Position numbers and translations under genes: made by a program
Source of the DNA: Escherichia coli phage AZ21
Length of the DNA: 64,000 bases
Sequence record: LC788708.1
Strand: one strand, 5' to 3'
Shown: positions 1 through 64,000 of the stretch, one piece after another
Numbering within the stretch: position 1 is the stretch's first letter
How the letters are laid out: the number at the start of each line of letters is the position of its first letter
The notes under the pieces: generated by a model
What the model was told of the DNA's origin: nothing
Database searches by the model: none
Seen by the model: only the letters and a program-made list of their open reading frames with translations

Positions 1-467
1 TCGTACGTCCTAATGAACCTCTAGGCAAGTCTCTTGGTATGCTTCCTGGTGATCTAGCAGAAAAGCTAGAGCCTTGGTTGGAGCCAATAGCTGATGGTAT
101 GAAATGGGCCATCGGCGATCATGCATATAAAGGATATGTCGAACGTCAGAAAATTAAATTTTTGGCTATCGAACATGCTCGTGGCAGAACTTTCAACAAC
201 TCCTATGTAATTGTCGATGAAGCTCAGAATATTTCCGTTGAGGCAATGATTTGTCTCCTAACTCGTGTAGGACAAGACTGCCGTTTAATTATCTGCGGAG
301 ATATAGCTCAGAAAGACATTAAAGGTGACTCAGGTCTAGCACTCCTTATGGAAGTCTATGAGAAATACGAAAATGCCCCATTCTCAATGATCGAATTGAT
401 TGATAACGTTCGTTCTGTCGAGTCTAAAGCATTCTATGATATTTTTAAAGACATGGGGAAGGTGTAA
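1..467 (+). CDS. phoH: PhoH-like ATPase, C-terminal part (5' end lies outside window)
   Basis: Frame open to window start; Walker B-like VIVDEAQN and PhoH-like C-terminal sequence. Confidence 0.65.
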   Translation, partial: VRPNEPLGKSLGMLPGDLAEKLEPWLEPIADGMKWAIGDHAYKGYVERQKIKFLAIEHARGRTFNNSYVIVDEAQNISVEAMICLLTRVGQDCRLIICGDIAQKDIKGDSGLALLMEVYEKYENAPFSMIELIDNVRSVESKAFYDIFKDMGKV

Positions 468-468
468 T

Positions 469-690
469 ATGGGAAACGTCGTTCATCTGAGCCGTAAAAC
501 TAAAATACATCGTACTTCACTGAGTGCTGCTAATATTATTACACGTAAGGAAGGAGAAGAAAGTCCTAAGACAACCCTAGCGTGGAAAATTGTAACCTCA
601 AATCCAAATAAACCATTCAATTATAACGAGCTGAGCACCTCCATAGATATTCTATTAAAAGAAGTAGCTAGAGCTAAAGTAATTGAATAA
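469..690 (+). CDS. hypothetical small protein
   Basis: ATG after AAGGTG, 73 aa, between phoH-like gene and nrdA. Confidence 0.3.
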   Translation: MGNVVHLSRKTKIHRTSLSAANIITRKEGEESPKTTLAWKIVTSNPNKPFNYNELSTSIDILLKEVARAKVIE

Positions 691-832
691 GCTAAAAAGC
701 TAGACTGGTAATATACAGGGCCTGGGTATGAAAATACTCGGGCCTTTTCTATCAGAAAATTTTATTTGCCTAATGACCAATAATAATGTAGAATATTCCT
801 TAAATCCTGATAACTATAAAAAGGAAAGCCAA

Positions 833-3163
833 ATGAGCCATCGCATTGAAAAAGTAATTAAACGTGACGGTACTGTAGAAGACTTTGCTCCTGAAAAAAT
901 CAATGGTTGGGCAGAGTATGGTTGCAAAACAGTTGATGTAAGTTGGTCAGCCATTACTATGGCTGCTCAAAAAACTCTGCCTAAAGGGGTTGTAGATTCC
1001 GACACTCTGATGGATGCATTAATTAAAGCTGCTGAAAGTCTTATTAAAGATAATCCAGCATATGATGTGCCAGCAAAGGAATTACGTCTTGCGCAAATGC
1101 GTAAACGCCTTTATGATTCCTTCGAACCGCCTTCTCTGCGCTTCTTCCATGACCATATGGTTAGCGTAGGTGCATGGGAAGACATGAGTGCATGGATTAC
1201 CGATGAGCAATTTGAAGCTCTGAATCAGGTTATCGACCATGATCGTGACCGTCTTTTTACTAGTGGTGGGCTGAAGCAGTTCTTTGATAAGTATTCCCGC
1301 CGTAACATAGCCACTGGTGAAATTTATGAAACCCCGCAGTTTGCCTACATGGGTATGGCAATGGCGATGCTTTCTCAACCTAACTGGACAATTCTAGATG
1401 CAATCGACCTCTACAACGCAATGTCACTCCACAAAATCAACGTTCCTACGCCGCCACTGGTTGGTCTGCGCTCTAGTGACCGTGGATTTGCTAGTTGCTG
1501 TCTCGTGGATTCCACTGACACGTTGGATTCAATCGACACCGCCGAGCACATCGTCTTCAAAATGGTCGCAGCCAGAGCGGGAATCGGGTATCATCTTGAA
1601 AGCCGATCAATTGCTGATCCGGTGCGAAATGGGGCATTCCCGCATTCCGGAAAACTGCCATATTATCGACACATTGACCGCTCAGTAAAGGCCAATACTC
1701 AGCAAACTCGTGGTGGTTCTGCTACAGTGTCTTATCCATACTTCGACCCTGAAATCATTCAATTGATGCAGGTTAAGCAACAACGTGCTACAGATGAGAA
1801 TAAAATCGATAAGATGGATTATTCTCTGAGCTTTAACAATCTTTTGTTAAAACGTTATCTTAAAAACGAAGATATTACGCTAATGTCATACTTCTATGCT
1901 CCAGAAGTTCATGAAGCGTTTTATAGTGATGACGAGGCTAAATTTGAAGAAATCTACGTGGCAGCGGAGAAACGTGTGGCATCTCTTACAAAGATCGACC
2001 ACGAAGGAAAAACAGTTCCTGCAGCTCCTAAAGTCTCTGCAAAAGAAATCCTAGATACTTGGCTACGTATCCGAATGGAAACAGGACGTATGTATGCTCA
2101 TCACATCGGGGAATCTAATCGTCACGGTAACTTCCTTGATCCGATCCGTATGACAAACCTTTGTGTTGAAATTACTCAGCCTACACGCCCGTTCCATCAT
2201 ATCACAGAGCTGTATAAGACAAAAGAGCAGCTTGATCAAATGAAGCCGGAGGATATTGGTGAAGTATCTCTGTGTAACTTAGGCGGTGTTGTACTTGGAC
2301 GCATGGAATCTCTGGCTGAGTGGGAAAAAACTTGCTACATCCTTCTGAAATTCGTTGATACAATTATTGAGATTCAGGATTATCCGTTCCCAACTATGGA
2401 ATATACGGCTAAGAAACGTCGTAATGTTGGTATTGGCCTGATGAACGCAGCAGGTGCAATGGCAGCAGAAGGTCTGGCTTACGAAGGTATTGAAGCCCGT
2501 AACTGGATCCACCGTGAGGCTGAAAAACTGTCTTACTTCCTGCATAAAGCCTCTGTACGCCTAGCTAAAGAACAAGGTGCATGTGAGTGGTTTGATCGTA
2601 CTAAACCATCTAAAGGAATTCTGGTAATCGACACGTACAAGAAAACTGTTGATGAACTAGTATCCGTAGGCCTAGAAATGGATTGGGAGTCTCTGCGGGC
2701 AGATATTCTGAAATATGGTATGCGTAACTCTGTTCTAACTGCTCAGATGCCGGGAGAAAGTTCTTCTGTTCTGTTAGGTGTTACTAACTCTATTGAACCA
2801 CCTCGTAAGATTGTATCTATCAAGGGTAGTGCAGTAAATAAAGTAATTGCAATTGCTCCGGGTGCAACCGATTGGGAGACGTTAATGAGCTATAAACTGG
2901 CTTATGATGTAGATCGTATCGAGTGGATCAAGTGGGTAGCAACTATGCAGAAATTCTTCAGTCAGTCTATCAGTACGAATATGTACTATGACTACACCAA
3001 GTTTGAGAATGAAATCATTCCTGGCCCAGTAGTAGTTCGTGATTTCATGACTGCTGTTAAGTATGGGTGGAAAACTTTCTATTATGCTAACTTCAACACC
3101 GCAAATGGTGGAGGTGCTGGAGAAGAAGCAGCCGGTTGTGCATTCGGTGGTTGTACTATTTAA
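833..3163 (+). CDS. nrdA: ribonucleotide reductase class Ia large subunit
   Basis: ATP-cone-like N-terminus (MSHRIEKVIKRDGT) after RBS AAGGAAAG; active-site NLCVEI motif; C-terminal Cys pair CAFGGC; track ORF 728 trimmed to RBS-supported ATG. Confidence 0.9.
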   Translation: MSHRIEKVIKRDGTVEDFAPEKINGWAEYGCKTVDVSWSAITMAAQKTLPKGVVDSDTLMDALIKAAESLIKDNPAYDVPAKELRLAQMRKRLYDSFEPPSLRFFHDHMVSVGAWEDMSAWITDEQFEALNQVIDHDRDRLFTSGGLKQFFDKYSRRNIATGEIYETPQFAYMGMAMAMLSQPNWTILDAIDLYNAMSLHKINVPTPPLVGLRSSDRGFASCCLVDSTDTLDSIDTAEHIVFKMVAARAGIGYHLESRSIADPVRNGAFPHSGKLPYYRHIDRSVKANTQQTRGGSATVSYPYFDPEIIQLMQVKQQRATDENKIDKMDYSLSFNNLLLKRYLKNEDITLMSYFYAPEVHEAFYSDDEAKFEEIYVAAEKRVASLTKIDHEGKTVPAAPKVSAKEILDTWLRIRMETGRMYAHHIGESNRHGNFLDPIRMTNLCVEITQPTRPFHHITELYKTKEQLDQMKPEDIGEVSLCNLGGVVLGRMESLAEWEKTCYILLKFVDTIIEIQDYPFPTMEYTAKKRRNVGIGLMNAAGAMAAEGLAYEGIEARNWIHREAEKLSYFLHKASVRLAKEQGACEWFDRTKPSKGILVIDTYKKTVDELVSVGLEMDWESLRADILKYGMRNSVLTAQMPGESSSVLLGVTNSIEPPRKIVSIKGSAVNKVIAIAPGATDWETLMSYKLAYDVDRIEWIKWVATMQKFFSQSISTNMYYDYTKFENEIIPGPVVVRDFMTAVKYGWKTFYYANFNTANGGGAGEEAAGCAFGGCTI

Positions 3164-3172
3164 TAAAAACAA

Positions 3173-3198
3173 GGAGATCTTCGGGTCTCCTTTTTCTT
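3173..3198 (+). terminator. rho-independent terminator after nrdA
   Basis: GGAGATC-UUCG-GGTCTCC hairpin followed by TTTTT. Confidence 0.7.
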
Positions 3199-3209
3199 TG
3201 AAATTTTAC

Positions 3210-3239
3210 TTGCTAATCGCTACCAGATTTGCTATAATA
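3210..3239 (+). promoter_or_regulatory. sigma70 promoter (T5 early type)
   Basis: TTGCTA-18-TATAAT upstream of nrdB. Confidence 0.6.
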
Positions 3240-3269
3240 TTCCTGAAATAGTGAGAAAGAGGAAAATCA

Positions 3270-4415
3270 ATGACTACTTTACTAAACCTGAATTGGGATC
3301 ATACTAACGCTGACCTTTTCCTGGGAGATTCTCTCGGTATCGCAGATTATGTACGTGTAGCACATCCAGAACTAGAACGTCTGGCACTTCTGCAACGCTC
3401 TCAATTTTGGACTGAAACTGAAATCAGTCTGGAAGCAGATAAGAAACAATGGCCCAATCTCCCTCGTGAAATTCAGGAAATTACACTCCTGAACTTAGCA
3501 TGGCAAACTCAAACTGATTCCTTTATCAGTCGTGCCCCTGAAGCAGCTATTATGCCACTTGTAAGTCGTCCAGAATTGGAAGGTATGCTCAAACAGTGGA
3601 GCTATTTTGAAGACCTGCATAGTCGTGCTTATAGCAATATTATTCGTAATGTGCTGACTGATCCAGCAGAATTTATTGATTCTGTAACCAAAAACCAAGA
3701 AGCATTCGCGCGCATCGCTGATTCTGTTGAACTATTCGATGAACTGTACCAGTTAGGTCAGTATTTCATCGCAGTACGCGATCATCGTGGAGACAATACA
3801 TATCCAGAAACTGAGTTCCCTGAAGTTAAACGTGAAACTCAGGCTAAACTATTGGACGCTTACTTTGCGATCTATGGTCTGGAAGCAATGCAGTTTTACG
3901 CATCCTTTGCATGTACCTTTGCATTAGCAGAGAACGATATTCTGCAAGGTATTGCTAAAAATCTGCAATTAATCGCTAAAGATGAAGCTCTGCACACTCA
4001 GATGTCCAAAGCAATCATCCAGATTATGTTTCAGCAATTTGACAAAGATCTGGTAGATGAGGCAGTAGCTAAAGCACCAGCACAGCTCCTGAAAACTCTG
4101 AAAACTGAAATTGAATGGGGTCATTTCATTTTCAAAGGTCGTAGTCTGATTGGCTTGAATGCAGAACTTCTAGAAGAATATCTGTACTTTGTGGGGCGCA
4201 ATGCATTTATGCACATCGGTGTAGAATGGCCTAGTCACTTACCAGTAATCACCAAAAACCCTATTCCGTGGATCATGAACTGGTTGGATACTACTTCTCT
4301 ACAGCCTGCTCCGCAAGAAATCCAGATTGGTGCAGCTTACCGTGTAGGTCAGGTAACTGAGACCTCTACTGATACTCTGAAAGATCTGGGTAATGAATTT
4401 GGAGATTTCTTATGA
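3270..4415 (+). CDS. nrdB: ribonucleotide reductase small subunit
   Basis: 381 aa directly after nrdA with RBS; length and helical di-iron-type sequence consistent with NrdB. Confidence 0.8.
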   Translation: MTTLLNLNWDHTNADLFLGDSLGIADYVRVAHPELERLALLQRSQFWTETEISLEADKKQWPNLPREIQEITLLNLAWQTQTDSFISRAPEAAIMPLVSRPELEGMLKQWSYFEDLHSRAYSNIIRNVLTDPAEFIDSVTKNQEAFARIADSVELFDELYQLGQYFIAVRDHRGDNTYPETEFPEVKRETQAKLLDAYFAIYGLEAMQFYASFACTFALAENDILQGIAKNLQLIAKDEALHTQMSKAIIQIMFQQFDKDLVDEAVAKAPAQLLKTLKTEIEWGHFIFKGRSLIGLNAELLEEYLYFVGRNAFMHIGVEWPSHLPVITKNPIPWIMNWLDTTSLQPAPQEIQIGAAYRVGQVTETSTDTLKDLGNEFGDFL

Positions 4416-4945
4416 TTACAGCAATGTATGCAGTTGGGCCGAATGGGGAGTTCGGCCTCCGCGGTAAACTTCCATGGGGTTCCTTCAAAGAAGAACTAGA
4501 TGCTTTCTATTCTCAACTGGACGTATTAAATCCAGATAACATCATCATTGGTGCGGGTACTTATTTAGCTCTTCCATACGCCGTTAGAGAACGTATGATT
4601 AGGGCTTCTGACCTATTTATTCGTGTTGATCGTCCACTGCCAGACGATATTACGCATGATATTTACACTCCAATTTCTAAGATTGGGGATACATTACCTA
4701 CGTTTCTGAAAGATCAGCAGACAGTGGTTTTAGGTGGCGCAACATTATTGTACGAAATGTATATTCATGGACATATTGAGAGTGCTTTTGTATCCACAAT
4801 CTTTAGTAGTCAAAAACTAGAGGCAGATGTACATCTGGATAATATGATTCTAGATTACAACTATGAATCTACTCGTTTAGTTTACGCAACTGGCGCAAAC
4901 AGTGATAACAGCCTGCGATTTGTACAGGAATTGGTTACTTATTAA
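4412..4945 (+). CDS. frd: dihydrofolate reductase
   Basis: 177 aa; N-terminal GxxxxLPW and central GGATL pattern like FolA; start overlaps nrdB stop. Confidence 0.65.
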
Positions 4946-5799
4946 TGGATCAGTATATCGAAGTTGGAAAACGCATTCTATCAGATGGTCAGTGGGTAAC
5001 GAATCCTAGAACAGGGGTTCGTTGCCTCACTATTATTGATGCAGACTTTACTTTTAACGTAGGTGCAGGGGAATTTCCCCTTATTACTACTCGTAAGGCG
5101 TTTGCAAAACAAGCAATAATGGAAATGATTGGGTATCTACGTGGATATGACTCAGCAGCACAATTCCGTGCTATTGGTGTTAACACATGGAATGCTAATG
5201 CAAATGAAAACTCAGCTTGGCTAGACAATCCATACCGTAAAGGTGAGGATGATATGGGACGAGTCTATGGTGTTCAAGGACGTCAGTGGACTAATTCCGA
5301 TGGTCTTATGTTTGACCAACTAGCCAAGATTTATCATAATCTGAAAAGGGGCATTGATGATCGTGGGGAAATTCTAACCTTCTGGAATCCGGGAGAGTTC
5401 TCAAAGGGTTGCTTACGTCCATGTATGCACACTCATCAGTTCTCTATTTTGGGAGATACATTATACCTGAACTCTTTCCAGAGATCTAATGACTTCCTGT
5501 TAGGCCAAGTATTTAACATGGTTCAGTGCTATACGCTTCTAGCATTAATGGCTCAGATTACAGGCCTTAAACCAGGAATTGCACGCCAGAAGATTATCAA
5601 TCTTCATATCTATGAGGATCAGTATAATGTTTTGATGGAGCATAAGCAATTCGATCGTAAACCTTTTGCACCTCCTACTCTAGAAATTAATCCAAATATC
5701 CGAACTCTGGAGGATGTATTGACCTGGGTAAATAAGGATGATTTTACTGTTCGTGGTTACGAACACCACCCTGCTATTGCATACCCCTTTACGGTATAA
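4945..5799 (+). CDS. thyA: thymidylate synthase
   Basis: FWNPGEF and catalytic [10 protein letters not shown] motifs. Confidence 0.9.
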
Positions 5800-5802
5800 T
5801 AT

Positions 5803-6156
5803 ATGTTGACAATACTATTATTTGTTATATTCTTCCTGAAACATTTTATGGCTGATTATCCCCTCCAAACTCCATACATGTTAAGGAAGACCCACAAAAT
5901 AGGGTGGAAACTTCCATTACTAACCCATTCTCTAGTACATGCTGGACTAACCTTTATAATTCTTACTATGTTCACATCACTAGGAATGGCTATAACTTTA
6001 GCTATAATGGAATTAATTCTACACTTTATCATAGATTACTGGAAAGCACAATGCTGTAAATACGATATAAGTGATTCCAGGTTTTGGATAGCTTTAGGAT
6101 TTGATCAGTTACTCCATTACTTAACCTATGCTCTCATAATTTTAATTATAATTTAG
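5803..6156 (+). CDS. hypothetical membrane protein
   Basis: 117 aa, several hydrophobic helices. Confidence 0.4.
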   Translation: MLTILLFVIFFLKHFMADYPLQTPYMLRKTHKIGWKLPLLTHSLVHAGLTFIILTMFTSLGMAITLAIMELILHFIIDYWKAQCCKYDISDSRFWIALGFDQLLHYLTYALIILIII

Positions 6157-6159
6157 CTC

Positions 6160-6190
6160 AAATAGCCCTTCGGGGCTATTATATTTAAAT
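6160..6190 (+). terminator. terminator-like hairpin
   Basis: ATAGCCC-TTCG-GGGCTAT hairpin then AT-rich run. Confidence 0.55.
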
Positions 6191-6250
6191 TTCATTTGCT
6201 TATTTAGTGAAATTTAAATATAATATATTTTATAAATTGGAGGTACACAT

Positions 6251-6508
6251 ATGGGACTCTTTAGAAAGAAAGTTTATTTAACAGAAGAGCAAGAACACAA
6301 ACTTCTTACTCTATCAGAATACTATCATTTACCATATGATTATTTTGTAGATAGAGCAATAGAGGAATTCTTAGATAGAGAATTAGAGGCTATAAAACCT
6401 AAGCCTCCTGAGCCGTCTTTAGCATCAAAGGGTCACCAAAGAGAATCCCCAAGAGTTCCGCCAATGCCCCCAATTCCACCAAAAACTAGAGTTGTAACAG
6501 AGTTGTAA
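6251..6508 (+). CDS. hypothetical protein, proline-rich C-terminus
   Basis: RBS GGAGG then ATG. Confidence 0.4.
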   Translation: MGLFRKKVYLTEEQEHKLLTLSEYYHLPYDYFVDRAIEEFLDRELEAIKPKPPEPSLASKGHQRESPRVPPMPPIPPKTRVVTEL

Positions 6509-6524
6509 TAGAAGGTAAAAAATA

Positions 6525-7004
6525 ATGTCGGTTTTCCACATTTACACAGATGGTGCTTGTAAGTCTAACCCAGGTCCAGGTGCTTGGGGTTTTATTGTCT
6601 ATAATGATAACGACGATCGTTTAGGTTCTAAATCTGGTTATAATCCTAAAACTACAAATAATGAGATGGAACTCACAGCTATTGTAGAAGCTCTACGTTG
6701 GTCTGTTAAAAAAGATAATAGACCAATTGCTATCTATACTGACTCTGCTTATTGCAAAAATGGCATGGAAAGCTGGATGTTTTCTTGGCAAAGGAAAGGC
6801 TGGAAGAAAGCAGATGGTGAAGTTCCTCTTAATCTAGAACTTTGGCAGGAAGCATTTAAATTAACACAGCAGTATATCAACTTTCATAATACTAATCCTA
6901 CCTTTATTAAGGTTAAAGGACATTCTGGTATTAGTGGTAATGAAGCTGTAGACGCCTTATGTAATACAGTTATTACTGAAGCTGAAATGGCTGAGATGTT
7001 ATAA
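6525..7004 (+). CDS. rnh: ribonuclease H
   Basis: RNase HI motifs: IYTDGAC, EMELTAI, YTDSAY, GHSGISGNEAVDAL. Confidence 0.8.
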   Translation: MSVFHIYTDGACKSNPGPGAWGFIVYNDNDDRLGSKSGYNPKTTNNEMELTAIVEALRWSVKKDNRPIAIYTDSAYCKNGMESWMFSWQRKGWKKADGEVPLNLELWQEAFKLTQQYINFHNTNPTFIKVKGHSGISGNEAVDALCNTVITEAEMAEML

Positions 7005-7021
7005 ATAAATTAAAAATTTTC

Positions 7022-7050
7022 TTGCTTAAAGCCCTCTAATTTAGTATAAT
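7022..7050 (+). promoter_or_regulatory. sigma70 promoter (T5 early type)
   Basis: TTGCTT-17-TATAAT. Confidence 0.6.
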
Positions 7051-7077
7051 ATTCGTATTGAAAGTGAGGAGGGATTT

Positions 7078-7356
7078 ATGCGAATTTATAACTCAAATTC
7101 ATTAGGATTTAAACCATTGAGAAAACGTGCACAATCACCTCGTCAAATAAGAAAGGCTAATATTGGTGAGCCAGAGACACGCCTTCCACCTCCTCCAGAA
7201 CAACGTTTAGTTTATCTGGACGAAGAATTAGCTGAACGCGAAAGAAAAGCTCAAGAAGAGATTGAGCGTAAGAAAATGTGTACTGCTCCAGCGTATAATA
7301 AAGGGGCGTATCAATACGTCTCAGATGCCGAACAAGCTAAGATGGTTGGTAGATAA
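7078..7356 (+). CDS. hypothetical protein
   Basis: RBS GAGGAGGG then ATG. Confidence 0.4.
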   Translation: MRIYNSNSLGFKPLRKRAQSPRQIRKANIGEPETRLPPPPEQRLVYLDEELAERERKAQEEIERKKMCTAPAYNKGAYQYVSDAEQAKMVGR

Positions 7357-7372
7357 TTTTTAAAAAATTCAT

Positions 7373-7401
7373 TTGCTAAACGCTTCAAATTCTCGTATAA
7401 T
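7373..7401 (+). promoter_or_regulatory. sigma70 promoter (T5 early type)
   Basis: TTGCTA-17-TATAAT then CATAAATTGAT leader. Confidence 0.65.
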
Positions 7402-7439
7402 ATACTTCATAAATTGATAAACAAAAAGGAAAACAAATA

Positions 7440-7955
7440 ATGGCTAAGCAGAAAAACGCAAAAACTCAAGCAGCTCCGGCAGTTAAAACTTTCCCGAAGA
7501 CTGAGGCTAATCGCAAAGCTCGGCTGGAACGTCACCTGCGTAAGCATCCTACAGATGCTCAGGCTGCGCAAGCACTGAATAATCCGGCTCCGATTCGTCA
7601 GAAGCCTAAAGCTAAAAATGCCACCCGTAAATCCTACAAAATGGTTATGTATGTAGAAAATTACGGCCACAAATCTGTCCCAGTTTCCCTGAGCTTTAAC
7701 GCTGGGGCTGAATTGTTCTCTCGTAATGGTATGTCTATGAAAGACTATGAGAAGGCAGTTAACCAGAAGCGTAAACCAACAGCAGATGTATTGCGCGATA
7801 CTCGTGGACAGTTTGGTTCTGTTAAGCCAAGTATCTTTGGCGTAGAGTATAGTAAAGATAATGTTCGTGCTCTGTGTTACGGTGTAGGTATTAAGTTCAC
7901 GGGTGATTCTGCTCGTAAATCTGCTAAACCAGCTCGCAAGCGTAAAGCGAAGTAA
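7440..7955 (+). CDS. hypothetical basic (K/R-rich) protein
   Basis: 171 aa, lysine/arginine-rich termini. Confidence 0.45.
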   Translation: MAKQKNAKTQAAPAVKTFPKTEANRKARLERHLRKHPTDAQAAQALNNPAPIRQKPKAKNATRKSYKMVMYVENYGHKSVPVSLSFNAGAELFSRNGMSMKDYEKAVNQKRKPTADVLRDTRGQFGSVKPSIFGVEYSKDNVRALCYGVGIKFTGDSARKSAKPARKRKAK

Positions 7956-8019
7956 TAGATAAATAGGGGCGAAAGCCCCTACAATCGACTAATTCTCTAA
8001 CTAATCAAGGATATTTTTT

Positions 8020-8235
8020 ATGTTCTCTAAGAAACCACGTTCTGTTACTGAAATCGTTGCTTCCTTTACCACTATCACTGATGAGCTTCAAGCTCGTATT
8101 GAGGCTGATCAAAAAATCGCTGCTGATATTCAGAAACAGCAGGAAGAACTCGCTTTAAAGTTGGCTGAAACCAACAAGAGTGAAAAATCTGCCCAAACTA
8201 TTATGGAAAATATCCTTAAACTGCTGGGCAAGTGA
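8020..8235 (+). CDS. hypothetical protein
   Basis: RBS AAGGA then ATG. Confidence 0.35.
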   Translation: MFSKKPRSVTEIVASFTTITDELQARIEADQKIAADIQKQQEELALKLAETNKSEKSAQTIMENILKLLGK

Positions 8236-8279
8236 TTTAAATCAGGGGGGGGCGAAAGCCCCTCTTATTTGGAGAAACT

Positions 8280-8516
8280 ATGCGTAATTTTGTAGCAAAG
8301 AATGATTTTAACCGTGCTAGCACTCATAAGTCCGCTAGAGATTATACACGACTTTCTAGTCATGAGGTAATGGATACCTGTTATGAAGAGCTGGAAGGTA
8401 GCTGGAATGAGTGTCCCGACTTCTCTATGGAAGAGAACTGGGATGTCAGTGAGGATATGCTTCCTGGTTTTAAAGACCCCAAGAAGTGGGAGTCTATTAA
8501 AGAGACAGCTCTTTAA
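8280..8516 (+). CDS. hypothetical acidic protein
   Basis: RBS GGAGAAA then ATG. Confidence 0.35.
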   Translation: MRNFVAKNDFNRASTHKSARDYTRLSSHEVMDTCYEELEGSWNECPDFSMEENWDVSEDMLPGFKDPKKWESIKETAL

Positions 8517-8544
8517 TAGTTTTCTACACAATAAAGGATAAGTT

Positions 8545-9246
8545 ATGAAAGTAAAACCATTTGGTATGCTAGATATTGAATCTCTAGGAACTCCAGGAGA
8601 TTGTGGTACTACCCATATCGCAATGCCTTCATTCGCTTTTGTGGCTATGCATGGAATTGATAAAGACCCTGATCTAGTATTTGTTACTTTAGATGTACAA
8701 GATCAACTTAATTCTGGTGCCAAAGTTACAGCATCTACTCTAGCATTCTGGATGGATCAGGCTAAACATAGCCCGTCTGCTATCCACATTATGGAAGCTA
8801 TGAATGAGCGTAATCCAAAACTGGTTGCCTTCCAAAATGGTAAACATCATTGCACTAATAAACTTGGCTCTAACCATGCTGCCTTCTCTATGGCTCAAAA
8901 TATTATGGAGTTGGCTCTAGGCGAAAATGCTTTGTATTATGGCAATGGCCCAGAGTTTGATATGACTATCTACTCTGCAAACACTTTCCATGCTGGAACC
9001 AATGAAGAAATAGTTCCGTGGAAATTCTGGAACTTGGGTAATGTTAGATCTCTTCGTAATCTCTGGATGCAAACTGGCTATAGTTATAAAGCTCTAGAAA
9101 CCGAAGGTATTAGCTGGGCAATAGCTAAAATGGAGAAGATGGACACCATTCGTTATGGGATCTATCCGGTTAAGCACGACCCAGCATTCGATGCCCTAGT
9201 TGAGAGCTATTGTGTTGCAGCTATGATCGAAAAAATGAAAATTTGA
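8545..9246 (+). CDS. putative DEDDh-type 3'-5' exonuclease
   Basis: Exo I-like LDIESLG near N-terminus and Exo III-like YPVKHDPAFDA near C-terminus. Confidence 0.5.
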   Translation: MKVKPFGMLDIESLGTPGDCGTTHIAMPSFAFVAMHGIDKDPDLVFVTLDVQDQLNSGAKVTASTLAFWMDQAKHSPSAIHIMEAMNERNPKLVAFQNGKHHCTNKLGSNHAAFSMAQNIMELALGENALYYGNGPEFDMTIYSANTFHAGTNEEIVPWKFWNLGNVRSLRNLWMQTGYSYKALETEGISWAIAKMEKMDTIRYGIYPVKHDPAFDALVESYCVAAMIEKMKI

Positions 9247-9247
9247 T

Positions 9248-9276
9248 TTGCTTCCGGCTCCAAAATTCTGTATAAT
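9248..9276 (+). promoter_or_regulatory. sigma70 promoter (T5 early type)
   Basis: TTGCTT-17-TATAAT then CATAAATTTGAG leader. Confidence 0.65.
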
Positions 9277-9316
9277 ATATTCATAAATTTGAGAAAACAA
9301 TAAAAGGAAAACAAAT

Positions 9317-9499
9317 ATGCCAGTATCTAAAAATGTTCGTAAAAATGGTAAGAAAGCTACTCGTAATCTGGGTATCCGTCGTATGGCTGAACGTCAATCA
9401 GGTATCCAGAAAATCTTTGATCTGCTAAATCGTGCTAATCCTAAAATTGATAACAGTAACGATACTGTTCTGCGCACCCTGCTGGCAATTGGTCTGTAA
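9317..9499 (+). CDS. hypothetical basic small protein
   Basis: 60 aa. Confidence 0.35.
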   Translation: MPVSKNVRKNGKKATRNLGIRRMAERQSGIQKIFDLLNRANPKIDNSNDTVLRTLLAIGL

Positions 9500-9552
9500 T
9501 AGACCAAATTTAAACAAATTCAAATCTCAAACTTCATATAAGGAAGCAAATA

Positions 9553-10191
9553 ATGACTACTCGTATCTCTAAAACTCGCGCTCTGGCAACTATCAAATCT
9601 CTGGAAGCTAAAATCCGTAAAGCTACTGAACAACAGCTTCTGATCGCTGTTGGTGAAGGTAAGGATAAAAACCAGGTTGTAGTTGGCGCTGCAATCGAAG
9701 TAGATGCCCTGTCTACTCGTATTAAAACTGATTTCCAATCTCTGCTGGATATGATGTCTCAGCGTGATCGTATTAAATCTGCTCTGATTAAGAGCAATGC
9801 AGAAACAATCGTTGAGATTGGTTCTCGTAAGATGACTGTTGCGGAAGCAATTGAAGCTAAGCGTTCTATGGAGCTTAAAGCTCAGCTGCTGGCTAACATG
9901 CGTAAGCAGTTCCATGCCGCTACGATTAAGTTTAATACGCAGAAAGCACAGTTTGATGCTAAATATGAGCGTTTGCAGGATAGCATGGCTACCCGCGATA
10001 AGAAAACTTCCGAAGATGAAGTTAAAATGCAGCTCAATCTGCTGGAACTCAAGAATACTCCATTCTTGATTGATCCGCTGGAACTGGAGAAGCTGATTAA
10101 GCAGCATGACGAGGAATACCAGGACTTTGCAACAAATGTTGACTTTGTTCTATCCGAGTCTAACGCCTCTACCTTCATTGAAGTAGAGTAA
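9553..10191 (+). CDS. hypothetical coiled-coil protein
   Basis: RBS AAGGAAG then ATG; 212 aa. Confidence 0.45.
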   Translation: MTTRISKTRALATIKSLEAKIRKATEQQLLIAVGEGKDKNQVVVGAAIEVDALSTRIKTDFQSLLDMMSQRDRIKSALIKSNAETIVEIGSRKMTVAEAIEAKRSMELKAQLLANMRKQFHAATIKFNTQKAQFDAKYERLQDSMATRDKKTSEDEVKMQLNLLELKNTPFLIDPLELEKLIKQHDEEYQDFATNVDFVLSESNASTFIEVE

Positions 10192-10574
10192 TAATTTAAA
10201 AGCTAGTAAATCGGTAGACGAAAGCCCAAGCATCTTACCTCGCAGCAGCGGTTGAAATACGAGGTTAAATAAGACCGCTGACCATACTATAAAGTATAAT
10301 CTATTGGAGATTATGTTTATTACACCAGCCTCTTAAGCTGACACGTAAGAACAAAGCGTCGTTGATATTACCGACACAACTTCAAAGATCAACATTTAAG
10401 TATGAAAGCTGAAAAGTTTAAAGAACTCAAACTTCTAAACTTCTAAAGCTAAAAGATGCAAAGTATTCGTTGATGATTCAAACCCTAGATCAAAGGTACA
10501 TGGCTCATAAGATATGGCCTGTGGCGCCTCTAGGCTGTTTATCGGTTTACTAGTTTCACAATTTAAAAATGTAT

Positions 10575-10603
10575 TTGCTAATTTACTAAGTTATCTGTAT
10601 AAT
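10575..10603 (+). promoter_or_regulatory. sigma70 promoter (T5 early type)
   Basis: TTGCTA-17-TATAAT then AAATTGATGAAACGAGG leader. Confidence 0.65.
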
Positions 10604-10633
10604 ATATTTTTAAATTGATGAAACGAGGCTATT

Positions 10634-10951
10634 ATGACTTTTCATATTTTGATTGATGATGTGCGTAATCTTCACGGAATGGACATTATCATTCGAACCC
10701 CAGAAGCCGCTGTAGAGTTTCTGAATAAAACTGATACCACAGGCCACTTCGTTTATATGGATAATGACTTGGCTGTAGATGGTATGGAAGGTTATCAAAT
10801 TCTTCGTTTACTCTTAGAATTTGGGCAGAGACCAAAGAAAGTGGTACTAGTAACCTCAAACCCAGTAGCTAAGCAAAATATGCGTAATGATTTGCTTGAC
10901 TTAGGGTATAAAGAAAATCCCAATCGTGTTGAATATGATTGGCAGGAGTAA
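10634..10951 (+). CDS. CheY-like receiver-domain protein (stand-alone)
   Basis: ILIDDV acidic pocket, YMDNDLAVDGMEG (Asp + MDG-like), VVLVTSN (conserved Thr/Ser) in receiver-domain order; 105 aa. Confidence 0.4.
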   Translation: MTFHILIDDVRNLHGMDIIIRTPEAAVEFLNKTDTTGHFVYMDNDLAVDGMEGYQILRLLLEFGQRPKKVVLVTSNPVAKQNMRNDLLDLGYKENPNRVEYDWQE

Positions 10952-10956
10952 AAAGA

Positions 10957-11406
10957 ATGAAGGCAGCTTTGCTTTTAGTAGCTGCCCTTACCTTCAGCTT
11001 TAGTAGTCAGGCATCGCACGATGCAAAAGAAATAGATTGCATTGCTAAAAATATCTATTTCGAGAGTCGCGGTGAGGGCATAAAGGGAATGACGGCGGTT
11101 GCACATGTTACTAAAAACCGTGTAAACTCCGGTAAATTCCCAGATTCCTACTGTAAAGTAGTATATCAGTCTAACCAGTTCTCTTGGGTATCTAAGAGAC
11201 CAAAAGTTGATAAAACTGATGAGGCTTGGCAAACCGCTAAGAATTTAGCTAGAGTGATATACTACGTTGATTTACCACAAGATCCTACGTATGGAGCACT
11301 ATACTTCCATAGTGGTAAAGATAAACCTTACTGGACAAAGAAGTTTAAGAAAACAACTAAGATTAAGGGACATACGTTTTATAAACCTGTTGTCACTAAA
11401 ACTTAA
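10957..11406 (+). CDS. SleB-like cell wall hydrolase with signal peptide
   Basis: Signal peptide MKAALLLVAALTFSFSSQA; YFESRGEG...AVAHVTKNRV...QFSW pattern typical of the SleB hydrolase family. Confidence 0.55.
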   Translation: MKAALLLVAALTFSFSSQASHDAKEIDCIAKNIYFESRGEGIKGMTAVAHVTKNRVNSGKFPDSYCKVVYQSNQFSWVSKRPKVDKTDEAWQTAKNLARVIYYVDLPQDPTYGALYFHSGKDKPYWTKKFKKTTKIKGHTFYKPVVTKT

Positions 11407-11414
11407 AAATTTAC

Positions 11415-11443
11415 TTGCTTAGCTACTTAAATTTCTGTATAAT
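11415..11443 (+). promoter_or_regulatory. sigma70 promoter (T5 early type)
   Basis: TTGCTT-17-TATAAT. Confidence 0.65.
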
Positions 11444-11474
11444 ACTTTCATAAATTAATGAGAGGAAGCGAAAT

Positions 11475-11645
11475 ATGAAATCAGTTGTAATTATTGGTGT
11501 TAACACTCGCGGTATTCGTACTACGAAAACTGTTAAAACTTCTAACGTTGCTGAAATCACTACGAACCCTAAAAAGTTTGATTTCGCCAAAGTCTCAGCA
11601 GTTATGACAGAACAATCTTTTAACCAAGCATTGGGGATGAAATAA
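11475..11645 (+). CDS. hypothetical small protein (56 aa, below ORF-track cutoff)
   Basis: Promoter plus RBS GAGAGGAAG then ATG; stop overlaps next start (ATAATG). Confidence 0.4.
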   Translation: MKSVVIIGVNTRGIRTTKTVKTSNVAEITTNPKKFDFAKVSAVMTEQSFNQALGMK

Positions 11646-12079
11646 TGGGTGAAAATATTCTAATGACCCTTCGTGGACTGCTTAGTCTAGCACGTACCCA
11701 CGGTGATAAGGAGAGGGCACTTAATCTTCAGACCATGATTGGTGATCTGCAACGTATTGATAAAGACATTGTTACTCGAACCGAGTTCGTAGCCTATCTG
11801 AAAGCTCAGATTAAGGCTCTAGAAAATGCAAAACAACGCGCTATTAAAGTTGGTACGGAAGTTCCTACTGATGTAGACTATGAGCAACTGCTTTATTCCA
11901 TGCTGCAAGAGTATCAGCCAAGTCAACTGACTGAAGTTCAGATTCGTGAGTATTTTGCAGAACTGGTTAAATTAAACCCAGGTATTACCAAAGCTCTATT
12001 AATGAAAACTATTAAGGCAGAATTTCCTGGACGTTATGACGGTAAAACAACTGCTTTGATTGCTAGTGAATTTTTCTAA
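11645..12079 (+). CDS. hypothetical protein
   Basis: 144 aa, coupled to upstream small ORF. Confidence 0.45.
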   Translation: MGENILMTLRGLLSLARTHGDKERALNLQTMIGDLQRIDKDIVTRTEFVAYLKAQIKALENAKQRAIKVGTEVPTDVDYEQLLYSMLQEYQPSQLTEVQIREYFAELVKLNPGITKALLMKTIKAEFPGRYDGKTTALIASEFF

Positions 12080-12087
12080 AAATTCAC

Positions 12088-12116
12088 TTGCTAAATGCTT
12101 ATAAATTCTATATAAT
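12088..12116 (+). promoter_or_regulatory. sigma70 promoter (T5 early type) ahead of tRNA cluster
   Basis: TTGCTA-17-TATAAT. Confidence 0.65.
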
Positions 12117-12193
12117 ATATTCATAAATTAGATGATAATTAGGCATCTAATTTATAAATAGTGGGGTGTGGAAATCACTTATGTAGTAACACT

Positions 12194-12265
12194 GCCGTCC
12201 TAGTATAATTGGTATTATCAAGCCGTAACTGGTGGAAGATGTAGGTTCGAATCCTACGGTCGGTA
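12194..12265 (+). tRNA. tRNA-like element, isotype undetermined
   Basis: Perfect T-arm GTAGG-TTCGAAT-CCTAC and D-loop GG, but acceptor and anticodon stems did not pair cleanly by eye. Confidence 0.35.
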
Positions 12266-12767
12266 AGAACTGGATAACTGATGCTTTTAACGTAAAAGCT
12301 TCCGAGGTTAGTTGCGCACTGCCTAAACCACGCGGTAGTTGGTTCCAGACTAACCAACCAGTCTGCTGAATAGTTTTATTACGATTTAACTATGTCCAGG
12401 CTAAAGAAGAACTTTAGAAGGTATTCTAGGATAGTGAAGTTCTTTCTCCACATCGGAGTAGTTTTTCAAGCTATCCACAAAGTGGGAAATGCTGACATGA
12501 GAGATGTCACTAATGGTGCACAATAGCACAGGTAATTCGCGATAATTCCTGTTGAGTAGCAGCAAAAGGCGGGAAGTCATGACCCCAAGCCTAACCGAGT
12601 CCTCAATATACCGCAGGGCATAACCACTAAGTCACCCTGACTTAAACTGGAAAATAATAGACGTTACTGTATTTTGTCTTGAAATACTTAATGAGTGAGA
12701 CTTATGACTCTCCCGGTATCGTCTGTATTTTTAAGAGTTTTTACGAGAGTTCTTAAAAATACTTAAA

Positions 12768-12842
12768 CGGGGTGTAGTCTAAGGGAGAGGCAGGAGTCTT
12801 CTAAATTCCTTTATGCAGGTTCGAATCCTGTCACCTCGGCCA
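12768..12842 (+). tRNA. tRNA-Arg (anticodon UCU), CCA encoded
   Basis: Acceptor CGGGGTG/CACCTCG, anticodon stem GGAGT/ATTCC with loop CTTCTAA, T-arm GCAGG-TTCGAAT-CCTGT. Confidence 0.65.
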
Positions 12843-12876
12843 ATTTTATTAACTGTAACTAAAACAAAGGAAACAT

Positions 12877-13824
12877 ATGTTTAATACTAAAAATATGAAA
12901 GAATTGACTTCTGAGCAGAAAGTAATTCGTACTATTAAACGTTGGGGTATTGGTGCTGTAGTTGGTTTAGCAGGTTTAATCCTAGCTTTTAATTCGTATA
13001 CCATTGTTTCTGATGGTACGGTTAAAACCCAAACATTCCTGGGTAAAGTAGACCCTAATCCAGTATTACCTGGTTTCCATCTTGTAAACCCGTTTGCATC
13101 TTTCGATACTTTTAGTACGAAAGATATTTCTATGAAACTGGATAAACTTCAGGTTCCTAGCCAGGATAAGTTTAAGTCTACAGTTGACATTACCGTTATG
13201 TTGCAGTTTGATGGTGCTAAAGCTCCTATTAACCGTGTTAACGCAGGTACTCAGGATCAAGCTCTGAACAAGTACGTTGAAGAGAAGATGCTGTCTACGA
13301 TTCGTGAGTTTGGTAAGTCTGTACCAAAAGCACAAGATCTGTTCGACGCTAAGATTCAGGCTCAACTGCAAACCGCTATTCAGCAAGAAGTAGAAGAGTA
13401 TGCGCGTCCTTATGGCTACACCGTTAAGCAAGTATTCCTTCAGGATATTACTCTGCCACCGGTAATCATGGAACAGGTACAAAACACCAAAGTTCGTGAA
13501 GAACAAGTTAACGCTGCAAAAGCTGAACTAGCTCGTGTTGAACAAGAAGCACAGCAGAAAGTTAAGCAAGCTGAGGCTGATCGTTCTGCTCGTGAAAATA
13601 TGGCAGTAGCTAACGAACGTGACGCAGATGCTAAACTGTATGCGGCTAAGAAAGAAGCTGAAGCTAACACCGCTCTGCAGCGTACCATCACTCCAGAGAT
13701 GATTCGCTGGAAACAGCTGGAAGTTGATATGAAACGCGCTGAAAAATATCAGGGTGGCGTTCCTCAGACTGTTGTAGGTACTGGTTATGATGGCCAGATG
13801 ATTATGGATATGCGTAATAAGTAA
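12877..13824 (+). CDS. SPFH/band-7 (prohibitin/HflKC-like) membrane protein
   Basis: N-terminal TM helix, SPFH-like core, long Ala/Glu/Gln-rich coiled-coil tail. Confidence 0.55.
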   Translation: MFNTKNMKELTSEQKVIRTIKRWGIGAVVGLAGLILAFNSYTIVSDGTVKTQTFLGKVDPNPVLPGFHLVNPFASFDTFSTKDISMKLDKLQVPSQDKFKSTVDITVMLQFDGAKAPINRVNAGTQDQALNKYVEEKMLSTIREFGKSVPKAQDLFDAKIQAQLQTAIQQEVEEYARPYGYTVKQVFLQDITLPPVIMEQVQNTKVREEQVNAAKAELARVEQEAQQKVKQAEADRSARENMAVANERDADAKLYAAKKEAEANTALQRTITPEMIRWKQLEVDMKRAEKYQGGVPQTVVGTGYDGQMIMDMRNK

Positions 13825-13848
13825 TAGTTACACGTAATCTTCGAAACA

Positions 13849-13882
13849 AGCCCGCGTTTCCTCCGAGAGCGCGGGCTTTTCT
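13849..13882 (+). terminator. rho-independent terminator
   Basis: AGCCCGCG...CGCGGGCT hairpin followed by TTTTCTG. Confidence 0.7.
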
Positions 13883-14027
13883 GTATTTAAGGCAAAAGAA
13901 AAGCCCATAAGTTATTCAACTAAGGTCTTTAGTACTTAATTCTTTAGAATCATATACTATTATTGCAGCAACAACGTGCTACCACTAAATGCCCTACGAT
14001 TTTCCTCTAAAAAGTTAAAAAATTCGA

Positions 14028-14056
14028 TTGCTTGAATGCTAAATTCTCTGTATAAT
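14028..14056 (+). promoter_or_regulatory. sigma70 promoter (T5 early type)
   Basis: TTGCTT-17-TATAAT then TTATAAATTTGAGAGAGG leader. Confidence 0.65.
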
Positions 14057-14086
14057 ATATTTATAAATTTGAGAGAGGAATCAAAT

Positions 14087-14383
14087 ATGAAACGCATTGT
14101 ACTTGCATTGACTCTAGTATCTACTTCTGTATTTGCTGCTCCACAACAGGAACTTTGTCAAGTTCAAGTTTGTAATAAGCTAGAACGATTTACTTTGGAT
14201 ATTTGGTCACACATTAAAGATAATATGGGTGAGCAATGTTTTGATATTGTTCTGCCAAAAGAACAAGCTGTTCCTGGTGCTGTTCTCAGCTCAGAATCAC
14301 GTTGGTGGCAAGGTTCTTCTATCAATCCAACTAAGAAGTCAGTGACACGTATCAAACAAGTGTATCAGTGCAGTGTTCAGTAA
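14087..14383 (+). CDS. small secreted Cys-containing protein
   Basis: Signal peptide MKRIVLALTLVSTSVFA; track ORF trimmed to RBS-supported ATG. Confidence 0.45.
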   Translation: MKRIVLALTLVSTSVFAAPQQELCQVQVCNKLERFTLDIWSHIKDNMGEQCFDIVLPKEQAVPGAVLSSESRWWQGSSINPTKKSVTRIKQVYQCSVQ

Positions 14384-14391
14384 AATTTCAC

Positions 14392-14420
14392 TTGCTTAAT
14401 GCCGAAATTTTCTATATAAT
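14392..14420 (+). promoter_or_regulatory. sigma70 promoter (T5 early type)
   Basis: TTGCTT-17-TATAAT. Confidence 0.65.
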
Positions 14421-14451
14421 ATATTCTATAAATTATAGATAGGAGTCATAT

Positions 14452-14970
14452 ATGACTGTTGACGAGTTAAAACAACATCTTTTATCTAGGGGCTTTGATA
14501 GTGATAAGTATCACTGTTGGCTCTCTCCACATGGATGGTTAACAGTTCCACTGTATGATTTCTCTGGCATGTTACGTGGATATCAAACATATAACCCTAG
14601 TGCAGCTAAAGGTCATGGAAAATGTCCTTCTGAAGCTAAATATTTTACGCATTCTTCTACTCAATGTCTATGGGGTTTAGAAACTCTTACAGGTAATGAA
14701 GACCTAGTATTAGTTGCAGAATCTGTATTTAAAGCTGTGGCACTACACAACGCGGGATATCCCGCACTAGCAATGCTAGGATCTTCCCCTAGCAAAGCAC
14801 TGCTAAAGCAGCTAAAATTACAACCTTTTAAAGTAGTAGCCGTAGGCGATAATGATTCTGCTGGTGAGAAGTTTGCTAAAAAACTAAATGGGTTTACTTC
14901 CCTCATGGATTTAGATGAAATGAATACAGAAAACTTGAAAAATTTTCTTGCCATGAAGCTAAATTTCTAA
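14452..14970 (+). CDS. Toprim-domain protein (primase-like fold)
   Basis: Toprim-like conserved Glu (LVLVAESVF) and DxD (VAVGDNDSAG). Confidence 0.4.
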   Translation: MTVDELKQHLLSRGFDSDKYHCWLSPHGWLTVPLYDFSGMLRGYQTYNPSAAKGHGKCPSEAKYFTHSSTQCLWGLETLTGNEDLVLVAESVFKAVALHNAGYPALAMLGSSPSKALLKQLKLQPFKVVAVGDNDSAGEKFAKKLNGFTSLMDLDEMNTENLKNFLAMKLNF

Positions 14971-14976
14971 TATAAT
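14948..14976 (+). promoter_or_regulatory. sigma70 promoter inside the 3' end of the preceding CDS, ahead of tRNA pair
   Basis: TTGCCA-17-TATAAT then CATAAATTTGG; tRNA starts about 15 nt downstream. Confidence 0.55.
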
Positions 14977-14990
14977 ATATTCATAAATTT

Positions 14991-15084
14991 GGAAGATTAA
15001 CCCTAAAGGTAAGGGAGCTGTTTGCTAAACAGCCAGTAGCTGTGGAGACACGGTGTGCCAGTTCGAATCTGGCATCTTCCTCCA
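14991..15084 (+). tRNA. tRNA-Ser (anticodon GCU), long variable arm, CCA encoded
   Basis: Acceptor GGAAGAT/ATCTTCC, anticodon stem GCTGT/ACAGC with loop TTGCTAA, T-arm GCCAG-TTCGAAT-CTGGC. Confidence 0.7.
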
Positions 15085-15089
15085 AATTT

Positions 15090-15167
15090 GGTTCTCAAGC
15101 TCATTTGGTATGAGCCGTCGCCTCATAAGCGAAAGGTAGGCAGGTTCGAATCCTCCGGGAGCCACCA
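15090..15167 (+). tRNA. tRNA with CAU anticodon (Met or Ile2), CCA encoded
   Basis: Acceptor GGTTCTC/GGGAGCC with G-U pairs, anticodon loop CTCATAA, T-loop TTCGAAT. Confidence 0.65.
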
Positions 15168-15186
15168 AATTAAATAAGGACAACTA

Positions 15187-15375
15187 ATGGAATTATTCAT
15201 AGTTTCTATTAAATTTGCACAAGATAGAGAACATTCGGACGAGTTTAAACAAGGGTACAGACTAGTAAAGGCTACATCTGAACTACATGCTATGGACAAA
15301 GTAGTAGACTATATGTATAAAGTAGAAGACGTTTACTACGTCAATGCTTTAGAAGCCTCAAAAGTAATTAACTAG
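15187..15375 (+). CDS. hypothetical protein
   Basis: RBS AAGGA then ATG. Confidence 0.3.
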   Translation: MELFIVSIKFAQDREHSDEFKQGYRLVKATSELHAMDKVVDYMYKVEDVYYVNALEASKVIN

Positions 15376-15383
15376 GAGACTAT

Positions 15384-15569
15384 ATGTCCAAATTTCAAGA
15401 ACTCAAGCAAGAGCTAGAAGAGTGTGCCTGCCCAAAATGCTTCGGAGTAGGTGAGTGGAACGATGCTGAACCCGGTGATACACGGTATAATACATACGTT
15501 TGTACATATTGTAATGGTTCTGGTATTAATCCTGAATGTGGTATTTCTCTAGACATTGAGCGAGGTTAA
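15384..15569 (+). CDS. small zinc-finger-like protein
   Basis: Two CxxCxGxG-like motifs (CPKCFGVG, CTYCNGSG). Confidence 0.4.
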   Translation: MSKFQELKQELEECACPKCFGVGEWNDAEPGDTRYNTYVCTYCNGSGINPECGISLDIERG

Positions 15570-15909
15570 GATGGATATTTTTACTACTCCGGCAATAAAC
15601 CTTTTAGGTGTTGGCTTGTTCCAAGCTACGGTGTATCGTACTGATGATTCTACTGATGTGGTAACGTTCATCGTACCTGAGTTCTTCCTAGAAAAGTTCT
15701 TTGAAGAGTTTGAGCAGTTCCGTGAAGAACACAATGCTCATTCCGATATGGAAGATCTAGCAGCTATGTTCCCTGCGGTTTACGGCTATATCTTTGAAGG
15801 TAATGGCCTAGATCTTAATAAATCTGAACTCGTTGAACTTAACTGGGGCATCAATTTTGAAGTTGGCTCTCCATTCCCTCGATATTTCCAGGGTTTAGAG
15901 ATTCGCTAA
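15556..15909 (+). CDS. hypothetical acidic protein
   Basis: Start overlaps upstream stop. Confidence 0.4.
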   Translation: MSEVKMDIFTTPAINLLGVGLFQATVYRTDDSTDVVTFIVPEFFLEKFFEEFEQFREEHNAHSDMEDLAAMFPAVYGYIFEGNGLDLNKSELVELNWGINFEVGSPFPRYFQGLEIR

Positions 15910-15917
15910 GATTACAT

Positions 15918-15994
15918 GGGGGTGTAATCGAATTGGCATAGGTACTGGACTTAAAATTCAGGTTTTGTGGGTTCGAATCCCACCACCCCTACCA
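15918..15994 (+). tRNA. tRNA, anticodon apparently UAA (isotype uncertain), CCA encoded
   Basis: Acceptor GGGGGTG/CACCCCT, anticodon stem CTGGA/TTCAG with loop CTTAAAA, T-arm GTGGG-TTCGAAT-CCCAC; short variable loop is atypical for Leu. Confidence 0.5.
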
Positions 15995-16145
15995 AATTAA
16001 GGAAATAAAATGAAAGCTATTAAGAAAGCACTGCGTAAATTTATGTATTGTCGTTTTCATAGCATCAAGGCTTCAACTAATGGTACTACTTACGATCGCT
16101 ATGATCCTAAGTTTGGCTTACATTCTAAATAACTGGAGAAAACAA

Positions 16146-16352
16146 ATGGCTAATCCTGAAATTACGGCACAACGCTTTATGCTGAAAGGAATTATTGCTG
16201 AAGCAGGCATGACAGAAGAAGTTGCAGATTTTCAAAAGCAATTCCTCAATATTCTCACTCAAGCCAAAGAGCTAGGAGAGAAAGAACATGGCGCGGCTAT
16301 TATGGCAATCACATTGGTTGGGCTTGATCTGGCTGAAGAATCAGGAGTTTAA
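16146..16352 (+). CDS. hypothetical protein
   Basis: RBS CTGGAG then ATG; track ORF trimmed. Confidence 0.35.
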   Translation: MANPEITAQRFMLKGIIAEAGMTEEVADFQKQFLNILTQAKELGEKEHGAAIMAITLVGLDLAEESGV

Positions 16353-16382
16353 CTCCTCCAAGCAGAAATTTTAAAAATGTAC

Positions 16383-16412
16383 TTGCTTTTTGCTTAAGAT
16401 TTCTGCTATAAT
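16383..16412 (+). promoter_or_regulatory. sigma70 promoter (T5 early type)
   Basis: TTGCTT-18-TATAAT then AAGTTGATGAGAGG leader. Confidence 0.6.
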
Positions 16413-16441
16413 AGTTATATAAGTTGATGAGAGGAATCAGA

Positions 16442-16717
16442 ATGTTAAAACGTTTTGCAGCAACTGGTATTGAAAGCTCAGTATGTAAATCCTGGGGTGG
16501 TTGGGAAGGTGAGATCGAGTGGCTTCAGTTCTACAATGTAGAACTTCTTCCAGAGATCAAAGCTCAATGTATTGAGGCTGGTATGGCTCCTGATGCTACG
16601 GCTGATGTTGAAATCAGCATGAATAAGCTAGAGGGTCGAGTAGTCACTGTTACTGATGAAGGTGAAGAGGTATTCGAACTTCCATTCACTTTGAAAGTCA
16701 CTCCTTCATTTGATTAA
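16442..16717 (+). CDS. hypothetical protein
   Basis: RBS GAGAGGAATC then ATG. Confidence 0.4.
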   Translation: MLKRFAATGIESSVCKSWGGWEGEIEWLQFYNVELLPEIKAQCIEAGMAPDATADVEISMNKLEGRVVTVTDEGEEVFELPFTLKVTPSFD

Positions 16718-16753
16718 CTGATACAGCACTGAGCAAGTTCTTTAAAATTTGAC

Positions 16754-16782
16754 TTGCTCAGTGCCTTAAAACTTGATATAAT
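16754..16782 (+). promoter_or_regulatory. sigma70 promoter ahead of tRNA-Tyr
   Basis: TTGCTC-17-TATAAT. Confidence 0.6.
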
Positions 16783-16847
16783 ATTTATCTAATTTGGAAA
16801 CATATTTAAAAGTGTTTAAATGAGAATTTTTGAATACTTCTAAATAT

Positions 16848-16935
16848 GGGCGTTTATTCCGTAAGTGGTAGCGGAGGGGATTGTAAATCCCTGGTCATTG
16901 CGACTCGAGTGGTTCGACTCCATTAACGCCCACCA
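16848..16935 (+). tRNA. tRNA-Tyr (anticodon GUA), long variable arm, CCA encoded
   Basis: Acceptor GGGCGTT/AACGCCC, anticodon stem GGGGA/TCCCT with loop TTGTAAA, T-loop TTCGACT. Confidence 0.7.
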
Positions 16936-16952
16936 AATTAAAGGTAAAGGAT

Positions 16953-17144
16953 ATGTATATTGATCGGATAATTCAAGAAGCTGCAAATAGGGGTATTATA
17001 CAGTTGGGTTCACCCGCTGATATAAATAAAGATCTAATATTAGAAAGCCTCACATTTGGTACAGCTAACTTTGGTCGCGATAGTAATCGTCGATATAGCT
17101 TGAAGTTATCTGCACTATCTTTTATCAAGTATAACAAATTATAG
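16953..17144 (+). CDS. hypothetical protein
   Basis: 63 aa between two tRNAs; weak support. Confidence 0.25.
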   Translation: MYIDRIIQEAANRGIIQLGSPADINKDLILESLTFGTANFGRDSNRRYSLKLSALSFIKYNKL

Positions 17145-17218
17145 TTAGTTGGCAGAGTGGTTATGCACCTCCTTCATACGGAGCGACTACAGTGGTTCAA
17201 CTCCACTACTAACTACCA
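17143..17218 (+). tRNA. tRNA with CAU anticodon (Met or Ile2), CCA encoded
   Basis: Acceptor AGTTAGT/ACTAACT, anticodon loop TTCATAC, T-arm AGTGG-TTCAACT-CCACT. Confidence 0.6.
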
Positions 17219-17401
17219 AAGATAAGATCAGGCCTTTGTGCCAGATCTCTGTGTTTATTAAACTGAATGGGACTATCAATCCACAAGCCGGACTACGAGC
17301 GATTATCGGGTATTCACTTAATAAACAGCCTGCCTCCCAGTTTTTATCTTGCTTCTGGGTTAACAAAAAGCTGAGCCAAATTCTAACATCAGGGAGATCT
17401 A

Positions 17402-17770
17402 ATGAAAGCATATCAAAGTCTTAAGTCTGGCGTAATTAACCTTGTTCATGATAACCAGATCATTCAGCTATATTCTAAAGATGGTGAACTTAAACAAAAG
17501 GTTCTAGTTGAAGATCTAGAGGGTATCACACCTCATTTTGACCCTGAGGCCTTCCGCATTGTAGATGTAGAAGTGGTTCCTCAAGTCGAGGGTGGTCAGC
17601 ACCTAAATGTCAATGTGTTAAGCCGTGATCAGCTTTTGGATGCACAGAAACATCCTGAAAAATATCCTCAGTTGACCATCCGTGTCTCTGGCTATGCTGT
17701 TCGATTTAACGCATTGACGCGTGAACAACAGAACGACGTTATTAGTCGTACATTTACTCAGGCGATATAA
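17402..17770 (+). CDS. grcA: GrcA/YfiD-like autonomous glycyl-radical cofactor protein
   Basis: C-terminus [12 protein letters not shown]...[40 protein letters not shown] is near-identical to the PFL/GrcA glycyl-radical domain (RVSGYAVRF radical motif); RBS GGGAG. Confidence 0.8.
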
Positions 17771-17851
17771 TGGGGTTTGGATACGATTTCTCCCAACTAC
17801 GCAAGGTAGTCGAGCAAACTCCATTTATCTCCCAAGTTTTAGGAGAAATGT

Positions 17852-18151
17852 GTGGATCGAGCATTAAGACGCCATCACCGGCAACGTGTGAAAAACAATC
17901 GCAAGAAGTATTGGACAGTCTTCCCACATGAAGAAAGCCCTAAGAGGTTAGGCATTATCACTACCACTCCTTGCATCTGTTCTTGTTGGATGTGTGGGAA
18001 TCCTCGCAAATACTATAAGAATAGTAAAGCAGGCATGAAAATTTCGGAGATTAAAAAGATGGATGCAATGATTATGGGCATCACCTTTACAGGTGGTATC
18101 TCTGATGAATTCGACGGTTTTGTAACTCAGGATATTGTCGAAATTATCTAA
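17852..18151 (+). CDS. hypothetical Arg-rich, Cys-cluster protein (GTG start)
   Basis: RBS AGGAG 6 nt before GTG; CICSCWMCG cluster. Confidence 0.35.
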   Translation: MDRALRRHHRQRVKNNRKKYWTVFPHEESPKRLGIITTTPCICSCWMCGNPRKYYKNSKAGMKISEIKKMDAMIMGITFTGGISDEFDGFVTQDIVEII

Positions 18152-18161
18152 TTAATAATAA

Positions 18162-18196
18162 ACCCCAGCTATTGAATACGTAGTCTGGGGTTTTCT
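18162..18196 (+). terminator. rho-independent terminator
   Basis: CCCCAG...CTGGGG hairpin then TTTTCTTG. Confidence 0.65.
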
Positions 18197-18215
18197 TGTA
18201 TATAGGATTTTCGAA

Positions 18216-18401
18216 ATGAAAATTTTTAAAGTGAACTATAGCGGCCTGTGGTTAGGTGGTACAGCTATTGTTGTTGCGGAAACTGCGGAAGAAGCAATCG
18301 AACTGGCTAGAAATCATAGAAGTTCTATAGAATTCGAGAATGTGACAGCAGAAGAACTCCCTAGCAGTGGGGTAGTATACAACGATAACGGAGACTACTA
18401 A
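18216..18401 (+). CDS. hypothetical protein
   Basis: 61 aa. Confidence 0.3.
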   Translation: MKIFKVNYSGLWLGGTAIVVAETAEEAIELARNHRSSIEFENVTAEELPSSGVVYNDNGDY

Positions 18402-18460
18402 ATGTTATATTTTGAAGTTAGACCACATTAAGTTACTTTAACAGACTTAATGGAGGTATT

Positions 18461-18814
18461 ATGAGCCGTACATATCGTAAACAATCGGGGAATCGTCACT
18501 GGCGTGATGCACATCGTTCTAAATTCAACTTTACTCTTGGGTACAATCGTCGTTTCTTTGCTTTGAAGGAGCCAGCAGTCCCGTATACTAGAGAAGAAGT
18601 TGAAAAGGAATTACAAGACGATATCATTAAATATGAGAAGAAGGATGGTTATAACTGGAATTCCATTAGTAAGAATGTTAAGTGGCACTCTAATAAAATG
18701 GTTCGTCAAGGGAATCGTCAAGAACTTCACCGCGTGATGAAAGATCCAGAAAATTACGACTATAATCGCGATCATGACATGCGTAAGCGTGGGTTATGGT
18801 GGTGCTATGACTAA
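18461..18814 (+). CDS. hypothetical basic protein
   Basis: RBS GGAGG then ATG. Confidence 0.4.
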   Translation: MSRTYRKQSGNRHWRDAHRSKFNFTLGYNRRFFALKEPAVPYTREEVEKELQDDIIKYEKKDGYNWNSISKNVKWHSNKMVRQGNRQELHRVMKDPENYDYNRDHDMRKRGLWWCYD

Positions 18815-18831
18815 ATTCTGAAATAATTCAT

Positions 18832-18860
18832 TTGCTAAACCTCTCTTTTCTTGCTATAAT
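18832..18860 (+). promoter_or_regulatory. sigma70 promoter (T5 early type)
   Basis: TTGCTA-17-TATAAT then ATAAATTGATGAGAGAGG leader. Confidence 0.65.
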
Positions 18861-18890
18861 ATGTTTATAAATTGATGAGAGAGGTTTGAA

Positions 18891-19172
18891 ATGAAAACTC
18901 GTCTAGACTGTGCTGTTCATGTTCTTGAGCATGATGTTGCGGGAACCTGTATGTCCTACCATGAAGCAGGTCGTTTAATTAAAGAACGTGTGGCAGATGT
19001 GTGCGGATTGAAGATTACTGCTGAGGAAGCTGATGATCTTTTAGGTCAAGCACTGGAGAAAACCGAAATGTTCCTCTGCGATTCTTGTTCTTGGTGGTGT
19101 GAAGCTCACGAACGTTCTTTCAACGATTATGATGTATGTCGTGATTGTAGTGGGGAGGATGAAGATGAATAA
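18891..19172 (+). CDS. hypothetical Cys-rich acidic protein
   Basis: CDSCSWWC and CRDCSG motifs; C-terminus GEDEDE. Confidence 0.4.
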   Translation: MKTRLDCAVHVLEHDVAGTCMSYHEAGRLIKERVADVCGLKITAEEADDLLGQALEKTEMFLCDSCSWWCEAHERSFNDYDVCRDCSGEDEDE

Positions 19173-19464
19173 GTTTATTATTGCACTGATGATCTCCGCA
19201 GTTAGTTTCGGTTCTCTGGCGTCTACCAAAGTTTCTATGAAAAATGGTAATGTTAAAGTCCAACAGAACGGTATTATTACCGAGTATGGTAAAGTTCGCG
19301 ATGTTAAAGAACGTAATGGTAAAGTAGAAATCTATACTAATAAAAACTTCTCTACTCCAGCCGTTACTATTGGCAAACGTGGTGAAATAACCACTCAACG
19401 TACTAATAGTTCCAGCTCTTTTACTTGTCGTTATGATTGCGACTTTGAAGGTGAAGATGAATAA
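19165..19464 (+). CDS. small secreted protein
   Basis: Signal peptide MNKFIIALMISAVSFGSLAS; start inside GAAGATGAATAA coupling junction. Confidence 0.4.
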   Translation: MNKFIIALMISAVSFGSLASTKVSMKNGNVKVQQNGIITEYGKVRDVKERNGKVEIYTNKNFSTPAVTIGKRGEITTQRTNSSSSFTCRYDCDFEGEDE

Positions 19465-19852
19465 TTTAGACCCTAGAATTAAATTTGCAATTACAGAAAT
19501 CCAAGATCAAATTGATGAGGACTTCACTGTTTGGTCAAGGTCTGGTAATGGGGAATATTGCCAGCTTTATAGCATGAAAATGGGTATCTCAATTGAGCTT
19601 AATATCAACTCTGAAGGCAGAGTAGAAGCCCAACCCATGTTCAGTGTTCCAGGCTTCTCTGGATTTGTTGCAGGTATAAAATTGTGTCTACCAAATAACC
19701 ATCTTCATCGAATTATTTGTCAGCTAGAGACTATTAAGCATTTCTTGCCAGAAGATAACATTAATGACTACTACCACGAAGTTGTAGCAGCTCATATGAT
19801 GAAAGAATCTAAACGTCGGAGAGAAGAACGTGAAAAGACTAAACATCAATAG
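19457..19852 (+). CDS. hypothetical protein
   Basis: Start in a second GAAGATGAATAA junction. Confidence 0.4.
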   Translation: MNNLDPRIKFAITEIQDQIDEDFTVWSRSGNGEYCQLYSMKMGISIELNINSEGRVEAQPMFSVPGFSGFVAGIKLCLPNNHLHRIICQLETIKHFLPEDNINDYYHEVVAAHMMKESKRRREEREKTKHQ

Positions 19853-20126
19853 CACAGTGCAGATTCCAGCAACTAAGGATGTTTTAACATTCCTACGGAG
19901 TGAAAACGCTCAGTTTTGGCATGATCATGTTGTAAAGAACGGTAGTATTCCAGATGTAGTTGCCTTTGCCAAAAAACGTATTGAAGAATATAAAGATCCA
20001 GAGATTAAAGATGGGATGATCACTATACAATTGTGGGTAGCCATGAATACGTTTGGGCCTACTATGAGTCTAGGAGTTACTCCACTGTTTACTAATATTC
20101 TAATTAAGGAAAAGGATCTGAAATGA
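19830..20126 (+). CDS. hypothetical protein
   Basis: 98 aa. Confidence 0.35.
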   Translation: MKRLNINSTVQIPATKDVLTFLRSENAQFWHDHVVKNGSIPDVVAFAKKRIEEYKDPEIKDGMITIQLWVAMNTFGPTMSLGVTPLFTNILIKEKDLK

Positions 20127-20407
20127 TTATCTCTCCATTTGCTCTTTGGTTCGTCATTGGATCTATAGTAGCTATTTACAGCTTGGTTGATGATCTGTAT
20201 ATTTCTAAGAATAAAGATGTAATATTATACGTTATACATAAAACTCGACCGTTAGATCTGCCTCCTCTTGATGATAAAACATTACTCAGATGTGCTAGAT
20301 CTATGATATTTGTTGTGGATATTCTTCTAGGCCCAACATCTGTGTTTTTCTTTTATAGAAAGACTCGTAATATGAAAAAATTTAAAGCTGAAATGCAGAA
20401 TACCTAA
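20123..20407 (+). CDS. hypothetical membrane protein
   Basis: N-terminal TM helix. Confidence 0.35.
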   Translation: MIISPFALWFVIGSIVAIYSLVDDLYISKNKDVILYVIHKTRPLDLPPLDDKTLLRCARSMIFVVDILLGPTSVFFFYRKTRNMKKFKAEMQNT

Positions 20408-20481
20408 AGAACTCGCGTAGGACCGAGTTGCGTCACCTGCAACTGTTACGGATAAGGGAGTCGTGCCCCTTAGTGCGGTAA

Positions 20482-20862
20482 GTGGTGAGGTGGCTGCTAG
20501 CCATAACTGGAGATAATATGACTATATTACTAATTCTTGTTACAACTTGGTTTTTAATAGGTGCTGGATACGCAATAGCTATTATTAGACATTTGGACGA
20601 ATACTCTGCTGAATGGTTTGTTAAATATCTACGTATTGATGATCAAGAACAGAAGTTTAAAGATGAAAAGCAGAAAAAAGCAGTAAATAATATGACAGCC
20701 AAAGAATGCTTGTTCTACATGCGTATTGTAGGGTTCTTTGGACTATTAGTTGCTGGCCCAATTGGTTCTACCATTGCTCCCTATAAAGAAACAGTTGCTG
20801 ACATCAAATTGTGGAGAAATGCAGGGGTACTACGCAAAGCTAGAGAAACTAATATTACATAA
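20482..20862 (+). CDS. hypothetical membrane protein
   Basis: Two predicted TM helices. Confidence 0.35.
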   Translation: MVRWLLAITGDNMTILLILVTTWFLIGAGYAIAIIRHLDEYSAEWFVKYLRIDDQEQKFKDEKQKKAVNNMTAKECLFYMRIVGFFGLLVAGPIGSTIAPYKETVADIKLWRNAGVLRKARETNIT

Positions 20863-20956
20863 GATTGATACTAAATCAACTTACTAGCAAAAGCAAATAA
20901 TGACAAAGTCCAGCCTGCACTTTTGCGACTGGGCTATTTTTATAATAAAATTTTAG

Positions 20957-20985
20957 TTGCTTAGATGCCCAAACTTTTGTATAAT
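20957..20985 (+). promoter_or_regulatory. sigma70 promoter (T5 early type)
   Basis: TTGCTT-17-TATAAT. Confidence 0.65.
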
Positions 20986-21016
20986 ATGTTTATAGATTGA
21001 GGCAAGAGGATTAAAT

Positions 21017-21715
21017 ATGAGGATTATTTCTAAGTTCGCCGATGTGTATGATTTGCAGAACAGTTTGTTCGACCCAGATCGTGTTTGGGAACGTAAAACT
21101 GAAGAGTTGCTGGTTAAAGTAACCGATGATGCAGAAAAGAACATTGTGCATACTCGCCAGGTATTTCGTGATGGTTCGCTATCTTTCCGTGGTGATTTCG
21201 AATATTTTGTAAACCCACTATTTGTTGCAGGTGAAGTTTACTGGTTACACGAGCTGTACTGCTGGCATCCAGCATTTAGCTTCAAAACGTTTAATCTCGA
21301 CACTATGTTCGATAAAATGGAAGAGATGGGATTACATGCTCGCTCTTACTTAATGGATAAGAGTCGTGGAGATGTTCGTGAAACAGTACGTGATTTGCTC
21401 TCTGAAGCAAAACCTAAAGCAGAACGTATCTTATCCGAACTGCGTGTACCGATTGCATATGTGAAAGGTATTAAGAAGAACGATAACGATGATGTTCGTA
21501 ACTTCGTGATTCAGACTAACATTCGTTTCCATCAGTCAGGTATTCCGTGGCAGGAAATTGAAAGTAACTTATACCGTTTACACCAAGTTCTCGAACAGTA
21601 TATCTTCGGTGTACTAGGAACTGGTGAGCCTGATATGATTAAAGTATCAGATAAAGACAGGTTAGCAGCGCATGGATTTGATACAAAAACTTCTTTCAGG
21701 AATATGGCACGGTAA
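21017..21715 (+). CDS. hypothetical protein
   Basis: 232 aa, RBS GAGGATT. Confidence 0.45.
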   Translation: MRIISKFADVYDLQNSLFDPDRVWERKTEELLVKVTDDAEKNIVHTRQVFRDGSLSFRGDFEYFVNPLFVAGEVYWLHELYCWHPAFSFKTFNLDTMFDKMEEMGLHARSYLMDKSRGDVRETVRDLLSEAKPKAERILSELRVPIAYVKGIKKNDNDDVRNFVIQTNIRFHQSGIPWQEIESNLYRLHQVLEQYIFGVLGTGEPDMIKVSDKDRLAAHGFDTKTSFRNMAR

Positions 21716-22121
21716 GTGGTATATCCTGGGAGCAGGTCTAGCGATAGGCATCGGGTTCGGTGCTTATCACTTAGTAGATAAAGTGGAGACTTTAGCAGGA
21801 GATCTTGCGGTAGCTACTAAAAAGATTTCTTCTCTAGAAACTTCCCTTAATAAGGTGAAAGCTGAAAGTGAACTTCGGGAGACTCGGATGAATCAGTATT
21901 TCACGATGAATAATACTTCTCAAGCAGATCTAGACAAAAAGATTAAGCAGTTAGATAAAGCTCTTAGTCGACAAGATATTATAGCTGCAAAGCCTGGATT
22001 GGTAACATTAATTGCTAAAAAGCAGAGTAAAGAGTTCGAGGAAAGATTAGCGTGTTTAACTGGAAACTTGGAATACTGCTCGCAGCCGCAATCACAATCA
22101 CAGGCTGTGCAGAAGAAATAA
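21672..22121 (+). CDS. putative i-spanin (Rz-like)
   Basis: N-terminal TM helix (ILGAGLAIGIGFGAYHLV) then coiled-coil periplasmic domain; start uncertain. Confidence 0.45.
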   Translation: MDLIQKLLSGIWHGKWYILGAGLAIGIGFGAYHLVDKVETLAGDLAVATKKISSLETSLNKVKAESELRETRMNQYFTMNNTSQADLDKKIKQLDKALSRQDIIAAKPGLVTLIAKKQSKEFEERLACLTGNLEYCSQPQSQSQAVQKK

Positions 22122-22405
22122 AACCAGAGCCATCTCATGAGTTAAAGCAAGCTCATGTAGACTGGCCTAAAGGACTTCAACCTTGTAGCTTTGACTTTAA
22201 GTTTGAAAAGAAATTAGCTACAAATGGAGAAGATGGCGTAGTAGTTGTTGTACCATACAAAGATTGGAATGCAAAAGCAAAATGTGAGGAAGCAGTTTAC
22301 TCTTACATTTCACGACTGACTGGTATGGTTTGCTTCTATCGCCAAGATTTACAAGAAAAACGTTGCTTAGTTTACTATCCACCAATTAACAATAGGAAAG
22401 ATTAA
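22052..22405 (+). CDS. putative o-spanin (Rz1-like lipoprotein)
   Basis: Lipobox ITGC after signal sequence; gene starts inside the i-spanin gene in another frame. Confidence 0.45.
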   Translation: MFNWKLGILLAAAITITGCAEEIKPEPSHELKQAHVDWPKGLQPCSFDFKFEKKLATNGEDGVVVVVPYKDWNAKAKCEEAVYSYISRLTGMVCFYRQDLQEKRCLVYYPPINNRKD

Positions 22406-23157
22406 TGTCAGTATTAGTCGGTTTACATGGTGAAGCTGGTTCGGGAAAAGATACCGTTGCAAAATTAATTATCGATTGGTGTAATGACACGTATCCAACG
22501 TGTTTATCCCGTCGTTATAGTTTTGCTAAGCCCGTTTATGAACTTGCATCCGTAATCCTCGGTGTAACTCCGGAGTTTCTAGGAGAGCGCAGGGGAAAAG
22601 AGATTGACCAATGGTTTACTGTCACACAATCTCAATTGGAGCGAGCCAGAGATGTGTGGTTTAAGTACGGTATCGATAAGTTTGAAGACTTCTCGTACAT
22701 TTGGCCTATTTTTGAGGAAAAGTATCTTAATCCTCAACAACTTATCTCAGAGAATAAAGAAGACGGATTTTATAGTTTATTTATTTCTCCGAGAAAAATG
22801 TTACAGCTCGTAGGGACAGAGCTAGGAAGGCAGCTGGTGCATGAACGCATTTGGCTCATAATTCTGGAGCAATCCATCGCTAAAGACGACCCAGATGTCG
22901 CCGTAATAACAGATGTTAGATTCCCCAATGAAGGAGAGTTACTCAGAGAAACAAACCATTTAGATATGGATTCTTTGATAGTAAATGTAGTACCCGCTGA
23001 GCAGAAGTTCACTATTAAATCAGATCATCCATCTGAAAGTGGTATTCCTGCAAAATATATTACTCACGAATTAGTTAATAAATTCGATGGTATCAATAAC
23101 CTTAAACTAGAAGTTTATAACTTCTGTGACTTAGAGCTAGAACCACTAGTTGGATAA
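22405..23157 (+). CDS. dnk: P-loop kinase, putative deoxynucleoside monophosphate kinase
   Basis: Walker A GEAGSGKDT; 250 aa. Confidence 0.5.
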   Translation: MSVLVGLHGEAGSGKDTVAKLIIDWCNDTYPTCLSRRYSFAKPVYELASVILGVTPEFLGERRGKEIDQWFTVTQSQLERARDVWFKYGIDKFEDFSYIWPIFEEKYLNPQQLISENKEDGFYSLFISPRKMLQLVGTELGRQLVHERIWLIILEQSIAKDDPDVAVITDVRFPNEGELLRETNHLDMDSLIVNVVPAEQKFTIKSDHPSESGIPAKYITHELVNKFDGINNLKLEVYNFCDLELEPLVG

Positions 23158-23169
23158 TCAAGGATCGCT

Positions 23170-23769
23170 ATGACTAATAAAAAAGAAGAAAAGACTAACC
23201 TGTTTCACTCCATTCGCCAATCTAACGAGTATACCTTTTTCTTTGATGAAGAATTAGGCCCGCCTGATGAATACCGTGATTTATCAATGGTACTTATGCA
23301 GGCAAATGAGGACGACGAAATTAATCTGATGATTAATGGCCCAGGTGGTTATGTTGATACTGCTGCACAGTTAGCTAACTTAATTGCTAATTGCCGTGGA
23401 ACAGTTATAGGGCATCTGATTGGTCCTAGTGCTTCTGCTTACTGCACAATTTTCCTATCCTGTCATGGATGGGTAGTACATCCACATGCTACGTTAATGG
23501 GACACACGTTCTCTGGCGGATTCTGTGAGAAAGGTCAGGAAATCAAGAAAGCCTATGAATCTTACAACAAGTTTGTAGAAGATATGATGCTAGATGTCTA
23601 CTATCCCTTTTTCTCAATAGATGAAATCGACGAGATGGTAAAAGACAACAAAAATATCTATCTAGATAGCAAGGAAATCCATAAGCGTATTGAAATCTTG
23701 GCGAAATATCGATCTGAGCAATATAATAAAGCCCAGTTACCTCAATCCGAGGAGTACAACGAAGAGTAA
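23170..23769 (+). CDS. ClpP-like serine peptidase
   Basis: INGPGGYVDTAAQL and GPSASAY...LMGH resemble ClpP nucleophile Ser and His regions. Confidence 0.45.
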   Translation: MTNKKEEKTNLFHSIRQSNEYTFFFDEELGPPDEYRDLSMVLMQANEDDEINLMINGPGGYVDTAAQLANLIANCRGTVIGHLIGPSASAYCTIFLSCHGWVVHPHATLMGHTFSGGFCEKGQEIKKAYESYNKFVEDMMLDVYYPFFSIDEIDEMVKDNKNIYLDSKEIHKRIEILAKYRSEQYNKAQLPQSEEYNEE

Positions 23770-23777
23770 GTAATTTT

Positions 23778-23810
23778 AAGCCAGGGTTTAACGACCCTGG
23801 CTTTTCTTTT
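23778..23810 (+). terminator. rho-independent terminator
   Basis: AGCCAGGG...CCCTGGCT hairpin then TTTTCTTTT. Confidence 0.7.
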
Positions 23811-23873
23811 ATCTAAAATTCTTCTTGACAACGACAAAATTTTGTGCTCCAAAGAAAATCTTTAAAAACACAT

Positions 23874-23901
23874 TGTAATTTTCCTCCAAAATTAGTATAA
23901 T
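23874..23901 (+). promoter_or_regulatory. sigma70 promoter ahead of lysis cassette
   Basis: TTGTAA-16-TATAAT then RBS GAGGAGG. Confidence 0.5.
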
Positions 23902-23925
23902 GGTACTGGTTAGAGGAGGTTACAA

Positions 23926-24582
23926 TTGGAAAAGTTCTTACAATTATTAACGGTACTGCTCCAAGAAGCGAAAGATCCAGCATCGCTTCTTAAACGTCTG
24001 CTAACTATCTTAGTTGCTGTCATTATTTTCTTATTTGTTAGTAATACTAGCGAGGTGATGTCATTCTTAAAGACTTTCTCCACGTCTGCGGTTCTACAGG
24101 ATGTTCAAACTCAAAGGATAGATAACTTTCCTAATGTAGCTAGAGAAAAGAGCATGGTACTCTTTTCTCAAACGGGTGCGGATGCTGTTTTTGTAGTCAA
24201 GTATAAACCCGATGCCATTAATGATTATTCTAACATTATTGCATGGGAAAGCAATGCGCAATTAGATAGGGCTGACTTGGCCGATAAAGCAGTAAATAAA
24301 ACGTCTGAGCTATACAGACGTCACTTAGAGGGCTTTAACTACGCATCGGATTTAAGTGTAAGAGTAAATAAATATACGGGGTTAAATATACCTGCGTTTA
24401 AGAACGTTACTTTTAATTACATATACACTTGTCCATATTTCAATCTAAACAATATCTATGCTGGATATATTGGTATTGCTTGGAAAGATAATCCTGTAGA
24501 TGCAGCCGATTCTGAGAGATTTAAGGAATATTTAACAAAGCTCTGTTCTCCACAACAGAGATCTTTAGGTAGATCAATATGA
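23926..24582 (+). CDS. putative holin (TTG start)
   Basis: N-terminal TM segment, directly upstream of and overlapping endolysin. Confidence 0.5.
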   Translation: MEKFLQLLTVLLQEAKDPASLLKRLLTILVAVIIFLFVSNTSEVMSFLKTFSTSAVLQDVQTQRIDNFPNVAREKSMVLFSQTGADAVFVVKYKPDAINDYSNIIAWESNAQLDRADLADKAVNKTSELYRRHLEGFNYASDLSVRVNKYTGLNIPAFKNVTFNYIYTCPYFNLNNIYAGYIGIAWKDNPVDAADSERFKEYLTKLCSPQQRSLGRSI

Positions 24583-24992
24583 GTTTTAAATTTGGTAAAA
24601 ATAGCGAAAAACAATTAGCTACCGTTAAGCCAGAGCTACAAAAAGTAGCTCGTAGAGCGTTAGAATTATCCCCATATGATTTCACAATCGTACAGGGTAT
24701 TCGTACAGTAGCACAAAGTGCCCAGAATATTGCTAATGGTACTTCATTTTTAAAAGATCCTAGTAAAAGCAAGCATATTACTGGGGATGCGCTTGATTTT
24801 GCTCCATATATTAATGGCAAAATTGATTGGAATGACTTAGAAGCATTTTGGGCGGTTAAAAAGGCTTTTGAACAAGCGGGTAAAGAACTAGGTATTAAAC
24901 TTCGTTTTGGTGCTGATTGGAATAATTCTGGAGACTATCACGATGAAATAAAACGTGGTACCTATGATGGCGGTCATGTCGAACTAGTTTAA
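24579..24992 (+). CDS. endolysin, L-alanyl-D-glutamate peptidase (M15-type)
   Basis: Zinc-ligand motifs HITGDALDF and DGGHVEL; 137 aa. Confidence 0.75.
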   Translation: MSFKFGKNSEKQLATVKPELQKVARRALELSPYDFTIVQGIRTVAQSAQNIANGTSFLKDPSKSKHITGDALDFAPYINGKIDWNDLEAFWAVKKAFEQAGKELGIKLRFGADWNNSGDYHDEIKRGTYDGGHVELV

Positions 24993-25001
24993 TTAATAAT
25001 T

Positions 25002-25028
25002 GAGGCGGGAATATTCCCGCCTTTTTAG
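25002..25028 (+). terminator. rho-independent terminator
   Basis: AGGCGGGA-ATAT-TCCCGCCT then TTTTT. Confidence 0.7.
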
Positions 25029-25069
25029 GCAAAGGGGGCTTTAATAATTTTTGAAGATAGGAGAAAGCC

Positions 25070-25486
25070 ATGTTTGCAGAACTATTCACTATGATGCTGC
25101 TAAGTATCTGGAAAATAAGTCTAGTAGTATTCGTTTTAATGATAGTCTTTACTATCCTTGCATTAACTACCCGAAATAGCTTATTAATAAAGGTTATTCA
25201 CGGACTAGAGTATATAATTATGGGTTCATTCGGCGTTTGTAAATGCAATTGCCATAGAGATACGAAATATTGTTGGTTATGGATGGAACTAGAGAATCCT
25301 ATATCCATAGCTTTGGCTGTTTCATTCGGCATGATTCTTATGGCCCTTACTCTAGCATTAATACCTTTGATGTTAGCTGGGGGAGTTACAGCGTATTTCA
25401 CCCTTTTCTCCCCGATACTTATGTACTCAATTTACCCGATAACTATGTATCTAGTTAGGAAAAGATTTATCCATGCAGTAGATTAA
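25070..25486 (+). CDS. hypothetical multi-pass membrane protein
   Basis: Several TM helices. Confidence 0.35.
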   Translation: MFAELFTMMLLSIWKISLVVFVLMIVFTILALTTRNSLLIKVIHGLEYIIMGSFGVCKCNCHRDTKYCWLWMELENPISIALAVSFGMILMALTLALIPLMLAGGVTAYFTLFSPILMYSIYPITMYLVRKRFIHAVD

Positions 25487-25499
25487 GATAAAAAAGTAG

Positions 25500-25528
25500 T
25501 TGACTTTTAGCCCTACTTATTATATAAT
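25500..25528 (+). promoter_or_regulatory. sigma70 promoter (T5 early type)
   Basis: TTGACT-17-TATAAT then CATAAATTAG. Confidence 0.6.
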
Positions 25529-25563
25529 ATATACATAAATTAGTTAAGAGAGGTATATATATT

Positions 25564-25992
25564 ATGTCTGATCGTTTCTATACTCAAATGGCGGAACATT
25601 TTCGTATACCACATTACGAGCTAAACATTGCACTCCGTGATCATGACTCTCCTGAGTACAAAAAGCTCGAAAAGAAAGCGGAAAAATCTATTGATACAAA
25701 GGTAGGTGCATCTATGTCTAAGGGCAAAAAGTTAACTCGTCTTGATCTTAATAAAATTTTAACTGAACTTTTGGGTACTGATATTGAAGGTGCTAAATTA
25801 CCGCTTCTTGTACTAGAGACTATGATTAAAAAGGTCAAAAATAAAGAATATAAGAAGGTAGAAGTCCCGGAAGGCAGATTAAAAGCTCCTTATCAGGAAG
25901 CATTAACCGAGTGTTTGGGTGTAAATCTTGATCTGAGCACCGCAACCGTAAAAACTATGAAAAACTTCTTAGAGGCCATTAATAAATTGTGA
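25564..25992 (+). CDS. hypothetical protein
   Basis: 142 aa. Confidence 0.4.
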   Translation: MSDRFYTQMAEHFRIPHYELNIALRDHDSPEYKKLEKKAEKSIDTKVGASMSKGKKLTRLDLNKILTELLGTDIEGAKLPLLVLETMIKKVKNKEYKKVEVPEGRLKAPYQEALTECLGVNLDLSTATVKTMKNFLEAINKL

Positions 25993-26495
25993 TTACTAGG
26001 GAAAGATTATTAGAGGTACTAGAGTATCACGAAGATGGTACTCTAACCTGGAAACCTAGACCAGAAGGTACAAGAGGTTGGAATACCAGCCTTAACAATA
26101 TGCCTGCTGGGTCTATTAATGCTGATGGCTATCTAATGCTCTCTATTGATAGAGAACGAATACTTGCGCATAGGGCAATCTTCTTTATGCACAAAGGCTA
26201 TTTACCTGATATAGTAGATCATGATGATACCAATACTCTAGATAATCGTATTGGTAACTTAAGAGAAGCTACAAAAGCTCAAAATGCTTTTAATAGGAAA
26301 TCGGCTAATAAAAATAACCTATTGGGATTAAAAAATATATCTCAAAGAGGGAAGTCTTTTAGAGTAAAAATCTCTAGGGCAGGAATCAATTATATGAAAA
26401 CGTGCAGTTCTTTGGAAGAAGCAATTGCATGGAGAGATGAAAAACTAGAAGAACTCCACGGTGAGTTTGCCAGCAAAGGAAATAAAAATGTCTAA
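25989..26495 (+). CDS. HNH homing endonuclease (HNH plus AP2-like DNA-binding region)
   Basis: DHDDTNTLDNRIGNLREAT HNH motif; GTG start overlapping upstream stop. Confidence 0.65.
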   Translation: MITRERLLEVLEYHEDGTLTWKPRPEGTRGWNTSLNNMPAGSINADGYLMLSIDRERILAHRAIFFMHKGYLPDIVDHDDTNTLDNRIGNLREATKAQNAFNRKSANKNNLLGLKNISQRGKSFRVKISRAGINYMKTCSSLEEAIAWRDEKLEELHGEFASKGNKNV

Positions 26496-26778
26496 ATTAG
26501 TCTATCTATTAAAAGGTTCCACCTGTAACCCGTGTAAACTTTTCGAGCCAGTATTTGATAAAGTAGTCAGTGACTATAATTTGGAAATCCATAAAGAGAC
26601 TGATAATACAGAATTAATGCAGAAATTTGGTGTGCGCCAAGTTCCTGTAGTAGTTCTGGCGGATCGCTTACCTAATGGTCGAGTAGAAGCTAATCATATT
26701 CTGATTGGACGTCAGCTTCGTAAAGAAACTATGCACGAAGCTATTAAAAATTTCCTGGATGATAATCCAGAGGACTAA
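26488..26778 (+). CDS. thioredoxin/glutaredoxin-like protein
   Basis: CNPC redox motif near N-terminus; VRQVPVVV beta-strand. Confidence 0.5.
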   Translation: MSKLVYLLKGSTCNPCKLFEPVFDKVVSDYNLEIHKETDNTELMQKFGVRQVPVVVLADRLPNGRVEANHILIGRQLRKETMHEAIKNFLDDNPED

Positions 26779-26783
26779 TAAAC

Positions 26784-26816
26784 AAAGCCTGATTTTAGCT
26801 GATCAGGCTTTTATTT
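26784..26816 (+). terminator. rho-independent terminator
   Basis: AGCCTGAT...ATCAGGCT hairpin then TTTATTTT. Confidence 0.65.
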
Positions 26817-26819
26817 TAC

Positions 26820-26848
26820 TTGCTTTTTGCTAAAAATTTTGGTATAAT
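26820..26848 (+). promoter_or_regulatory. sigma70 promoter (T5 early type)
   Basis: TTGCTT-17-TATAAT. Confidence 0.65.
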
Positions 26849-26875
26849 ACTTATATAAATTGATTGGAGGATTAA

Positions 26876-27121
26876 ATGTTAGCGGAACAAGCAAAACGTT
26901 TAGCTAGAATAAATAGAGCTGCACTCCTTAAGAGCAAGAAGAAAACGTATAAGTATGTTAAAAAGAGAATAGTTTCTTCTGTAGGGATTGGAAGTTCTTT
27001 TGTACAGTTTAATCGTGATGAAATTAGTTATGAAGTTATAAAAGCCCTCTATAAAGAGGGTTATACTCTCCAACTATCTAATGATTATGGCACAACTATT
27101 TTAACTGTTATTTGGGAATAA
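26876..27121 (+). CDS. hypothetical basic protein
   Basis: 81 aa. Confidence 0.35.
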   Translation: MLAEQAKRLARINRAALLKSKKKTYKYVKKRIVSSVGIGSSFVQFNRDEISYEVIKALYKEGYTLQLSNDYGTTILTVIWE

Positions 27122-27123
27122 TT

Positions 27124-27987
27124 ATGAAAAAAGAATTTAATGTACATAAAACTCTAGTAGTGCCTGATGATGCCAACTTGTTTTTCGTTGGTGATATTCA
27201 TGGATGCAATGATTTGCTAGAAGATGCGTTGAAGTTAGCTGGGTATAATAGCAAAAAAGATTGCGTAGTATGTGTCGGAGACTTAATAGACCGAGGCACA
27301 CAAAACCTACAAGTTTTAGCCAAATTCCTGTATAATCCACGTTTTATCAGTGTACGTGGTAATCATGACCAATTTATGATTGTAGGAGATTGGGCTAATT
27401 GGATGTATAATGGTGGTATGTGGGCTATGAATGAACTAGATGCAGACACCATTAAAAATATTGCCGAAGATATGGCTGAAAAAATGCCAGTATTCCTAAC
27501 TGTTAGACATCGTGGTAAGAAGTTTGGTGTTGTTCATGGTGGTGTACCTTTTACGTACAAAGAATGTGGTAATGAAGTAGAAACCCCAGTATGGGATAAT
27601 CTTATTGCACAAATAGAAGCAGCTAAGGAAAACCCACATGACCATCCTGAATACCATATTGAACCATATTTATGGGATCGAGATGTAATCCAAGAAATAG
27701 GCTTCTACTTGTCCAAAAATGGTGAGGAACACCCGTATTTCCAGCGTTATGCAGGATTTAAAGAAAAATACATGGTAGAAGTGCCAGAAGTTAAAGGTGT
27801 AGATTTCGTGTTTCACGGACATACTGGAGTTCCTTACCCACTTCTTTATAAGAACCGTGTTTATCTTGATACTGGCGGTGTTTTCAACGGGCAGTTGACG
27901 GTTGCGCAAGTTAACGATGAAACTGGCAAAATCACCACATTTACCACAGATAAAAATAATAGCTGCGGTGTACAGAGGATTCTTTAA
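27124..27987 (+). CDS. Ser/Thr protein phosphatase-type metallophosphatase
   Basis: GDIHG, GDLIDRG, GNHD motifs. Confidence 0.7.
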   Translation: MKKEFNVHKTLVVPDDANLFFVGDIHGCNDLLEDALKLAGYNSKKDCVVCVGDLIDRGTQNLQVLAKFLYNPRFISVRGNHDQFMIVGDWANWMYNGGMWAMNELDADTIKNIAEDMAEKMPVFLTVRHRGKKFGVVHGGVPFTYKECGNEVETPVWDNLIAQIEAAKENPHDHPEYHIEPYLWDRDVIQEIGFYLSKNGEEHPYFQRYAGFKEKYMVEVPEVKGVDFVFHGHTGVPYPLLYKNRVYLDTGGVFNGQLTVAQVNDETGKITTFTTDKNNSCGVQRIL

Positions 27988-28508
27988 TGAAAGTTCGCTT
28001 TTGGAGTGATCTCCACTTGGGGCATGCAAATATTACTAAATTCAGACCAATCTTCTCTACTATGGAAGAGCATGATGAATTTATTATGGATACTATTACA
28101 TCTATGAAAGATAAGCGTACAGTATTCTATATTTTAGGAGACGCATTTGTATCTAGAAATGGTTTGGAGAAGTTCGAAAAACTCTTTGGCAATGTTAGAA
28201 CTACGTTAGTTTTGGGAAACCACGACTTAGAACGAGAAGGATTATCTTTCAAAGACTTAATAGGGGTTGTAGATAATGTACAATCACTAGTTAAATATAA
28301 AAACTTCTGGCTTTCCCATGCTCCAGTGCACCCTGGGGAGCTGAGGGGTAAAAAGAACCTACATGGACATACTCACTTTGAGTTAATGGGAGACCCTCGT
28401 TATATTAACGTTTGTATCGAGTATGCAAAATCTCCAGTACGCCTGGAAGACATCATGAGTGGTAAGTACACTTCACATGATAAAACTAGCTGGATGTTAA
28501 ATGTCTGA
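27987..28508 (+). CDS. calcineurin-like metallophosphoesterase
   Basis: DLHLGH, GD, GNHD, GHTH motifs. Confidence 0.6.
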   Translation: MKVRFWSDLHLGHANITKFRPIFSTMEEHDEFIMDTITSMKDKRTVFYILGDAFVSRNGLEKFEKLFGNVRTTLVLGNHDLEREGLSFKDLIGVVDNVQSLVKYKNFWLSHAPVHPGELRGKKNLHGHTHFELMGDPRYINVCIEYAKSPVRLEDIMSGKYTSHDKTSWMLNV

Positions 28509-28616
28509 GTATATAGCTGAGGGTATTATTAAACGAATCATACAAGCGATAGCAATACTTATAATCATTTGTATTGCTATTGGTGCGGGATTAGGCATTT
28601 TAATTAAAAGTTTTAT

Positions 28617-28645
28617 TTGCTAAAATGCTTAAGTTTCTGTATAAT
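28617..28645 (+). promoter_or_regulatory. sigma70 promoter (T5 early type)
   Basis: TTGCTA-17-TATAAT then ATAAATTGATGAGAAGG. Confidence 0.65.
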
Positions 28646-28675
28646 TACTTTATAAATTGATGAGAAGGAATCAAA

Positions 28676-29104
28676 ATGAACAAAGTTGATAAAGCTCTAG
28701 TTTTCGCAGCAGCAGATAAGTTTGAACAAGTTAAGGCAACTTTCCGAACCTTGTTCCAGTCTTACGTTCAAGATAAGTCTAATCCTATCTCTGAACGTTT
28801 GATGGTCTGGGAATGCTACGCAACTGATGCCCTATTAATGGCATATTACAGGGGTGAGGCAGACGAAGAGATCGAAGAACTTTTTACTGAAGATACTCCA
28901 CGTTATCAGGCAGTTTATTTCCAAGACCTAGCTGAGCGCATCATTCCTGATGATCTTTGGAATAAATACTACGGTGATCCTGAAGATGAAGGAATGACTC
29001 CAGAAGCCTGTATTGAGCTGATCTGCAAAGATCATCCTGAAATTGCAGAGAAATTTGAAAAAGTTTTTGCTTCTGAGTTCTCCGGCGTTGTTAACGATTG
29101 GTAA
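28676..29104 (+). CDS. hypothetical acidic protein
   Basis: 142 aa. Confidence 0.4.
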   Translation: MNKVDKALVFAAADKFEQVKATFRTLFQSYVQDKSNPISERLMVWECYATDALLMAYYRGEADEEIEELFTEDTPRYQAVYFQDLAERIIPDDLWNKYYGDPEDEGMTPEACIELICKDHPEIAEKFEKVFASEFSGVVNDW

Positions 29105-29121
29105 GTAATTAAAAAATTCAG

Positions 29122-29150
29122 TTGCTTTAAGCCTTAAAATTCTGTATAAT
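29122..29150 (+). promoter_or_regulatory. sigma70 promoter (T5 early type)
   Basis: TTGCTT-17-TATAAT then CATAAATTAATGAGAGAGG. Confidence 0.65.
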
Positions 29151-29182
29151 AAGTTCATAAATTAATGAGAGAGGAAATTCTA

Positions 29183-29461
29183 ATGAAAAACATGACTAAA
29201 GACTTCGACGCCTCTAACCTTACCAAGACTGAAATGGCCAATGTATTAGCAATTCTCCTCGACATGCAAGGATTTGAGGGGCAACTGATGAAAATGTCTA
29301 TTCCAGCGATGAAGAAGATGTACGATTCCCTTAACAAGAACGCTATGGCCTTTAACTTAGCAAAACAAGAGGCGCGCTTTGCTAAGGAGCATCAAGCAGT
29401 GGCAGAACGCCGAGCAGCTAGCTTTGAGCGTGAAGTTAAGCAACTGAAAGGTAAGAAATAA
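29183..29461 (+). CDS. hypothetical protein
   Basis: RBS GAGAGG then ATG; track ORF trimmed. Confidence 0.35.
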   Translation: MKNMTKDFDASNLTKTEMANVLAILLDMQGFEGQLMKMSIPAMKKMYDSLNKNAMAFNLAKQEARFAKEHQAVAERRAASFEREVKQLKGKK

Positions 29462-29483
29462 GGACTAAGGGAGTATATAATTA

Positions 29484-29765
29484 ATGTTAATTGAAATTCT
29501 CATTGGATTGCTAGTGCTTATGACACTAGCAGCGATTGGTGGGGTTATTGGTATTGTAAGCATACGAAAAAACATGGAGAGTATGCTTATTACTAATAGT
29601 GGACTTCACTGCCGCTTAATAGAACAAGAACAAGATATTGAACTAGCACAAAGACGCTCGGATATTCTAAAAGAAAAATTAAACAATATTGAAGCAATAG
29701 CTGGGAATACAAAACTACCTAATAAAGTAATGCGTGCTCAGATAATTACGGAGATTAAAAAATGA
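29484..29765 (+). CDS. hypothetical membrane protein
   Basis: N-terminal TM helix. Confidence 0.3.
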   Translation: MLIEILIGLLVLMTLAAIGGVIGIVSIRKNMESMLITNSGLHCRLIEQEQDIELAQRRSDILKEKLNNIEAIAGNTKLPNKVMRAQIITEIKK

Positions 29766-30007
29766 TGATGTTTATTCTAGCGTTTTATCTAATTGTGGTT
29801 GGTGTACTGGTTACTAAATATCACACATGGACGCCAAAGAATGTTGTTAAGGTAGCCTTATTTGTTATTCCAGTTCCACTTATTATCTTTTCTATGTTAC
29901 TAGTGATGTTAGTTGGTAAAGTAACAAAAACCGATATTAAACGAATTGCGGATGAATTGCAACAGTCTTGTGATATGGTAGAGGATATTCTTAAAGATGA
30001 AGCTTAA
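29762..30007 (+). CDS. hypothetical membrane protein
   Basis: Two TM helices. Confidence 0.3.
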   Translation: MMMFILAFYLIVVGVLVTKYHTWTPKNVVKVALFVIPVPLIIFSMLLVMLVGKVTKTDIKRIADELQQSCDMVEDILKDEA

Positions 30008-30323
30008 TTTTAATGAATTAAATACCTTACATGAGATATTACAGTTTGTGAATAACAATATTAGTATTCCGGACGATACACTAGAAGTTCTCAGGATAAT
30101 TGAGAAAAAGGTAGGAATTGAAATTGAGGACTCTTGGAAACCACTTTCTGTATTAACACCACTTAATATGAAAGTGATAGTTAAAAATATCAATACTGGT
30201 GAAGAGTGTGAAATGATTCGTAAAGAACTAGCTGATAGCTATTCACCAAAGTCTGTAGTAATGTACCATGATGATACTGCTAAGACTCTACAGACAGCTA
30301 ATTACGTATGGCGTCTCCCATGA
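29997..30323 (+). CDS. hypothetical protein
   Basis: 108 aa. Confidence 0.3.
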   Translation: MKLNFNELNTLHEILQFVNNNISIPDDTLEVLRIIEKKVGIEIEDSWKPLSVLTPLNMKVIVKNINTGEECEMIRKELADSYSPKSVVMYHDDTAKTLQTANYVWRLP

Positions 30324-30619
30324 TTGATTTAGTACCAATTACTGCTGGGCTAATAGCACTATTAGTGCTTGCAGTTTTTATTATTGTGGAGCAGGCCAAA
30401 GTAATAAGGAGACTTAAAAACAATGATAAAACGTCTTGTTTATCAGGCACCAAAGATTGTAACTGAGTATTTTGTATTACTGCCTCAGATTGTATTTCTA
30501 ACAGCATTATTTAATATACTTTTTCGGCATCTAGGAATAACGGAAAATATCTTCTACACTTCTGAACTACTTCCTTTTATGTACGAAGGCATCATCGTGG
30601 CAATTAACGGAGTTCGTAA

Positions 30620-31081
30620 ATGACAGCACTACAACAACTACAGAATTACTGGTTTGATAACCAATTTAACGATCTCTTCATCCAGTTGTTTGTCGAAACG
30701 AACGGACGCTTCAACTACCGATTCTTTAATAAGTTTCACGAAACAAAATTCTCGCATACAGAAATTAATGCAGCGATCCAAGACCTAACTGGTTCTAAAG
30801 TAATTCAGTATCGTGAAGTAGACTTTACACCAGATTGTTTTGGGTTTGAATTGTTTAAGAAAGCATATAAATTTGGTAAGTTTGAGGATGCTCGTCAATG
30901 GGTTCATGATTTCTGGTACAACACTGATATTGTTCCTAGTCGTGTGCTGATTCTTAACTGGATTGCTAAACAACATCCACCTAAAGCTCAATCGTCCTTC
31001 TTACCAACTGACACAGGAAACCTTTACCATGACAGAAAAGAAAAATCCATTGCTGGAGCAGATGAAGGAATGGGAGAGTAA
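30620..31081 (+). CDS. hypothetical protein
   Basis: 153 aa. Confidence 0.35.
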   Translation: MTALQQLQNYWFDNQFNDLFIQLFVETNGRFNYRFFNKFHETKFSHTEINAAIQDLTGSKVIQYREVDFTPDCFGFELFKKAYKFGKFEDARQWVHDFWYNTDIVPSRVLILNWIAKQHPPKAQSSFLPTDTGNLYHDRKEKSIAGADEGMGE

Positions 31082-31400
31082 TATTGAATCTGGTCTGGTA
31101 GACGGAGAAGATATTGTTAACTCTATGCTAGAAGTAACAATAGATAATATAAATCCTATTTTGGCCAGTGAAACCTCAGATCTTATAGGACTTTCTAGTA
31201 CTTTCGATTCTTTGGCTAAATTAGCCTTAGATGACAAAGAGATAACCAAAGAAGATCTCGCCTCAGCTATGAATATGGCTATTAACGCTTACATTGGCAA
31301 ACGTACCGATGAACTCGACAAACAAATCAAAAAGCGTGATACAACACTAAATCTTATGGAAACGGCCACTATTTTAAGAAGTGGTAAACAACTTCATTAA
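31029..31400 (+). CDS. hypothetical acidic protein
   Basis: RBS AGGAAA then ATG; track ORF trimmed. Confidence 0.35.
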   Translation: MTEKKNPLLEQMKEWESNIESGLVDGEDIVNSMLEVTIDNINPILASETSDLIGLSSTFDSLAKLALDDKEITKEDLASAMNMAINAYIGKRTDELDKQIKKRDTTLNLMETATILRSGKQLH

Positions 31401-31454
31401 TTCTAGAGGCCGGGACTTGATTGTTCTGGCCTTTTGTGTTTCAAGGAATATAAT

Positions 31455-31652
31455 ATGAAAGCACTAGATAATTACTTAAAGGCTAAATATAGTCCTATAG
31501 AAGATCAATCTGCTGTAACTTGTGAAATAAGTCGAAATAATACAGTACGATTAGCTCAAAAAGGCGGAGGAACATCTGCTAATATTATTTGGCTATCCGA
31601 AGAACAAGCAAAAGACTTGTACCATAAACTAGACAAGTTATTTAATAAGTAG
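31455..31652 (+). CDS. hypothetical protein
   Basis: RBS AAGGAAT then ATG. Confidence 0.3.
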   Translation: MKALDNYLKAKYSPIEDQSAVTCEISRNNTVRLAQKGGGTSANIIWLSEEQAKDLYHKLDKLFNK

Positions 31653-31653
31653 T

Positions 31654-32094
31654 ATGAGAGAAAAAGTAAATGAATTACTAATCGAGGAAGCTAACAACTT
31701 TCCAATAAATAGGTTTGTCAAATCTGATGGATCTATTAATAGAACTAAGATTAAGCAGCTACATCCCGACTTTCAACAAGAAGCACTAAACCTTATATTT
31801 ATCAAGAAAGCTGTTGCAGTTCATGGGGCTTTCTTTGGGTATGAGCGTGTAAATTACAAAACAATGCAACAGCAAGTCGAGATCTACTGTCCAGATCATG
31901 AAGGGTATTATTGGCAAACTGCTAGATCTCATTTAGAAGGGCATGGTTGTCGACTGTGTGCACACAAGGTTGTGCAGCGTGTCACGGATTATGGAACTTA
32001 TACCGTACCAGCATGTTATCATAAATTTGTAGTTGACGATAATCATATAGTTTGGTATAATAAGTTTTCAAAGTTAAGAATGGAGATAAAATAA
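31654..32094 (+). CDS. hypothetical Cys/His-rich protein
   Basis: CPDHEG...HGCRLCAH motif. Confidence 0.35.
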   Translation: MREKVNELLIEEANNFPINRFVKSDGSINRTKIKQLHPDFQQEALNLIFIKKAVAVHGAFFGYERVNYKTMQQQVEIYCPDHEGYYWQTARSHLEGHGCRLCAHKVVQRVTDYGTYTVPACYHKFVVDDNHIVWYNKFSKLRMEIK

Positions 32095-32279
32095 TGGAAA
32101 CTCTTTTTCTTTTAATGCTCGTAGGTTCTCTGTTACTAATACTAGCACTTCTACTAATCTGCAATATTCTTAACAACAAGAATCTAGAGCTAAAGTGTGA
32201 GAACCAAATCCTTAATCGTGAACTTAAACAATATAACATCGCAGCCCATAAACTGTTAGACAAACTGGAGAATAAATAA
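32094..32279 (+). CDS. small membrane protein
   Basis: Single TM helix. Confidence 0.3.
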   Translation: METLFLLMLVGSLLLILALLLICNILNNKNLELKCENQILNRELKQYNIAAHKLLDKLENK

Positions 32280-32884
32280 TGACTTTTAATACACAACAAT
32301 CTATTCAAGTAGTGCCAGATCATGAACTGAACACATGGGATTATAGCTTTAAAGATTTAACTGCTACTATACAATTTAAATCTATGAAGCTAACATTTGC
32401 ACACACTGATCTTAGAGCCTGTAAAGATCTTGAGGATAAGCTCGAAGATGCTCGTAAGATTTTTGGCAAGGCTCGCATCCCGGCTGATAATCTAATTAAC
32501 GCATTAATCGATGTAGGATACAAACTCGTGAAGACTGAGGTGAACCGCCCTAGTACTCCAGTGACTGTTAGAGATCCGTGGCAGCCAGGGACAATCTCAA
32601 TGCTAAATAAATCATCGGATATACACAATGTTCCATGCGGTGGTGTGGTAAGTAGTACGCAGTCATACAAGTTTGGTGAAGATTACGGCCCTTCTGTGCA
32701 GTTGAAACATACTCAAGAAGCTTTTGAATCTGATATGCGAAGCGTAGCACCTGTGGATGCTGGAGTTTCTAGGAGTTCTGTTTGTACTATTCATTTTAAT
32801 AATCCTAGTAAACATGGAAGTTTAGAGGATGCTATCCTTGAAGCGTTGGGAGCTGCTATTAATGAAGATAAAAGAGGTAGTTAA
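32279..32884 (+). CDS. hypothetical protein
   Basis: 201 aa. Confidence 0.4.
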   Translation: MTFNTQQSIQVVPDHELNTWDYSFKDLTATIQFKSMKLTFAHTDLRACKDLEDKLEDARKIFGKARIPADNLINALIDVGYKLVKTEVNRPSTPVTVRDPWQPGTISMLNKSSDIHNVPCGGVVSSTQSYKFGEDYGPSVQLKHTQEAFESDMRSVAPVDAGVSRSSVCTIHFNNPSKHGSLEDAILEALGAAINEDKRGS

Positions 32885-33774
32885 TGGGATTTTATAGTAA
32901 TAGAAAACCAAAAGGTGTAACTGGTAAATTCGCAGTTGAAGAAAGACCTTTTCCACCGGTCGATGTAGAGAAACTACGTGAACTTCTAGAAATGCTAGAA
33001 GGTTGCCATGAACGTTGTTATTCTGAACTCTCTTTAAATGAGAAACGTGTTGTTGAGATGTTCTGTATTCGTTCAGCTAGAACAGCTAAAGGTACTTCTC
33101 CAAAAGATGAAGTAAAAGAGTACAGAGTTCTAGTGATGCATGCTTGGGCACAACGTTTTGCAGTTCATTCGCTTCAGGAATGGTTTAATCTTCCAGCCTA
33201 TAAAGATTTTCATGTTTACGAAGATGAGGTTATGAATTATAATGAGTTGTATGGTTTGTCCTTCAAAAAGACAGGCTCACCGATGCATGATGCACTCAAT
33301 TCATTCCCTGATCATTACCTTCCAGTTCGTGAATATAGAGATCGTGAAGGAAATAAACCCTGCTTCACTATTTGGAATAAGTCTAAGACGATATCTGATC
33401 TAGATAATTATTGGTTTCGCACAAAAGAAGGATTCCTAGGAACAGAACCTTTACCTAAGGATCTCAAACCTATCCTTCCGCCTGCGAAACCTAAACATGA
33501 AGTAACGATTGCTATTAATAGAATAATTCTAGGAGCAGATGATCTTACTAAACAAATCGCCGCAGTTATCGCAGTTCTGTTTGACGGTACAAATTCTTCT
33601 GCACGTTATGAGAAGCTAACGGATAACAAATTGCAGATACCTAACGAGTTGTATGAGAGTTCGTGCAAGATCTATGATAACTTTAGTAAAGTAGATTACC
33701 CCGTGAGATCCATTAAAGAACTCATGGAGTATGCGGAGATGGGGATGAAAGGAAATCTCATGTTCGATGAATAA
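32884..33774 (+). CDS. hypothetical protein
   Basis: 296 aa; last early-type gene before repeat region. Confidence 0.45.
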   Translation: MGFYSNRKPKGVTGKFAVEERPFPPVDVEKLRELLEMLEGCHERCYSELSLNEKRVVEMFCIRSARTAKGTSPKDEVKEYRVLVMHAWAQRFAVHSLQEWFNLPAYKDFHVYEDEVMNYNELYGLSFKKTGSPMHDALNSFPDHYLPVREYRDREGNKPCFTIWNKSKTISDLDNYWFRTKEGFLGTEPLPKDLKPILPPAKPKHEVTIAINRIILGADDLTKQIAAVIAVLFDGTNSSARYEKLTDNKLQIPNELYESSCKIYDNFSKVDYPVRSIKELMEYAEMGMKGNLMFDE

Positions 33775-33781
33775 ACTCTAC

Positions 33782-33810
33782 TTGACGTTATGATTTCTGC
33801 ATGTTATAAT
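33782..33810 (+). promoter_or_regulatory. sigma70 promoter pointing into the gene-free repeat region
   Basis: TTGACG-17-TATAAT; no convincing ORF downstream. Confidence 0.5.
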
Positions 33811-34138
33811 AACTCTATGAAATAACATAGAATAAAGAGATCCACCCGGATACGGATGGTGGATGGGAAACTTCTATTTCCCCCGTAGCTTGTCGGAGGG
33901 CTAGGGAAATCTTAAGAAGTTTTGTACCATCTCACGCAATTCGTATCCCAGGGGTGGAGCATCTCTTCCAATCTTTGGGGATCTTATACTTAAATTAAAG
34001 GTAAAACTTTTGGTCACATAATTTACATTCAAGATGATACACTGGTTGCCGCCATTCTTCCTAGGATGGCACAACACTTTCTTCTAGACTCCTAAGTTTC
34101 TAGGAATACTAACTCTAGAGTTTACACTAAACTTTGAA

Positions 34139-34876
34139 TCGGATTCGCACATGCTCTAGGGCAGTTTTTCATCTACTATAAATATCCTAGGCCGGTTTTC
34201 CTATACAGGGCGGTTATGGGGAGGGCGGTTATTTCTAGACAATAAAATTTACTCTTGTCAGTCCAGAAATTACTGTCGGATTTGCACATTGTGTTTCTAG
34301 AAATTTATGGTCGGATTTGCACAATTGCCTAAGTTTTTAGGAACATATAATCTCCTGAAAATGGCAGCATTATTTCGGGCCGAAGGCCCATGATTGCCTG
34401 AGTTTTTTTAGAGACACAGAAATTTTCACTTGTCAAGCTATTTTGCCCCATTTTGCTAATAAAATTTTACTTTATCTCCCCTAATCTCAAATTAACCCAA
34501 ATCTTCTCAACTCTTCTCCAAAATCCCCGCAAATCAGGTGCTCCGCACCAAACATGCGCCCCTCCCGTAGTTCCCCCAAGTTTCTCTCGATCTCTCAACT
34601 TCTCCCCAAACTCATACAATCACACACCCTCCAATCGAAGTCACAAAAATCTTGTCGGATTCGCACAAATAAACCCATGTCGGATTTGCACATATTCTAG
34701 TTAATTCCACAGGATTGATGCGCAGCATCGGATTGCTGGAGTTTTTGGGAGAATTCATTGTCGGATTCGCACACTATAAAAATTTTTCGGGTCGGATTTG
34801 CACACTACCAAAAATTGTCGGATTCGCACATACACGCCCACGCGTAATCCATGGGGGCAAATGTCGGATTTGCACA
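34139..34876 (+). repeat. array of nine direct copies of GTCGGATT(T/C)GCACA
   Basis: Copies at about 34139, 34275, 34310, 34654, 34679, 34760, 34791, 34817, 34863, irregular spacing. Confidence 0.85.
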
Positions 34877-34881
34877 AAAGC

Positions 34882-34899
34882 GCAGGGCAATTGCCCTGC
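34882..34899. repeat. perfect 18 bp palindrome GCAGGGCAATTGCCCTGC
   Basis: Read directly. Confidence 0.85.
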
Positions 34900-34904
34900 T
34901 TGCC

Positions 34905-35098
34905 TGAATGCGAATGATAATGAGAATCATTTGCATTTAAAAAGCGGAATGAGAATGATAATAATTCGCATTTAAGAATGGAAGTGAGAATTATTCAGGA
35001 AGTGAAACGATTCTCATTTAAAAAGTGAAACGATTCTCATTTAGAAAGTGAAACGCGAATGATAATGATTCGTATTTAAGAATGGAAGTGAGAAACAC
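34905..35098. repeat. GAATGATAATGA / AGTGAAACGATTCTCATTTA / CGCATTTAAGAATGGAAGTGAGAA repeat block
   Basis: AGTGAAACGATTCTCATTTA twice in tandem (35001, 35025); C(G/A)(C/T)ATTTAAGAATGGAAGTGAGAA twice (34968, 35071). Confidence 0.8.
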
Positions 35099-35109
35099 TA
35101 TTATTTAAG

Positions 35110-35118
35110 TTATCCACA
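35110..35118 (+). promoter_or_regulatory. DnaA-box consensus TTATCCACA
   Basis: Exact 9-mer; TTATCAACA variants at about 35122, 35171, 35183. Confidence 0.6.
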
Positions 35119-35199
35119 GACTTATCAACAGCACGATTTGACTTGACAGAATCCTAGCCATTTTGAGGCGTTATCAACAGACTTATCAACAGCTTATCC

Positions 35200-35219
35200 T
35201 ACTGTATAAATATACAGTA
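35200..35219. promoter_or_regulatory. LexA-box-like palindrome TACTGTATAAATATACAGTA
   Basis: CTGT-N8-ACAG with AT-rich core, close to the E. coli SOS-box consensus. Confidence 0.55.
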
Positions 35220-35413
35220 TTCCTATGCAGTGAATAATTCTAATATACAGCTAAAACGCTCTCAAACGCATTCTAACGCGTTTAATTTTGGTGGGGATAC
35301 TAAAACAAGGGCAAAATTGGAGGAGGCTTGAAAATTAGTTAGCTCGCTAATGATCACACACGGCGACACGTAACACCCTAACCATTAGCAGGCTAACCAT
35401 CGCGGGCGTGGTC

Positions 35414-35434
35414 AAATGAGAATGATTCTCATTT
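35414..35434. repeat. 21 bp palindrome AAATGAGAATGATTCTCATTT
   Basis: Same GAGAATGAT core as the upstream repeat block. Confidence 0.8.
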
Positions 35435-35585
35435 GTGGATTGGGGGCGCTTCCTGATAGTTGCGCCCCGTGATTATTATAGTAGGGGGCAACCGTTACGC
35501 TTTGCCCACTCCCGCCACTCATCTTGGTGCCTAGACTTGCGACGGCGTACTAAAAACCGCTTGTACCAGTGATTAAACCATCGTT

Positions 35586-35789
35586 TCATAAATCCTCCTC
35601 CGGTAGTCGATGCGTGATCTTTTCCTCCTCCCCATAGGAATCCACCAAATACTGATAATAACCATCGTGATCATAAATCACTTTATCATATTCCCCACGC
35701 TCGACCGCTTGCCGATTTTCCAACGTATCAGGCACAAAGAAAGTATCAACGGTAACAGTAGTTTTAGTTACAACAATTTTATCACTCAT
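35586..35789 (-). CDS. hypothetical pre-early protein
   Basis: 67 aa acidic; last gene of minus-strand block. Confidence 0.4.
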   Translation of the reverse strand: MSDKIVVTKTTVTVDTFFVPDTLENRQAVERGEYDKVIYDHDGYYQYLVDSYGEEEKITHRLPEEDL

Positions 35790-35915
35790 AATGCCATCGC
35801 CCCTAGAATGAGAATGATTATCAATATCATTGTGAAGCCATTACCAAATCGTAAACGCTGGGAATGTTTCCCAGCGGTATTATTAGACTTATGGCTTTGT
35901 GTTTTTCGCCACCAG

Positions 35916-36116
35916 CTATTCACGGTAGACGCTCCATCCGTCTAGCTTCCATTCTTCCCCCTTGCGAATATTGAAAAACCAATCATTAAAATTGTAACCA
36001 TCTTCTGACATGATCACGCCGTTTTCTTTCATGTACAAAAATTCATCACTAGTAAAATATTGATTACTAACTTTAAAACCTTGTTTCATTTTTTCTAGTG
36101 CTTCATCTTTAGTCAT
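35916..36116 (-). CDS. hypothetical pre-early protein
   Basis: 66 aa; start overlaps upstream stop. Confidence 0.4.
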   Translation of the reverse strand: MTKDEALEKMKQGFKVSNQYFTSDEFLYMKENGVIMSEDGYNFNDWFFNIRKGEEWKLDGWSVYRE

Positions 36117-36457
36117 TGCGCCACCTTTCGAAACGCTGTTTCAATACTATCCGCAGTGGATTGAATATATGCGCCTTTGAGTATCAGCCGCTCGGTGCAT
36201 ATCTTGCGAAAAATATTAATAAAATCGTCCTCATTTTCTGCGATTAATGCCTCACCCATAACCTGAACGTCGCAAGATGCAAAGGTCAAAAATTGAAACG
36301 CTAGTTCACGGGCAACGACCGCATTGATTTTATAATGCGCCTTGCCTTCATAGATATTAATAACGCCCTTATAAGCTGGCGAAAGCTGATTTAAGTAGTT
36401 TGCTAATAATGCCGGACGGCAATTAGCAACAAAACGATTGCCCTCATAAATAACCAT
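36113..36457 (-). CDS. hypothetical pre-early protein
   Basis: 114 aa. Confidence 0.4.
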   Translation of the reverse strand: MVIYEGNRFVANCRPALLANYLNQLSPAYKGVINIYEGKAHYKINAVVARELAFQFLTFASCDVQVMGEALIAENEDDFINIFRKICTERLILKGAYIQSTADSIETAFRKVAQ

Positions 36458-36580
36458 TTGATAGTCTCCCGATTAGATAGCCAGATAATAACATAAAGAT
36501 CCCCAATAAAAGAGGATCATTCTTAAATAAGGTGGCGGTAAAACCGCCAACCATTGCAAGGAGAATAACAATAATGCTTT

Positions 36581-36793
36581 TCATAGTACCCCACGAAACG
36601 CAGCGTAAAAGGTGGCAAAGTGTTTAACTGTTTCAGCAATCACGTTGCCGCGCTTATCAAATTTCTTTTCTGTAACACGAAAGGCATTTTTATTACGTGC
36701 TACATATTCGATTTTACAATCTTCCCGCTCGAACGTGTTAACATCCACCAGCTTAAAGCCTTTCGAACGTGCAAGAGAAACGTTGCGGATCAT
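36581..36793 (-). CDS. hypothetical pre-early basic protein
   Basis: 70 aa. Confidence 0.35.
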   Translation of the reverse strand: MIRNVSLARSKGFKLVDVNTFEREDCKIEYVARNKNAFRVTEKKFDKRGNVIAETVKHFATFYAAFRGVL

Positions 36794-36795
36794 TT

Positions 36796-36978
36796 TTATT
36801 CCCCTTTACTAGTCATGCAGCCCAGCAGATAAGAAAATACAGCGATGCCAGCACCAATAGTAACCATTGGTTTTATATTTACTAAACCGCAATAGGAATC
36901 CTGAATACCATAAGCGGTGGCGAAAAGAGTCAAAATAGCGCCCAAGATACCCGCTAAAATAGCTCGAAAAATAACCAT
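36796..36978 (-). CDS. hypothetical small membrane protein
   Basis: 60 aa, two hydrophobic helices. Confidence 0.35.
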   Translation of the reverse strand: MVIFRAILAGILGAILTLFATAYGIQDSYCGLVNIKPMVTIGAGIAVFSYLLGCMTSKGE

Positions 36979-37027
36979 TTGTAATACTCCTCTAGTTAGT
37001 GGGGCGAAAGTAACGCCCCGTTATTAA

Positions 37028-37258
37028 TTACATTAAAATAATTTTTGCCGCTTGTTTTTTGGTACAGTGTTCCGCTTTCAGGGTGTCCAGCAAAAAGCCC
37101 GCCGTTTGCTGATCGATTTTATCGGCATTATATAGTTCTTGGATGGTGTTATAAGTTTTAGCAATGCCGTATTCTTGTACCATTTCTTGAATAATCCAGC
37201 GATTTGATACCCAGCCTTTACCAGTGAAAAGAGCGTCAGAAGAAGAGTAAGCAACCAT
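37028..37258 (-). CDS. hypothetical pre-early protein
   Basis: RBS GGAGG then ATG on minus strand; track ORF trimmed. Confidence 0.4.
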   Translation of the reverse strand: MVAYSSSDALFTGKGWVSNRWIIQEMVQEYGIAKTYNTIQELYNADKIDQQTAGFLLDTLKAEHCTKKQAAKIILM

Positions 37259-37364
37259 TTTAAGCCTCCAAATTTTTGGGAAAATTTTCAACCGTCCTCA
37301 AACGGTGTAAAGGCATTATAACAAAAAAGGCCGCCATAAAAGGCGACCTTTACAAAACTTTACA

Positions 37365-37859
37365 TTAAACTACTTGTAAGGATTCAATATTGAAACATCG
37401 TTTCAGTTCGTCATGCAAAACGGCATATTCATCCCATCGGGTACTATCAGGAATATAAACAAGCTGTTTTAATCGGTTTGCATATATTACCGCTTTGTTA
37501 TCAATTATCTCGACGCCACCATATTTAATAATTAATTTCATGACGGAATTAATAGGATCGCCGCCGTTTACATATGCGCCGGATTTACTTAATTGATAAT
37601 GATAAAGGCTTGCATATACGTTTTCATTTTCATACCATTCGCCAGTCTCTTCGTCTTCATAGCCATCGCTACCAAAACGAGAAGCATTATCAACAGCCAT
37701 TTCATGAGCAAAAGCGTCCAGATCCGTACCAGCAGGAACAAAATATTCCTCGGTATTCCCTTCCCCGCAATAGCCAGTATGACAATCGACTAAAATGATC
37801 ATATCATGTTTAGCCTTGCTCACTTCCCCTAGCGAGAAGCCGTATTTTTCTTCTAACAT
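37365..37859 (-). CDS. hypothetical pre-early acidic protein
   Basis: RBS AGGAGA then ATG on minus strand; 164 aa. Confidence 0.45.
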   Translation of the reverse strand: MLEEKYGFSLGEVSKAKHDMIILVDCHTGYCGEGNTEEYFVPAGTDLDAFAHEMAVDNASRFGSDGYEDEETGEWYENENVYASLYHYQLSKSGAYVNGGDPINSVMKLIIKYGGVEIIDNKAVIYANRLKQLVYIPDSTRWDEYAVLHDELKRCFNIESLQVV

Positions 37860-37923
37860 AATTAGTCTCCTATTAATTAACAAGGAAATAGTAAAGCGGG
37901 GAAATAATCCCCGCTAGATATTA

Positions 37924-38157
37924 TTACTCGTTTTCGGTGTTAGTGGTAAAAGTAGAGATATCGATACCTTTTACCATTTCATCGATCATCTCAGCGATGT
38001 TAAAACTTTGCACCATTTCTAACATTGCCGCTTCCATAGCCGCCCCTGCTACCGCTTTCGCTTTCTGATTAGTCGGGGCGTACTGGTCAACCGCTACACT
38101 CAGCAGGTTAGCGATCACTACACGACCAATCGGCGTATCAATATAGCCTTTGATCAT
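37924..38157 (-). CDS. hypothetical pre-early protein
   Basis: 77 aa; start overlaps upstream gene end by 20 nt. Confidence 0.4.
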   Translation of the reverse strand: MIKGYIDTPIGRVVIANLLSVAVDQYAPTNQKAKAVAGAAMEAAMLEMVQSFNIAEMIDEMVKGIDISTFTTNTENE

Positions 38158-38929
38158 AAACGGTGCTTTTTTTAGCCGCTACTTTCGTGATTTGAGTTAG
38201 TGCAATTTTACCAGCTTCCAGTTTTGCAGCGTTTACAACAGCGGATTTATTAGCGGCAACGATATTAGCGATCTTGGTCATGGTATTTTTTCCTTTGTTT
38301 TCAGTAGTTTGAGTATTAACGCTTTGAGTGTTAGAGCTTACAACCTGTTTTTCAATATTGTCAACTGGTTTTAGTGTAAATCCAGCATTTGCAACGTTTG
38401 ATTCATTCCCATACTCTAAATAATCACTAGGGATCAACATGTTGCCACTAGCGCGTTCAAAACATAACACGCCAGTTGTAGAAATTACATTACTATCAGC
38501 ACTTTTGTAATTAGCTGATAGTTCACGCCAAATGCTAGTTAATAACGATCCGACACTATCAGTCCTGATATTACTTACTTTTGTTGCTGTTACTTGCTCT
38601 TTTTCTTGCACGTTATATAATCGCGCAATGTAACCACTATTAGATTCACTATAACCAACAATGATAAAATCAATATCTCTTCCACGTTGATTGCGGAAAA
38701 TGTGATAATCACGGTTGAAAATTACTAGCGCCCTTTTCTGGTCTAGTAATTGTGTGAAATCTTCAACTGAATAATGAGTACCCTCATCGTCTAAAATTCT
38801 ATCATGAATCTTTTCGATAATAGTAGCGGTATGCTGTACGCTTGCCGCGCTACTACCCTCTAACAGATTGCGCAAACTGCCTTTAATAATAGTGGCGTTT
38901 GCTGGTACTGCAATTCTTACAGTAGACAT
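38138..38929 (-). CDS. hypothetical pre-early protein (first gene of minus-strand block)
   Basis: 263 aa; RBS GGGAGA then ATG on minus strand. Confidence 0.5.
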   Translation of the reverse strand: MSTVRIAVPANATIIKGSLRNLLEGSSAASVQHTATIIEKIHDRILDDEGTHYSVEDFTQLLDQKRALVIFNRDYHIFRNQRGRDIDFIIVGYSESNSGYIARLYNVQEKEQVTATKVSNIRTDSVGSLLTSIWRELSANYKSADSNVISTTGVLCFERASGNMLIPSDYLEYGNESNVANAGFTLKPVDNIEKQVVSSNTQSVNTQTTENKGKNTMTKIANIVAANKSAVVNAAKLEAGKIALTQITKVAAKKSTVYDQRLY

Positions 38930-39195
38930 TTTATTTTGTCTCCCTCGTTAATCGGTGAGTGAATGATAAGGGTAATTTTCTAGCATAGGCAAATATTATT
39001 TTACTTTTTTATTTTCCTTGCCTAGCGTCTAATTTTATGCTAACCGCGCAGCGGTGCAATAAAGAGCAAACCACGGCGAAGCCACCAGCCCGACGCATTG
39101 AGGCTTTACTTTAATATTACCTTACAGCGTTTAGCTCGTTAGAATGCGTTTTGGGCCACTTAAAATTGATTGCAGTTGTTAACACTACCTTTCTA

Positions 39196-39215
39196 CCCTG
39201 TATATTTATACAGTG
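39196..39215. promoter_or_regulatory. LexA-box-like palindrome CTGTATATTTATACAG
   Basis: Exact reverse complement of the 35202-35217 core; lies upstream of the minus-strand block. Confidence 0.55.
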
Positions 39216-39224
39216 GAATAACCT

Positions 39225-39233
39225 GTGGATAAG
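39225..39233 (-). promoter_or_regulatory. DnaA-box consensus (TGTGGATAA on + strand)
   Basis: Exact reverse complement of TTATCCACA; second copy at about 39298-39306. Confidence 0.6.
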
Positions 39234-39554
39234 TCTGTGCAAAAGTCCTTATATCACCGCCTATCGTGTCAAGTTATTTTGTGCTGTGGAAAACATTGTG
39301 GATAACTTAAATGATAGTGCTTCTCACTTAGGCTAATGATTTCTTATAGTTATTATTTCTCATTAATTTATAAGTATATTATATATTATCAAATAGTTAG
39401 TTGGCTAATGAGATTTTCCGTGATTAATAGTCTGCTAATAATTCAGGTCGTTACAATCCACCAGCATGATTATCATTCTAGCAATTATTAGTCTGCTATC
39501 TTTCCGATACATACTAACAAATAAAAGTCAATTAATTTATTTCATAAAATAAGT

Positions 39555-39591
39555 AGTTATCCACTGGAAAATAAAAGTCAAGTGGATAACT
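39555..39591. repeat. perfect 11 bp inverted repeat AGTTATCCACT-N15-AGTGGATAACT
   Basis: Each arm contains a DnaA-box variant TTATCCACT. Confidence 0.8.
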
Positions 39592-39978
39592 AGGAAAATT
39601 TCATTTTTGCTTTTGGGGATAAGTTATCAACAAGGCTAGAATGCGCCTAAAACGCTCCAGAACGCGATGAAGTTTTTAGCCACCCCATCATAAGGGGATA
39701 GGCCGTTTATCGCTGCCACGAGCTTTTTAGATTTTGTCAAGTAGGGGAAAGCAAATATAAATGAAAAAATTACTTGCCTATTTGCTTTATTTTGTGGTAT
39801 TCGCGCCCGTTTCTTTTAATTTTAGGCCGTCGCCGGACGTGGTGCGGTGAATTTTGTCTTTACGTTTCTTTACAAAAATAAGGTTGCGCCATTTTCGGGA
39901 ATCCCCTATTATTTATCACGTAGGGCGGCAATGACGAACTACACGGCGGGAAGTTTACCGCCACGCTCTTTAAAAATT

Positions 39979-40002
39979 GGGTACATCTTAAAGCCTATCG
40001 GC
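39979..40002. repeat. left arm of 24 bp inverted repeat (GGGTACATCTTAAAGCCTATCGGC)
   Basis: 23/24 match to the reverse complement of 40247-40270. Confidence 0.85.
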
Positions 40003-40034
40003 GGTAAACTTATTTATTATAAGGAATCGACGAT

Positions 40035-40247
40035 ATGAAACAAACTTTATTGATCACTGGCAAGCCTATTAAGGCACTAGATAGCAAAACAAAAAATTTG
40101 TTGACAGTAGCGCAAAGATCGGTAAAATACCGATTCACGCAGTACAAGAAAGACCGCCAGCAAGGTTTAGAAATGATCTGGCGAAACATTATGATTGACT
40201 TGAAAGAAAATCATAAAAAACTGCAAAAAAATTATTTGACAACCTAG
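40035..40247 (+). CDS. hypothetical basic pre-early protein bracketed by the 24 bp inverted repeat
   Basis: 70 aa; stop codon TAG lies in the right repeat arm. Confidence 0.4.
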   Translation: MKQTLLITGKPIKALDSKTKNLLTVAQRSVKYRFTQYKKDRQQGLEMIWRNIMIDLKENHKKLQKNYLTT

Positions 40248-40270
40248 CCGATAGGTTTTAAGATGTACCC
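40247..40270. repeat. right arm of 24 bp inverted repeat (GCCGATAGGTTTTAAGATGTACCC)
   Basis: See left arm. Confidence 0.85.
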
Positions 40271-40391
40271 AGTTCGATAAGAGCGATAACTTGATAAAAT
40301 TTGACGGTCGGTGCTTACCATAATGCGCCCCGCCCCCTAACGGGATATAGCGGCCTACGTGGAGTTCTTTAAATTGATTATAGCGGCGAGA

Positions 40392-40445
40392 GGATTGTTA
40401 CTTATTACCTGCTAGTATTTTCTAGTAGGTAATAAGTAACAATCC
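40392..40445 (+). other. long hairpin, 24 bp stem (23/24) with 6 nt loop
   Basis: GGATTGTTACTTATTACCTGCTAG-TATTTT-CTAGTAGGTAATAAGTAACAATCC, just upstream of the next RBS. Confidence 0.8.
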
Positions 40446-40468
40446 ATCAAATAACTGGAGTTTATATT

Positions 40469-40720
40469 ATGCAAAACGTTATTACCGCGCCTAAAATTGG
40501 TCAATCCGTCTTTATTCCTTTCGTTACTAAAACGGATGAATTAACCGGAAAGGCCGAACGTATTAAAGGTGCGGCGCTTATGCCGTTCGATACAATCGAC
40601 GCGGTATATGCTGAAAATGAACGCAGTAACAACGGCAAGCCCGTTTTTAGCGTTCGCGTTAAATCCGGCGATGTTGTAAAGGTTGTTCAACGCAACGAAA
40701 AATGGGAAGCTGTGTTGTAA
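40469..40720 (+). CDS. hypothetical pre-early protein
   Basis: RBS CTGGAG then ATG; 83 aa. Confidence 0.45.
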   Translation: MQNVITAPKIGQSVFIPFVTKTDELTGKAERIKGAALMPFDTIDAVYAENERSNNGKPVFSVRVKSGDVVKVVQRNEKWEAVL

Positions 40721-40818
40721 TTTAGTGTTAACTTTATATCCCCCTTATTTCAGGGGGATATAACGATTAACATTAAGTTAATCTAATCCCTTAAATTAAA
40801 CTAATAGGAGTTTTTACC

Positions 40819-41226
40819 ATGACTAACGCAAAAACCGCAAAATTCGCATGGAATGAAGAAAACACTCAGAAAGCTGTTACCATGTACCAGCAGTTAATCA
40901 ACGAAAACGGTTTAGATTTTGCAAATAGCGACGGCCTGAAAGAGATTGCAAAAGCAGTAGGCGCGGCCTCCCCCGTATCCGTTCGGTCAAAATTGACCAG
41001 TGCAAAAGCCTATCAAAAAAGCGATAAGCCGCGTAAAGTTGGCGGCGGTAGCTCTGTGCGTAAAGCTCACTATGTGCGAGTAATTGCAAAACACGCTATC
41101 GATTCCGGTATTATCAAAGACGCCGATGATCTGGCAAGCCTTGAAAGTGCTAAACTGGAAACGCTGGACGCGGTGGCGCAACTGTTAGGCGTTGCCGATG
41201 AAGTAAAACAAGCCGTAGGTGAATAA
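40819..41226 (+). CDS. hypothetical pre-early protein, possible A2 homolog
   Basis: 135 aa; RBS TAGGAG; sits on the inner side of the A1-like gene with one small ORF between; name assigned by position and size only. Confidence 0.4.
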   Translation: MTNAKTAKFAWNEENTQKAVTMYQQLINENGLDFANSDGLKEIAKAVGAASPVSVRSKLTSAKAYQKSDKPRKVGGGSSVRKAHYVRVIAKHAIDSGIIKDADDLASLESAKLETLDAVAQLLGVADEVKQAVGE

Positions 41227-41316
41227 TAGTTATACCTTGCCCCCTTCTAGTGAGGGGGCACTAATATAACTGTTTAGCGATAGTTATTTTCTTCCCTTAA
41301 ATCAGGAGTTTTAAAA

Positions 41317-41514
41317 ATGGTTTTCTTCCCTACTGAATCTTTGATTCTAGGCTTGTTTATTATGGCGGCCTCATTATTGTTCGCTTATTTTCAGAATGAT
41401 TTAGATTCGTATTATTTTAAACGTAAATCTAAATTAGCAAAACGTTTGGGCTTGCTTTGTTTTATCGCTGCCGTTGCCTGTGGTGTTAGTTCGAGTCTAG
41501 TACCATTAAATTAA
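41317..41514 (+). CDS. small membrane protein
   Basis: Two TM helices; RBS CAGGAG. Confidence 0.35.
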   Translation: MVFFPTESLILGLFIMAASLLFAYFQNDLDSYYFKRKSKLAKRLGLLCFIAAVACGVSSSLVPLN

Positions 41515-41601
41515 TGTTGCAAATTATAACGCCTATTATTCGAGGCGTTATATTTGGCAATATTGCCATTATTAACCTAATCCCTTTAATGGAGTTTTAT
41601 T

Positions 41602-43272
41602 ATGATTATTTCCGCAGAAAAACAAACCGTTATCCTGAAAATGGCCGCTGATTTCAATTTCTACGGTAAACGCCTGCGCGCCACTAAACTGGAGGTCTGC
41701 GACGATATTTCAAAAGCGGTCTACGATACAACGAAACACTCCACCGCTATCTGCGACTGGCTGGAAGCAAATAAACCAGCGAAACCAAAAGCGGCAAAAG
41801 TAGCAAAAGCCATTAAAAACGGTGAGCGCCCCGAAGCGGCTGGGATTGTTTCTAGTACCGTGGAGCAGTGGGAAGTAAAACAAGGTAAACGCTTTATTAT
41901 TACATCGATTCAGAATAATACTTTCCCGCATAAAAACTTTTTAGCCTCACTGGAGCAATTTGCTAAATATATCGGGGCTGATTTGCTCGTTTCTAAGTAT
42001 ATTTATAATAAAAACGGTTTTCAAAATGGGGAAGGTGCTGACGGAATCAAATATGATTCCGCGTTTGATAAATATATTTGCAGCAAAAACGTGTTTTTGA
42101 ATAACCGCCGCTTTGCTTTCATGGCTGAAATTAATGTTTTGCCTACCGCAGATTATCCGCTTTCTGGATTCGCAGAAACTGCAACGGCTTTAAATATTGA
42201 AGGTCTGGCAATTGGTCACGCTAAAATTACCGCTGAAAGCGTACCAGCTTTAAAAGGTGAAGTAGTGCGCCGTATGTACTCAACCGGAACGGCAACGCTC
42301 AAAAACTACATTCAGCAGAAAGCAGGACAAAAGGCCGAGGCGCTGCATAACTTCGGTGCGCTTATTGTTGAGTTCGACGAGGACGGGGAATTTTTTGTAC
42401 GCCAGCTTGAAACGATGGACGAAAGCGGGGTATTTTATGATCTGAATGTGTGTGCTACTCCTGCCGGATGCTATGAAACATCGGGGCATGTTTTAGGCTT
42501 GCAGTATGGCGATATTCACGCCGAAAAATTAGATGAGGAGTGCGCCGCCGCGTCATGGGGGCATGGTGATACTTATGGGCTAGTAGATATTCTTAAACCA
42601 AAATATCAGTTTGTGCATGACGTGCATGATTTTACATCGCGCAATCATCATAACCGCGCATCGGGTGTATTCCTAGCAAAACAGTACGCCGCCGGACGTG
42701 ATAAGGTTATTGATGATCTTATCGATACGGGGCGCGTGCTGGAATCAATGGAGCGTGATTTTTCTCAAACAATCATTGTTGAATCGAATCACGATTTGGC
42801 GTTATCCCGTTGGCTTGATGATCGTAATGCTAACATCAAAGACGATCCAGCAAACGCAGAACTGTATCACCGCCTGAATGCTGCAATTTACGAGGCAATC
42901 GGTGAACATGACGAAACGTTCAACGTGCTAGATTATGCGCTGCGCAAGGTTGCAGGTTGTGAGTTTAACGCCATTTTCCTGACCACTGACCAATCTTTCA
43001 AGATTGCAGGCATTGAATGCGGCGTACACGGTCACAACGGCATTAATGGCAGTCGTGGCAATCCCAAACAATTTAAGAAATTGGGCAAGTTAAACACTGG
43101 TCATACTCATACGGCAAGCATTTACGGCGGGGTATATACCGCTGGCGTAGCTGGTAGTCTGGATATGGGTTACAACGTTGGCGCGTCAAGCTGGACGCAA
43201 ACTCATTTAATTACCTATGCAAACGGTCAGCGCACTTTGATTGACTTTAAGAACGGTAAATTTTTTGCGTAA
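41602..43272 (+). CDS. A1: A1-like pre-early protein, calcineurin-like metallophosphoesterase/nuclease
   Basis: 556 aa, the length I recall for T5 A1; metallophosphoesterase motifs YGDIHAE, HDVHDF, ESNHD, GVHGHNG, GHTHT; RBS AATGGAG. Confidence 0.75.
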   Translation: MIISAEKQTVILKMAADFNFYGKRLRATKLEVCDDISKAVYDTTKHSTAICDWLEANKPAKPKAAKVAKAIKNGERPEAAGIVSSTVEQWEVKQGKRFIITSIQNNTFPHKNFLASLEQFAKYIGADLLVSKYIYNKNGFQNGEGADGIKYDSAFDKYICSKNVFLNNRRFAFMAEINVLPTADYPLSGFAETATALNIEGLAIGHAKITAESVPALKGEVVRRMYSTGTATLKNYIQQKAGQKAEALHNFGALIVEFDEDGEFFVRQLETMDESGVFYDLNVCATPAGCYETSGHVLGLQYGDIHAEKLDEECAAASWGHGDTYGLVDILKPKYQFVHDVHDFTSRNHHNRASGVFLAKQYAAGRDKVIDDLIDTGRVLESMERDFSQTIIVESNHDLALSRWLDDRNANIKDDPANAELYHRLNAAIYEAIGEHDETFNVLDYALRKVAGCEFNAIFLTTDQSFKIAGIECGVHGHNGINGSRGNPKQFKKLGKLNTGHTHTASIYGGVYTAGVAGSLDMGYNVGASSWTQTHLITYANGQRTLIDFKNGKFFA

Positions 43273-43328
43273 TTAAATTATTTCCCTAGCGGCTTGAAAT
43301 ACAGCCGCTATTACAGGAGCTAAATTAA

Positions 43329-43607
43329 ATGGCTATTAAAATTAATCTTCCCAATATTAAAAACACCGCTGATATATGGTCGATTGATACTATATTGCGT
43401 GGCACTGTATACCGTAATTTAAAAGATAATAATTGTTATATTTATCAAAATGAATTAAACGGCCATATTTACATAATCGAGTCCGATGGTTTTTGTTCTT
43501 TTGAGACTGATTATGAAGCGCAAGATCATATACAGGCAAATGATATTCCTGACGTATGGAAAGAAACAAACCTTGCTTTTGTTGTAAGTCTTGAAGCTAA
43601 CAAATAA
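43329..43607 (+). CDS. hypothetical pre-early protein
   Basis: RBS CAGGAG; 92 aa. Confidence 0.4.
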   Translation: MAIKINLPNIKNTADIWSIDTILRGTVYRNLKDNNCYIYQNELNGHIYIIESDGFCSFETDYEAQDHIQANDIPDVWKETNLAFVVSLEANK

Positions 43608-43645
43608 ATTAAATATCTTATTAAATTAATTGGAGTTTTACAAAT

Positions 43646-44038
43646 ATGAAAAAGCAAAATATTCCATTCGATCGCGCTCAGTCTTCTATTGTTCTGGTTT
43701 ATTCTAATGGTGAGCGTTACCACGTCGAGGCGGGGCACGTTATTGATGAATTATTAGATTTCAATGACGCTTTACAGGTTACTACCTTTGCCTACACGCA
43801 AGGCCGCGCAAGTAGTTACATTAAGGCCGCAGGCGTTTATGTTGACACGGTGAAACAAGAAACGATTATCATCGACGCAGTAAAATCCGGTCTAGCCTTT
43901 GCAGTTGTCGCGCCTTGCCCCTCTTGTCTTGATGATCAGCTAACGAGTGCGAAAGTATACACCTGCGCGGGCATTCGTTCCCATGTATCAGGAGAGGATA
44001 TTAGTTTTATCGCTGATGCGTTGGCTTATGGTCTTTAA
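43646..44038 (+). CDS. hypothetical pre-early protein
   Basis: RBS TTGGAG; 130 aa. Confidence 0.45.
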   Translation: MKKQNIPFDRAQSSIVLVYSNGERYHVEAGHVIDELLDFNDALQVTTFAYTQGRASSYIKAAGVYVDTVKQETIIIDAVKSGLAFAVVAPCPSCLDDQLTSAKVYTCAGIRSHVSGEDISFIADALAYGL

Positions 44039-44118
44039 TAGTTGATTTATTATTGCCCGCTGATAGATAGCGGGCAATGCTGGATAAACTACATCCCTTT
44101 AATGGAGAACGTAACAAA

Positions 44119-44853
44119 ATGAATCAAGTTAAAACGAATATTTCCCGTAACTTCCCGCATATTTCCCGCGTCATGATCTGGGATCTTGATGGCACTATCG
44201 TTAATTCATTCCATCGTGTAGCGCCTTGCTTTGATAGTGAGGGTAATCTAGATTTAAATAAGTATAAGAATGAGGCTTGCAAACATGATTTAATAATGCA
44301 GGATACTTTATTGCCTTTGGTGGAATATATGCGCCAATGCATGAATGACGCAAATACTTTAAACATTATTTGTACCGCTCGATTAATGAGCAAATCGGAT
44401 TATTATTATTTGCGCAAACAAGGCTTGCGAGGGCGTGGGGATAGCAATATCCGCGTGTTTTCCCGCGACACGCTGCATAAATATTTTGAAGCTGATAAGG
44501 TTAGCGAGATATACCACAGTAAAGACGCAGTTTATAAATCGTATTACTTTGAATTATTTAAACAGCTATATCCGAACGCTGATTTCACAATGATTGATGA
44601 TCATAAAGGTGTATTATCAGCGGCGGCGTCATACGGATTTAAAACGCTAGACGCGCAAGCCGTTAACGATATTCTATCAATCGGCGTGGCATTGATAGGC
44701 GGAACCTTTATTGATGAATCTCTCGATGATGATAATGATTATCAGTTCCTAGCCGATCGATTGAAATTATGTTGGGAAAGTATGACCGAAGAAGAACGCG
44801 CAGAATATAGTTGCAGCCCGCAACAATATATTGAGAAATTAAAAGTTGCGTAA
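44119..44853 (+). CDS. dmp: HAD-family 5'-deoxyribonucleotidase (Dmp-like)
   Basis: HAD motif I VMIWDLDGT near N-terminus; 244 aa from the RBS-supported ATG; same CCCTTTAATGGAG leader as the A1-like gene. Confidence 0.7.
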   Translation: MNQVKTNISRNFPHISRVMIWDLDGTIVNSFHRVAPCFDSEGNLDLNKYKNEACKHDLIMQDTLLPLVEYMRQCMNDANTLNIICTARLMSKSDYYYLRKQGLRGRGDSNIRVFSRDTLHKYFEADKVSEIYHSKDAVYKSYYFELFKQLYPNADFTMIDDHKGVLSAAASYGFKTLDAQAVNDILSIGVALIGGTFIDESLDDDNDYQFLADRLKLCWESMTEEERAEYSCSPQQYIEKLKVA

Positions 44854-45017
44854 TAATTAAAGTTGAAATAGTTTCATCCTGCAATTAAAATGGTTGCGGG
44901 ATGAAACAATTACCCTGCTAATAGTAACGGGGGTGGCGGTTAGCAGACTAAGTATTCTCCCCCAACCCACTGGACACACCTCCATGTGTAATCCTATGAA
45001 ATTTGGCAAAAGTCAAA

Positions 45018-45263
45018 TTAGCGCATAGAAGGGTCATCAAACCTGTGCTCTGGTCTGAACTCACGGAATCTCTTCCACGACGCCCGAGATCCATCAGACC
45101 ACTCCCGCTCAAACTCCGCACGTTTCTCGTCAAACTTCCGCTCCCTTTCCGCAATCTCTCGCGTCACCCCCGCGATATATTCCCGATGCTTGTTAATTGC
45201 CGCAGTTGTCCCGAAAACTCCCGCGAGTATCCCGATAATAAAAGCAATTACAATACTAAACAT
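45018..45263 (-). CDS. small membrane protein
   Basis: N-terminal TM helix; RBS GAGAGGG on minus strand. Confidence 0.35.
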   Translation of the reverse strand: MFSIVIAFIIGILAGVFGTTAAINKHREYIAGVTREIAERERKFDEKRAEFEREWSDGSRASWKRFREFRPEHRFDDPSMR

Positions 45264-45450
45264 CTAATTCCCTCTCAATTTGCAGAATACGGGTACTATC
45301 ACAACGTTGCAGTAGTGCTAGCTTTTCTAGAGTAACTTGTTGTTGTTTTACCTGAGCTTCTAGAGTTTTTAGGCGGAGATACACGATACGAGAGACAATG
45401 AGGATTACCCAGACTAATATTACCATTAGTGTAATTGCCGCTTCCATCAT
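45256..45450 (-). CDS. small membrane protein
   Basis: TM helix; RBS GGAGAAA on minus strand. Confidence 0.35.
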   Translation of the reverse strand: MMEAAITLMVILVWVILIVSRIVYLRLKTLEAQVKQQQVTLEKLALLQRCDSTRILQIERELDV

Positions 45451-45553
45451 TTACGTTTCTCCAATAATAAGGTTTCAATTCTAGCTAAATGATTATCTAA
45501 AATACATTGTCCAATAATCACAATCCCTAGTAGTGCAATAATTACCCATTCCA

Positions 45554-45745
45554 TTAAATCCACCCCGCCATAGCTGCTAACCAAAAACCTACGAAGATTA
45601 GGAATAATACAAAACCAAATCCGTAAATATTAATCCACGCTTCATATACTTCTCCGCGTCTGTTCTTTCTTTTATTTGACATATCTTTCATGCTCCAATA
45701 AATGTGGTATCTGGAATATTTTACAGTTTGTGCACAACCAACCAT
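45554..45745 (-). CDS. small membrane protein
   Basis: C-terminal TM helix; RBS AGGAAG on minus strand. Confidence 0.35.
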   Translation of the reverse strand: MVGCAQTVKYSRYHIYWSMKDMSNKRKNRRGEVYEAWINIYGFGFVLFLIFVGFWLAAMAGWI

Positions 45746-45858
45746 GCTTGTGACTTCCTAGAAGGACTTCTCATTTTCTTGCATAGTGGTTTCTGCCAAT
45801 ATACCATCCAAAAAATAAAAAATTTAGTTTACTTGGATGTCGTTTTGCTTTATACTAA

Positions 45859-46125
45859 TTACAGGTAGTTAGATTGCTCTAGTTTAAATTTACAATCACC
45901 GTATTTAAGATCAAACTGACTGAGATCCCACCACCCAAACTTAGTACGGAGCTGTACTACTGGGAAGCGATCTCCCTTAATACGAACTTTTTGAACTTTG
46001 AGGCCATAATGTTCTTCTCCTGCACCTCCAAAAGATTTTACAAATCCCGTACAAAATGGTTTGGGAGCAGGTGCACAACCAGATAACATAACTGCGGCAA
46101 CTAGTGCAATCACAAACTTTTTCAT
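45859..46125 (-). CDS. llp: lipoprotein, Llp-like receptor-blocking candidate
   Basis: Signal peptide with lipobox LSGC; divergent from and adjacent to the receptor-binding protein gene; own early-type promoter. Confidence 0.6.
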   Translation of the reverse strand: MKKFVIALVAAVMLSGCAPAPKPFCTGFVKSFGGAGEEHYGLKVQKVRIKGDRFPVVQLRTKFGWWDLSQFDLKYGDCKFKLEQSNYL

Positions 46126-46156
46126 ATTTATCTCTCCATTTCTAATTTATGAATCT

Positions 46157-46185
46157 ATTATAGCAAAATAGAGGGATGAAAGCAA
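46157..46185 (-). promoter_or_regulatory. sigma70 early-type promoter for llp-like gene (minus strand)
   Basis: On minus strand TTGCTT-17-TATAAT then AGATTCATAAATT and RBS GGAGAG. Confidence 0.65.
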
Positions 46186-46210
46186 ATACATTTTTATAAT
46201 AGGAGATTAT

Positions 46211-47968
46211 ATGGGTTTTTTCGCTGGTAAGTATAGCGATGGTAAGACCGTACTATCTTTAAATACTGAATCTGGTGGTGACATTAATCGTCACTATAGT
46301 CCAAATGCCAATAGTATTTTTCATAGTGATATGCCATTTGTCCTAGTTGATGGTACTTATGAGTCTGGGTTAGGTGATGCCGGTAATGGGTTTTTTGTAT
46401 GTCAGATGCCCTCTGACATAATAAATATTAAATCTAACGATCCTGGTAGAGTTATACTAACTGCTATTGAAATTAATGGTACTCACAGAGCTTTTCTTAA
46501 CGGTACTCAGAGTAAAGTAGGTCAAACTATAGCTGCCACTCAAGCAGATCCTTTTAGATCTTTTGCTAGTGTTTCCCAGACTAGTGGATTTGCATTTGGT
46601 AATAGCCTGGCATCTGGTACATATAACTATAATCCATCTATAGGGCATGAAGAATCTATTTCTAGAAATGGTACTGGTGGAACCACCCTACATAGTACGT
46701 ATCATGGTATAGTTAGGCCAGGTGCAGGAGCTCCAGTAGGGGTTACTGTTGCAGAAGCTTTTGCACAGTTGGGTTTTCCTACTAATAGTAGTACAGTACC
46801 TATAGATGGTAATAATCAATATTACTGGGACCCAGGATGGATGTCTCCTTTAGGATCAGCACACAGAGGGCACGATTGGTTTTATGTTTGTAACTCTAAC
46901 ATACGTGGGTATGGTGGGGTAAGACAAGGTCTTCCTGGTAGTGTAAATACTATGTATCATGATGGTGGCAACAGATTTGTTTGTAGGGGTTCTACAACTA
47001 ATTTAGCTAATCAATCTAGTGATTCTACAATACTACAAGATTGGTATAACATAACTCCTACTAAGGTTATTTGGTACGTCTTGAATTTAAGATATTCTGG
47101 CGGCAATATGAGTATCTCTGGTAATCCTTTTACTGGTTCAGATATTCTTATATCTCCTTCTAATTTCATAATTAAAGGGGTTAGTCTTCCCAATACTGGA
47201 TACAAGTTTATTAACCAGAACGCTTTCGGTAACTTAGGTTATAGACCAGATATGGAATATATTGGAAATAATGCAGCGTACACTGGGGCCTTCGGAGATA
47301 CTACTGCAAGGTGTGAACTTGTAGGTTCTAGTAATGGGGGTTTATGGTCTCCTGTGGACTATGGAGGGGCTAAGTCTCAAATTAGTATTTACAAATTCGG
47401 AGCTGGTAAGCAATGGTACGTAAACTCTAATGATAATACTATCGGTAATGAACACGGGGTTGTTTGGGGGCCTTCAGCAGTTCCACTACGACTTTTTAGC
47501 GGAAATGTTGGTAGTTCTTACATGGGGGATGATATTACTCCCAGCTATCCAGGAACTGGAGATAGATACGTTGGTTTATCAACTATTGGGCTAGGTATAC
47601 CGGGTGGCAATGCTACCGTAATTCTTACCACTGAAGTTATATCAGGTAATCTTAACTGCGCGGGTGTTCCCGCTAATACATGGAATAACGGTGTATTTCA
47701 GGTTCAAGGAAGAAGAGCATATAGTTATAGTAATGGGGATGCAATATTTCATCAGATTTTAACATTACCAGTAGGGTATTTAGTACCTTTTCATACTACA
47801 TCTGCTTTTAGATACACACCTAACAATGCCCTAAGTAGAAATAGTTTTATATACACTGCTAAAAATCTGGGGAATGGAAATGTAGAGCTAGGGGTAGTTA
47901 TGCACGTAAGTTTAGGTAGTGCAGTTTTCCTACCTAGATTAAGAGTAACAGTTCAACGCCTAACCTAA
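46211..47968 (+). CDS. receptor-binding tail protein (pb5/Oad-like)
   Basis: 585 aa, Gly/Asn/Ser/Thr/Tyr-rich, adjacent to divergent llp-like gene. Confidence 0.55.
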
Positions 47969-47978
47969 AGGAGGATAT

Positions 47979-48461
47979 ATGGCAAATGATGTATTAGTTC
48001 CCGATCTCATGTCTCCCGAAGGCATGGATGTTATTGAAGCCTATTTACAGTGCGGTAGTGATGTTCCTGCCGCCGCTCGTAGTCTTGGAATGTCCGAGAT
48101 TGCATTTCGTGATATAATGAATCGTGGGGAAGTTAAAAACTATCTCAACGATATCTTTATGGAAAGCGGCTTCCGTAATCGTGACCGCTTATTCGGAGTT
48201 CTTGATGAAGTTATCAAACGCAAGTTGGAAGAACTCGAAGAAACTGGCATGGGTTCTGACCAGGATATCATGGATATTCTCTGGAAGGCGCACAAGATGA
48301 AGATGGAAGAAATGAAAATGATGGTAGAACTGGAGAAAGTGAAGGCAGCAGCCCGTACTCCGGCTAACCAGACTAATATTCAGAATAATATTATTGCTGG
48401 AAGTGGTGACGAAAACTATATGAATCTTATTACCGCTCTAGCAGGAGGAGGTAAGAGATAA
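47979..48461 (+). CDS. terminase small subunit
   Basis: HTH-like [17 protein letters not shown]; directly upstream of and overlapping terminase large subunit. Confidence 0.5.
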
Positions 48462-49777
48462 TGAAAGTCTCTAGAGATTATATTAACACCACAGATGTTA
48501 TTGACTTTGGTATTGACAAACGATTTTTTCGTCTGCCAGTCTCTAGCATTCTAGCTCAAGAGGGGATTACACCTAACGCCCCTCAGGTTGCAATTATTAA
48601 TGCGTTAGAAGATCCTAGACACCGTTTCGTAACTGCGTGTGTATCACGTCGTGTAGGTAAGTCATTCATCGCATATACACTTGGGTTCCTAAAACTTCTG
48701 GAACCCAATGTGAAGGTGCTGGTAGTTGCACCTAACTACTCACTGGCTAACATAGGTTGGTCACAGATTCGTGGTCTTATTAAGAAGTATGGATTACAGA
48801 CTGAACGTGAGAACGCAAAAGATAAAGAGATTGAACTAGCGAATGGTTCTCTCTTTAAGCTGGCTTCTGCGGCGCAGGCTGACTCCGCGGTTGGTCGTTC
48901 ATATGACTTCATCATTTTTGACGAAGCAGCGATTTCCGACGTTGGTGGTGCAGCTTTCGATATTCAGTTACGTCCTACTCTAGATAAGCCAAACTCTAAA
49001 GCTCTGTTTATTTCCACACCTCGTGGTGGTAACTGGTTTAAAGAGTTCTATGAGAAAGGATTTAACGAAACTCTACCTAACTGGGTATCTATTCATGGTA
49101 CATATCGTGATAACCCACGTGCTGATCTGAACGATATCGAAGAAGCGCGTCGTACTGTTAGTAAAAACTACTTCCGTCAAGAATATGAGGCTGACTTCTC
49201 TGTATTCGAAGGTCAGATCTTTGACACCTTCAATGCTATCGAACATGTTAAAGACCTCAAAGGTATGCGCCACTTCTTTAAAGATGATGAGGCTTTCGAA
49301 ACATTACTTGGTATCGACGTTGGTTATCGTGACCCTACAGCAGTTCTTACTATCAAGTATCACTATGATACTGATGTTTATTACGTACTGGAAGAATATC
49401 AGCAAGCTGAAAAGACTACAGCTCAACACGCTGCTTATATCCAACACTGCATAGATCGTTATAATGTTGATCGTATATTTGTAGACTCCGCCGCTGCTCA
49501 GTTCCGTCAGGACTTAGCATATGAACATGAAATCGCTTCTGCTCCTGCTAAGAAATCTGTCCTAGATGGTCTGGCATGCCTACAAGCACTGTTCCAGCAA
49601 GGTAAGATCATCGTAGATGCTTCATGTACCTCATTGATCCACGCCCTAGCGAACTACAGGTGGGACTTCCAGGAGGGCGAAGAGAAATTATCACGTGAAA
49701 AACCACGTCATGATGCGAACTCTCACCTTTGTGACGCACTGCGTTATGGAATTTACTCAATTTCCCGTGGGAAATAA
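48461..49777 (+). CDS. terminase large subunit
   Basis: Walker A-like VSRRVGKS, Walker B DFIIFDEAA, C-terminal nuclease-like acidic motifs (GIDVGYRDPT, FVDSAAA); 438 aa. Confidence 0.85.
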   Translation: MKVSRDYINTTDVIDFGIDKRFFRLPVSSILAQEGITPNAPQVAIINALEDPRHRFVTACVSRRVGKSFIAYTLGFLKLLEPNVKVLVVAPNYSLANIGWSQIRGLIKKYGLQTERENAKDKEIELANGSLFKLASAAQADSAVGRSYDFIIFDEAAISDVGGAAFDIQLRPTLDKPNSKALFISTPRGGNWFKEFYEKGFNETLPNWVSIHGTYRDNPRADLNDIEEARRTVSKNYFRQEYEADFSVFEGQIFDTFNAIEHVKDLKGMRHFFKDDEAFETLLGIDVGYRDPTAVLTIKYHYDTDVYYVLEEYQQAEKTTAQHAAYIQHCIDRYNVDRIFVDSAAAQFRQDLAYEHEIASAPAKKSVLDGLACLQALFQQGKIIVDASCTSLIHALANYRWDFQEGEEKLSREKPRHDANSHLCDALRYGIYSISRGK

Positions 49778-49948
49778 ATAAGTATAGGATGGGATACTAC
49801 TCAGTTGGTATCCCATTCCTGCATTTTAAAATCCCCTTTACAAATTCGACATGATTATGTATACTATATTCATTGATCGGGAGAACTTCTCCCCTAATAG
49901 AACGTAAACAAGAAAAATTAGTGCTCTATACGGAGTGTAGGAGATTCT

Positions 49949-50623
49949 ATGGGTCGACAAAAGCTAACAATAAAAGATATAAATACTAGATTAGCTGATC
50001 GTGGAATCCAAATTGTCGGTGAATATGTAAACCAACGTACAAAAACAGTATTTAAGTGCCAAAGAGCACACGTTTGGGAAGCAACGCCACATTCTATACT
50101 CCATATTAAGAGGGGTTGCCCACACTGCGCACCTAATACTATATTGCTAGATGAAGTTAATAACAGGATATCCAGTATAGGGTATACACTGTTAAATAAC
50201 TATACTAATGCAAAAACAAAACTACATCTACGCTGTAATAATGGTCATGAATGCGATATTACCTTAGATGGGTTGACGCAAGGTAGAAGATGTCCTTATT
50301 GCTCCCTTAAATGGGATAATGGTGGATTTCTCTATATCATGTCCTCTTCTAGGGGTACTAAAGTAGGTATAGGTTTATACCCCGAGAAGCGATTGAACGA
50401 GGTTAAAAGAGAGTCTGGATTTTCAGATCTATACTTATTTACCACGTATCACTTACCTGATAGAGAAACTGCTCTAGATTTAGAAAAAGAAGTCCATAGA
50501 GAATATTATAATAAAAACTGTGGGTTTTCAAAATTTACAGGAAGCACAGAATTTTTTAATGTTGCTCCAGAGGATATAGTAGTCTTTCTAAGTAACTTTG
50601 GATTGGAGGAATATGGCCACTAA
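49949..50623 (+). CDS. zinc-ribbon plus T5orf172/GIY-YIG-like domain protein
   Basis: Two CxxC pairs then GFLYIMSSSRGTKVGIGLYPEKRLNE pattern. Confidence 0.5.
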   Translation: MGRQKLTIKDINTRLADRGIQIVGEYVNQRTKTVFKCQRAHVWEATPHSILHIKRGCPHCAPNTILLDEVNNRISSIGYTLLNNYTNAKTKLHLRCNNGHECDITLDGLTQGRRCPYCSLKWDNGGFLYIMSSSRGTKVGIGLYPEKRLNEVKRESGFSDLYLFTTYHLPDRETALDLEKEVHREYYNKNCGFSKFTGSTEFFNVAPEDIVVFLSNFGLEEYGH

Positions 50624-51050
50624 TACTAAGTACAAACGTGATGCCATTTCCATAATGAGGGATGGTATAAAATCTAGGTATAGTAAGGATGGTTGCTGTG
50701 CTATATGCGGTAGTGATGAAGCCCTAGAACTTCATCACTATCATACTATATCTCAACTAATTAAAAATTTTGCTAAAGAACTCCAGCTGGATTTCACTGA
50801 TGAGAATATCGTCCTTTCAAATAGGGAAGCATTCTATAAGAAATATGAGCATGAATTAGTTAGAGACGTAGTAACATTATGCCAGCATCATCACCAATTA
50901 TTACATAAGGTTTACACAAAAGAACCTCCTTTATTTTCTGCTAATAAGCAAAAAGTGTGGGTTCAAAAGCAGAAAGACAAATTACAGAATCCTCAAGAAA
51001 AGACACAAGTCAAGACTGAAACAAAATCAGGATTCGCAAGGTTCTTATAA
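50598..51050 (+). CDS. HNH endonuclease
   Basis: CCAICGSDEALELHHYH ... CQHHHQLLH. Confidence 0.6.
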   Translation: MDWRNMATNTKYKRDAISIMRDGIKSRYSKDGCCAICGSDEALELHHYHTISQLIKNFAKELQLDFTDENIVLSNREAFYKKYEHELVRDVVTLCQHHHQLLHKVYTKEPPLFSANKQKVWVQKQKDKLQNPQEKTQVKTETKSGFARFL

Positions 51051-52267
51051 TGGGTTTTAAAAGCTGGATTACTGAAAAGCTAAATCCGGGTCAACGTATT
51101 ATAAGAGACATGGAACCAGTTAGTCATCGCACTAACCGTAAGCCTTTTACCACTGGACAAGCCTACAGTAAAATTGAGATTCTCAATAGAACTGCTAATA
51201 TGGTTATAGATAGTGCGGCGGAGTGTTCTTATACTGTCGGAGATAAATATAATATTGTCACGTATGCCAATGGCATCAAGGCAAAGACTCTAGACACTCT
51301 CTTAAATGTACGACCTAATCCATTCATGGATATAAGCACATTCCGTAGACTTGTAGTCACTGACCTACTTTTTGAAGGTTGTGCATACATCTATTGGGAT
51401 GGCACAGCACTTTACCATGTCCCTGCTGCACTAATGCAAGTAGAGGCAGATGCCAATAAGTTTATCAAAAAATTTATATTTAATAACCAGATAGACTATC
51501 GCGTAGATGAGATTATCTTTATAAAGGATAACAGTTACGTGTGTGGCACAAATTCTCAAATTTCTGGACAATCTCGTGTTGCTACTGTTATTGATTCTCT
51601 TGAGAAGCGTTCTAAGATGCTTAACTTTAAAGAGAAGTTCCTAGATAACGGAACCGTGATTGGTCTTATTCTTGAGACGGATGAAATCCTGAACAAGAAA
51701 TTGCGTGAGCGTAAACAAGAAGAATTACAACTAGATTATAATCCTAGTACTGGTCAGTCCTCTGTCCTGATTCTAGATGGTGGTATGAAAGCTAAACCGT
51801 ACTCCCAAATATCCTCTTTTAAAGATCTAGACTTTAAGGAAGACATTGAAGGATTTAATAAATCTATCTGTCTAGCCTTTGGTGTTCCGCAAGTGCTACT
51901 TGATGGTGGTAATAATGCGAACATTAGACCAAATATCGAACTGTTCTATTATATGACTATCATCCCTATGCTGAACAAGCTGACTAGTTCTCTTACTTTC
52001 TTTTTTGGTTATAAGATTACTCCTAATACTAAGGAAGTAGCTGCATTAACACCAGATAAAGAATCTGAGGCTAAACATTTAACCTCATTGGTTAATAATG
52101 GTATTATAACTGGTAATGAAGCTCGCTTAGAGCTGAACCTTGAACCTTTAGATGATGAGCAGATGAATAAGATTCGTATTCCTGCTAACGTTGCTGGTTC
52201 TGCAACAGGTGTATCCGGTCAAGAAGGTGGTAGACCTCAAGGTTCCACCGAGGGAGATAAAGAATGA
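51050..52267 (+). CDS. portal protein
   Basis: 405 aa immediately downstream of terminase region and upstream of protease and capsid; assigned by synteny and size. Confidence 0.6.
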   Translation: MGFKSWITEKLNPGQRIIRDMEPVSHRTNRKPFTTGQAYSKIEILNRTANMVIDSAAECSYTVGDKYNIVTYANGIKAKTLDTLLNVRPNPFMDISTFRRLVVTDLLFEGCAYIYWDGTALYHVPAALMQVEADANKFIKKFIFNNQIDYRVDEIIFIKDNSYVCGTNSQISGQSRVATVIDSLEKRSKMLNFKEKFLDNGTVIGLILETDEILNKKLRERKQEELQLDYNPSTGQSSVLILDGGMKAKPYSQISSFKDLDFKEDIEGFNKSICLAFGVPQVLLDGGNNANIRPNIELFYYMTIIPMLNKLTSSLTFFFGYKITPNTKEVAALTPDKESEAKHLTSLVNNGIITGNEARLELNLEPLDDEQMNKIRIPANVAGSATGVSGQEGGRPQGSTEGDKE

Positions 52268-52752
52268 TTGATTATAGTGGTCTAAAGACCATTTTTGGAG
52301 AAAAACTGCCAGAATCTCATATCTTCTTTGCTACGGTTGCTGCGCATAAATATGTTCCTAGCTATGCTTTTCTGCGTAGAGAACTAGGACTTTCATCTGC
52401 GCATACTAACCGTAAAGTATGGAAGAAATTTGTAGAGGCTTATGGTAAGGCTGGTCCAGTAGACGTTGTCCCTGGAGCCCCTACGTTGCAGGTAACTCCG
52501 GGTGAAAATTCAGTAACTTATATAATTACTGAGGGTACTAATACCGACTCACCAATCACCCAGTATAAAGTATACTATACTGATGGGGTTACTGCGAAAA
52601 CCTATAACTCTGGATCTTCTAAAACAGGTACTATTCCTACCTTAGAAGCAAAAGAGTATACTTTCCAGGCAGTAGCTGTTAATGGGGCGGGAGAATCTCC
52701 TAAGTCTACAGCAGTAAAAGCTACCCCAACTGCACCTGGTGTTGGAGGCTAA
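52264..52752 (+). CDS. putative capsid decoration protein with Ig/FN3-like domain
   Basis: Beta-rich C-terminal domain (TYNSGSSKTGTIPTLEAKEYTFQAVAVNGAGESP). Confidence 0.4.
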   Translation: MIDYSGLKTIFGEKLPESHIFFATVAAHKYVPSYAFLRRELGLSSAHTNRKVWKKFVEAYGKAGPVDVVPGAPTLQVTPGENSVTYIITEGTNTDSPITQYKVYYTDGVTAKTYNSGSSKTGTIPTLEAKEYTFQAVAVNGAGESPKSTAVKATPTAPGVGG

Positions 52753-52755
52753 TAA

Positions 52756-53388
52756 ATGACACAAGCTGCTATTGACTATAACAAGTTAAAATCAGCACCG
52801 GTTCATTTAGATGCTTATATTAAATCTATTGATAGCGAATCCAAAGAGGGTGTTGTAAAAATCCGTGGATTCGCTAATACAATTAGTAAAGATCGCGCTG
52901 GTGATGTAATTCCTGCTTCGGCATGGAAAACATCTAATGCACTTGCTAACTACATGAAAAACCCGATTATTCTTTTCGGACATGACCATCGTCGTCCAAT
53001 CGGCAAGTGTATTGATCTTAACCCTACTGAAATGGGTCTCGAAATCGAATGCGAGATCTATGAAAGTTCTGATCCGGCTATCTTTTCACTAATTAAAAAC
53101 GGTGTACTGAAAACTTTTAGTATCGGATTCCGCTGCCTAGATGCAGAGTGGGATGAAGCTACTGATATATTTATTATTAAAGATTTAGAACTATACGAAG
53201 TTTCGGTAGTTTCTGTACCTTGTAATCAGGACTCAACATTCAACCTCGCTAAGAGTATGAATGGTCATGATTATACTGAATGGCGTAAATCTTTTACTGC
53301 AATAAGTTCTAAAGCTGTCCCAGCTCAAGAACGTAATCTTTCTGAACTAGAAAAACTTGCGATAGCTTTAGGCTACGTTAAAGAATAA
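52756..53388 (+). CDS. prohead protease
   Basis: 210 aa directly upstream of major capsid gene; His/Ser-containing protease-like core. Confidence 0.55.
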   Translation: MTQAAIDYNKLKSAPVHLDAYIKSIDSESKEGVVKIRGFANTISKDRAGDVIPASAWKTSNALANYMKNPIILFGHDHRRPIGKCIDLNPTEMGLEIECEIYESSDPAIFSLIKNGVLKTFSIGFRCLDAEWDEATDIFIIKDLELYEVSVVSVPCNQDSTFNLAKSMNGHDYTEWRKSFTAISSKAVPAQERNLSELEKLAIALGYVKE

Positions 53389-53405
53389 CGGAGAATTATT
53401 TAAAA

Positions 53406-54782
53406 ATGACTATTGATATTAATAAGCTGAAAGAAGAACTTGGTCTGGGTGATCTGGCTAAATCTCTGGAAGGTCTGACCGCTGCTCAGAAAGCTGCTGA
53501 AGCTGAACGTATGCGTAAAGAGCAGGAAGAAAAAGAACTGGCTCGTATGAATGATCTGGTTTCTAAAGCAGTTGGCGAAGATCGTCAGAAGCTAGAAGAA
53601 GCTCTGGAACTGGTTAAATCCCTGGATGAAAAATCTAAGAAGAGCGCAGAACTGTTTGCACAGACTGTAGAAAAACAGCAGGAAACTATTGTTGGTCTTC
53701 AGGACGAAATCAAATCTCTGCTAGCAGCTCGTGAAGGTCGTTCCTTCGTCGGTGATAGCGTAGCTAAAGCACTGTATGGTACTCAAGAAAACTTTGAAGA
53801 CGAAGTGGAGAAACTGGTTCTTCTGTCCTACGTGATGGAAAAAGGTGTATTTGATACCGAACATGGCCAGAGACACCTGAAAGCTGTAAACCAGTCCTCT
53901 TTAGTAGAAGTTTCTAGTGAAAGCTATGAAACTATTTTCTCCCAGCGTATTATTCGTGATCTGCAGAAAGAACTGGTAGTTGGTGCACTGTTCGAAGAAT
54001 TGCCGATGTCCAGCAAATTGCTGACTATGCTGGTTGAACCAGAAGCTGGTAAAGCTACTTGGGTAGATGCTAGTGCATATGGTACTGATGCTACTACTGG
54101 TGACGAAGTTAAAGGTGCTCTGACTGAAATTCAGTTCAAAACCTATAAACTGGCTGCTAAGTCCTTCATTACTGATGAAACTGAAGAAGATGCAATCTTC
54201 TCCCTGCTACCGTTGCTGCGTAAGCGTCTGATTGAAGCACACGCTGTTTCTATCGAAGAAGCATTTATGACTGGTGACGGTACTGGTAAGCCTAAGGGTC
54301 TGCTGAAACTGGCTGAAGGCGATAAGGCTAAAGTTATTACTGAAGCTAAAGCTGATGGTTCTGTTCTGGTAACTGCTAAAACTATCTCTAAACTGCGTCG
54401 TAAACTGGGCCGTCATGGTCTGAAACTGAGCAAACTGGTACTGATCGTATCTATGGATGCTTATTACGATCTGCTGGAAGATGAAGAATGGCAGGATGTT
54501 GCCCAGGTTGGTAACGATGCTGTTAAACTGCAAGGTCAGGTTGGTCGTATTTACGGTCTGCCGGTTGTAGTTTCTGAGTTCTTCCCGGCTAAAGCTAACT
54601 CTGCAGAGTTCGCAGTTATTGTTTATAAAGATAACTTCGTAATGCCGCGTCAGCGTGCTGTTACTGTTGAACGTGAGCGCCAAGCTGGTAAACAACGTGA
54701 TGCGTACTACGTTACTCAGCGTGTTAACCTGCAACGTTACTTCGAAAACGGCGTTGTATCCGGTACTTACGCTGCATCTTAA
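53406..54782 (+). CDS. major capsid protein (with N-terminal coiled-coil delta domain)
   Basis: 458 aa; N-terminal ~150 aa coiled coil, HK97-like order protease-capsid. Confidence 0.8.
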   Translation: MTIDINKLKEELGLGDLAKSLEGLTAAQKAAEAERMRKEQEEKELARMNDLVSKAVGEDRQKLEEALELVKSLDEKSKKSAELFAQTVEKQQETIVGLQDEIKSLLAAREGRSFVGDSVAKALYGTQENFEDEVEKLVLLSYVMEKGVFDTEHGQRHLKAVNQSSLVEVSSESYETIFSQRIIRDLQKELVVGALFEELPMSSKLLTMLVEPEAGKATWVDASAYGTDATTGDEVKGALTEIQFKTYKLAAKSFITDETEEDAIFSLLPLLRKRLIEAHAVSIEEAFMTGDGTGKPKGLLKLAEGDKAKVITEAKADGSVLVTAKTISKLRRKLGRHGLKLSKLVLIVSMDAYYDLLEDEEWQDVAQVGNDAVKLQGQVGRIYGLPVVVSEFFPAKANSAEFAVIVYKDNFVMPRQRAVTVERERQAGKQRDAYYVTQRVNLQRYFENGVVSGTYAAS

Positions 54783-54802
54783 TACAGGCTTTTCAGCCGA
54801 TA

Positions 54803-54830
54803 AGGAGAGCTTCGGCTCTCCTTTTTTATT
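54803..54830 (+). terminator. rho-independent terminator after capsid gene
   Basis: GGAGAGC-TTCG-GCTCTCC then TTTTTT. Confidence 0.75.
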
Positions 54831-54841
54831 GGGAAAAATAA

Positions 54842-55354
54842 ATGCAAATCATCACAGCCGAAGATTATAGATTATATGGTGGTTTAAAACGACCTGAATT
54901 AGAATCTGGTGTAGAAATGATGATTACTGCTGCCAATGCGCTGATTACGAGCCTTCTAGGCATGGATGATGCTGATGCGGTAGACCAGTTAATCAATACA
55001 AAACCTACACGTAGGAAATATTTTCTGAGCTCACCATCTGCTACCTCCGTAACTAAAGTGACGATTAACGATAATGAGATTGACCCAGAGCAGTATAAGC
55101 TATACTCTGATGGTATTATCCTTCTCAAATTTAATCCTCCAGAAGGTTATATGGATGTAGCATATACACAAGGTGGATTCAATCCAATACCTGAAGATCT
55201 CAAACTTGCAGCATGTATGTTAGTAGATCATTGGCACAAACAAGATTACCGCCAAGCTAAAACAATTGGTGGTGAAACAGTAACCTTCAATAGCACTAAG
55301 TCTGGTATCCCAGAGCATATTCGTACTATTATTGAAGTGTATAGGAGAGTATAA
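54842..55354 (+). CDS. putative head completion/connector protein
   Basis: Position between capsid and tail genes. Confidence 0.35.
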   Translation: MQIITAEDYRLYGGLKRPELESGVEMMITAANALITSLLGMDDADAVDQLINTKPTRRKYFLSSPSATSVTKVTINDNEIDPEQYKLYSDGIILLKFNPPEGYMDVAYTQGGFNPIPEDLKLAACMLVDHWHKQDYRQAKTIGGETVTFNSTKSGIPEHIRTIIEVYRRV

Positions 55355-56121
55355 TGTCTCTTTCCGATCTAGCTAAACAAATTATTAAAGAGCAGCTAGA
55401 TACTGCAGGACGATCTGAAAATAATAAGAATACTGTTGTGTATTCTGTTGAGACAGGGTTAAAAGATCCTACCAGAGATGGTACTGTTGCTCAAGTATCT
55501 TTTAAGTTTTCAAAACCCGTATCACAAGATCTTCTTGATGTTAGAACAGCCTCTATACTAAAAGCAGTATCCTCTAGTTTAGATCTTTCGGGGGATTTAG
55601 GTGCTCTAGAGAACTTAATACAAGCAACCGCGGGTAAAAAATCCTCTGTAGGTAAAAAACGTTCTACAGGCAGAGTACAGGTAAACTTTGGGGATCCTAG
55701 AGACGTAGAGGATGGATACTCAGGTGCAATAACAGGTGCTTCCGGACGTTTTGTATCAAATAGCAATATGAAGGTTATATTAGAGATAGTTGCTAAAGAG
55801 TACTTAATAAAGGATATGAAAAAGACAGGAGCGCCATTAAAATTTAGAACTGGCAGGTTTGCAAATTCTCTGAAAATTAAGGATGTTATGCTTAGAGATG
55901 CAGAGACTAGTAAAGGTGCTCCTGAATTAAACGTGACGTATAATTATATGGTACGTCCATATTCTGTATTTAATCCAGCAGTATCTACATATCGAAGATT
56001 ATCTCTACGACCTTACCCAGGCGCTAGAAACCCCCAAAAACTTATTGGTGAGGCTATAGCAAAAGCTGCAAGAGACCTGATTCACTCTAGATATAAAATC
56101 AAGGTTAATCAAGGAACCTAA
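55354..56121 (+). CDS. putative head-tail joining protein
   Basis: Position. Confidence 0.35.
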   Translation: MSLSDLAKQIIKEQLDTAGRSENNKNTVVYSVETGLKDPTRDGTVAQVSFKFSKPVSQDLLDVRTASILKAVSSSLDLSGDLGALENLIQATAGKKSSVGKKRSTGRVQVNFGDPRDVEDGYSGAITGASGRFVSNSNMKVILEIVAKEYLIKDMKKTGAPLKFRTGRFANSLKIKDVMLRDAETSKGAPELNVTYNYMVRPYSVFNPAVSTYRRLSLRPYPGARNPQKLIGEAIAKAARDLIHSRYKIKVNQGT

Positions 56122-56124
56122 TAA

Positions 56125-56610
56125 ATGGATTATAGAACAAGTATTGCACAAGCTCTGGTTGACCGTATATCTAAACAGTTGGATGGTTCTCAACCTGACG
56201 AATATTTTAATAACCTATATGGAAACGTTTCTCGTCAAACTTATAAATTTGAGGAAATACGAGAGTTTCCTTATGTGGCAGTTCATATCGGAACTGAAAC
56301 TGGGCAGTATCTTCCTTCGGGCCAACAGTGGATGTTTTTAGAACTTCCAATCCTGGTGTACGATAAAGAGAAAACAGACATTCAAGAGCAACTTGAAAAA
56401 CTCGTAGCGGATATAAAAACCGTTATTGACACAGGTGGAAATTTAGAATATACTGTTAGTAAACCTAATGGATCGACCTTCCCATGTGAGGCAACTGATA
56501 TGATCATTACATCAGTTAATACAGATGAGGGTCTACTGGCCCCATATGGTTTAGCAGAAATAAATGTAACAGTGAGGTATCAGCCTCCACGTAGGTCACT
56601 TCGCAGATAA
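56125..56610 (+). CDS. putative tail terminator/completion protein
   Basis: 161 aa immediately upstream of tail tube gene. Confidence 0.4.
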   Translation: MDYRTSIAQALVDRISKQLDGSQPDEYFNNLYGNVSRQTYKFEEIREFPYVAVHIGTETGQYLPSGQQWMFLELPILVYDKEKTDIQEQLEKLVADIKTVIDTGGNLEYTVSKPNGSTFPCEATDMIITSVNTDEGLLAPYGLAEINVTVRYQPPRRSLRR

Positions 56611-56636
56611 GTTACAGATTAGGAGAAAATAATTAA

Positions 56637-58031
56637 ATGTCTTTACAACTATTACGTAATACTCGAATCTTCGTGTCTACGGTTAAGACTGGTCATAATA
56701 AGACCAACACGCAAGAGATTCTAGTTCAGGATGATATTTCTTGGGGTCAGGACAGTAACTCAACAGATATTACTGTTAATGAAGCTGGTCCGCGTCCAAC
56801 TCGTGGTTCTAAACGTTTTAACGACTCTTTAAACGCGGCTGAGTGGAGTTTCTCTACTTACATCCTGCCCTATATCAATAAAGATGATCAGAAGCAAATC
56901 GTTCCTGACTATATGTTATGGCATGCACTTTCTAGTGGTAAAGCTATTAACTTAGAAGGTAATACAGGGGCACACAATAACGAGGCTAACTTCATGGTTA
57001 ACTTCAAAGATAACTCCTATCATGAGTTAGCAATGTTACATATTTATATTCTGACTGATAAAGCATGGAGTTATATCGATTCCTGTCAGATTAATCAGGC
57101 AGAAGTTAACGTTGATATCGAAGATATTGGCCGTGTAACTTGGTCCGGTAATGGTAATCAGCTTATTCCTCTGGATGAGCAACCATTTGACCCAGATGAG
57201 TTAGGTATTGATGATGAAACTTATATGACTATCCAGGGTTCTTATATTAAGAACAAACTAACGATCTTGAAGATCAAGGATATGGATACCAATAAGTCTT
57301 ATGACATACCTATTACTGGTGGTACTTTCACCATTAATAATAACATCACGTATCTAACCCCGAATATTATGTCCCGTGTAAATATTCCGATCGGTTCATT
57401 TACTGGCGCATTTGAACTAACTGGTTCATTAACTGCTTATCTGAATGATAAATCTCTTGGTTCTATGGAGCTGTATAAAGATCTTATCAAAACTCTGAAG
57501 GTAGTTAACCGCTTCGAAATTGCTCTAGTACTTGGTGGTGAATACGATGAAGAACGTCCTGCGGCTATTTTGGTAGCTAAACAAGCACACGTTAATATTC
57601 CTACTATTGAAACTGATGATGTACTTGGTACTTCAGTAGAGTTTAAAGCTATTCCATCTGATCTGGATGCTGGTGATGAAGGTTACTTAGGCTTCTCTAG
57701 TAAATATACCAAAACAACTATTAATAACTTGATTGTTAATGGTGATGGTGCTACTAATGCTGTAACCGCAATTACTGTTAAATCTGCTGGTGATGTTACT
57801 ACAGTAAATAACTCGGCTACTCTTCAAATGAGTGTTGAAATTACTCCTTCTTCCGCAAAGAATAAAGAAGTTACTTGGGCTATCACTGCTGGTGATGCAG
57901 CTACTATCAATGCAGCAGGACTATTAACAGCCCATGCTAGTAAAACAGGTGCGGTAACTGTTGAAGCTACAGCTAAGGATGGTTCTGGAGTTAAAGGTAC
58001 TAAACAGATTACTGTAACAGCAGGTGGTTAA
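56637..58031 (+). CDS. tail tube protein with C-terminal Ig-like (BIG2-type) domain
   Basis: 464 aa; C-terminal Ig-like domain; upstream of chaperone and tape-measure genes. Confidence 0.75.
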   Translation: MSLQLLRNTRIFVSTVKTGHNKTNTQEILVQDDISWGQDSNSTDITVNEAGPRPTRGSKRFNDSLNAAEWSFSTYILPYINKDDQKQIVPDYMLWHALSSGKAINLEGNTGAHNNEANFMVNFKDNSYHELAMLHIYILTDKAWSYIDSCQINQAEVNVDIEDIGRVTWSGNGNQLIPLDEQPFDPDELGIDDETYMTIQGSYIKNKLTILKIKDMDTNKSYDIPITGGTFTINNNITYLTPNIMSRVNIPIGSFTGAFELTGSLTAYLNDKSLGSMELYKDLIKTLKVVNRFEIALVLGGEYDEERPAAILVAKQAHVNIPTIETDDVLGTSVEFKAIPSDLDAGDEGYLGFSSKYTKTTINNLIVNGDGATNAVTAITVKSAGDVTTVNNSATLQMSVEITPSSAKNKEVTWAITAGDAATINAAGLLTAHASKTGAVTVEATAKDGSGVKGTKQITVTAGG

Positions 58032-58035
58032 TTAA

Positions 58036-58935
58036 ATGTACTACTCTCTAATGAGAGAGTCAAAAGTTATAGTTGAGTATGATGGTAGGGCATTTCATTT
58101 TGATGCCCTATCAAACTATGATATACAGACTTCCTACGAGGAATTCAAGACTCTTCGTAGGACTGTTCATCGTAGAACTAACTATGCAGACTCTATTATA
58201 AATGCTCAAACTCCCTCTTCTATCTCTCTAGCCGTAAATTTCAGTAATACTCTTACGGAGGCTAACTTCTTTGAATGGTTAGGTTTTGATAGAAAAGGTA
58301 ATACTTTCTTACTCCCACTATATAGTAGTAATATTGAACCTATTATGTTCAATATCTATATAGTAAACAAAGATAGTAACTGTGTATATTTTGAAAACTG
58401 TTATGTATCTACGGTAGATTTTTCTTTAGATAAGAACATACCAATTCTTAATGTTGGTATTGAGTCTGGGAAATTCTCAGAAGTATCTACCTATAGAGAA
58501 GCAGCTTCTATTATACAGGGTGAAGTAATGTCTTACAGCCCAGTAATAGCTTCTACTAATGGCAGCATCTTACCAGGTCTTATTTCTGCCTCTTTATCTT
58601 TCCAACAGCAGTGTTCCTGGAGAGAGGATAAGAGTGTTTTTGATATAAATAAAATTTATAATAATAAAAGAGCCTATGTAACTGAAATGAATGCTTCGGC
58701 AACCATTTCTCTATACTACTTAAAACGTTTTGCAGGAGATATGGTTTATAATATAGAACCGGAGATAGATATACCTTTAACAATAAGAAATAATAATATT
58801 TCTATAGATTTTCCTTCAGCACGTATTACAAAACGCCTAGATTTCTCAGATGTGTATAGAGTTGAGTGGGATATTATACCTACTGCTTCTTCAGACCCAG
58901 TGAGAATAGATTTCTTTGGAGAAATTAAAAAATGA
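58036..58935 (+). CDS. hypothetical tail-associated protein
   Basis: 299 aa between tail tube and chaperone genes. Confidence 0.4.
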   Translation: MYYSLMRESKVIVEYDGRAFHFDALSNYDIQTSYEEFKTLRRTVHRRTNYADSIINAQTPSSISLAVNFSNTLTEANFFEWLGFDRKGNTFLLPLYSSNIEPIMFNIYIVNKDSNCVYFENCYVSTVDFSLDKNIPILNVGIESGKFSEVSTYREAASIIQGEVMSYSPVIASTNGSILPGLISASLSFQQQCSWREDKSVFDINKIYNNKRAYVTEMNASATISLYYLKRFAGDMVYNIEPEIDIPLTIRNNNISIDFPSARITKRLDFSDVYRVEWDIIPTASSDPVRIDFFGEIKK

Positions 58936-59336
58936 TTAATTTAAAAGATATTACTCTTGATACTCGTACTATTACTCTTTCCTACCCAGGTATGCCGAAC
59001 TTTAAACTAGAACTTAACTATATGTCTCGTGCTACCTCTAAACGTGTTATTTCTTCTGCTAAACGCGATGAATGGGTTAACGGTACTTTGGTTCAGGTAC
59101 AGGATGATGATAAGTTCATTGAAGCCTTTGTTGACGCAGCTATTAAAGGTTGGACTGGTTTGACTGTAGGTGACGTTGAAAAACTAATGCTGATTGAAAC
59201 AGATGCTGATCCTGCTACTGAAGTTCCTTTTAGCCGCGATAATGCTGTAATGCTTATGCAGAACTCTGCTGCGTTTGATTCTTGGATCAACCAGACAGTG
59301 TTCCACTTAGACACTTTTCGTAGCCCAAAAGCGTAA
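58932..59336 (+). CDS. tail assembly chaperone (short form)
   Basis: 134 aa acidic protein immediately upstream of tape measure gene. Confidence 0.45.
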   Translation: MINLKDITLDTRTITLSYPGMPNFKLELNYMSRATSKRVISSAKRDEWVNGTLVQVQDDDKFIEAFVDAAIKGWTGLTVGDVEKLMLIETDADPATEVPFSRDNAVMLMQNSAAFDSWINQTVFHLDTFRSPKA

Positions 59337-59766
59337 AGAACTTCTGGATGCTGTTGCTGATTTTGCAGATAAATGTATTAAGAGCTCAGCATCTAAAATG
59401 ACCAAACAACAATATTTAATACTTTGCGAGTCAATGGGTATAGAGCCTGATCCTAAGGCTATGCCCGTTGAACTTGAGGATTTTCCACCTATTGTATCTA
59501 TTAGTATGAATATTTATAACAGTCTGATTGACTGTTTCATACCGGGTGACTTTCCTATTTTTATAGGTAAGGATAAAGCTGCATTAGGTGTTTTATTTGA
59601 TATTTATGGGATTACTGATCCTATAGAAAAAGAATTTGTTCTACACATTATCAATATATTTGATGCTAAAGCTGTAGACGCTGCACGTAAACATGCTGAG
59701 AAGCATAAACCGCAAAACGGGAGGATCCCTAACGTTAAGCCACATGCTAGATCTCGTGCACGGTAA
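59311..59766 (+). CDS. tail assembly chaperone extension (probably expressed by +1 frameshift from 58932-59336)
   Basis: Frame open from 59311, overlapping the upstream ORF end; no convincing RBS before the first ATG at 59398. Confidence 0.35.
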   Translation, partial: TLFVAQKRKELLDAVADFADKCIKSSASKMTKQQYLILCESMGIEPDPKAMPVELEDFPPIVSISMNIYNSLIDCFIPGDFPIFIGKDKAALGVLFDIYGITDPIEKEFVLHIINIFDAKAVDAARKHAEKHKPQNGRIPNVKPHARSRAR

Positions 59767-59801
59767 AAGTTTCCTCCAATGGGCGTTCCACGATGAGGCT
59801 T

Positions 59802-59833
59802 GGCTCTGGGTGATTTGCCCAGAGCCTTTTTTA
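59802..59833 (+). terminator. rho-independent terminator
   Basis: GGCTCTGGG-TGATTTG-CCCAGAGCC then TTTTTT. Confidence 0.75.
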
Positions 59834-59849
59834 TTGGGAAAAATAAAAC

Positions 59850-62800
59850 ATGACTGATAAGCTAATACGAGAATTACTAATAGACGTTAAACAGAAGGGG
59901 GCAACTCGTACTGCAAAGTCTATTGAAAACGTATCTGATGCGTTGGAAAATGCTGCTGCTGCTTCCGAACTGACAAATGAGCAGTTAGGTAAAATGCCCA
60001 GAACTCTTTATTCCATTGAGAGGGCAGCAGACAGAGCAGCGAAAAGTCTTACTAAAATGCAAGCTAGTAGGGGTATGGCTGGTATCACTAAATCCATTGA
60101 TGGTATTGGTGATAAGCTAGATTACCTGGCTATCCAACTTATTGAAGTAACAGATAAACTAGAAATTGGATTTGATGGAGTTTCTAGATCTGTTAAAACA
60201 ATGGGTAATGATGTTGCAGCTGCAACAGAAAAAGTCCAGGATAGATTATATGATACTAATAGAGCATTAGGTGGTACAGCTAGAGGTTTTAACGACACTG
60301 CTGGTGCCGCTGGTAGAGCTTCTAGAGCTATTGGTAATACTTCTGGTTCAGCACGTGGTGCAACTCGTGATTTTGCGGCAATGGCTAAGATCGGTGGTAG
60401 TCTACCTATTATGTACGCAGCTCTTGCTTCCAACATCTTCGTTTTGCAATCAGCATTTGAACAACTTAAACTAGGTGATCAGCTAAATCGTCTAGAAAAA
60501 TTTGGTGTTATAGTAGGTACTCAGACAGGTACTCCTGTTCAGACCCTTGCTAGATCACTACAAGAAGCTGCTGGATATGCTATTTCTTTTGAGGAAGCAA
60601 TGAGACAGGCATCTTCAGCATCTGCTTATGGATTTGATGCTGAACAGCTTAATAAATTTGGTTTAGTAGCTCGTCGTGCGGCTGCTGTTCTTGGCGTTGA
60701 TATGACTGATGCACTTAACCGTGTAATTAAGGGCGTATCTAAACAAGAAATCGAACTTCTGGATGAACTTGGTGTCACCATCCGTCTTAATGACGCATAC
60801 GCTGATTATGTTAAACAGTTAAATGCTGCAAACACAGGTATAACATATAATGTTAATAGTCTTACCACTTTCCAGAAGCAACAAGCATACGCTAATGCGG
60901 TAATTGCTGAATCTACTAAGCGTTTCGGCTACCTAGATGAAGTACTACGTGCAACTCCATGGGAGCAGTTTGCTGCTAATGCAGATGCTGCACTAAGAAA
61001 AATACAACAAGCTGCTGCTAAGTATTTAGGGCCAGTAATTGATGCTATCAACACAGTATTTTATACGTCTCAGGCTTCTATATCTGCTGAGGCAGCTAGG
61101 GCTCAAGAAAAAACTAATAGACAGATAGACCCTACCAACGTTGGTGCTGTTGCTTTAAGTTTAGCTGCTTCTGAAGAAGGCTATAATAAAGCTCTAGATA
61201 TGTATAAGGAATCTCTTGATAAGCGTAATAAGCTAAAATCTGAGTTTGATAAACGAATGGAACAAGCAGATTTCTATACAAAATTAGCTATACGTCAAGT
61301 TGGTGAAGGTATTCCTATTGGTATTGCAGCAGCAGGTGCTTCGGAGGCCAATAAGCAATTTGTAGCAGAAACTGCAGCTATGGGTCTACAAGTAACTAGA
61401 CTTGGTAAGGAAGTAGAGGATTCTACAGAGAATCTCAATGCTTGGAAATCAGCGTATCAAGCTGCTGGGGCTGCTGCTGCAAATGCTAGTCCAGAGTTTC
61501 AGAAGCAAATTAATCTCCAGAGAGATACTACTGATCCTGATGCTGTATACGATTTTAACTCTACTGTATTAAAAGGACTAACTGAGCAGCAGAAAGCGTA
61601 CAATCAGACTAAGAAAACTGCTAGTGACTTAGCTAATGACTTTCAAAATATAGCTAGTAGCACAGATACTGCTGCTAAAACCAGTGCAACTTTTGAAGAG
61701 GTAATTAAAAACATATCGTCTCTATCCGCAGGAACTGGTAAGAGTGCTGATGATTATGTTAAAAGCCTCAACTTAGGGTTTAACACTCTGTCTGAAATGA
61801 AAACTGCGTCTCAGGCCTTATCTGAGTACGTTAAACTAACGGGTAATGAGACTAAGAACCAGTTAGCAGTTCAACAGAAGATAGCGGATGTATATAACCA
61901 AACTAAGGATAAAGAAAAAGCACAGGAAGCTGGTAGACGTTTAGAGTTGCAACAGTTAGAAGAGCAAGAAACTGCTTTACACCGTGTTCTTCAAACAAAC
62001 CAGGGAAATAAAGCTGTTGAAAAAGAAATTGAAAAAATTCAGCTGGAGAAACTTAAACTTACTAATCAGGGTATGGAGGCTCAGAAGAAGGTTAAGGATT
62101 ACACAGATAAAATTCTGGGTGTAGATCGTGAGATAGCCCTCTTAAATAACCGTACTATGACAGATACTCAGTATCGTCTAGCACAGTTAAATCTTGAATT
62201 GACCGTTGAAAAAGAGAAGTACGAATGGTACACAAAACAAGCTGATAAACAGAAAGAGGCAGAACAGTCTAGACGTGCTCAAGCTCAAATTGAACGTGAA
62301 ATCTGGAAATTCCGCCAAGATCAGATTGCTTCAATGGCTGCTGGTAGAGAGGAAGAACAGCAAAGACAATTTACTGCTAAACCATTAATGGGAAATGCGG
62401 AGCGCCTACAGGAACAGCTAAAATTATATGAAGACTTAAAGCAGAAAACATTAGGTAATGCTGCGGCACAAGCGGAATATAATAAAAAGATAGCTGAAAC
62501 TAGGGCACAACTAGCAGGTTTAAGGGCACAGAGAAATGCGGAGATGCAAGCTTCTGTTGGATCTTCTTTAGGTGCTGTGTACACCCCTACAACTGGACTA
62601 TCTGGAGAAGATAAAGATTTTGCTGATATGGGAAATAGGATGGCTTCTTATGACCAGGCAATATCTAAACTATCCGAGCTAAACTCTGAAGCAACCGCTG
62701 TAGCTCAAAGCATGGGTAACCTAACCAATGCTATGATTCAGTTCTCTATGGGGTCTTTAGACACGACTTCCACGATCGCAGTAGGTATGCAAGCTGTATC

Positions 62801-63530
62801 CTCTATGATTCAATATAGTACTAGTCAACAGGTTAGTGCAATTGATCAGGCTATCGCAGCAGAGCAGAAACGTGATGGTAAATCAGAAGCATCTAAAGCT
62901 AAGTTGAAGAAGTTGGAAGCTGAAAAGCTGAAGATTCAACAAGACGCAGCTAAGAAGCAGATTATCATCCAAACTGCGGTAGCAGTAATGCAAGCGGCAA
63001 CAGCTGTACCGTACCCGTTCTCTATTCCTTTGATGGTGGCGGCAGGTTTGGCAGGTGCCTTAGCTCTTGCTCAAGCATCTTCTGCATCTGGCATGTCTTC
63101 TATTGCAGATTCTGGGGCGGATACAACTAGTTATTTAACCTTAGGAGAACGTCAGAAGAATATAGATGTGTCCATGTCTGCTAATGCTGGTGAATTATCT
63201 TATATTCGTGGCGATAAAGGCATAGGTGGTGCTAACTCTTTCGTTCCCCGTGCTGAGGGTGGTAATATGTACCCTGGGGTTAGCTATCAAATGGGTGAGC
63301 ATGGTACAGAAGTAGTTACCCCTATGGTTCCTATGAAAGCTACACCTAATGATGAGCTAAAAATCTCATCTAACTCAACTTCAGGAAGACCTATCATCTT
63401 GAATATTAGTGCTATGGATGCTGCAAGTTTTAGAGAGTTTGCTTCTAGTAATAGTAGTGCTCTAAGAGACGCAGTAGAATTAGCTCTGAATGAGAACGGT
63501 GCTAGTCTGAAAACATTAGGAAATTCTTAA
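59850..63530 (+). CDS. tail tape measure protein (pb2-like)
   Basis: 1226 aa, Ala/Gln-rich coiled-coil central region, TM-like segment near C-terminus. Confidence 0.85.
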   Translation: MTDKLIRELLIDVKQKGATRTAKSIENVSDALENAAAASELTNEQLGKMPRTLYSIERAADRAAKSLTKMQASRGMAGITKSIDGIGDKLDYLAIQLIEVTDKLEIGFDGVSRSVKTMGNDVAAATEKVQDRLYDTNRALGGTARGFNDTAGAAGRASRAIGNTSGSARGATRDFAAMAKIGGSLPIMYAALASNIFVLQSAFEQLKLGDQLNRLEKFGVIVGTQTGTPVQTLARSLQEAAGYAISFEEAMRQASSASAYGFDAEQLNKFGLVARRAAAVLGVDMTDALNRVIKGVSKQEIELLDELGVTIRLNDAYADYVKQLNAANTGITYNVNSLTTFQKQQAYANAVIAESTKRFGYLDEVLRATPWEQFAANADAALRKIQQAAAKYLGPVIDAINTVFYTSQASISAEAARAQEKTNRQIDPTNVGAVALSLAASEEGYNKALDMYKESLDKRNKLKSEFDKRMEQADFYTKLAIRQVGEGIPIGIAAAGASEANKQFVAETAAMGLQVTRLGKEVEDSTENLNAWKSAYQAAGAAAANASPEFQKQINLQRDTTDPDAVYDFNSTVLKGLTEQQKAYNQTKKTASDLANDFQNIASSTDTAAKTSATFEEVIKNISSLSAGTGKSADDYVKSLNLGFNTLSEMKTASQALSEYVKLTGNETKNQLAVQQKIADVYNQTKDKEKAQEAGRRLELQQLEEQETALHRVLQTNQGNKAVEKEIEKIQLEKLKLTNQGMEAQKKVKDYTDKILGVDREIALLNNRTMTDTQYRLAQLNLELTVEKEKYEWYTKQADKQKEAEQSRRAQAQIEREIWKFRQDQIASMAAGREEEQQRQFTAKPLMGNAERLQEQLKLYEDLKQKTLGNAAAQAEYNKKIAETRAQLAGLRAQRNAEMQASVGSSLGAVYTPTTGLSGEDKDFADMGNRMASYDQAISKLSELNSEATAVAQSMGNLTNAMIQFSMGSLDTTSTIAVGMQAVSSMIQYSTSQQVSAIDQAIAAEQKRDGKSEASKAKLKKLEAEKLKIQQDAAKKQIIIQTAVAVMQAATAVPYPFSIPLMVAAGLAGALALAQASSASGMSSIADSGADTTSYLTLGERQKNIDVSMSANAGELSYIRGDKGIGGANSFVPRAEGGNMYPGVSYQMGEHGTEVVTPMVPMKATPNDELKISSNSTSGRPIILNISAMDAASFREFASSNSSALRDAVELALNENGASLKTLGNS

Positions 63531-63537
63531 AACTGGA

Positions 63538-63562
63538 GGAGGACTTTGAGTCCTCCTTTTCT
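63538..63562 (+). terminator. rho-independent terminator
   Basis: GGAGGACT-TTG-AGTCCTCC then TTTT. Confidence 0.75.
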
Positions 63563-63583
63563 TTATGGAAAAATAAAAATTTC

Positions 63584-63612
63584 TTGATAAAATTTTCTAA
63601 TACTATTATAAT
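63584..63612 (+). promoter_or_regulatory. sigma70-like promoter in late region
   Basis: TTGATA-17-TATAAT upstream of RBS AGAGGAG. Confidence 0.5.
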
Positions 63613-63639
63613 ATTGTTATTAAAGAGGAGAAATTAACT

Positions 63640-64000
63640 ATGAGATTACCAGACCCATACACGAATCCAGAACTTTCAGGCTTAGGATTCGAAAGTGTTA
63701 ACCTGATTGATAATGACCCAGTAATTCGTGATGAGTTACCAAATGGTAAAGTTAACGAAGTTAAGGTATCTGCTCAATACTGGGGTATAAATATTTCTTA
63801 TCCAGAATTATTTCCAGATGAATATAGTGTTCTAGATGCTTTTATTCTAGAATACAAAAGGACTGGTGGTTATATAGATGTTATATTACCCCAATACGAA
63901 GCTTTCAGAGTTAGAGGTAATACTAGTCTAGTAAATATACCTGCTGGACAGAAGGGTTCTAATATAACTATGGATACAAAAGGACTTCTTACAGGTACTC
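63640..64000 (+). CDS. distal tail protein (Dit-like), N-terminal part; 3' end outside window
   Basis: First gene after tape measure; ORF runs to window end. Confidence 0.45.
   Translation, partial: MRLPDPYTNPELSGLGFESVNLIDNDPVIRDELPNGKVNEVKVSAQYWGINISYPELFPDEYSVLDAFILEYKRTGGYIDVILPQYEAFRVRGNTSLVNIPAGQKGSNITMDTKGLLTGT

Follow-up and report, generated by a model that had tools for sequence, protein, structure and literature searches.

The window analysed here, a stretch of 64,000 nucleotides, contains at 34411-44976 what we regard, with a probability of about 0.93, as a terminal repeat of AZ23, a T5-like phage: a direct repeat of ~10.6 kb, collapsed into a single copy. The predicted repeat comprises 10,566 bp, reads on the minus strand (reverse to the T5 map), and is the segment onto which the repeats of T5 (1-10219), MM-1 (1-10407) and BF23 (1-9743) map end to end. 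We observe directly that 33780-46200 of the window is identical (100%) to 67692-80112 of the AZ23 record LC788707.1 (Escherichia coli phage, Tequintavirus, 104,075 bp), that the pre-early block occurs in only one place in this record, with the A1 gene likewise found there once, and that the block is collinear with T5 1-10219 plus flanks on either side, in reverse orientation. The left junction resembles the junction of left terminal repeat and early region in T5, the right junction that of late region and right terminal repeat. Both topologies, together with the reverse orientation, match the expectation for a collapsed terminal repeat. A first-pass annotation of the window had proposed such a repeat, reverse to T5, and the single copy, both junctions and the ends of related genomes support the proposal. 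The block to which it was assigned, 33780-46200, is wider than the repeat it contains, with 631 bp of unique sequence to the left of the repeat and 1,224 bp to its right.

The state of the source record is informative in itself. The first CDS of LC788707.1 is a partial tail-fibre gene, and an open frame containing SETNAK-type repeats occupies the final 580 bp and continues past the last base. Since the record ends within the tail-fibre gene, its termini are assembly breaks and not ends of virion DNA; a contig broken in this repetitive gene is therefore silent on the DNA ends. The record is labelled 'complete sequence', and every gene in it is annotated as 'hypothetical protein'. It is a permuted contig in which one repeat copy is probably missing and which is broken in the tail-fibre gene. 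The circular permutation suggested by the first-pass annotation holds only loosely, since the contig is linear and does not close into a circle. The sample originated from sewage. A literature search found no paper on AZ23 / KS_S14.

The genome ends of relatives were mapped onto the window by pairwise DNA alignment, and their positions are likewise directly observed. The inner end (injection-stop side) lies at window 34411, which corresponds to T5 10219, MM-1 10407 and the end of the BF23 record. The records of L6jm, MM-2 and TUMS_E3 also terminate here: in the database search their record ends fall on query position 632, and four records stop at exactly this position, which is window 34411. 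The outer end (dmp side), with the start (T)GTCCA..., is found at 44975/44976 in T5, T5 st0, MM-1, L6jm, TUMS_E3 and BF23. Its first bases vary among the relatives (T or G), hence homology fixes this end to approximately +/- 1 bp. The sequence at both predicted end positions is conserved in the window. The prediction uses six finished relatives, namely T5 (two records, T5 and T5 st0), BF23, MM-1, L6jm and TUMS_E3, whose ends are not all independent: some may have been placed by reference to T5, those of T5 itself are the annotation of its record, and only those of BF23 are known to have been measured, using PhageTerm (PMC10644984). MM-1 (vB_EcoS_MM-1, PV577657) has annotated left and right repeats of 10,407 bp and is ~93% identical over the block; BF23 (OR083247), like MM-1 a Tequintavirus relative, has PhageTerm-called repeats of 9,743 bp. 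Both end at the same bases and share the layout of receptor-binding protein and terminase with AZ23, but they carry both repeat copies at the ends of the sequence, whereas the AZ23 record has a single internal copy. Of the two regions in which the first-pass annotation had placed the DNA ends, 44.9-45.9 kb contains the predicted outer end, while 33.8-34.1 kb misses the inner end by ~0.3 kb.

The inner end is embedded in non-coding DNA, with no annotated CDS between 33775 and 35585. The outermost part (33775-34410) is unique sequence outside the repeat; its aligned counterparts are T5 10220-10935 and the part of MM-1 that follows 10407. Inside the repeat, 34481-35603 (minus strand) is homologous to the injection-stop region iss (T5 9140-10149) and lies within Repeat Region 3. 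This gene-free region with DnaA boxes had been described as injection-stop-like, and the T5 iss can be aligned to it base by base. The site of the major T5 nick (T5 9748/9749) corresponds to about window 34880. The DRD repeat GTGCRAATCCGAC is present in nine copies (0.06 expected), six of which are located in the iss region (34654-34875), together with AT-rich DRE-type repeats at 34894-35094. The three outermost copies (34138-34150, 34275-34287, 34310-34322) are outside the predicted repeat; the array, with all copies on the same strand, straddles the predicted inner end, which falls within the gap of 331 bp that separates the six copies from the three. Repeat Region 3 is known to extend ~270 bp into unique DNA (Davison, bioRxiv 10.1101/866236). 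The DRD repeats are also conserved in T5 and MM-1. There is a slim chance that the array serves as a recognition site which determines where, at the right end of T5-like genomes, the terminase cuts or the repeat is duplicated, an idea that goes beyond the first-pass annotation and is drawn only from the position and conservation of the copies.

An inverted repeat of 132 bp pairs the arm IRD'-spacer-IRC' at 35086-35217 with a partner arm at 39198-39329. The former holds four DnaA or near-DnaA boxes (35110-35191) as two pairs, 35110-35130 and 35171-35191, the two boxes of each pair lying 3 bp apart; the latter holds four boxes of the consensus TTWTNCACA (39224-39305), giving eight boxes in four pairs over both arms. 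With at most one mismatch, TTATCCACA occurs 31 times in the window compared to 19.2 +/- 3.9 expected, a number reached in none of 100 shuffles. The strict DnaA consensus shows no enrichment over the window as a whole (11 versus 8.5 expected), and the signal therefore resides in local clustering and conservation rather than in the overall count. A T5-type repeat is characterised by a large untranslated iss at its inner end, in which inverted repeats occur alongside paired DnaA boxes and DRD copies; the eight-box inverted-repeat layout and the DRD repeats have been described for 25 T5-like phages (Davison, bioRxiv 10.1101/866236), and AZ23 matches this description.

The coding part of the repeat consists of two gene sets that diverge from a central non-coding region (38930-40034) comprising Repeat Regions 1 and 2. 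Nine small pre-early ORFs, annotated as CDS on the minus strand (35586-38929), are transcribed towards the iss. These include a T5.011-like DUF7566 protein (38138-38929; Pfam DUF7566, E = 1e-84), which has 263 aa in AZ23 versus 336 aa in T5, as well as T5.014-like (36581-36793) and T5.015-like (36113-36457) proteins (PHROG 4227 and 4379). The plus strand encodes a T5.007 homologue (40469-40720; PHROG 3747, E = 7e-50) whose size and position are those of T5.007, one of four ORFs conserved in all T5-like repeats. It is followed by A2 (40819-41226, 135 aa; PHROG 1725), a DNA-binding protein required in second-step transfer with 98% identity to T5 A2, by A1 (41602-43272, 556 aa; PHROG 1745), a DNA transfer protein needed for host DNA degradation and second-step transfer with 96% identity to T5 A1, and by dmp (44119-44853, 244 aa), encoding a deoxynucleoside-5'-monophosphatase with 96% identity to T5 Dmp; dmp is the final gene of the repeat ahead of its outer end. 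The order dmp, A1, A2 at the outer end, with 96-98% identity to T5, is that of a T5-type repeat and bears out the earlier identification of A2-like, 556 aa A1-like and 244 aa Dmp-like genes; indeed, every pre-early hallmark listed for 33780-46200 is present. A promoter scan of the block gave 46 hits versus 35.9 +/- 6.6 in shuffles, which is not clearly above expectation, and no individual promoter is named; the annotated promoters of T5 fall in the aligned central region.

We note that the enzyme families previously assigned to A1 (metallophosphoesterase) and Dmp (HAD-type) are reflected in short motifs but not in profile searches. A1 has no significant Pfam, NCBIfam or PDB sequence match, and its alignment to T5 shows the metallophosphoesterase-typical motifs GDIH, SNHD, HGH and GHTH. 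One Klebsiella phage record names its A1 homologue 'metallophosphoesterase'. Dmp has no Pfam match at E <= 0.01, and neither NCBIfam nor PDB yielded a meaningful one; its alignment to T5 shows the DxDxT motif (DLDGT), and at 96% identity its sequence securely identifies it as an orthologue of the T5 5'-deoxynucleotidase. For A2, searches of Pfam, NCBIfam and PDB sequences returned no useful fold match.

The flanking genes agree with this arrangement. On the left, the first early-side gene in unique sequence near the inner end is a T5.018 homologue (32884-33774, plus strand; 44% identity to T5.018). On the right, the unique late-side sequence outside the repeat (44977-46200, minus strand) aligns with T5 and MM-1 just before their right terminal repeats and contains four small ORFs at positions matching T5.159-162, among them the T5.162 counterpart (45018-45263, 81 aa; PHROG 6447) and an llp-like lipoprotein (45859-46125) that carries the lipoprotein signal LPAM_1. 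The receptor-binding tail protein and the small and large terminase follow at 46211-49777 (plus strand) and match the MM-1 annotation in both size and order. The receptor-binding protein (585 aa) has 30% identity to T5 pb5, the large terminase 95% identity to its T5 counterpart. The inner end is thus located beside early genes and the outer end beside llp, receptor-binding protein and terminase, as is typical of T5 and as the first-pass annotation had recognized.

Compared with T5 as a whole (NC_005859, repeats of 10,219 bp), AZ23 has the same order of dmp, T5.002, T5.003, A1, T5.005, A2, T5.007, central non-coding region, T5.011-017 side and iss, and shares the iss repeats, the DnaA-box pairs, the DRD repeats and the terminal sequences; the genes that flank the repeat on either side are also those of T5. 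AZ23 differs in that T5 has two copies of the repeat, whereas the AZ23 record has one, reversed; in the hegG HNH endonuclease gene, which is present in T5 and absent from the central non-coding region of AZ23; in additional small ORFs towards the iss, which MM-1 has as well; and in a predicted repeat length of 10,566 bp.

Three other readings, a shifted repeat boundary, a genuinely internal module and a chimeric join, were considered and rejected. The repeat might exist in AZ23 with boundaries other than those predicted by homology, for example with an inner end at 33.8-34.1 kb or an outer end that reaches into the counterparts of T5.159-162. T5-like repeats do vary in length, from 8,081 bp (DT57C) to 12,854 bp (My1), and the non-coding repeat region runs ~270 bp past the end of the T5 repeat, such that the end cannot be read from sequence features alone. 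However, the variation in length arises from internal insertions and deletions, whereas both ends lie at the same homologous bases in the six finished relatives, including the two T5 records, and the surrounding sequence is kept in the window. We therefore consider shifted boundaries improbable.

Still less probable is that the internal, single-copy module reflects the true virion arrangement, with AZ23 having lost its terminal repeats or packaging its DNA by a headful, circularly permuted mechanism. Its sole support is that the deposited 'complete sequence' shows one internal copy, yet this record ends inside a gene and carries no information on DNA ends. The large terminase, as close to that of T5 as noted above, the terminal sequences and the architecture of the iss are all conserved, and first-step transfer needs the module at a DNA end; moreover, long terminal repeats are carried by T5, BF23 (PMC10644984) and the 25 phages compared by Davison (bioRxiv 10.1101/866236). 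The block as a chimeric misjoin, for example of a second T5-like phage from the sewage inserted between unrelated contigs, is hardly credible: the nature of the sample and an evidently imperfect contig would allow for it, but both junctions continue into the flanks exactly as in T5, MM-1 and BF23, in 80 other records at least 80% of the block is found in a single place, and the strand switch accounts for the only break in base composition.

A collapsed repeat would arise in the usual way. Reads of the two identical repeats would merge, such that one copy joins late genes to early genes, and the 104 kb contig would read through the joined genome ends and break inside the tail-fibre gene. The same general artefact is seen when short reads of phages with direct terminal repeats are assembled, with identical repeats merged and genome ends joined by the contig; nothing material distinguishes AZ23, except that its contig is additionally broken in the tail-fibre gene and not circularised. 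T7 and other phages that have direct terminal repeats show the same arrangement in their concatemers. Collapsed repeats are usually resolved with PhageTerm or coverage analysis. Two copies of A1 are found in at most 82 of 460 A1-bearing records, most of which have a single copy. Both the repeat architecture of T5-like phages and the assembly artefact have been described: in many GenBank records of T5-like phages dmp, A1 and A2 are misplaced, as assemblers mishandle the terminal repeats (Davison, bioRxiv 10.1101/866236).

By analogy to its relatives, the virion DNA of AZ23 is predicted to be linear, with a length of at least 114.6 kb and one repeat copy at each end, bounded at 34411 and 44976. 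Window 44976 would be the dmp end, which is predicted to enter the cell first, and window 34411 the other end. If the module functions as in T5, the first injection would deliver the repeat only, and transfer would pause in the repeat-rich iss at about 34.5-35.6 kb, as described in the T5 literature. Starting in the central non-coding region, at about 38.9-40.0 kb, host RNA polymerase would transcribe the two diverging pre-early gene sets, Dmp together with the T5.014-like and T5.015-like proteins would act on host nucleotides and host defences, and A1 and A2 would then permit transfer of the remaining genome. For users of the AZ23 record the consequence is practical: before it is used for genome length, gene counts, ends and packaging, or taxonomy based on whole-genome identity, the predicted repeat (record 68323-78888) should be restored and the sequence re-oriented to begin at the dmp end. 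A collapsed repeat is an already known and common artefact of T5-like records rather than new biology, and AZ23 adds nothing to the known biology of T5.

The region at 33780-46200, which the first-pass annotation had drawn as the pre-early (first-step-transfer) module (here: the block), matches the record of Escherichia coli phage AZ23 (LC788707.1; 104,075 bp; genus Tequintavirus; from sewage, Japan) over its full length with 100% identity (megablast). Record positions are converted into window positions by subtracting 33912. About 500 further T5-like records match the block at 80-95%, 80 of them spanning at least 80% of it in one place (megablast). All CDS of the region are labelled 'hypothetical protein' in the AZ23 record. 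The block is collinear with the terminal repeat of T5 (NC_005859, 1-10219) in reverse orientation, as had been proposed from the sequence alone. It constitutes a textbook T5-type terminal repeat.

The record holds one copy each of the whole block and of the A1 gene. In the phage collection A1 was matched in 542 places over 460 records, hence both copies are present in at most 82 records. The first CDS of LC788707.1 (record 1-1723) is annotated as partial and resembles a tail-fibre N-terminal domain, and the final 580 bp (103496-104075) are an open reading frame, rich in SETNAK-type repeats, that is still open at the record end. The break in the contig thus falls within a repetitive tail-fibre gene, and the true DNA ends must lie somewhere inside the contig. 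We note that the record, although titled 'complete sequence', is interrupted in this gene and may lack some sequence at that point. At the left junction of the block, the repeat passes into unique DNA of the early side, like the inner end of the T5 left repeat; at the right junction, unique DNA of the late side passes into the repeat, like the start of the T5 right repeat. The single copy, the T5-like junctions and the record ends inside the tail-fibre gene together support the suggested collapse of a terminal repeat: during assembly, the reads of two identical repeats would merge into one copy, linking late genes to early genes via that copy. We infer a two-fold coverage of the repeat and physical ends of AZ23 itself at its boundaries. 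The accompanying suggestion of a circularly permuted assembly holds with respect to permutation, but not to a closed circle, as the contig is linear with a break. Such artefacts are already known: many T5-like records in GenBank place dmp, A1 and A2 oddly because assemblers mishandle large terminal repeats (Davison, bioRxiv 10.1101/866236).

The position of the ends can be predicted from finished relatives. For the inner (injection-stop) end, the annotated ends of T5 (10219) and MM-1 (10407) share one alignment column, window 34411, onto which the BF23 genome likewise maps with its right end; matches to MM-1, MM-2, L6jm and TUMS_E3 terminate at query position 632 (window 34411), the exact end of those records (megablast). 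The outer (dmp) ends of T5, T5 st0, MM-1, L6jm, TUMS_E3 and BF23 start with (T)GTCCA and correspond to window 44976 or 44975. The BF23 ends were derived from reads using PhageTerm (PMC10644984), so that at least one independent measurement is among the relatives' records. The predicted terminal repeat of AZ23 is window 34411-44976 (record 68323-78888), 10,566 bp. The dmp end of the virion DNA is predicted as the reverse complement from window 44976, 5'-TGTCCAGTGG..., and the other end as the reverse complement up to window 34411, ...CTGTGTCTC-3'. With the repeat restored at both ends, virion DNA of 114,641 bp or more is expected, not counting the tail-fibre sequence that is missing; this is close to BF23 (114,544 bp) and MM-1 (118,039 bp). 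The inner end had been expected at 33.8-34.1 kb, whereas the relatives' ends put it at 34.41 kb. As drawn, the block extends past the repeat on both sides: to the left by 631 bp of non-coding unique DNA, and to the right by 1,224 bp that hold unique late-side genes.

The pre-early genes recognised in the first-pass annotation are present: Dmp (44119-44853) and A1 (41602-43272) are both 96% identical to T5, A2 (40819-41226) is 98% identical, and all three are of equal length to their counterparts. The orthology of A1 and Dmp is secure; the fold labels originally assigned to them, which derive from short motifs only, were not confirmed by profile and PDB sequence searches. T5.007-, T5.014- and T5.015-like ORFs were named by PHROG matches. 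A T5.011-like protein (38138-38929, 263 aa; Pfam DUF7566) covers profile positions 1-257 of 336 and is thus C-terminally shorter than that of T5 (336 aa). The left flank contains a T5.018 homologue, the right flank four small ORFs that are position counterparts of T5.159-162 (one an llp-like lipoprotein), followed by a 585 aa receptor-binding protein and both terminase subunits. Directly past the T5.018-homologue stop codon lies the best sigma-70-like match of the scanned region (33782-33810; TTGACG, 17 nt, TATAAT, upstream TG; 11/12), oriented in the direction of the repeat and reading into non-coding DNA. Its strand carries no gene for ~6 kb downstream, and it may be a chance match.

The gene-less stretch 33775-35585, previously described as injection-stop-like with DnaA boxes, does align with the injection stop signal of T5: T5 9140-10149 corresponds to window 34481-35603, and the major nick of T5 to window ~34880. 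It also contains AT-rich direct repeats. The 13-mer GTGCRAATCCGAC, the short direct repeat (DRD) of T5-like injection-stop regions, occurs in nine copies on one strand within 34138-34875, compared to 0.06 expected. Two pairs of DnaA-type boxes (35110-35191) are part of a 132 bp inverted repeat (35086-35217 and 39198-39329, 83% complementary) whose arms are ~4 kb apart inside the terminal repeat. Each arm carries two such pairs, with a 3 bp gap within and 61 bp between pairs, and the four boxes of arm 39198-39329 all follow the consensus TTWTNCACA. Further near-DnaA boxes are found at 39557-39632. The layout matches the eight DnaA boxes and nine DRD repeats described across 25 T5-like phages (Davison, bioRxiv 10.1101/866236), and the arms match the published IRD'-spacer-IRC' / IRC-spacer-IRD arrangement. 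Across the window, the strict consensus is not enriched (11 versus 8.5 expected), while boxes with up to one mismatch are (31 versus 19.2 +/- 3.9); the evidence is clustering and conservation.

Of the DRD copies, which flank the predicted inner end, six lie within the repeat and three beyond it, with the end itself in a 331 bp gap between the two groups. The repeat scan found no copies near the outer end (44976). Davison (2020; bioRxiv 10.1101/866236) gave these repeats no function; their placement makes it possible that the arrays help to set the packaging cut.

The differences between AZ23 and T5 are ordinary within-genus variation. AZ23 (~39400-39460) and MM-1 lack hegG (T5.010, ~0.5 kb), the HNH homing endonuclease gene that separates Repeat Regions 1 and 2 in T5; most T5-like phages lack it too. 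The pair formed by llp and the receptor-binding protein differs as well: the AZ23 receptor-binding protein (585 aa, within 45859-47968) is just 30% identical to T5 pb5 (640 aa), and the lipoprotein next to it (88 aa) shares ~30% identity with T5 Llp. The receptor of AZ23 is thus probably not FhuA. Judging from its near-identity to T5, we infer that the transfer mechanism described in the literature for T5 holds for AZ23. The dmp end would enter the cell first, with a pause in the injection-stop region after ~8% of the genome, and host RNA polymerase would express two diverging pre-early gene sets from the central non-coding region. A1 would be required for shut-off and for the degradation of host DNA, the released dNMPs would be dephosphorylated by Dmp, and second-step transfer would require A1 and A2 jointly.

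Follow-up and report, generated by a model that had tools for sequence, protein, structure and literature searches.

A predicted small structured RNA gene beside the left terminal repeat of T5-like phages keeps its promoter and fold without keeping its sequence

[quoted passage not shown] Between 33700 and 35500 the window matches E. coli phage AZ23 with 100% identity, and hundreds of T5-like phages with 80-93%. Three proteins encoded upstream on the + strand belong to PHROG families of unknown function, one of the three also having weak matches to endonuclease families; no Pfam domains were found in these three proteins. A homologue of the T5 gene T5.018 stops 7 nt before the -35 hexamer of a promoter at 33782-33810, and the 1.6 kb downstream of the RNA gene that we propose to lie behind this promoter hold no credible gene. 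The pre-early genes occupy the - strand from 35586 onward, and the promoter is oriented convergently with the pre-early operon. The features of the locus are as follows.

32884-33774, + strand: T5.018 homologue, an open reading frame assigned by alignment to T5
33782-33787, + strand: -35 hexamer, TTGACG
33802-33810, + strand: extended -10 element, TGtTATAAT (TG at 33802-33803, TATAAT at 33805-33810)
33817-33995, + strand: predicted non-coding RNA of about 165-180 nt, from fold and statistics, with ends estimated from the sequence
33817-33830, + strand: vestigial 5' hairpin P1, AUG..CAU, 3 bp (6-9 bp in other sequence types)
33835-33966, + strand: long rod-like hairpin P2, apex near 33888-33893
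33966-33980, + strand: G-rich 3' hairpin P3, UUCCAA-UCU-UUGGGG, 6 bp, with a GGGG(G) run kept in most types
33981-34027, + strand: U/A-rich tail and AT-rich spacer; a U-rich tail follows P3 in every type
34028-34420, no strand assigned: conserved non-coding block that separates the RNA gene from the terminal-repeat end
34139-34152: first of nine iterons, TCGGATT[CT]GCACA

In an alignment to T5, the left terminal repeat ends at window position 34411 (T5 10219), the annotated injection-stop signal (T5 9140-10149) falls at about 34481-35600 and the major nick (T5 9748/9749) at 34879/34880. Because the repeat ends at 34411, the RNA gene falls in unique DNA, about 0.6-0.7 kb outside the left terminal repeat, and is part of the DNA that enters in the second step of transfer. 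In T5 (NC_005859) its counterpart occupies 10642-10879, beyond the right-hand end of Repeat Region 3, and the predicted RNA would run from about 10844 to 10642 on the complementary strand. Both T5 GenBank records are devoid of any annotated feature between 10219 and 10936. Davison described Repeat Region 3 as extending over T5 9194-10409 and containing DR, IR and palindrome repeats together with DnaA boxes; that analysis ends at T5 10409 and mentions neither a promoter nor a transcript (10.1101/866236). The RNA gene maps outside T5 9194-10409, which rules out its being part of the injection-stop signal or of Repeat Region 3. The block at 34028-34420, whose first letters are TTCAAGATGATACAC, shows 72-96% identity among relatives of sequence type A (the types are described below) and can be aligned at about 75-89% identity in other T5-like loci. 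Iterons and paired DnaA boxes begin within it at 34139, and the oriC-like arrangement of the DnaA boxes has been pointed out before (Davison, 10.1101/866236). The block is probably a DNA-level signal and is treated here as context of the RNA gene. T5 is a classical model phage, and the approximately 1.7 kb that separate its pre-early genes from T5.018 have so far been treated as untranslated DNA signals.

The promoter TTGACG-17-TATAAT, which the first-pass annotation had placed at 33782-33810, is present there and has the TG of an extended -10 element in addition. With a spacer of 17 nt, 11 of the 12 consensus positions and this TG, the site is a predicted near-consensus sigma-70 extended -10 promoter. 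Sites that match TTGACA-N17-TATAAT with one mismatch at most occur six times in the 64-kb window, against 0.97 expected from shuffled sequence, and all six are on the + strand. The near-consensus sites at 56426 and 63584 we take to be the T5 promoters P_J5 and P_G25, and this placement rules out identity of either with the promoter at 33782. P_J5 and P_G25 have been reported as late promoters (PMC7472727). Identity with P_H22, P_D/E20 or P11 is likewise ruled out, as these lie in the repeat, and the site is absent from the promoters named in the same study (PMC7472727) and in a 2026 T5 preprint. Known early promoters of T5 are reported to have ATATT as discriminator (PMC7472727); here it reads AACTCT or AATCTC instead.

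The promoter is kept in every T5-like lineage that was examined, including phages of E. coli, Salmonella, Yersinia and Klebsiella. The -35 hexamer is mostly TTGACA or TTGACG, with weaker versions in type E (TTGCAT) and type M (TTGAAA). The -10 hexamer varies to TATCAT in T5, TACAAT in phiR2-01 and TATTAT in PWKp9S, and the TG of the extended -10 is retained in all types. Phage H8 has a perfect promoter, with 12 of 12 positions and the TG. Between the kept hexamers and the TG we found at least eight different spacers, the sequence of which drifts freely among phages.

As the first-pass annotation had stated, no credible open reading frame follows this promoter. No + strand frame of 40 aa or more starts before 34453, and the longest + strand frames within the element, compared across 11 sequence types, are of 23-49 aa and mutually unrelated in sequence and position, none of them being conserved. 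Overlapping frames occur only on the - strand, at 33901..34077 (58 aa, with a GTG start) and at 34329..34451. The first of these is annotated in one relative; we rejected it as a gene because it cannot be conserved across the rod types.

The predicted RNA would begin at A33817, 7 nt beyond the -10 hexamer, and end within the U-rich tail. Its minimum free energy is -66.4 kcal/mol, with a z-score of -4.7 against 200 dinucleotide shuffles, and the 160-nt windows that start at 33801 and 33821 on the + strand rank third to fourth among 6384 by GC-corrected folding energy, both strands being counted. Most of the fold consists of the rod P2, at the base of which AAGAGAUCCACC (33835-33846) pairs with GGUGGAGCAUCUCU(U) (33953-33966). 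When the weak outer pairs are included (33829-33974), the rod of the minimum-energy fold has 54 pairs, four of them G·U, and this segment folds with -64.0 on the + strand versus -57.4 on the - strand. P3 is absent from the minimum-energy fold of the window's own type. The first-pass annotation had named two local hairpins in this region. The inverted repeats behind them, CCACC..GGTGG (33842-33862) and GGGAAA..TTTCCC (33865-33882), do exist, but as hairpins they are suboptimal inside a rod of about 130 nt: forcing both of them gives -39.7 kcal/mol against the value of -66.4 for the rod, in which 33865-33870 pairs with 33920-33928 at p >= 0.92.

Homologous loci were taken from IMG/VR contigs and from GenBank phages. 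All share one order of parts, namely promoter, conserved start, short 5' hairpin, rod, 3' hairpin, U/A-rich tail, AT-rich spacer and conserved block. The conserved start is AACTCTATGA in one class and AATCTCATAGATTA in the other. Across the lineages the element is about 165-220 nt long, with a rod of 95-150 nt and 35-55 base pairs. Within this common architecture the rod falls into at least 13 sequence types that cannot be aligned with one another: types A-H occur in phages of E. coli and Salmonella, type J in Yersinia phage phiR2-01, and types I, K, L and M in Klebsiella Sugarlandvirus phages, type I being that of Sealy. Phage records number 316 for the 5' part of types C-I, 141 for the T5 type and about 36 for the window's type; the injection-stop region, for comparison, is present in 538. 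Promoter and fold are kept in approximately 490 related phage genomes, between whose lineages the sequence differs completely; the element is single-copy, and its sites are almost never annotated.

Variation within the rod is not evenly placed. The base reads AGAGAUCCACC/GGUGGAGCAUCUCU in the window, UAGAGUUGCC/GGCAAAGCUCUA in T5, GCUCUAGGC/GCCUAGAGC in chee24, GGGGCG/CGCCCC in types E-H and GCUAGGCA/UGCCUAGC in Sealy. Types E-H share a common base that carries four different tips, each of which is again a hairpin. Class-1 types keep a CCACC/GGUGG base together with a CGGAG motif near the apex, and class-2 types keep a GAUUAU/AUAAUC helix in or near the base. The tip of the predicted rod is free to change, and its base keeps lineage-wide motifs. 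The AT-rich spacer has three variants, which recombine independently of the rod type.

Detection by covariance model R1, which was built from types E-H, extends to types C and D but not to types A, B, I and J even with filters off, so the unity of the family rests on synteny, promoter and architecture and not on detectable homology. The same model revealed no second copy in the window. An anchor search with 15-mers in metagenome and viral collections returned mostly chance matches. Two further ideas about the element were rejected. One was that it is a cassette in which the rod type is better conserved than its flanks: the end of the upstream gene is equally conserved, with identities of 93-99% against 96-100% for the window's rod type. 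The other was a general helix closing the 5' and 3' ends, since the AUAGAU/AUCUAU pairing on which it was based holds only in Klebsiella type I.

The pattern of substitutions within types indicates that the pairing matters. In nine representatives of types A-H the folding z-scores range from -3.1 to -7.4, and types I-M fold into the same architecture. In the alignment of types E-H, 14 pairs have changed on both sides, and 92.7% of the cells are paired compared with 38-45% when the partners are slid, a value that was reached by none of 500 shuffles. The T5-type alignment has three pairs changed on both sides and three switches between G·U and Watson-Crick pairing (GC/GU, UG/UA); 99.8% of its cells are paired, with one broken, compared with about 40% when the partners are slid. 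P1 covaries across types as well, from AU to CG, CG to UA and AU to UA. The pairing of P3 is largely G·U and its 5' arm differs between types; in Klebsiella type M a change from GGGGG to GGAGA turns U·G pairs of P3 into U-A.

These data also distinguish between the strands. Among 561 predicted pairs there are 44 G·U pairs versus no A·C single mismatches. Whole-RNA folds are more stable for the transcribed + strand in 13 of 14 representatives, and folds of the rod only favour the + strand in 10 of 11; the exception in both tests is type I (Klebsiella phage Sealy), which folds slightly better on the opposite strand. Taken together, the tolerance of G·U pairs, the compensatory changes and the strand bias argue against a DNA cruciform and against an RNA from the opposite strand. 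We strongly infer from these comparisons that selection acts on the RNA fold of the strand read from the promoter.

It is in this context that a purely DNA-level role for the palindrome has to be weighed, whether as a cruciform or single-strand hairpin that serves as a nuclease, packaging or injection signal, or as a transposon-like sequence, in either case unrelated to the promoter. Such a role would fit the length of the imperfect inverted repeat and the abundance of DNA signals in the region next to it, and the - strand folds well too (z-scores of -2.3 to -5.7 in types A-H). The G·U pairs without A·C mismatches, the greater stability of the transcribed strand and the G·U-rich P3 all speak for an RNA, however, and the element sits always in the same place, in single copy, behind the same promoter; neither the rest of the window nor E. 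coli gave a further copy. We regard a DNA-level palindrome as extremely improbable.

The 3' end of the unit differs in strength from type to type. In type E, P3 passes a terminator scan, with a stem of 14 bp and TTTTTCTTT after it. The hairpin of types D, F, H and J has 8 bp and is rich in G·U, and the tail behind it is U-rich but interrupted. The scan is failed by P3 of type D and of the window's type, and it called no + strand terminator at 33960-34000 of the window. With P3 and its tail failing the scan and P1 only 3 bp long, the window's type may permit read-through. We conclude that a discrete RNA of approximately 165-220 nt is the predicted main product, and that the window's type may allow some transcription to continue beyond it.

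One suggestion of the first-pass annotation was that transcription into the repeat array might itself be regulatory. We do not favour it, because the G-rich 3' hairpin and U-rich tail (33966-33995) precede the first iteron at 34139; the element appears to be self-contained and would mostly end before the array. The weakness of the window-type hairpin as a terminator leaves this suggestion some room. In its fuller form, the promoter would serve a leader whose read-through transcripts cross the iterons and the injection-stop region, possibly antisense to the pre-early genes, with regulation exerted by the act of transcription or by the antisense RNA. The absence of a called terminator at 33960-34000 (+) and the convergent orientation toward the pre-early operon fit such a leader. 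It leaves unexplained, though, why a specific rod fold with G·U pairs should be under selection, and it has to contend with the clear terminator formed by P3 in type E and with further terminator-like sites downstream on the + strand, for example at 34723. Moreover, the classical T5 literature holds that pre-early shut-off occurs in A2 mutants, which transfer no second-step DNA. On balance, regulation by read-through is distinctly unlikely.

Transcription from the other side bears on a different reading, in which the hairpin would be a 3' end module or insulator that stabilises or terminates the upstream early operon and shields the repeat boundary, the promoter and the RNA being incidental. 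In the window there is no terminator between the stop of the T5.018 homologue and the -35 hexamer 7 nt further on, so that transcripts of the operon cannot avoid entering the rod. A separate terminator-like hairpin, by contrast, already lies between the upstream gene and the promoter in T5, Sealy and phiR2-01. A near-consensus promoter that is kept everywhere, and is perfect with its TG in H8, is hard to see as incidental, and a rod of 35-55 bp with kept motifs far exceeds what a terminator needs. For these reasons an insulator seems very unlikely.

The reading that we prefer is that the element is an independent, unannotated, single-copy small non-coding RNA gene of T5-like phages, to which we give a probability of about 70%. 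The non-coding RNA that the first-pass annotation had offered as one explanation therefore gains support at the sequence level from the conserved promoter, a fold found in at least 13 types, compensatory changes, strand-specific pairing and the lack of a conserved open reading frame. In the proposed scheme, the host sigma-70 RNA polymerase would start at about 33817 from the extended -10 promoter, and the RNA would fold into three parts: a short hairpin at the 5' end, a single long rod with imperfect pairing and, at the 3' end, a G-rich hairpin that leads into a U-rich tail. At this tail most transcripts would stop, short of the iterons and DnaA boxes of the injection-stop signal.

Searches for a known identity of this RNA gave nothing above chance. 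At E-values up to 1, Rfam had no match in the window between 33000 and 36000 or in seven loci of types B, D, E, F, I and J; below the threshold there were only chance matches, to a trypanosomatid snoRNA model, to STnc320 over terminators and to PrrF. A tRNA or tmRNA was rejected, as ARAGORN places six tRNAs at 12768-17218 and none near 33800. The literature searched, T5 papers among it, gave no description of such an RNA.

Comparison with particular systems is nevertheless instructive. The pRNA of the phi29 family (RF00044) is phage-encoded, about 120-174 nt long and made from a strong early promoter for the host polymerase near the genome end; its secondary structure is kept among relatives whose sequences are almost unalignable. 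The T5-like element resembles it in having a strong promoter near the genome end and a structure kept without sequence. It differs in the absence of an Rfam match, of a three-way junction and of two inter-molecular loops, being predicted to form an unbranched rod, and we know of no RNA requirement for T5 packaging. Like 6S RNA (RF00013), the element is rod-like, about 180 nt long and poorly kept in sequence while its structure is kept. 6S RNA acts by sequestering a protein, the sigma-70 holoenzyme. In contrast to it, the element has no Rfam match at E-values up to 1 and no conserved large central bubble, and its 5' and 3' ends form no closing stem, the rod being flanked by separate 5' and 3' hairpins. 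Retron msr-msd RNAs share with it a length of about 170-200 nt, a long dominant hairpin and a sequence that is hypervariable between systems; the element, however, has no adjacent reverse transcriptase, and no flanking a1/a2 repeats were identified. The element is thus not a member of the 6S, pRNA, tRNA or retron families, for each of which membership was tested, and it would therefore form a new RNA family within a familiar category, the small structured RNAs encoded by phages. What sets it apart is the way in which it has evolved and the fact that it lies in a classical model phage.

How such an RNA might act is suggested by what is constant in it and by what it lacks. Elsewhere in the window there is no complementarity to it of more than 12 nt (best E-value 0.5), and 5,426 E. 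coli genomes yielded no similarity to it; both results speak against a mechanism of long antisense pairing. Kept motifs at the base of the rod, a variable tip and the lack of antisense targets point instead to a protein-binding RNA that acts in trans. The rod and the 3' hairpin would protect against RNases, so the RNA is probably stable; it could accumulate and bind a protein in trans through the conserved base of the rod, as a decoy or sponge. A stable protein-binding RNA of this sort, working otherwise than by long antisense pairing, is our leading guess, and a tentative one drawn from the modelled structure.

Adenovirus VA RNA and the EBER of EBV offer an analogy for this possible action, though not a case of membership. 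They are abundant, mostly double-stranded viral RNAs of about 160-170 nt that bind host proteins, but their source is eukaryotic viruses, RNA polymerase III transcribes them, and they have no homology to the element. Because the gene is on second-step-transfer DNA, upon resumption of transfer it would enter the cell ahead of any other transcription unit. By analogy with VA RNA, one might imagine a viral decoy, the first product of the second step, in which the base of the rod binds and neutralises a defence sensor, a nuclease or another host factor able to recognise the structure of nucleic acids. In that case an arms race would have left its trace in the 13 or more types of rod tip, which recombination would have spread among phages of E. 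coli, Salmonella, Yersinia and Klebsiella. This is a speculative extension of the trans-acting reading, and we think it unlikely in this particular form.

The main rival to action in trans is action in cis on the DNA at the repeat boundary. Here the transcript would form an R-loop or primer, or would activate the AT-rich spacer, the block, the iterons and the DnaA boxes. This could serve to initiate replication, to duplicate the terminal repeat in concatemers or to process ends for packaging. In a bolder version of the idea, DNA synthesis primed by the RNA may proceed into the terminal repeat. The features follow one another in an order similar to that of RNA-primed origins: a promoter, a structured RNA, a run of four to five G, an AT-rich spacer of about 45-55 bp, the block, nine iterons and paired DnaA boxes. 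The promoter, which lies about 0.6 kb outside the terminal repeat, points toward it. Origin transcripts such as ColE1 RNA II, those of the promoter-dependent origins of T7 and T4, and that of mitochondrial LSP-CSBII likewise combine a promoter, a structured RNA, a G-run and AT-rich DNA beside replication-type repeats, and the layout of the DnaA boxes was noted by Davison to be oriC-like (10.1101/866236). Simple priming, however, does not need a conserved and covarying rod, and the rod is much larger than priming would require; P3 and its tail resemble a terminator in several types; and T5 origins have been mapped near the genome centre, as cited by Davison (10.1101/866236). We consider action in cis improbable.

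As a small RNA gene, the element would add a missing feature to approximately 490 deposited genomes and a candidate new family to the known RNAs, and it would mean that an RNA is made where first-step DNA gives way to second-step DNA. It would be a clear case of structure kept without sequence, with at least 13 discrete types that share motifs at the base. For those who work on T5 it offers a testable handle on second-step transfer, on the processing of the repeat and on host takeover.

A last observation concerns the way in which rods of this kind may be renewed. Long palindromes are renewable by DNA template switching, a process that would mimic compensatory change. The pairing pattern argues against pure template switching as the source of complementarity in the rod, but the process may help to create new rod tips.

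CGGAG is present near the apex of the rod, the long hairpin of the predicted RNA, in all four class-1 sequence types: type A (the window, ~33880-33905), type B (T5) and, among the homologous loci that we collected from IMG/VR contigs and GenBank phages, type J (L259) and type L (L266). T5 and Klebsiella phage PWKp9S have more of the apex in common, namely CUUGU(U)AGCG.AG...UACGGAGCG..AGACAAG. Judged from these sequences, the class-1 apical sequence is a possible conserved binding motif. A further apical element of the window's rod is CUUGUCGGA (33888-33896), and the identical 9-mer at 34651-34659 starts one copy of the neighbouring iteron, most copies of which start with UGUCGGA. The T5-type rod does not contain CUUGUCGGA, and its sharing by apex and iteron is probably a matter of chance (E 32).

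Among the Klebsiella types (L258, L264, L265, L267), the 5' hairpin has a possible competitor for its 3' arm in the segment that directly follows the rod. The two sequences would pair as AUGUAGC/GCUACAU in types I and K; in type M they would pair as AUGAAGC/GCUUCGU, which includes a compensatory change of U-A to A-U. This alternative pairing suggests a longer rod, or a switch, in competition with the 5' hairpin.

The A+T-rich spacer 3' of the RNA (33981-34027 in the window; also examined at L251, L256, L023 and L018) falls into three variants, freely combined with the rod types. The TTATATAAAAACTAATACTGTTGAATAG variant accompanies rods of both type A and type B, and the AATATTTAAAGGCAATATCTGTG variant is found with a type-B rod; these free combinations therefore place recombination breakpoints at GGGGGATCTTATA and TTCAAGATGATACAC.

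Beyond the spacer lie the iterons and the injection-stop region, with the following elements.

34139-34877: nine copies of the iteron TCGGATT[CT]GCACA, all in one orientation
34894 to 35094: direct and inverted repeats, AATGAGAATGATAAT...CATTTAA
35109-35132 and 35170-35193: GTTATC[CA]ACAGACTTATCAACAGC, present twice

The iteron is often directly preceded by TG or GG, and the first of its nine copies lies outside the terminal repeat, at the margin of the promoter and RNA region (33782-34140). The nine DRD repeats described by Davison (10.1101/866236) are the counterparts of these iterons. Each GTTATC[CA]ACAGACTTATCAACAGC copy consists of two DnaA-type boxes 3 bp apart, and these box pairs (35109-35193), together with the AATGAGAATGATAAT...CATTTAA repeats, form the core of the injection-stop region.

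Structured sites, promoters and tRNA genes were also found elsewhere in the window.

12768-17218, + strand: six tRNA genes (Arg-tct, Ser-gct, two Met-cat, Leu-taa, Tyr-gta)
32033-32061: second TTGACG-17-TATAAT promoter, with TG, within the 3' end of ORF 31654..32094
40386-40445: near-perfect 24-bp palindrome (GGATTGTTACTTATTACCTGCTAG / CTAGTAGGTAATAAGTAACAATCC) that includes a single G·T pair
56426-56454 and 63584-63612: near-consensus promoters, found from the sequence

The palindrome is situated in the divergent pre-early control region, between a promoter-like TTGACA..TAAGAT site (~40237) and an ATG at 40470, where the windows covering 40301-40621 rank among the most structured of the entire 64 kb. 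The highest-ranked 160-nt structured stretch of all is at 58021-58220 (+; z -4.5). Because the stop codon of ORF 56637..58031 lies in it, as do the first ~180 nt of ORF 58036..58935, it is a candidate structure for translational coupling or regulation.

The promoter at 32033-32061 is probably an internal one serving the operon's three final genes, which are the homologues of T5.020 to T5.018. From their sequences, those at 56426-56454 and 63584-63612 are probably P_J5 and P_G25 of T5. Both P_J5 and P_G25 are reported to be late promoters (PMC7472727). The T5 tRNA region would be expected to contain such a cluster of tRNA genes.

Three short database records named 'Listeria phage LM ...' (OR849063, OR847759 and OR848837; 1.7-3.4 kb) match the enterobacterial T5-like non-coding region with 77-97% identity, and these deposits are likely to be mislabelled or contaminated.

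Follow-up and report, generated by a model that had tools for sequence, protein, structure and literature searches.

The nine-copy direct repeat array at the terminal-repeat junction of T5-like phages: candidate docking sites for a phage-encoded DNA-binding protein

How the entry of T5 DNA stops at ∼8% of the genome and is then restarted has been a question since the 1960s, and a second process, the cutting and duplication of exact terminal repeats, is located at the same place. An array of short direct repeats is among the few discrete, family-wide conserved cis elements where both processes happen and, T5 engineering now being possible, is an obvious target. The function of these repeats is considered here from a 64-kb window (the whole stretch of DNA that was analysed, 64,000 nt from Escherichia coli phage AZ21; LC788708.1), which matches Escherichia coli phage AZ23 (LC788707.1) at 100% identity and is oriented in reverse of the T5 map; AZ23 is a Tequintavirus whose assembly contains a single collapsed terminal repeat.

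The repeat unit is a 14-mer, GTCGGATTYGCACA, which motif search detected in eight exact copies and one copy with a single mismatch (ATCGGATTCGCACA), all nine on the + strand between 34138 and 34876, a span of 739 bp. Successive copies start 137, 35, 344, 25, 81, 31, 26, and 46 bp apart; five are of the T variant and four of the C variant, and the motif is non-palindromic. With up to two mismatches allowed, 10 matches are found in the whole 64-kb window against 0.44 expected, a number reached by 0/100 shuffles, and TCGGATTYGC is confined in the window to the nine copies. Motif search and shuffles hence confirm the preliminary description of nine same-orientation copies, irregularly spaced over ∼740 bp, except at its start: the array had been taken to begin at 34139, which is the TCGG of a first copy that begins with A at 34138. 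In the full 104-kb AZ23 genome the sole further near-copies are a tandem pair outside the window, within the gene for D13, an SbcC-like exonuclease (LC788707.1, 6654–6682). The two units of this pair, GTCGGATTTGCACC and then GTAGG(A/T)TTTGCACA, lie 15 bp apart in the orientation of the array and are kept in BF23 and the Epseptimavirus SmurfNell; they are coding (VQIL/VQIR) and inseparable from coding constraint. Matches with three mismatches on the − strand at 12244–12257 and 15970–15983 (GGATTCGAACC) resemble tRNA T-arms, probably belong to the phage tRNA cluster and are unrelated to the array.

The array is already known from GenBank annotation and the literature: it is the annotated DRD array of the T5 iss/terminal-repeat junction region. 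Each copy is labelled 'direct repeat D copy 1–9' in the T5 record AY587007.1, with the same sequence (TGTGCRAATCCGAC on the T5 strand), copies 1–6 lying within the left terminal repeat (end 10139) and copies 7–9 just past it, and the major 7.9% nick directly adjoining copy 1. The aligned counterpart in T5 is 9328–10659, where a second record, AY543070.1, places the 'injection stop signal (iss)' (9140–10149, covering D1–D6). The 14-mer and the spacing of its nine copies are identical in window and T5, and the location also agrees, with the last early gene (ORF018-like) on one side and the pre-early genes on the other, the end of the long terminal repeat (LTR) within the array, and the 7.9% nick site, palindrome J, the DRC repeats, and the paired DnaA boxes as neighbors. 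AZ23 differs in having no intact tenth copy (best window match at 32614, 3 mismatches). In T5, 'DRD copy 10' lies in an ORF019-like early gene, and such a copy, exact or with one mismatch in many relatives, is found 1.7–2.6 kb upstream of the array in many T5-like loci (e.g., L052 at 2474, L023, and L020); it is not kept in AZ23. The "nine DRD repeats" were listed in Repeat Region 3 of the iss region with no role ascribed to them (Davison, 2020, bioRxiv 10.1101/866236); the same study found the region conserved in 25 T5-like phages, gave a shear point at ∼9618 in T5 that is a calculated value, and favored the paired DnaA boxes within the IRD'-spacer-IRC' element as the stop signal. In a 2026 preprint the iss is characterized solely as non-coding DNA rich in repeats. 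The iss and DRD annotations bear out the earlier placement of the array at the T5 injection-stop region; its assignment to the inner edge of the pre-early block is too simple, as the array straddles the terminal-repeat boundary. The accompanying suggestion, that the array may belong to a signal pausing DNA entry or be a site for a pre-early DNA-binding protein, agrees with a conjecture already current in the field. That reading overlooked that the feature was already described, that three copies lie outside the terminal repeat and that the geometry also suits a packaging signal. What appears to be new is that the array straddles the repeat end, that its core reaches Vibrio phages, that the motif drifts between lineages and that HNH insertions are tolerated, together with a predicted GcrA/Myb-like fold of the A2 protein and a family-wide promoter and long hairpin beside the array.

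The position of the repeat end was located via nine T5-like genomes that carry both repeats, whose contigs end ...gagttttta/GAGCCACAG (also given as ...gagttttta/GAGCCACAGAAATTTTCACTTGTCAAGC; the slash marks the boundary). By homology to these, the inner end of the long terminal repeat is placed at ∼34410/34411 (...gagttttttta/gagacacagaaattttcacttgtcaagc) and the outer end at 44976/44977, ∼123 bp past dmp. In the right-hand copy this inner end would form the physical right end of the genome, and concatemers would be cut there. Numbered as in T5, the copies outside the terminal repeat are DRD 9 (34138–34151; ATCGGATTCGCACA, with A for G at position 1), DRD 8 (34275–34288) and DRD 7 (34310–34323), the last of which ends 87 bp short of the boundary; lying outside the terminal repeat, these three are therefore also outside the first-step DNA. 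Inside it are DRD 6 (34654–34667; 244 bp from the repeat end), DRD 5 (34679–34692), DRD 4 (34760–34773), DRD 3 (34791–34804), DRD 2 (34817–34830), and DRD 1 (34863–34876); all copies other than DRD 9 are exact, and all nine are on the + strand. DRD 1 is directly adjoined by the homolog of the T5 major 7.9% single-strand nick site (GCGC) with palindrome J (34880–34899; conservation 0.97), which on the − strand can also be read as a terminator-like hairpin for the pre-early transcripts (terminator scan). Among 20 relatives DRD 1 is the most conserved copy (0.99) and the copy at 34138 the least (column identity 0.60).

The preliminary description had proposed a search of other T5-like genomes, by which it would be refuted if the motif were lost from related phages. 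The search did not refute it: the motif occupies the equivalent place in ∼450 phage records, which carry the region, and extends to further genera and subfamilies. The T5 spacing pattern is identical in several IMG/VR T5-like genomes, with minor variants in most others. Conservation among 20 non-identical relatives is higher in the columns of the motif than elsewhere in the region (0.88 vs. 0.76; Mann-Whitney p = 4e-9), which is itself well conserved as a whole. My1, Sugarland-type, and Vibrio (Thalassavirus) phages retain the core TCGGATTTGCAC, and four divergent metagenomic contigs carry the D motif. In distant lineages the spacers are unalignable and the spacing is changed, the motif alone being kept, in the same orientation. 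My1 (RTCGGATTTGCACT) has three copies outside the repeat and six inside over a span of 942 bp; IME260 and Sugarland (RTCGGATWTGCACA) have 10–12 copies including a 27-bp periodic block, and in IME260 six copies are outside the repeat and five inside (116 and 138 bp, respectively), the span being ∼660 bp. In Vibrio phage Chester (Ermolyevavirinae; A1 34% identical), eight copies of T(C/A)G(G/A)ATTTGCACC span ∼430 bp, all of them outside an exact 8006-bp repeat (39 bp); the module formed by D1 and GCGCAGG is also found in Chester, 30 bp outside the repeat, and as a remnant in Proteus phage 1. Drifted motifs are present in Vibrio phage D260 (TAGAWTTCGCACAT) and Aeromonas phage AhSzw-1 (TCGRATAAGTACT), and Proteus phage 1 contains only remnants of the D motif and unrelated repeats. 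Furthermore, several viable phages of Epseptimavirus type (loci L045 and L061; records NR01, MET_P1_179_112, vB_Sen_SG_WM_RUS_R2, and falkor) carry an HNH homing-endonuclease gene within the array, between the DRD 5 and DRD 3 equivalents, splitting it by ∼600 bp, which argues that the exact spacing of the D copies is not required. A role as a tail-length ruler (739 bp corresponds to ∼250 nm, approximately the T5/BF23 tail) was rejected on the spans of 942, ∼660, and ∼430 bp and these ∼600-bp insertions. The array is likewise no CRISPR array, with units of 14 bp rather than repeats of 24–48 bp, spacing of 25–344 bp rather than regular, and spacers that are conserved between phages rather than unique.

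The array lies in a 1.8-kb non-coding region between convergent units, the early genes ending at 33774 (+) and the pre-early genes at 35586 (−). The region had been called gene-free, and no CDS is annotated between 33774 and 35586 in either AZ23 or T5. Small ORFs can be called mechanically at 34453–34704, intact in 4/20 relatives, and at 34715–34975, intact in 11/20 and interrupted by a stop in T5 itself; a coding explanation for the array was rejected, such ORFs not being kept as frames among relatives. Directly after the last early gene is a strong sigma-70 extended −10 promoter (33782–33810, +; TTGACG-17-TGnTATAAT) aimed at the array and the terminal repeat; this promoter is without annotation in T5 AY587007. 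Its position and orientation are kept in 9/9 Demerecviridae lineages (TTGACA-17-TGnTATAAT, 10–12 of 12 matches; equivalents at L001 1281, L039(rc) 2101, L059(rc) 2738, L085 7733, L088 7958, L084 6645, L096 2523, and L097 2511), and no ORF is found downstream. Immediately 3′ of the promoter is a long near-perfect hairpin (33835–33967, +; T5 equivalent L001 ∼1340–1490) with a minimum free energy of −67 kcal/mol and a z-score of −4.7 in the window and −6.9 in T5. A long hairpin of 100–180 nt is present in most of the nine lineages, with the + strand the more stable in 7/9, although AZ23 and T5 themselves already differ in its primary sequence. The hairpin might represent a structured RNA so far without annotation, or else a cruciform element in the DNA.

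An ORF-less strong promoter aimed at the array in nine lineages and followed by a conserved long hairpin, with all motif copies oriented like the promoter, might mean that the motif acts in RNA, the repeats in the 33782–33810 transcript being protein-binding or processing sites, or the transcript being antisense to the pre-early genes. This is considered very improbable: hairpins and T-runs intervene between the promoter and the inner copies, the motifs have no consistent local structure, and a constant orientation is expected anyway of a region that is syntenic as a whole. No credible Rfam match was obtained in 33500–35800, where the only two matches are at chance level (E 0.68 and 0.98).

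Across the region the elements follow one another in a conserved order: early genes, promoter, hairpin, D array, GCGC nick site, tandem repeats, paired DnaA boxes, and pre-early genes. The repeat boundary floats, falling inside the array in T5, My1, and IME260 and beyond the whole array in Chester. With a fixed order and a floating boundary, the array is tied to the end of the pre-early/iss module, at the close of the first-step DNA, rather than to a fixed cut distance. The six copies that occur in both repeats of T5-type genomes, and the proposal of an A1/A2 target right of this block in both repeats (the restriction-site model of Davison, 2020), could point to recombination or circularization between the left and right repeats, or to cleavage by A1/A2 at the same site in both. 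Such a role is highly unlikely, as the copies in Chester, all outside the exact 8006-bp repeat, occur once per virion genome, and the motif is non-palindromic.

The geometry also bears on packaging and concatemer processing. The D sites could be bound by the small terminase or an accessory factor, marking the inner repeat end and positioning its cutting or duplication; the inner repeat end becomes the right genome end, which should be packaged first because the left end is ejected first. Phage packaging sites in which several short sites flank a defined terminase cut include the R sites of lambda cosB, the hexamers of P1 pac, and SPP1 pacL/pacR, which the D array resembles as a candidate only. 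It brackets or adjoins the repeat boundary in all lineages with defined ends (T5/AZ23, My1, IME260, and Chester), the boundary in these four lying inside the array or within 39 bp of it, as is expected of a terminase site, and the genome has essentially no further D motif. At the opposite repeat end there is hardly any non-coding DNA, with ∼165 bp between ORF151 and dmp, so that the complex site is at the presumed initiation end. Against this reading, the distance from array to cut varies by lineage, from 39 to 353 bp, and a boundary that shifts from within the array to beyond it means that the array cannot set the cut position precisely. Moreover, in Chester there are zero copies on the packaged side of the initiating cut, and the N-terminal helix-turn-helix (HTH) of the small terminase does not follow the conservation of the motif, its helix varying among lineages whose motif is identical, which speaks indirectly against binding by the small terminase. 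A packaging role is the main rival reading, possible but on balance doubtful.

A further parallel is provided by T7, the best-studied phage with exact repeats, in which heptamer arrays have, according to the older literature, a role in concatemer processing. There, short repeats in the same orientation (CCTAAAG, with CCTAAGG/CATAAAG-type units before the right repeat) abut and enter the 160-bp terminal repeat, and ORF-less promoters are aimed at the repeat, A0 leftward at 224 inside the heptamer array and phiOR at 39229, both firing into it, as might the conserved promoter at the T5-like locus. The T7 units are 7-mers with a regular 13-bp period, whereas those described here are 14-mers irregularly spaced by 25–344 bp, and the two share no sequence similarity; T7 has no comparable long DNA inverted repeat, only short arms. 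Packaging signals of the T5/T7 type are described as poorly understood in 2026 reviews. A consensus cut site shared by the two T5 repeat ends was sought and rejected, as they have in common only a weak inverted 'TCCAC', which is unconvincing.

Conservation over a long distance, combined with variation between phage lineages of similar hosts, argues for a phage-encoded sequence-specific binder rather than a host factor, and the drift of the motif, which differs between two Vibrio phages, points to the same. One candidate host factor would be DnaA. Two pairs of DnaA-type boxes, with 3 bp within each pair, can be read on the + strand at 35110–35191 (TTATCCACA at 35110–35118 with TTATCAACA at 35122–35130, and TTATCAACA at 35171–35179 with a box at 35183–35191), and are the candidate stop signal of Davison. 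The D copies would then be low-affinity boxes for a host protein such as DnaA, the 3′ half of the motif (ATTTGCACA) serving as a degenerate box; this would extend Davison's model, where DnaA bound to the membrane retains the DNA as it enters. ATTTGCACA matches TTWTNCACA at 8/9 positions in the five T-variant copies, genuine paired boxes lie 240–330 bp from the array, and the core is shared by phages infecting E. coli, Salmonella, Klebsiella, and Pectobacterium and by one Vibrio lineage. The match falls to 7/9 in the four C-variant copies, however, and the Chester copies end in GCACC, the final A having been lost. The conserved part of the motif (TCGGATTTGCAC) also includes a 5′ half foreign to the DnaA box, the core reaching 5 bp past it, and the motif differs from one Vibrio phage to the other and has been replaced in those of Aeromonas and Proteus, whereas the canonical TTATCCACA boxes of these phages are intact. 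Low-affinity binding of DnaA is therefore regarded as improbable. Direct repeats of 12–22 bp in one orientation near DnaA boxes in non-coding DNA also recall iterons and the DnaA-box clusters of oriC and datA, from which the array differs in that it has no adjacent initiator gene and in that a DnaA-box match covers half of the conserved motif. An iteron-type origin was rejected, the flanking genes encoding small hypothetical proteins in converging operons; T5 origins are located near the middle of the genome (literature cited by Davison, 2020, bioRxiv 10.1101/866236).

Candidate phage-encoded binders were compared for A2 and the small terminase. The A2 gene (40819–41226, +) encodes a 135-aa pre-early DNA-binding protein that is 98% identical to T5 A2, belongs to PHROG 1725 ('DNA binding protein') and is the candidate trans-acting partner of the array; the literature describes A2 as dimeric, able to bind DNA and associated with A1 at the membrane. 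In an AlphaFold2 model (pLDDT 84), its N-terminal domain resembles the DNA-binding domain of GcrA and Myb repeats, with a predicted HTH. The putative recognition helix VRSKL is unchanged in T5, My1, IME260, and Chester and is IRSKL in D260, all of which have GCAC-type motifs; it is VRQKL in the Aeromonas phage and VRTKL in the Proteus phage, in which the motif is changed or lost. In the small terminase, by contrast, helix three of the N-terminal HTH differs from lineage to lineage where the motif is shared. The modeled fold and the conserved recognition helix lend soft support to A2 as the binder of the D motif. Covariation of the motif with a single A2 residue, S57, was undermined by contig P0052, which combines VRGKL with the canonical motif. 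Overall A2 identity does not clearly track motif presence, and profiling A2 against the small terminase by overall identity gave a weak hint at best, A2 alone being not clearly closer to that of the Proteus phage than of Chester and the bit scores disagreeing. A link through A1 was uninformative, its homologs in Autographiviridae and other phages lying in replication modules without A2 or a two-step context.

The reading preferred here, plausible if somewhat short of an even chance, is that a DNA-binding protein of the phage, for which A2 is the foremost candidate, docks on the D array and acts where DNA transfer pauses and restarts, on the DNA just distal to the pause point, so as to restart or drive the second step. 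The array would be a series of same-orientation sites for a phage-encoded sequence-specific protein, and part of the cis-acting module that closes the first-step-transfer DNA. The order of entry is the pre-early genes, the paired DnaA boxes, the DRC/DRE repeats, the GCGC nick site and then D1 to D9, which would make the array the first DNA to move when transfer restarts. Pre-early A2 may bind the D sites one after another as they emerge, and either rectify the inward movement, with binding acting as a ratchet, or bring A1 to the DNA at the pause, whereupon second-step transfer would restart. We show the motif and its statistics, its identity with T5 DRD, its placement relative to the repeat end, nick site, and genes, and its conservation and drift by lineage, along with a modeled HTH fold of A2; we infer protein binding to the motif, A2 as the binder and an action of that binding on DNA transfer. 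A role in transfer is favored because the copies are T5 DRD 1–9 in the annotated iss region, directly distal to the 7.9% nick, because the motif is more conserved than the surrounding region and alone survives in distant lineages, and because it drifts with phage lineage while the order of elements is kept around a floating repeat boundary; the flexible spacing revealed by the HNH insertions favors independent binding sites.

Several observations count against the docking-site reading. If transfer pauses at or before D1, the array is still in the tail or envelope and inaccessible to a cytoplasmic protein, and the 7.9% figure may merely reflect breakage at the nick. The model gives no role to the six copies duplicated in the right terminal repeat and leaves the D-like tandem pair in D13 unexplained. 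With regard to A2, the helix correlation rests on two lineages, the VRGKL contig keeps the canonical motif and Proteus phage 1 has A1 and A2 with almost no D motif, and the geometry of a packaging signal fits about equally. The wider prospect, a real one that the balance nevertheless leans against, is that the D array is either the cis element through which A2/A1 restart T5 transfer, conserved with its binder from coliphages to Vibrio phages, or, with the promoter and hairpin, the first signal for packaging or repeat duplication to be defined in a phage with long terminal repeats.

Other sequence features were detected around the junction. Immediately outside the inferred repeat end is a GC hairpin (34378–34409; GGGCCGAAGGCCC) followed 13 nt later by a T-run. 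Genomes of the T5 and IME260 types keep the junction TTTTTA/GAGCCACAG; just inside the repeat is a TTTTCAnTTGTCAAnC...CCCC block, present also in My1 and the Proteus phage. Sequences resembling the Fur box GATAATGATAATCATTATC have six matches with up to three mismatches in the window against 0.05 expected, all in the terminal repeat (34916–34934, 35810–35828, and 44725–44749). One is in the DRC repeats beside the nick site, a short pre-early ORF has one in or near its 5′ end, and a perfect 7-1-7 Fur-like motif (TGATAATGATTATCA) at 44730 is in dmp, where it encodes DDDNDYQ and may be a coding coincidence. T5 conserves the Fur-like sites, none of which occurs in the Vibrio or Proteus loci, and they go unmentioned in Davison (2020). 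In the Vibrio and Aeromonas T5-like phages, tandem 8-bp units of the TCTAGACT/TCTATCCA type (∼14–20 units) replace the DRC/DRE repeats of T5, at L085 8514–8673 (Chester), L089 8476–8643 (AhSzw-1), and L088 9048–9101 (D260), and in Chester the terminal-repeat boundary coincides with the exact start of this 8-bp tandem array.

Follow-up and report, generated by a model that had tools for sequence, protein, structure and literature searches.

RESULTS

A repeat-rich noncoding gap where the terminal repeat ends

The window, i.e., the whole 64,000-nucleotide stretch analyzed here from Escherichia coli phage AZ21 (LC788708.1), belongs to a Tequintavirus and includes a 1.8-kb noncoding gap (positions 33775 to 35585) flanked by convergent genes. 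The gap is found where the terminal repeat has its inner end, with the rightward pre-early operon on one side and the early genes on the other. It is the "Repeat Region 3" of T5, a candidate injection-stop signal: the element is the same in both phages and occupies the same place, with 89% identity across 432 nt of the region. A total of 458 phage records match the region, nearly all from T5-like phages of Salmonella, Escherichia, or Klebsiella. These matches and the gene context bear out the guess, made in an earlier sequence-only reading of the window, that the DNA represents a T5-like pre-early region. On the plus strand, the window also encodes A2 (40819 to 41226; identified with PHROGs), a phage DNA-binding protein required in second-step transfer, and the DNA transfer protein A1 (41602 to 43272), which is encoded by 1,134 phage genomes and served as the anchor for gathering related loci. 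A candidate location for A2 at 43646 to 44038 was ruled out by the PHROGs assignment.

The terminal repeat ends at about position 34411, as judged from contig ends in seven assemblies, and this corresponds to the right physical end of the genome. Nine plus-strand DRD repeats, TCGGATT(C/T)GCACA, straddle it (34139 to 34877) and are followed by a conserved GC-rich hairpin (GCGCAGGGCAATTGCCCTGC, 34880 to 34899), terminator-like on the minus strand, that divides them from the array described below, itself some 500 bp away from where the terminal repeat ends. Many inverted repeats surround this array, and the GC content of the region is 36% compared to 39% for the whole window.

A repeat search, which sorted the copies into families of three to five members, gave families in agreement with the published T5 list. 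The T5 repeats have already been named DRE1/DRE2, DRB, palC/palD, and IRD'-spacer-IRC' by Davison, who termed their functions impossible to guess (bioRxiv 10.1101/866236). Both T5 and the window have paired DnaA boxes, an inverted second copy of these, and the nine DRD repeats, and the Fur and LexA readings given below are additions to the descriptions of Repeat Region 3. Heusterspreute (1987) and Wang (2005) are the sources cited by Davison for the repeats. Neither Fur nor LexA is mentioned in the Davison preprint (bioRxiv 10.1101/866236) or in a 2026 T5 preprint, and searches of the accessible literature linking T5-like phages to Fur or LexA sites returned nothing relevant.

Repeat families and predicted Fur-type units

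The core GAGAATGAT occurs three times in the 64 kb, always in this region. Around it, two DRB 20-mers (AGTGAAACGATTCTCATTTA) lie in tandem on the plus strand at 35001 to 35020 and 35024 to 35043 (23-bp period), with a partial third copy (AGTGAAACG) beginning at 35047. Two plus-strand copies of the DRE tail, CG(C/T)ATTTAAGAATGGAAGTGAGAA, are found at 34967 to 34990 (where it reads CGCATTTAAGAATGGAAGTGAGAA) and at 35071 to 35094, the latter strongly conserved among relatives. A 21-bp palindrome, AAATGAGAATGATTCTCATTT, spans 35414 to 35434 as a perfect 10-1-10 inverted repeat, and a related motif, ATGAGAATGATTATCA, is located at 35808 to 35823, 19 to 34 nt upstream of the ATG of the minus-strand open reading frame (ORF) 35586-35789. 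All four elements had been noticed in the sequence-only reading and are exact; the sites start at 34906, not 34905, and related ones extend as far as 35832, beyond the bounds given to the feature there.

Five predicted Fur-type units can be delineated within these repeats. F1 (GAAT GCGAAT GATAAT GAGAAT c ATTTGC ATTT, 34906 to 34938) contains overlapping sites scoring 19.6 bits (34912, plus strand), 18.2 bits (34920, minus strand), and 14.2 bits (34906, plus strand) with the matrix described below. F2 (GAGAAT GATAAT a ATTCGC, 34947 to 34973), which forms the head of one DRE copy, has the classical 19-bp forward-forward-x-reverse layout and scores 17.3 bits on the plus and 18.6 bits on the minus strand; F3 (GCGAAT GATAAT g ATTCGT, 35051 to 35077), the head of the second DRE copy, scores 17.7 and 15.5 bits, respectively. 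F4 is the perfect palindrome at 35414 to 35434, AAATGAGAAT g ATTCTCATTT (20.0 and 17.5 bits), and F5 (GAATGAGAATGATTATCAA, 35806 to 35832), with 23.2 bits the top site of the window, is a lineage-specific extra copy. The hexamers are arranged as forward-forward-x-reverse, forward-x-reverse, or four forward-x-reverse; the spacing between arms changes in steps of 6 bp (1, 7, 13), and palindrome centers lie 6 bp apart at 34912(+)/34920(−), 34947(+)/34955(−), and 35051(+)/35059(−). Taken together, the units offer room for at least five two-dimer sites within about 930 bp. The DRB 20-mers, in contrast to what a core shared by all the repeats would imply, carry only a Fur half-site, scoring below 6 bits as full sites, and the stretch they occupy (35001 to 35043) is the most variable between phages. 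They were also considered as CRP sites (AGTGA-N6-TCTCA), and this was dropped because many chance matches were estimated at two mismatches.

The shared core matches the E. coli Fur operator

Judged by its sequence, the GAGAATGAT core appears to be a canonical Fur operator, a correspondence that is apparently new. Fur operators have been modeled as a 19-bp GATAATGATAATCATTATC box, as arrays of hexamers, and as a 7-1-7 inverted repeat. A Fur matrix was derived by unsupervised Gibbs search of 12 Fur-regulated intergenic regions of E. coli K-12; the search recovered AAATGAGAATGATTATCAA, and genuine sites share a GAGAAT core, e.g., GAATGAGAATGATTATTAT in ryhB and AAACGAGAATGATTATTAT in fhuA. When left out of training, the 12 true E. 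coli sites scored 10.7 to 20.7 bits, compared to 15.5 to 23.2 bits for the phage sites, the top ones having 23.2, 20.0, 19.6, 18.6, 18.2, and 17.7 bits. Eight positions reach at least 16 bits between 33775 and 35900 versus 0.01 expected from 500 dinucleotide shuffles, and 11 reach at least 14 bits there versus about one per genuine host promoter; in control E. coli DNA (76.7 kb outside the training regions), there were no matches at or above 14 bits. The 19-bp consensus is matched six times with up to three mismatches (0.05 expected), and the 7-1-7 consensus six times with up to two (1.0 expected), five of these within 34915 to 35829. The forward-forward-x-reverse layout of the hexamers can be read directly in the sequence.

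These figures bear on whether AT-rich tandem duplications might simply resemble the AT-rich Fur box by chance. The region is indeed AT rich, and the dmp coding sequence, too, contains a perfect 7-1-7 Fur consensus; but the scarcity of high-scoring positions in the shuffles and in real E. coli DNA, as well as the persistence of the arrays in lineages whose surrounding sequence no longer aligns, render a fortuitous likeness hardly credible.

Similarity to the operator, taken alone, would be equally consistent with Fur or with a phage protein of the same specificity. The exact palindrome AATGAGAATnATTCTCATT is present in at least 120 viral contigs, of which 110 are unrelated to T5, which fits a site for a host factor better than one for a family-specific phage protein. 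A tblastn search of 50,697 phage records with E. coli Fur as the query detected no homolog in any T5-like phage. Pfam searches of all 17 pre-early ORFs found no DNA-binding domain, and PHROGs searches of 10 of these revealed neither a Fur nor a helix-turn-helix domain. The most plausible phage-encoded candidate for a dimeric protein recognizing the palindromes is A2, in which case the likeness to Fur would be incidental, or A2 would displace Fur and thereby restart transfer. A2 is an established DNA-binding protein, essential in second-step transfer, encoded in the window and conserved family-wide, and the sites are located where A1 and A2 must act. Its AlphaFold model (pLDDT 84) predicts two helical domains connected through a basic, Gly-rich linker, with an N-terminal bundle that weakly resembles helix-turn-helix folds, but a fold search against the PDB gave no significant match (best E = 0.55), and the model favors neither Fur nor A2 over the other. 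Moreover, the motif is the same between phages whose A1 proteins are only 34 to 65% identical and equals the host consensus, the palindrome recurs in the T5-unrelated contigs, Vibrio phage Chester has an A2-like gene and lacks the array, and no link between A2 and the motif was found. We therefore regard A2 as an unlikely binder. We know of no published recognition consensus for this protein.

Conservation among T5-like phages

The array is retained in all 27 distinct close relatives, where substitutions at orthologous sites hold the score at 17.0 bits, compared to 11.5 bits expected under random substitutions. It is also kept in the Pectobacterium phages My1 and DU_PP_V, Klebsiella phage Roth37, and Aeromonas phage AhSzw-1 (A1 identity, 34 to 74%), each with seven to nine positions of at least 14 bits versus 0.12 to 0.20 expected. 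Proteus phage 1 and two Vibrio phages, on the other hand, show little or no Fur enrichment (one or two positions), indicating that the array is not universal in the family. By lineage, the Fur array is retained in the enterobacterial and Aeromonas groups, and the module of DnaA-box pairs and LexA box described in the next section is kept across Demerecviridae, even in the Vibrio phages. Since the whole region is highly conserved, conservation does not single out the Fur boxes within it.

T5 itself (NC_005859), in which about 9400 to 9750 corresponds to window positions 34880 to 35450, has Fur-type sites at 9551 to 9577 and 9655 to 9722, flanking the calculated first-step boundary at 9618, and has no counterparts of the 35414 and 35806 sites.

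DnaA boxes, a LexA box, and an inverted second copy

Partly overlapping the array is a 132-bp module (35086 to 35217) that corresponds to IRD'-spacer-IRC' of T5. It comprises a weak Fur-like site (35086 to 35104; 13.5 bits), two DnaA-box pairs on the plus strand, and most of a LexA (SOS) box. The first pair, TTATCCACA gac TTATCAACA (35110 to 35130), has its boxes at 35110 and 35122 with a 3-bp gap; the second, the DnaA* pair TTATCAACA gac TTATCAACA (35171 to 35191), has them at 35171 and 35183 and is overlapped by an IHF consensus match at 35184. The LexA box, TACTGTATAAATATACAGTA (35200 to 35219), has a single mismatch to the 20-bp consensus, with zero such matches expected by chance. In the phages of Vibrio, Aeromonas, and Proteus, its arms (CTGT-N8-ACAG) are kept while the 4 bp at the center differ, a combination that mirrors the specificity of LexA.

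An inverted copy of the module, 83% complementary to 35086 to 35217, lies in the central repeat region at 39198 to 39329, in the divergent control region between two pre-early operons. It carries a LexA box (39198 to 39213), four consensus DnaA boxes (39224 to 39305), and a Fur-like site (39311 to 39329; 15.1 bits). A further Fur-like site lies near the leading end of the DNA, at a distance of about 240 bp.

The idea that the shared core is the operator of one dimeric regulator thus stands in part: it is an operator-type inverted repeat that matches the host Fur operator as well as genuine E. coli Fur sites do, but a single regulator leaves the neighboring DnaA and LexA boxes unexplained, and most of the sites are not at promoters, being found instead in a gap without genes between convergent transcription units.

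The same boxes invite an explanation in terms of the DNA itself or of the phage DNA machinery, the repeats forming a bent or cruciform block, signals for terminal-repeat cutting or duplication, or the iterons of an auxiliary origin. Structural explanations were preferred by earlier authors, and the array does lie close to the terminal-repeat end, amid many inverted repeats, with DnaA boxes and an IHF consensus match adjoining it as at plasmid origins. Structure, nevertheless, leaves unexplained the position-by-position identity with the host Fur consensus, the substitutions that preserve the Fur score, and the changes of spacing in hexamer steps. The T5 replication origins are reported near the genome center, no initiator gene is adjacent to the array, and no similar DNA was found in 72,556 plasmids, so that nothing points to an origin or operator region borrowed from a plasmid. 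We consider this group of explanations quite improbable.

Promoters and terminators in the repeat regions

Fur, LexA, and DnaA might instead bind as ordinary repressors of promoters in the repeat regions, with no role in the injection pause; the promoters would drive a noncoding transcript or the small flanking ORFs, and pre-early expression would be partly iron and DNA damage responsive. The 35806 site, 17 to 43 nt upstream of ORF 35586-35789 and the only one next to a gene start, would suit such a role, as would a promoter-like TTGAGA-17-TAGAAT on the minus strand (35265 to 35237) just upstream of the LexA box, the terminator-like hairpin after the array (34899 to 34882), and the placement of the second module in a divergent control region. 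Yet promoter-like matches are weak and not clearly enriched in the two repeat regions (11 versus 6.5 ± 2.4 and 8 versus 4.2 ± 2.1), and a terminator scan of both yielded no convincing enrichment. The main array is in a convergent gene-free gap, an Rfam scan of 33700 to 36000 at a permissive threshold gave just two chance-level matches, and the three experimentally mapped pre-early promoters of T5 are located elsewhere. As for the 35806 site, which the sequence-only reading took for the operator of the last minus-strand gene, a strong Fur-like site accompanies ORF 35586-35789 in only 3 of 22 distinct upstream contexts, that of the window included, and the pairing is therefore not generally kept. 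Ordinary repression as the sole function appears distinctly unlikely.

DISCUSSION

Our data reveal that the DRE, DRB, and pal families of Repeat Region 3 share a motif of definite identity, enrichment, architecture, position, and conservation. We infer from these features, tentatively but as the reading we favor, that the repeats carry a Fur-operator core and provide a platform for host Fur where first-step DNA gives way to second-step DNA. The core would consist of arrays of nnGAAT/GATAAT hexamers in forward-forward-x-reverse order and, matching the canonical Fur operator, would have the Fe2+-Fur dimer of the host as its most likely binder. Fur is already in the cell before infection, so that no phage gene expression would be needed, and the injection pause requires no phage protein synthesis. 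With the two DnaA-box pairs and the consensus LexA box, the array would form a roughly 550-bp platform from which DNA-binding proteins resident in the host are loaded onto the final stretch of first-step DNA, and the resulting nucleoprotein complex would mark and hold the boundary. This complex could bring the DNA to a halt at the entry channel or anchor it there or, alternatively, act as a roadblock to RNA polymerase, an idea suggested by the fact that the rightward pre-early operon is transcribed toward the channel, so that an unblocked RNA polymerase might pull second-step DNA inward. The hold would end once the phage proteins A1 and A2 act.

The roadblock logic is supplied by phage T7, whose genome entry is transcription driven and in which RNA polymerase moving toward the entry channel can pull DNA; T7 and the window phage have no sequence or protein relationship, and, to our knowledge, T5 entry is not known to be transcription driven. 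Davison proposed a DnaA-box model of the T5 injection stop that involves DnaA alone and relies on membrane association (bioRxiv 10.1101/866236). That model and the Fur platform have in common that a resident host protein captures the entering region without phage protein synthesis, whereas the platform described here adds predicted LexA and Fur sites. Since both LexA and Fur are cytoplasmic, a nucleoprotein complex or roadblock would be favored over membrane tethering.

Several considerations weigh against a Fur platform. Proteins on DNA that is already inside have no obvious means of opposing entry driven by capsid pressure. The T5 entry receptor is FhuA, which is produced when Fur is least active. 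The genome-wide host screens consulted mention fur only via its control of fhuA, so that any test is confounded by fhuA repression. Finally, fur mutants are, as far as known, T5 sensitive, which implies that any role of Fur would be modulatory or redundant rather than essential.

In a bolder version, iron-loaded Fur would polymerize along the DRE array while this is leaving the entry channel, possibly bridging to the inverted module 4 kb upstream and to the Fur-like site near the leading DNA end, and the DNA would be arrested or held until A1 and A2 dismantle the complex. Host Fur, with LexA and DnaA, would then be the host factor long looked for in the T5 injection stop, coupling two-step injection to the iron and SOS state of the cell; we regard this extension as speculative and improbable.

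Why T5 DNA stops after 8% of it has entered has been a question since the 1960s. The Fur/LexA/DnaA reading reduces it to a short list of named host proteins, for all three of which mutants, purified proteins, and assays exist, and the Fur-operator match makes a 50-year-old problem testable with host mutants. If Fur binds, this would be the first virulent phage, as far as known, with a conserved host Fur operator array away from a clear promoter, and a phage that enters via iron-regulated receptors would be linked to the iron regulator of its host. If it does not, the sites provide a precise consensus with which to look for a phage protein that binds them.

Host-repressor sites are otherwise known from temperate phages, e.g., the Fur-regulated stx1 promoter of Shiga-toxin phages and the use of LexA by CTXphi, 186, and GIL01. 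These cases resemble the T5-like array in equipping a mobile element with operators of a global host regulator, but they are single promoter operators with a clear regulated gene in temperate elements, whereas arrays without a clear regulated gene are present here in a virulent phage. The closer comparison is with the Fur operators of E. coli (fhuA, ryhB, fecI, fepA-fes, and others), with which the phage array has in common the consensus, the forward-forward-x-reverse hexamers, and overlapping sites offset by 6 bp, its matrix scores being in or above their range. The array differs from them in its situation in a gene-free gap of a virulent phage, in that most of its units have no recognizable promoter, and in being denser than any of the 12 host Fur promoters examined. 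It also favors GAGAAT and GCGAAT hexamers over GATAAT.

Location of the repeats

The window matches Escherichia coli phage AZ23 (LC788707.1, Tequintavirus) at 100% identity; subtracting 33912 from AZ23 record positions gives window positions. The repeats lie within a 1.8-kb gap without annotated genes (33775-35585), flanked by plus-strand genes that end at 33774 and by minus-strand genes that end at 35586. The latter form the pre-early minus-strand operon (35586-38929) to the right of the gap, separated from plus-strand genes by the 1.1-kb non-coding centre of the pre-early region; A2 (40819-41226), A1 (41602-43272), and dmp (44077-44853) are pre-early genes on the plus strand. In seven assemblies that retain both terminal repeats, the contig ends ~470 bp to the left of window position 34880, so that the terminal repeat has its inner end near 34411. 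The gap in AZ23 thus corresponds to Repeat Region 3 of T5 (9194-10409), which is presumed to be the injection stop signal (Davison, bioRxiv 10.1101/866236).

The element itself was previously described in T5. Comparing 25 T5-like phages, Davison (bioRxiv 10.1101/866236) lists here palC, palD, IRD', DRE1, DRB copies 1 and 2, IRC', DRE2, and nine DRD, notes paired DnaA boxes, and puts 9618, the calculated first-step boundary, within the DRE/DRD cluster; what the repeats do is called "impossible to guess," and the text mentions neither Fur nor LexA. A 2026 T5 preprint describes the stop site merely as rich in repeats and palindromes. Our literature search found no Fur or LexA sites tied to T5-like phages; earlier accounts (1987, 2005, 2015) could hold priority. 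The Fur and LexA readings of the T5 repeats appear to be new, and with them an old question becomes accessible to simple experiments.

The repeat core matches the Fur operator

All the strings quoted in the sequence-only reading were found where it had placed them: the 20-mer AGTGAAACGATTCTCATTTA, a DRB-type tandem repeat, starting at 35001 and 35024 and again, incompletely, at 35047; the 24-mer CG(C/T)ATTTAAGAATGGAAGTGAGAA, whose two copies begin at 34967 and 35071; the inverted repeat of 35414-35434, a perfect 10-1-10; and ATGAGAATGATTATCA at 35808-35823. A repeat search sorted these strings into families of 3 to 5 copies each. The core GAGAATGAT occurs three times in the 64-kb window, every time within the stretch that holds these repeats.

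Judged by sequence, this core is that of a Fur operator. The window has 6 matches (0.05 expected) to the classical 19-bp Fur consensus when 3 mismatches are allowed, and again 6 (1.0 expected) to the 7-1-7 consensus when 2 are allowed; all fall within 34915-35829 except one locus inside dmp. To avoid dependence on a remembered consensus, we built our own matrix from 12 E. coli K-12 intergenic regions with established Fur control (fepA-fes, fepD-entS, fepB-entC, fhuA, cirA, fecI, tonB, exbB, fhuE, fiu, fur, and ryhB), in which an unsupervised Gibbs sampler returned AAATGAGAATGATTATCAA. The host sites at ryhB (GAATGAGAATGATTATTAT) and fhuA (AAACGAGAATGATTATTAT) include the same GAGAATGAT core as the phage repeats. 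Genuine host sites left out of training scored 10.7 to 20.7 bits, and the best phage sites scored 23.2 (35806, plus strand), 20.0 (35414, plus), 19.6 (34912, plus), 18.6 (34955, minus), 18.2 (34920, minus), and 17.7 bits (35051, plus). Eight positions in 33775-35900 reached at least 16 bits, compared to 0.01 expected (500 dinucleotide shuffles, maximum 1). Eleven reached at least 14 bits, most of them within the 172-bp DRE array (34906-35077); at this threshold genuine Fur promoters have about one position each, and 76.7 kb of E. coli control DNA outside the training regions had zero.

The architecture of the repeats is, in sequence, Fur-like as well. The unit at 34947, GAGAAT GATAAT a ATTCGC, has the textbook forward-forward-x-reverse hexamer layout; the others read GCGAAT GATAAT g ATTCGT (35051), GCGAAT GATAAT GAGAAT c ATTTGC (34906), and GAGAAT g ATTCTC (35414). 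The spacing between outer arms is 1, 7, or 13 bp, i.e., hexamer steps, in both the window phage and Pectobacterium phage My1, and where plus- and minus-strand sites overlap, their centres lie 6 bp from each other. The tandem 20-mers contain a half-site only (<6 bits with the Fur matrix) and sit in the stretch that is most variable among the phages.

Fur-like sites were also seen elsewhere in the pre-early region. A 17.7-bit site, AAACGAGAAGCATTATCAA (37675-37693), lies within a 164-aa pre-early ORF (37365-37859), and several relatives have a site of this type at a similar distance upstream of A1. The dmp locus is a perfect 7-1-7 consensus, TGATAATGATTATCA (44725-44749), encoding DDDNDYQ; its T5 counterpart lies ~230 to 250 bp from the physical left end, which enters the cell first. 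Other lineages have Fur-like sites in or just past dmp at non-homologous positions (L069, Klebsiella phage Roth37, 16859; L070, 17293; L072, 9085; L071, 7543 and 7940). The dmp site may reflect coding coincidence, or it may give Fur a second contact on the leading DNA end.

Conservation of the array

Using A1 as a neutral anchor, we collected 57 loci. The array was retained in the same place, with 3 to 6 double sites of at least 15 bits, in 27 of 27 distinct close relatives. Orthologous sites that differ from those of the window phage average 17.0 bits, versus 11.5 for equally many random substitutions, a comparison that is descriptive only because the sequences share kinship. Beyond the genus, arrays persist though the flanks are ~72% identical or unalignable: My1 and DU_PP_V (A1 identity, 65 to 67%), Roth37 (74%), and Aeromonas phage AhSzw-1 (34%) have 7 to 9 positions of at least 14 bits each (0.12 to 0.20 expected). 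Proteus phage 1 and Vibrio phages Chester and D260 have just 1 or 2. In Roth37, an annotated string of 37- to 114-aa ORFs (L069, 5843-7722) spans the array and the LexA box; these are probably spurious calls in non-coding DNA.

DnaA and LexA boxes beside the array

Directly to the right of the array are two pairs of DnaA boxes (35110/35122 and 35171/35183), with 3 bp between the boxes of a pair, and a predicted LexA box, TACTGTATAAATATACAGTA (35200-35219), with 1 mismatch to the 20-bp consensus (0 expected by chance). A 132-bp module (35086-35217) has an inverted copy at 39198-39329 (83% complementary), which likewise contains a LexA box, together with four consensus DnaA boxes and a Fur-like site of 15.1 bits. 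With the second module inverted, the rightward pre-early operon (the minus-strand operon of the window) is flanked by Fur-DnaA-LexA and LexA-DnaA-Fur sites.

The 50-bp element comprising a DnaA pair and the LexA box is 94 to 96% identical in Pectobacterium phages, and a like arrangement is present in Vibrio phage Chester (GTTATCCACAACCTTATCCACC...TACTGTATATTTATACAGTG), Vibrio phage D260, AhSzw-1, and Proteus phage 1. In the Vibrio, Aeromonas, and Proteus phages the arms CTGTAT and ATACAG are constant and the central four bases variable, a pattern that is typical of LexA recognition and unlike that of a -10 promoter element. The specificities of DnaA, LexA, and Fur are constant across the Gammaproteobacteria; sites for host proteins should therefore hold while phage proteins diverge to 34% identity, and this is the pattern observed.

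Near-consensus LexA boxes occur twice per terminal repeat, each beside DnaA boxes (window 35200-35219 and 39198-39213), and were also located in other compared loci (L071, 288-303; L072, 3395 and 4925; L073, 6760 and 10691; L070, 8375). Demerecviridae at large keep these boxes, even Vibrio, Aeromonas, and Proteus phages with A1 34 to 42% identical, and the T5 literature examined does not mention them.

Candidate binder

A tblastn search of 50,697 phage records with E. coli Fur gave no homolog in any T5-like phage, and Pfam detected no DNA-binding domain in the 17 pre-early ORFs. At least 120 viral contigs contain the exact palindrome AATGAGAATnATTCTCATT; among those listed, 110 have no nucleotide similarity to the window phage, and their GC contents range from 27 to 65%. 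This occurrence fits a widely shared host operator better than the site of a family-specific phage protein. The rival candidate, A2, is established as a DNA-binding protein and is required for second-step transfer. Its predicted structure (pLDDT 84), two helical domains and a basic Gly-rich linker, has no significant PDB neighbour and so neither supports nor excludes it.

The sequence-only reading had suggested that the repeats are operators of one dimeric regulator. This is partly right: by sequence the motif is a dimer operator, with host Fur as the best candidate binder, though the sites lie mostly away from promoters and alongside those for DnaA and LexA. That the Fur, LexA, and DnaA sites are ordinary repressor sites is a real alternative, weakly supported: promoter-like matches are scarce and weak, the sole box that adjoins a gene start keeps this pairing in only 3 of 22 contexts, and the mapped T5 pre-early promoters lie elsewhere.

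Arrays of the same palindrome are also present in two viral contigs without megablast similarity to the window. In L144, three perfect palindromes stand 30 bp apart (1810-1888), just upstream of strong promoter-like sequences. In L190 (2117-2205, 7871-7923, and 9145-10663), 17 Fur-type positions occur along with 14 consensus DnaA boxes and one LexA box, so that this contig may belong to a distant relative of T5. Arrays resembling Fur operators may be commoner in phages than recognised.

Possible role in first-step transfer

The first-step pause is independent of phage protein synthesis, so whatever factor acts on the stop region must already be present in the cell or virion. In T5, Fur-type sites (9551-9577 and 9655-9722) and a LexA box (9411-9426) surround the calculated boundary at 9618. 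Given these two points, we favour a platform that would load resident host Fur, DnaA, and LexA onto the last-entering first-step DNA, extending Davison's proposal, which involves DnaA only. The platform might hold the DNA at the channel by tethering or stalling it. Alternatively, it might block RNA polymerase, the rightward operon being transcribed towards the channel; no canonical terminator was found between the operon end (35586) and the hairpin beyond the array (34899-34882). In T7, a polymerase travelling towards the entry channel pulls DNA in. Both modes are inferences. Several points weigh against the platform: bound cytoplasmic proteins have no obvious grip on capsid-pushed DNA, Proteus and Vibrio lineages have a weak array or none, neither the 35414 nor the 35806 site is present in T5, and FhuA-dependent phages infect cells at their lowest Fur activity. 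Published host screens, moreover, name fur solely via fhuA repression, indicating that Fur is not essential for phage growth.

Neighbouring features

Two pre-early minus-strand features lie to the right of the gap. A 66-aa ORF (35916-36116) has a weak, sub-threshold Pfam match to a Thoeris anti-defence Tad2-like domain (E = 0.005; 17.8 bits versus a cut-off of 25). DUF7566 (Pfam, 336 positions) is split over overlapping ORFs, with model positions 1-257 in a 263-aa ORF (38138-38929) and 260-336 in a 77-aa ORF (37924-38157), which suggests a frameshift (sequencing error, pseudogene, or programmed frameshifting).

To the left of the array, nine copies of TCGGATT(C/T)GCACA (DRD in T5; 34139-34877) straddle the terminal-repeat end near 34411, six inside the terminal repeat and three in unique DNA. 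The T5 tail measures ~250 nm, and the DRD stretch would thus lie within the tail and portal at the time when the Fur/LexA/DnaA platform is positioned at the cell. Adjacent is a highly conserved GC-rich hairpin, GCGCAGGGCAATTGCCCTGC (34880-34899), with a T-run after it on the minus strand. On the T5 genome its position would be at ~8.0%, and its sequence includes GCGC; a major single-strand nick of T5 maps to 7.9% and T5 nicks occur at GCGC-type sequences, so the hairpin may be that nick site.
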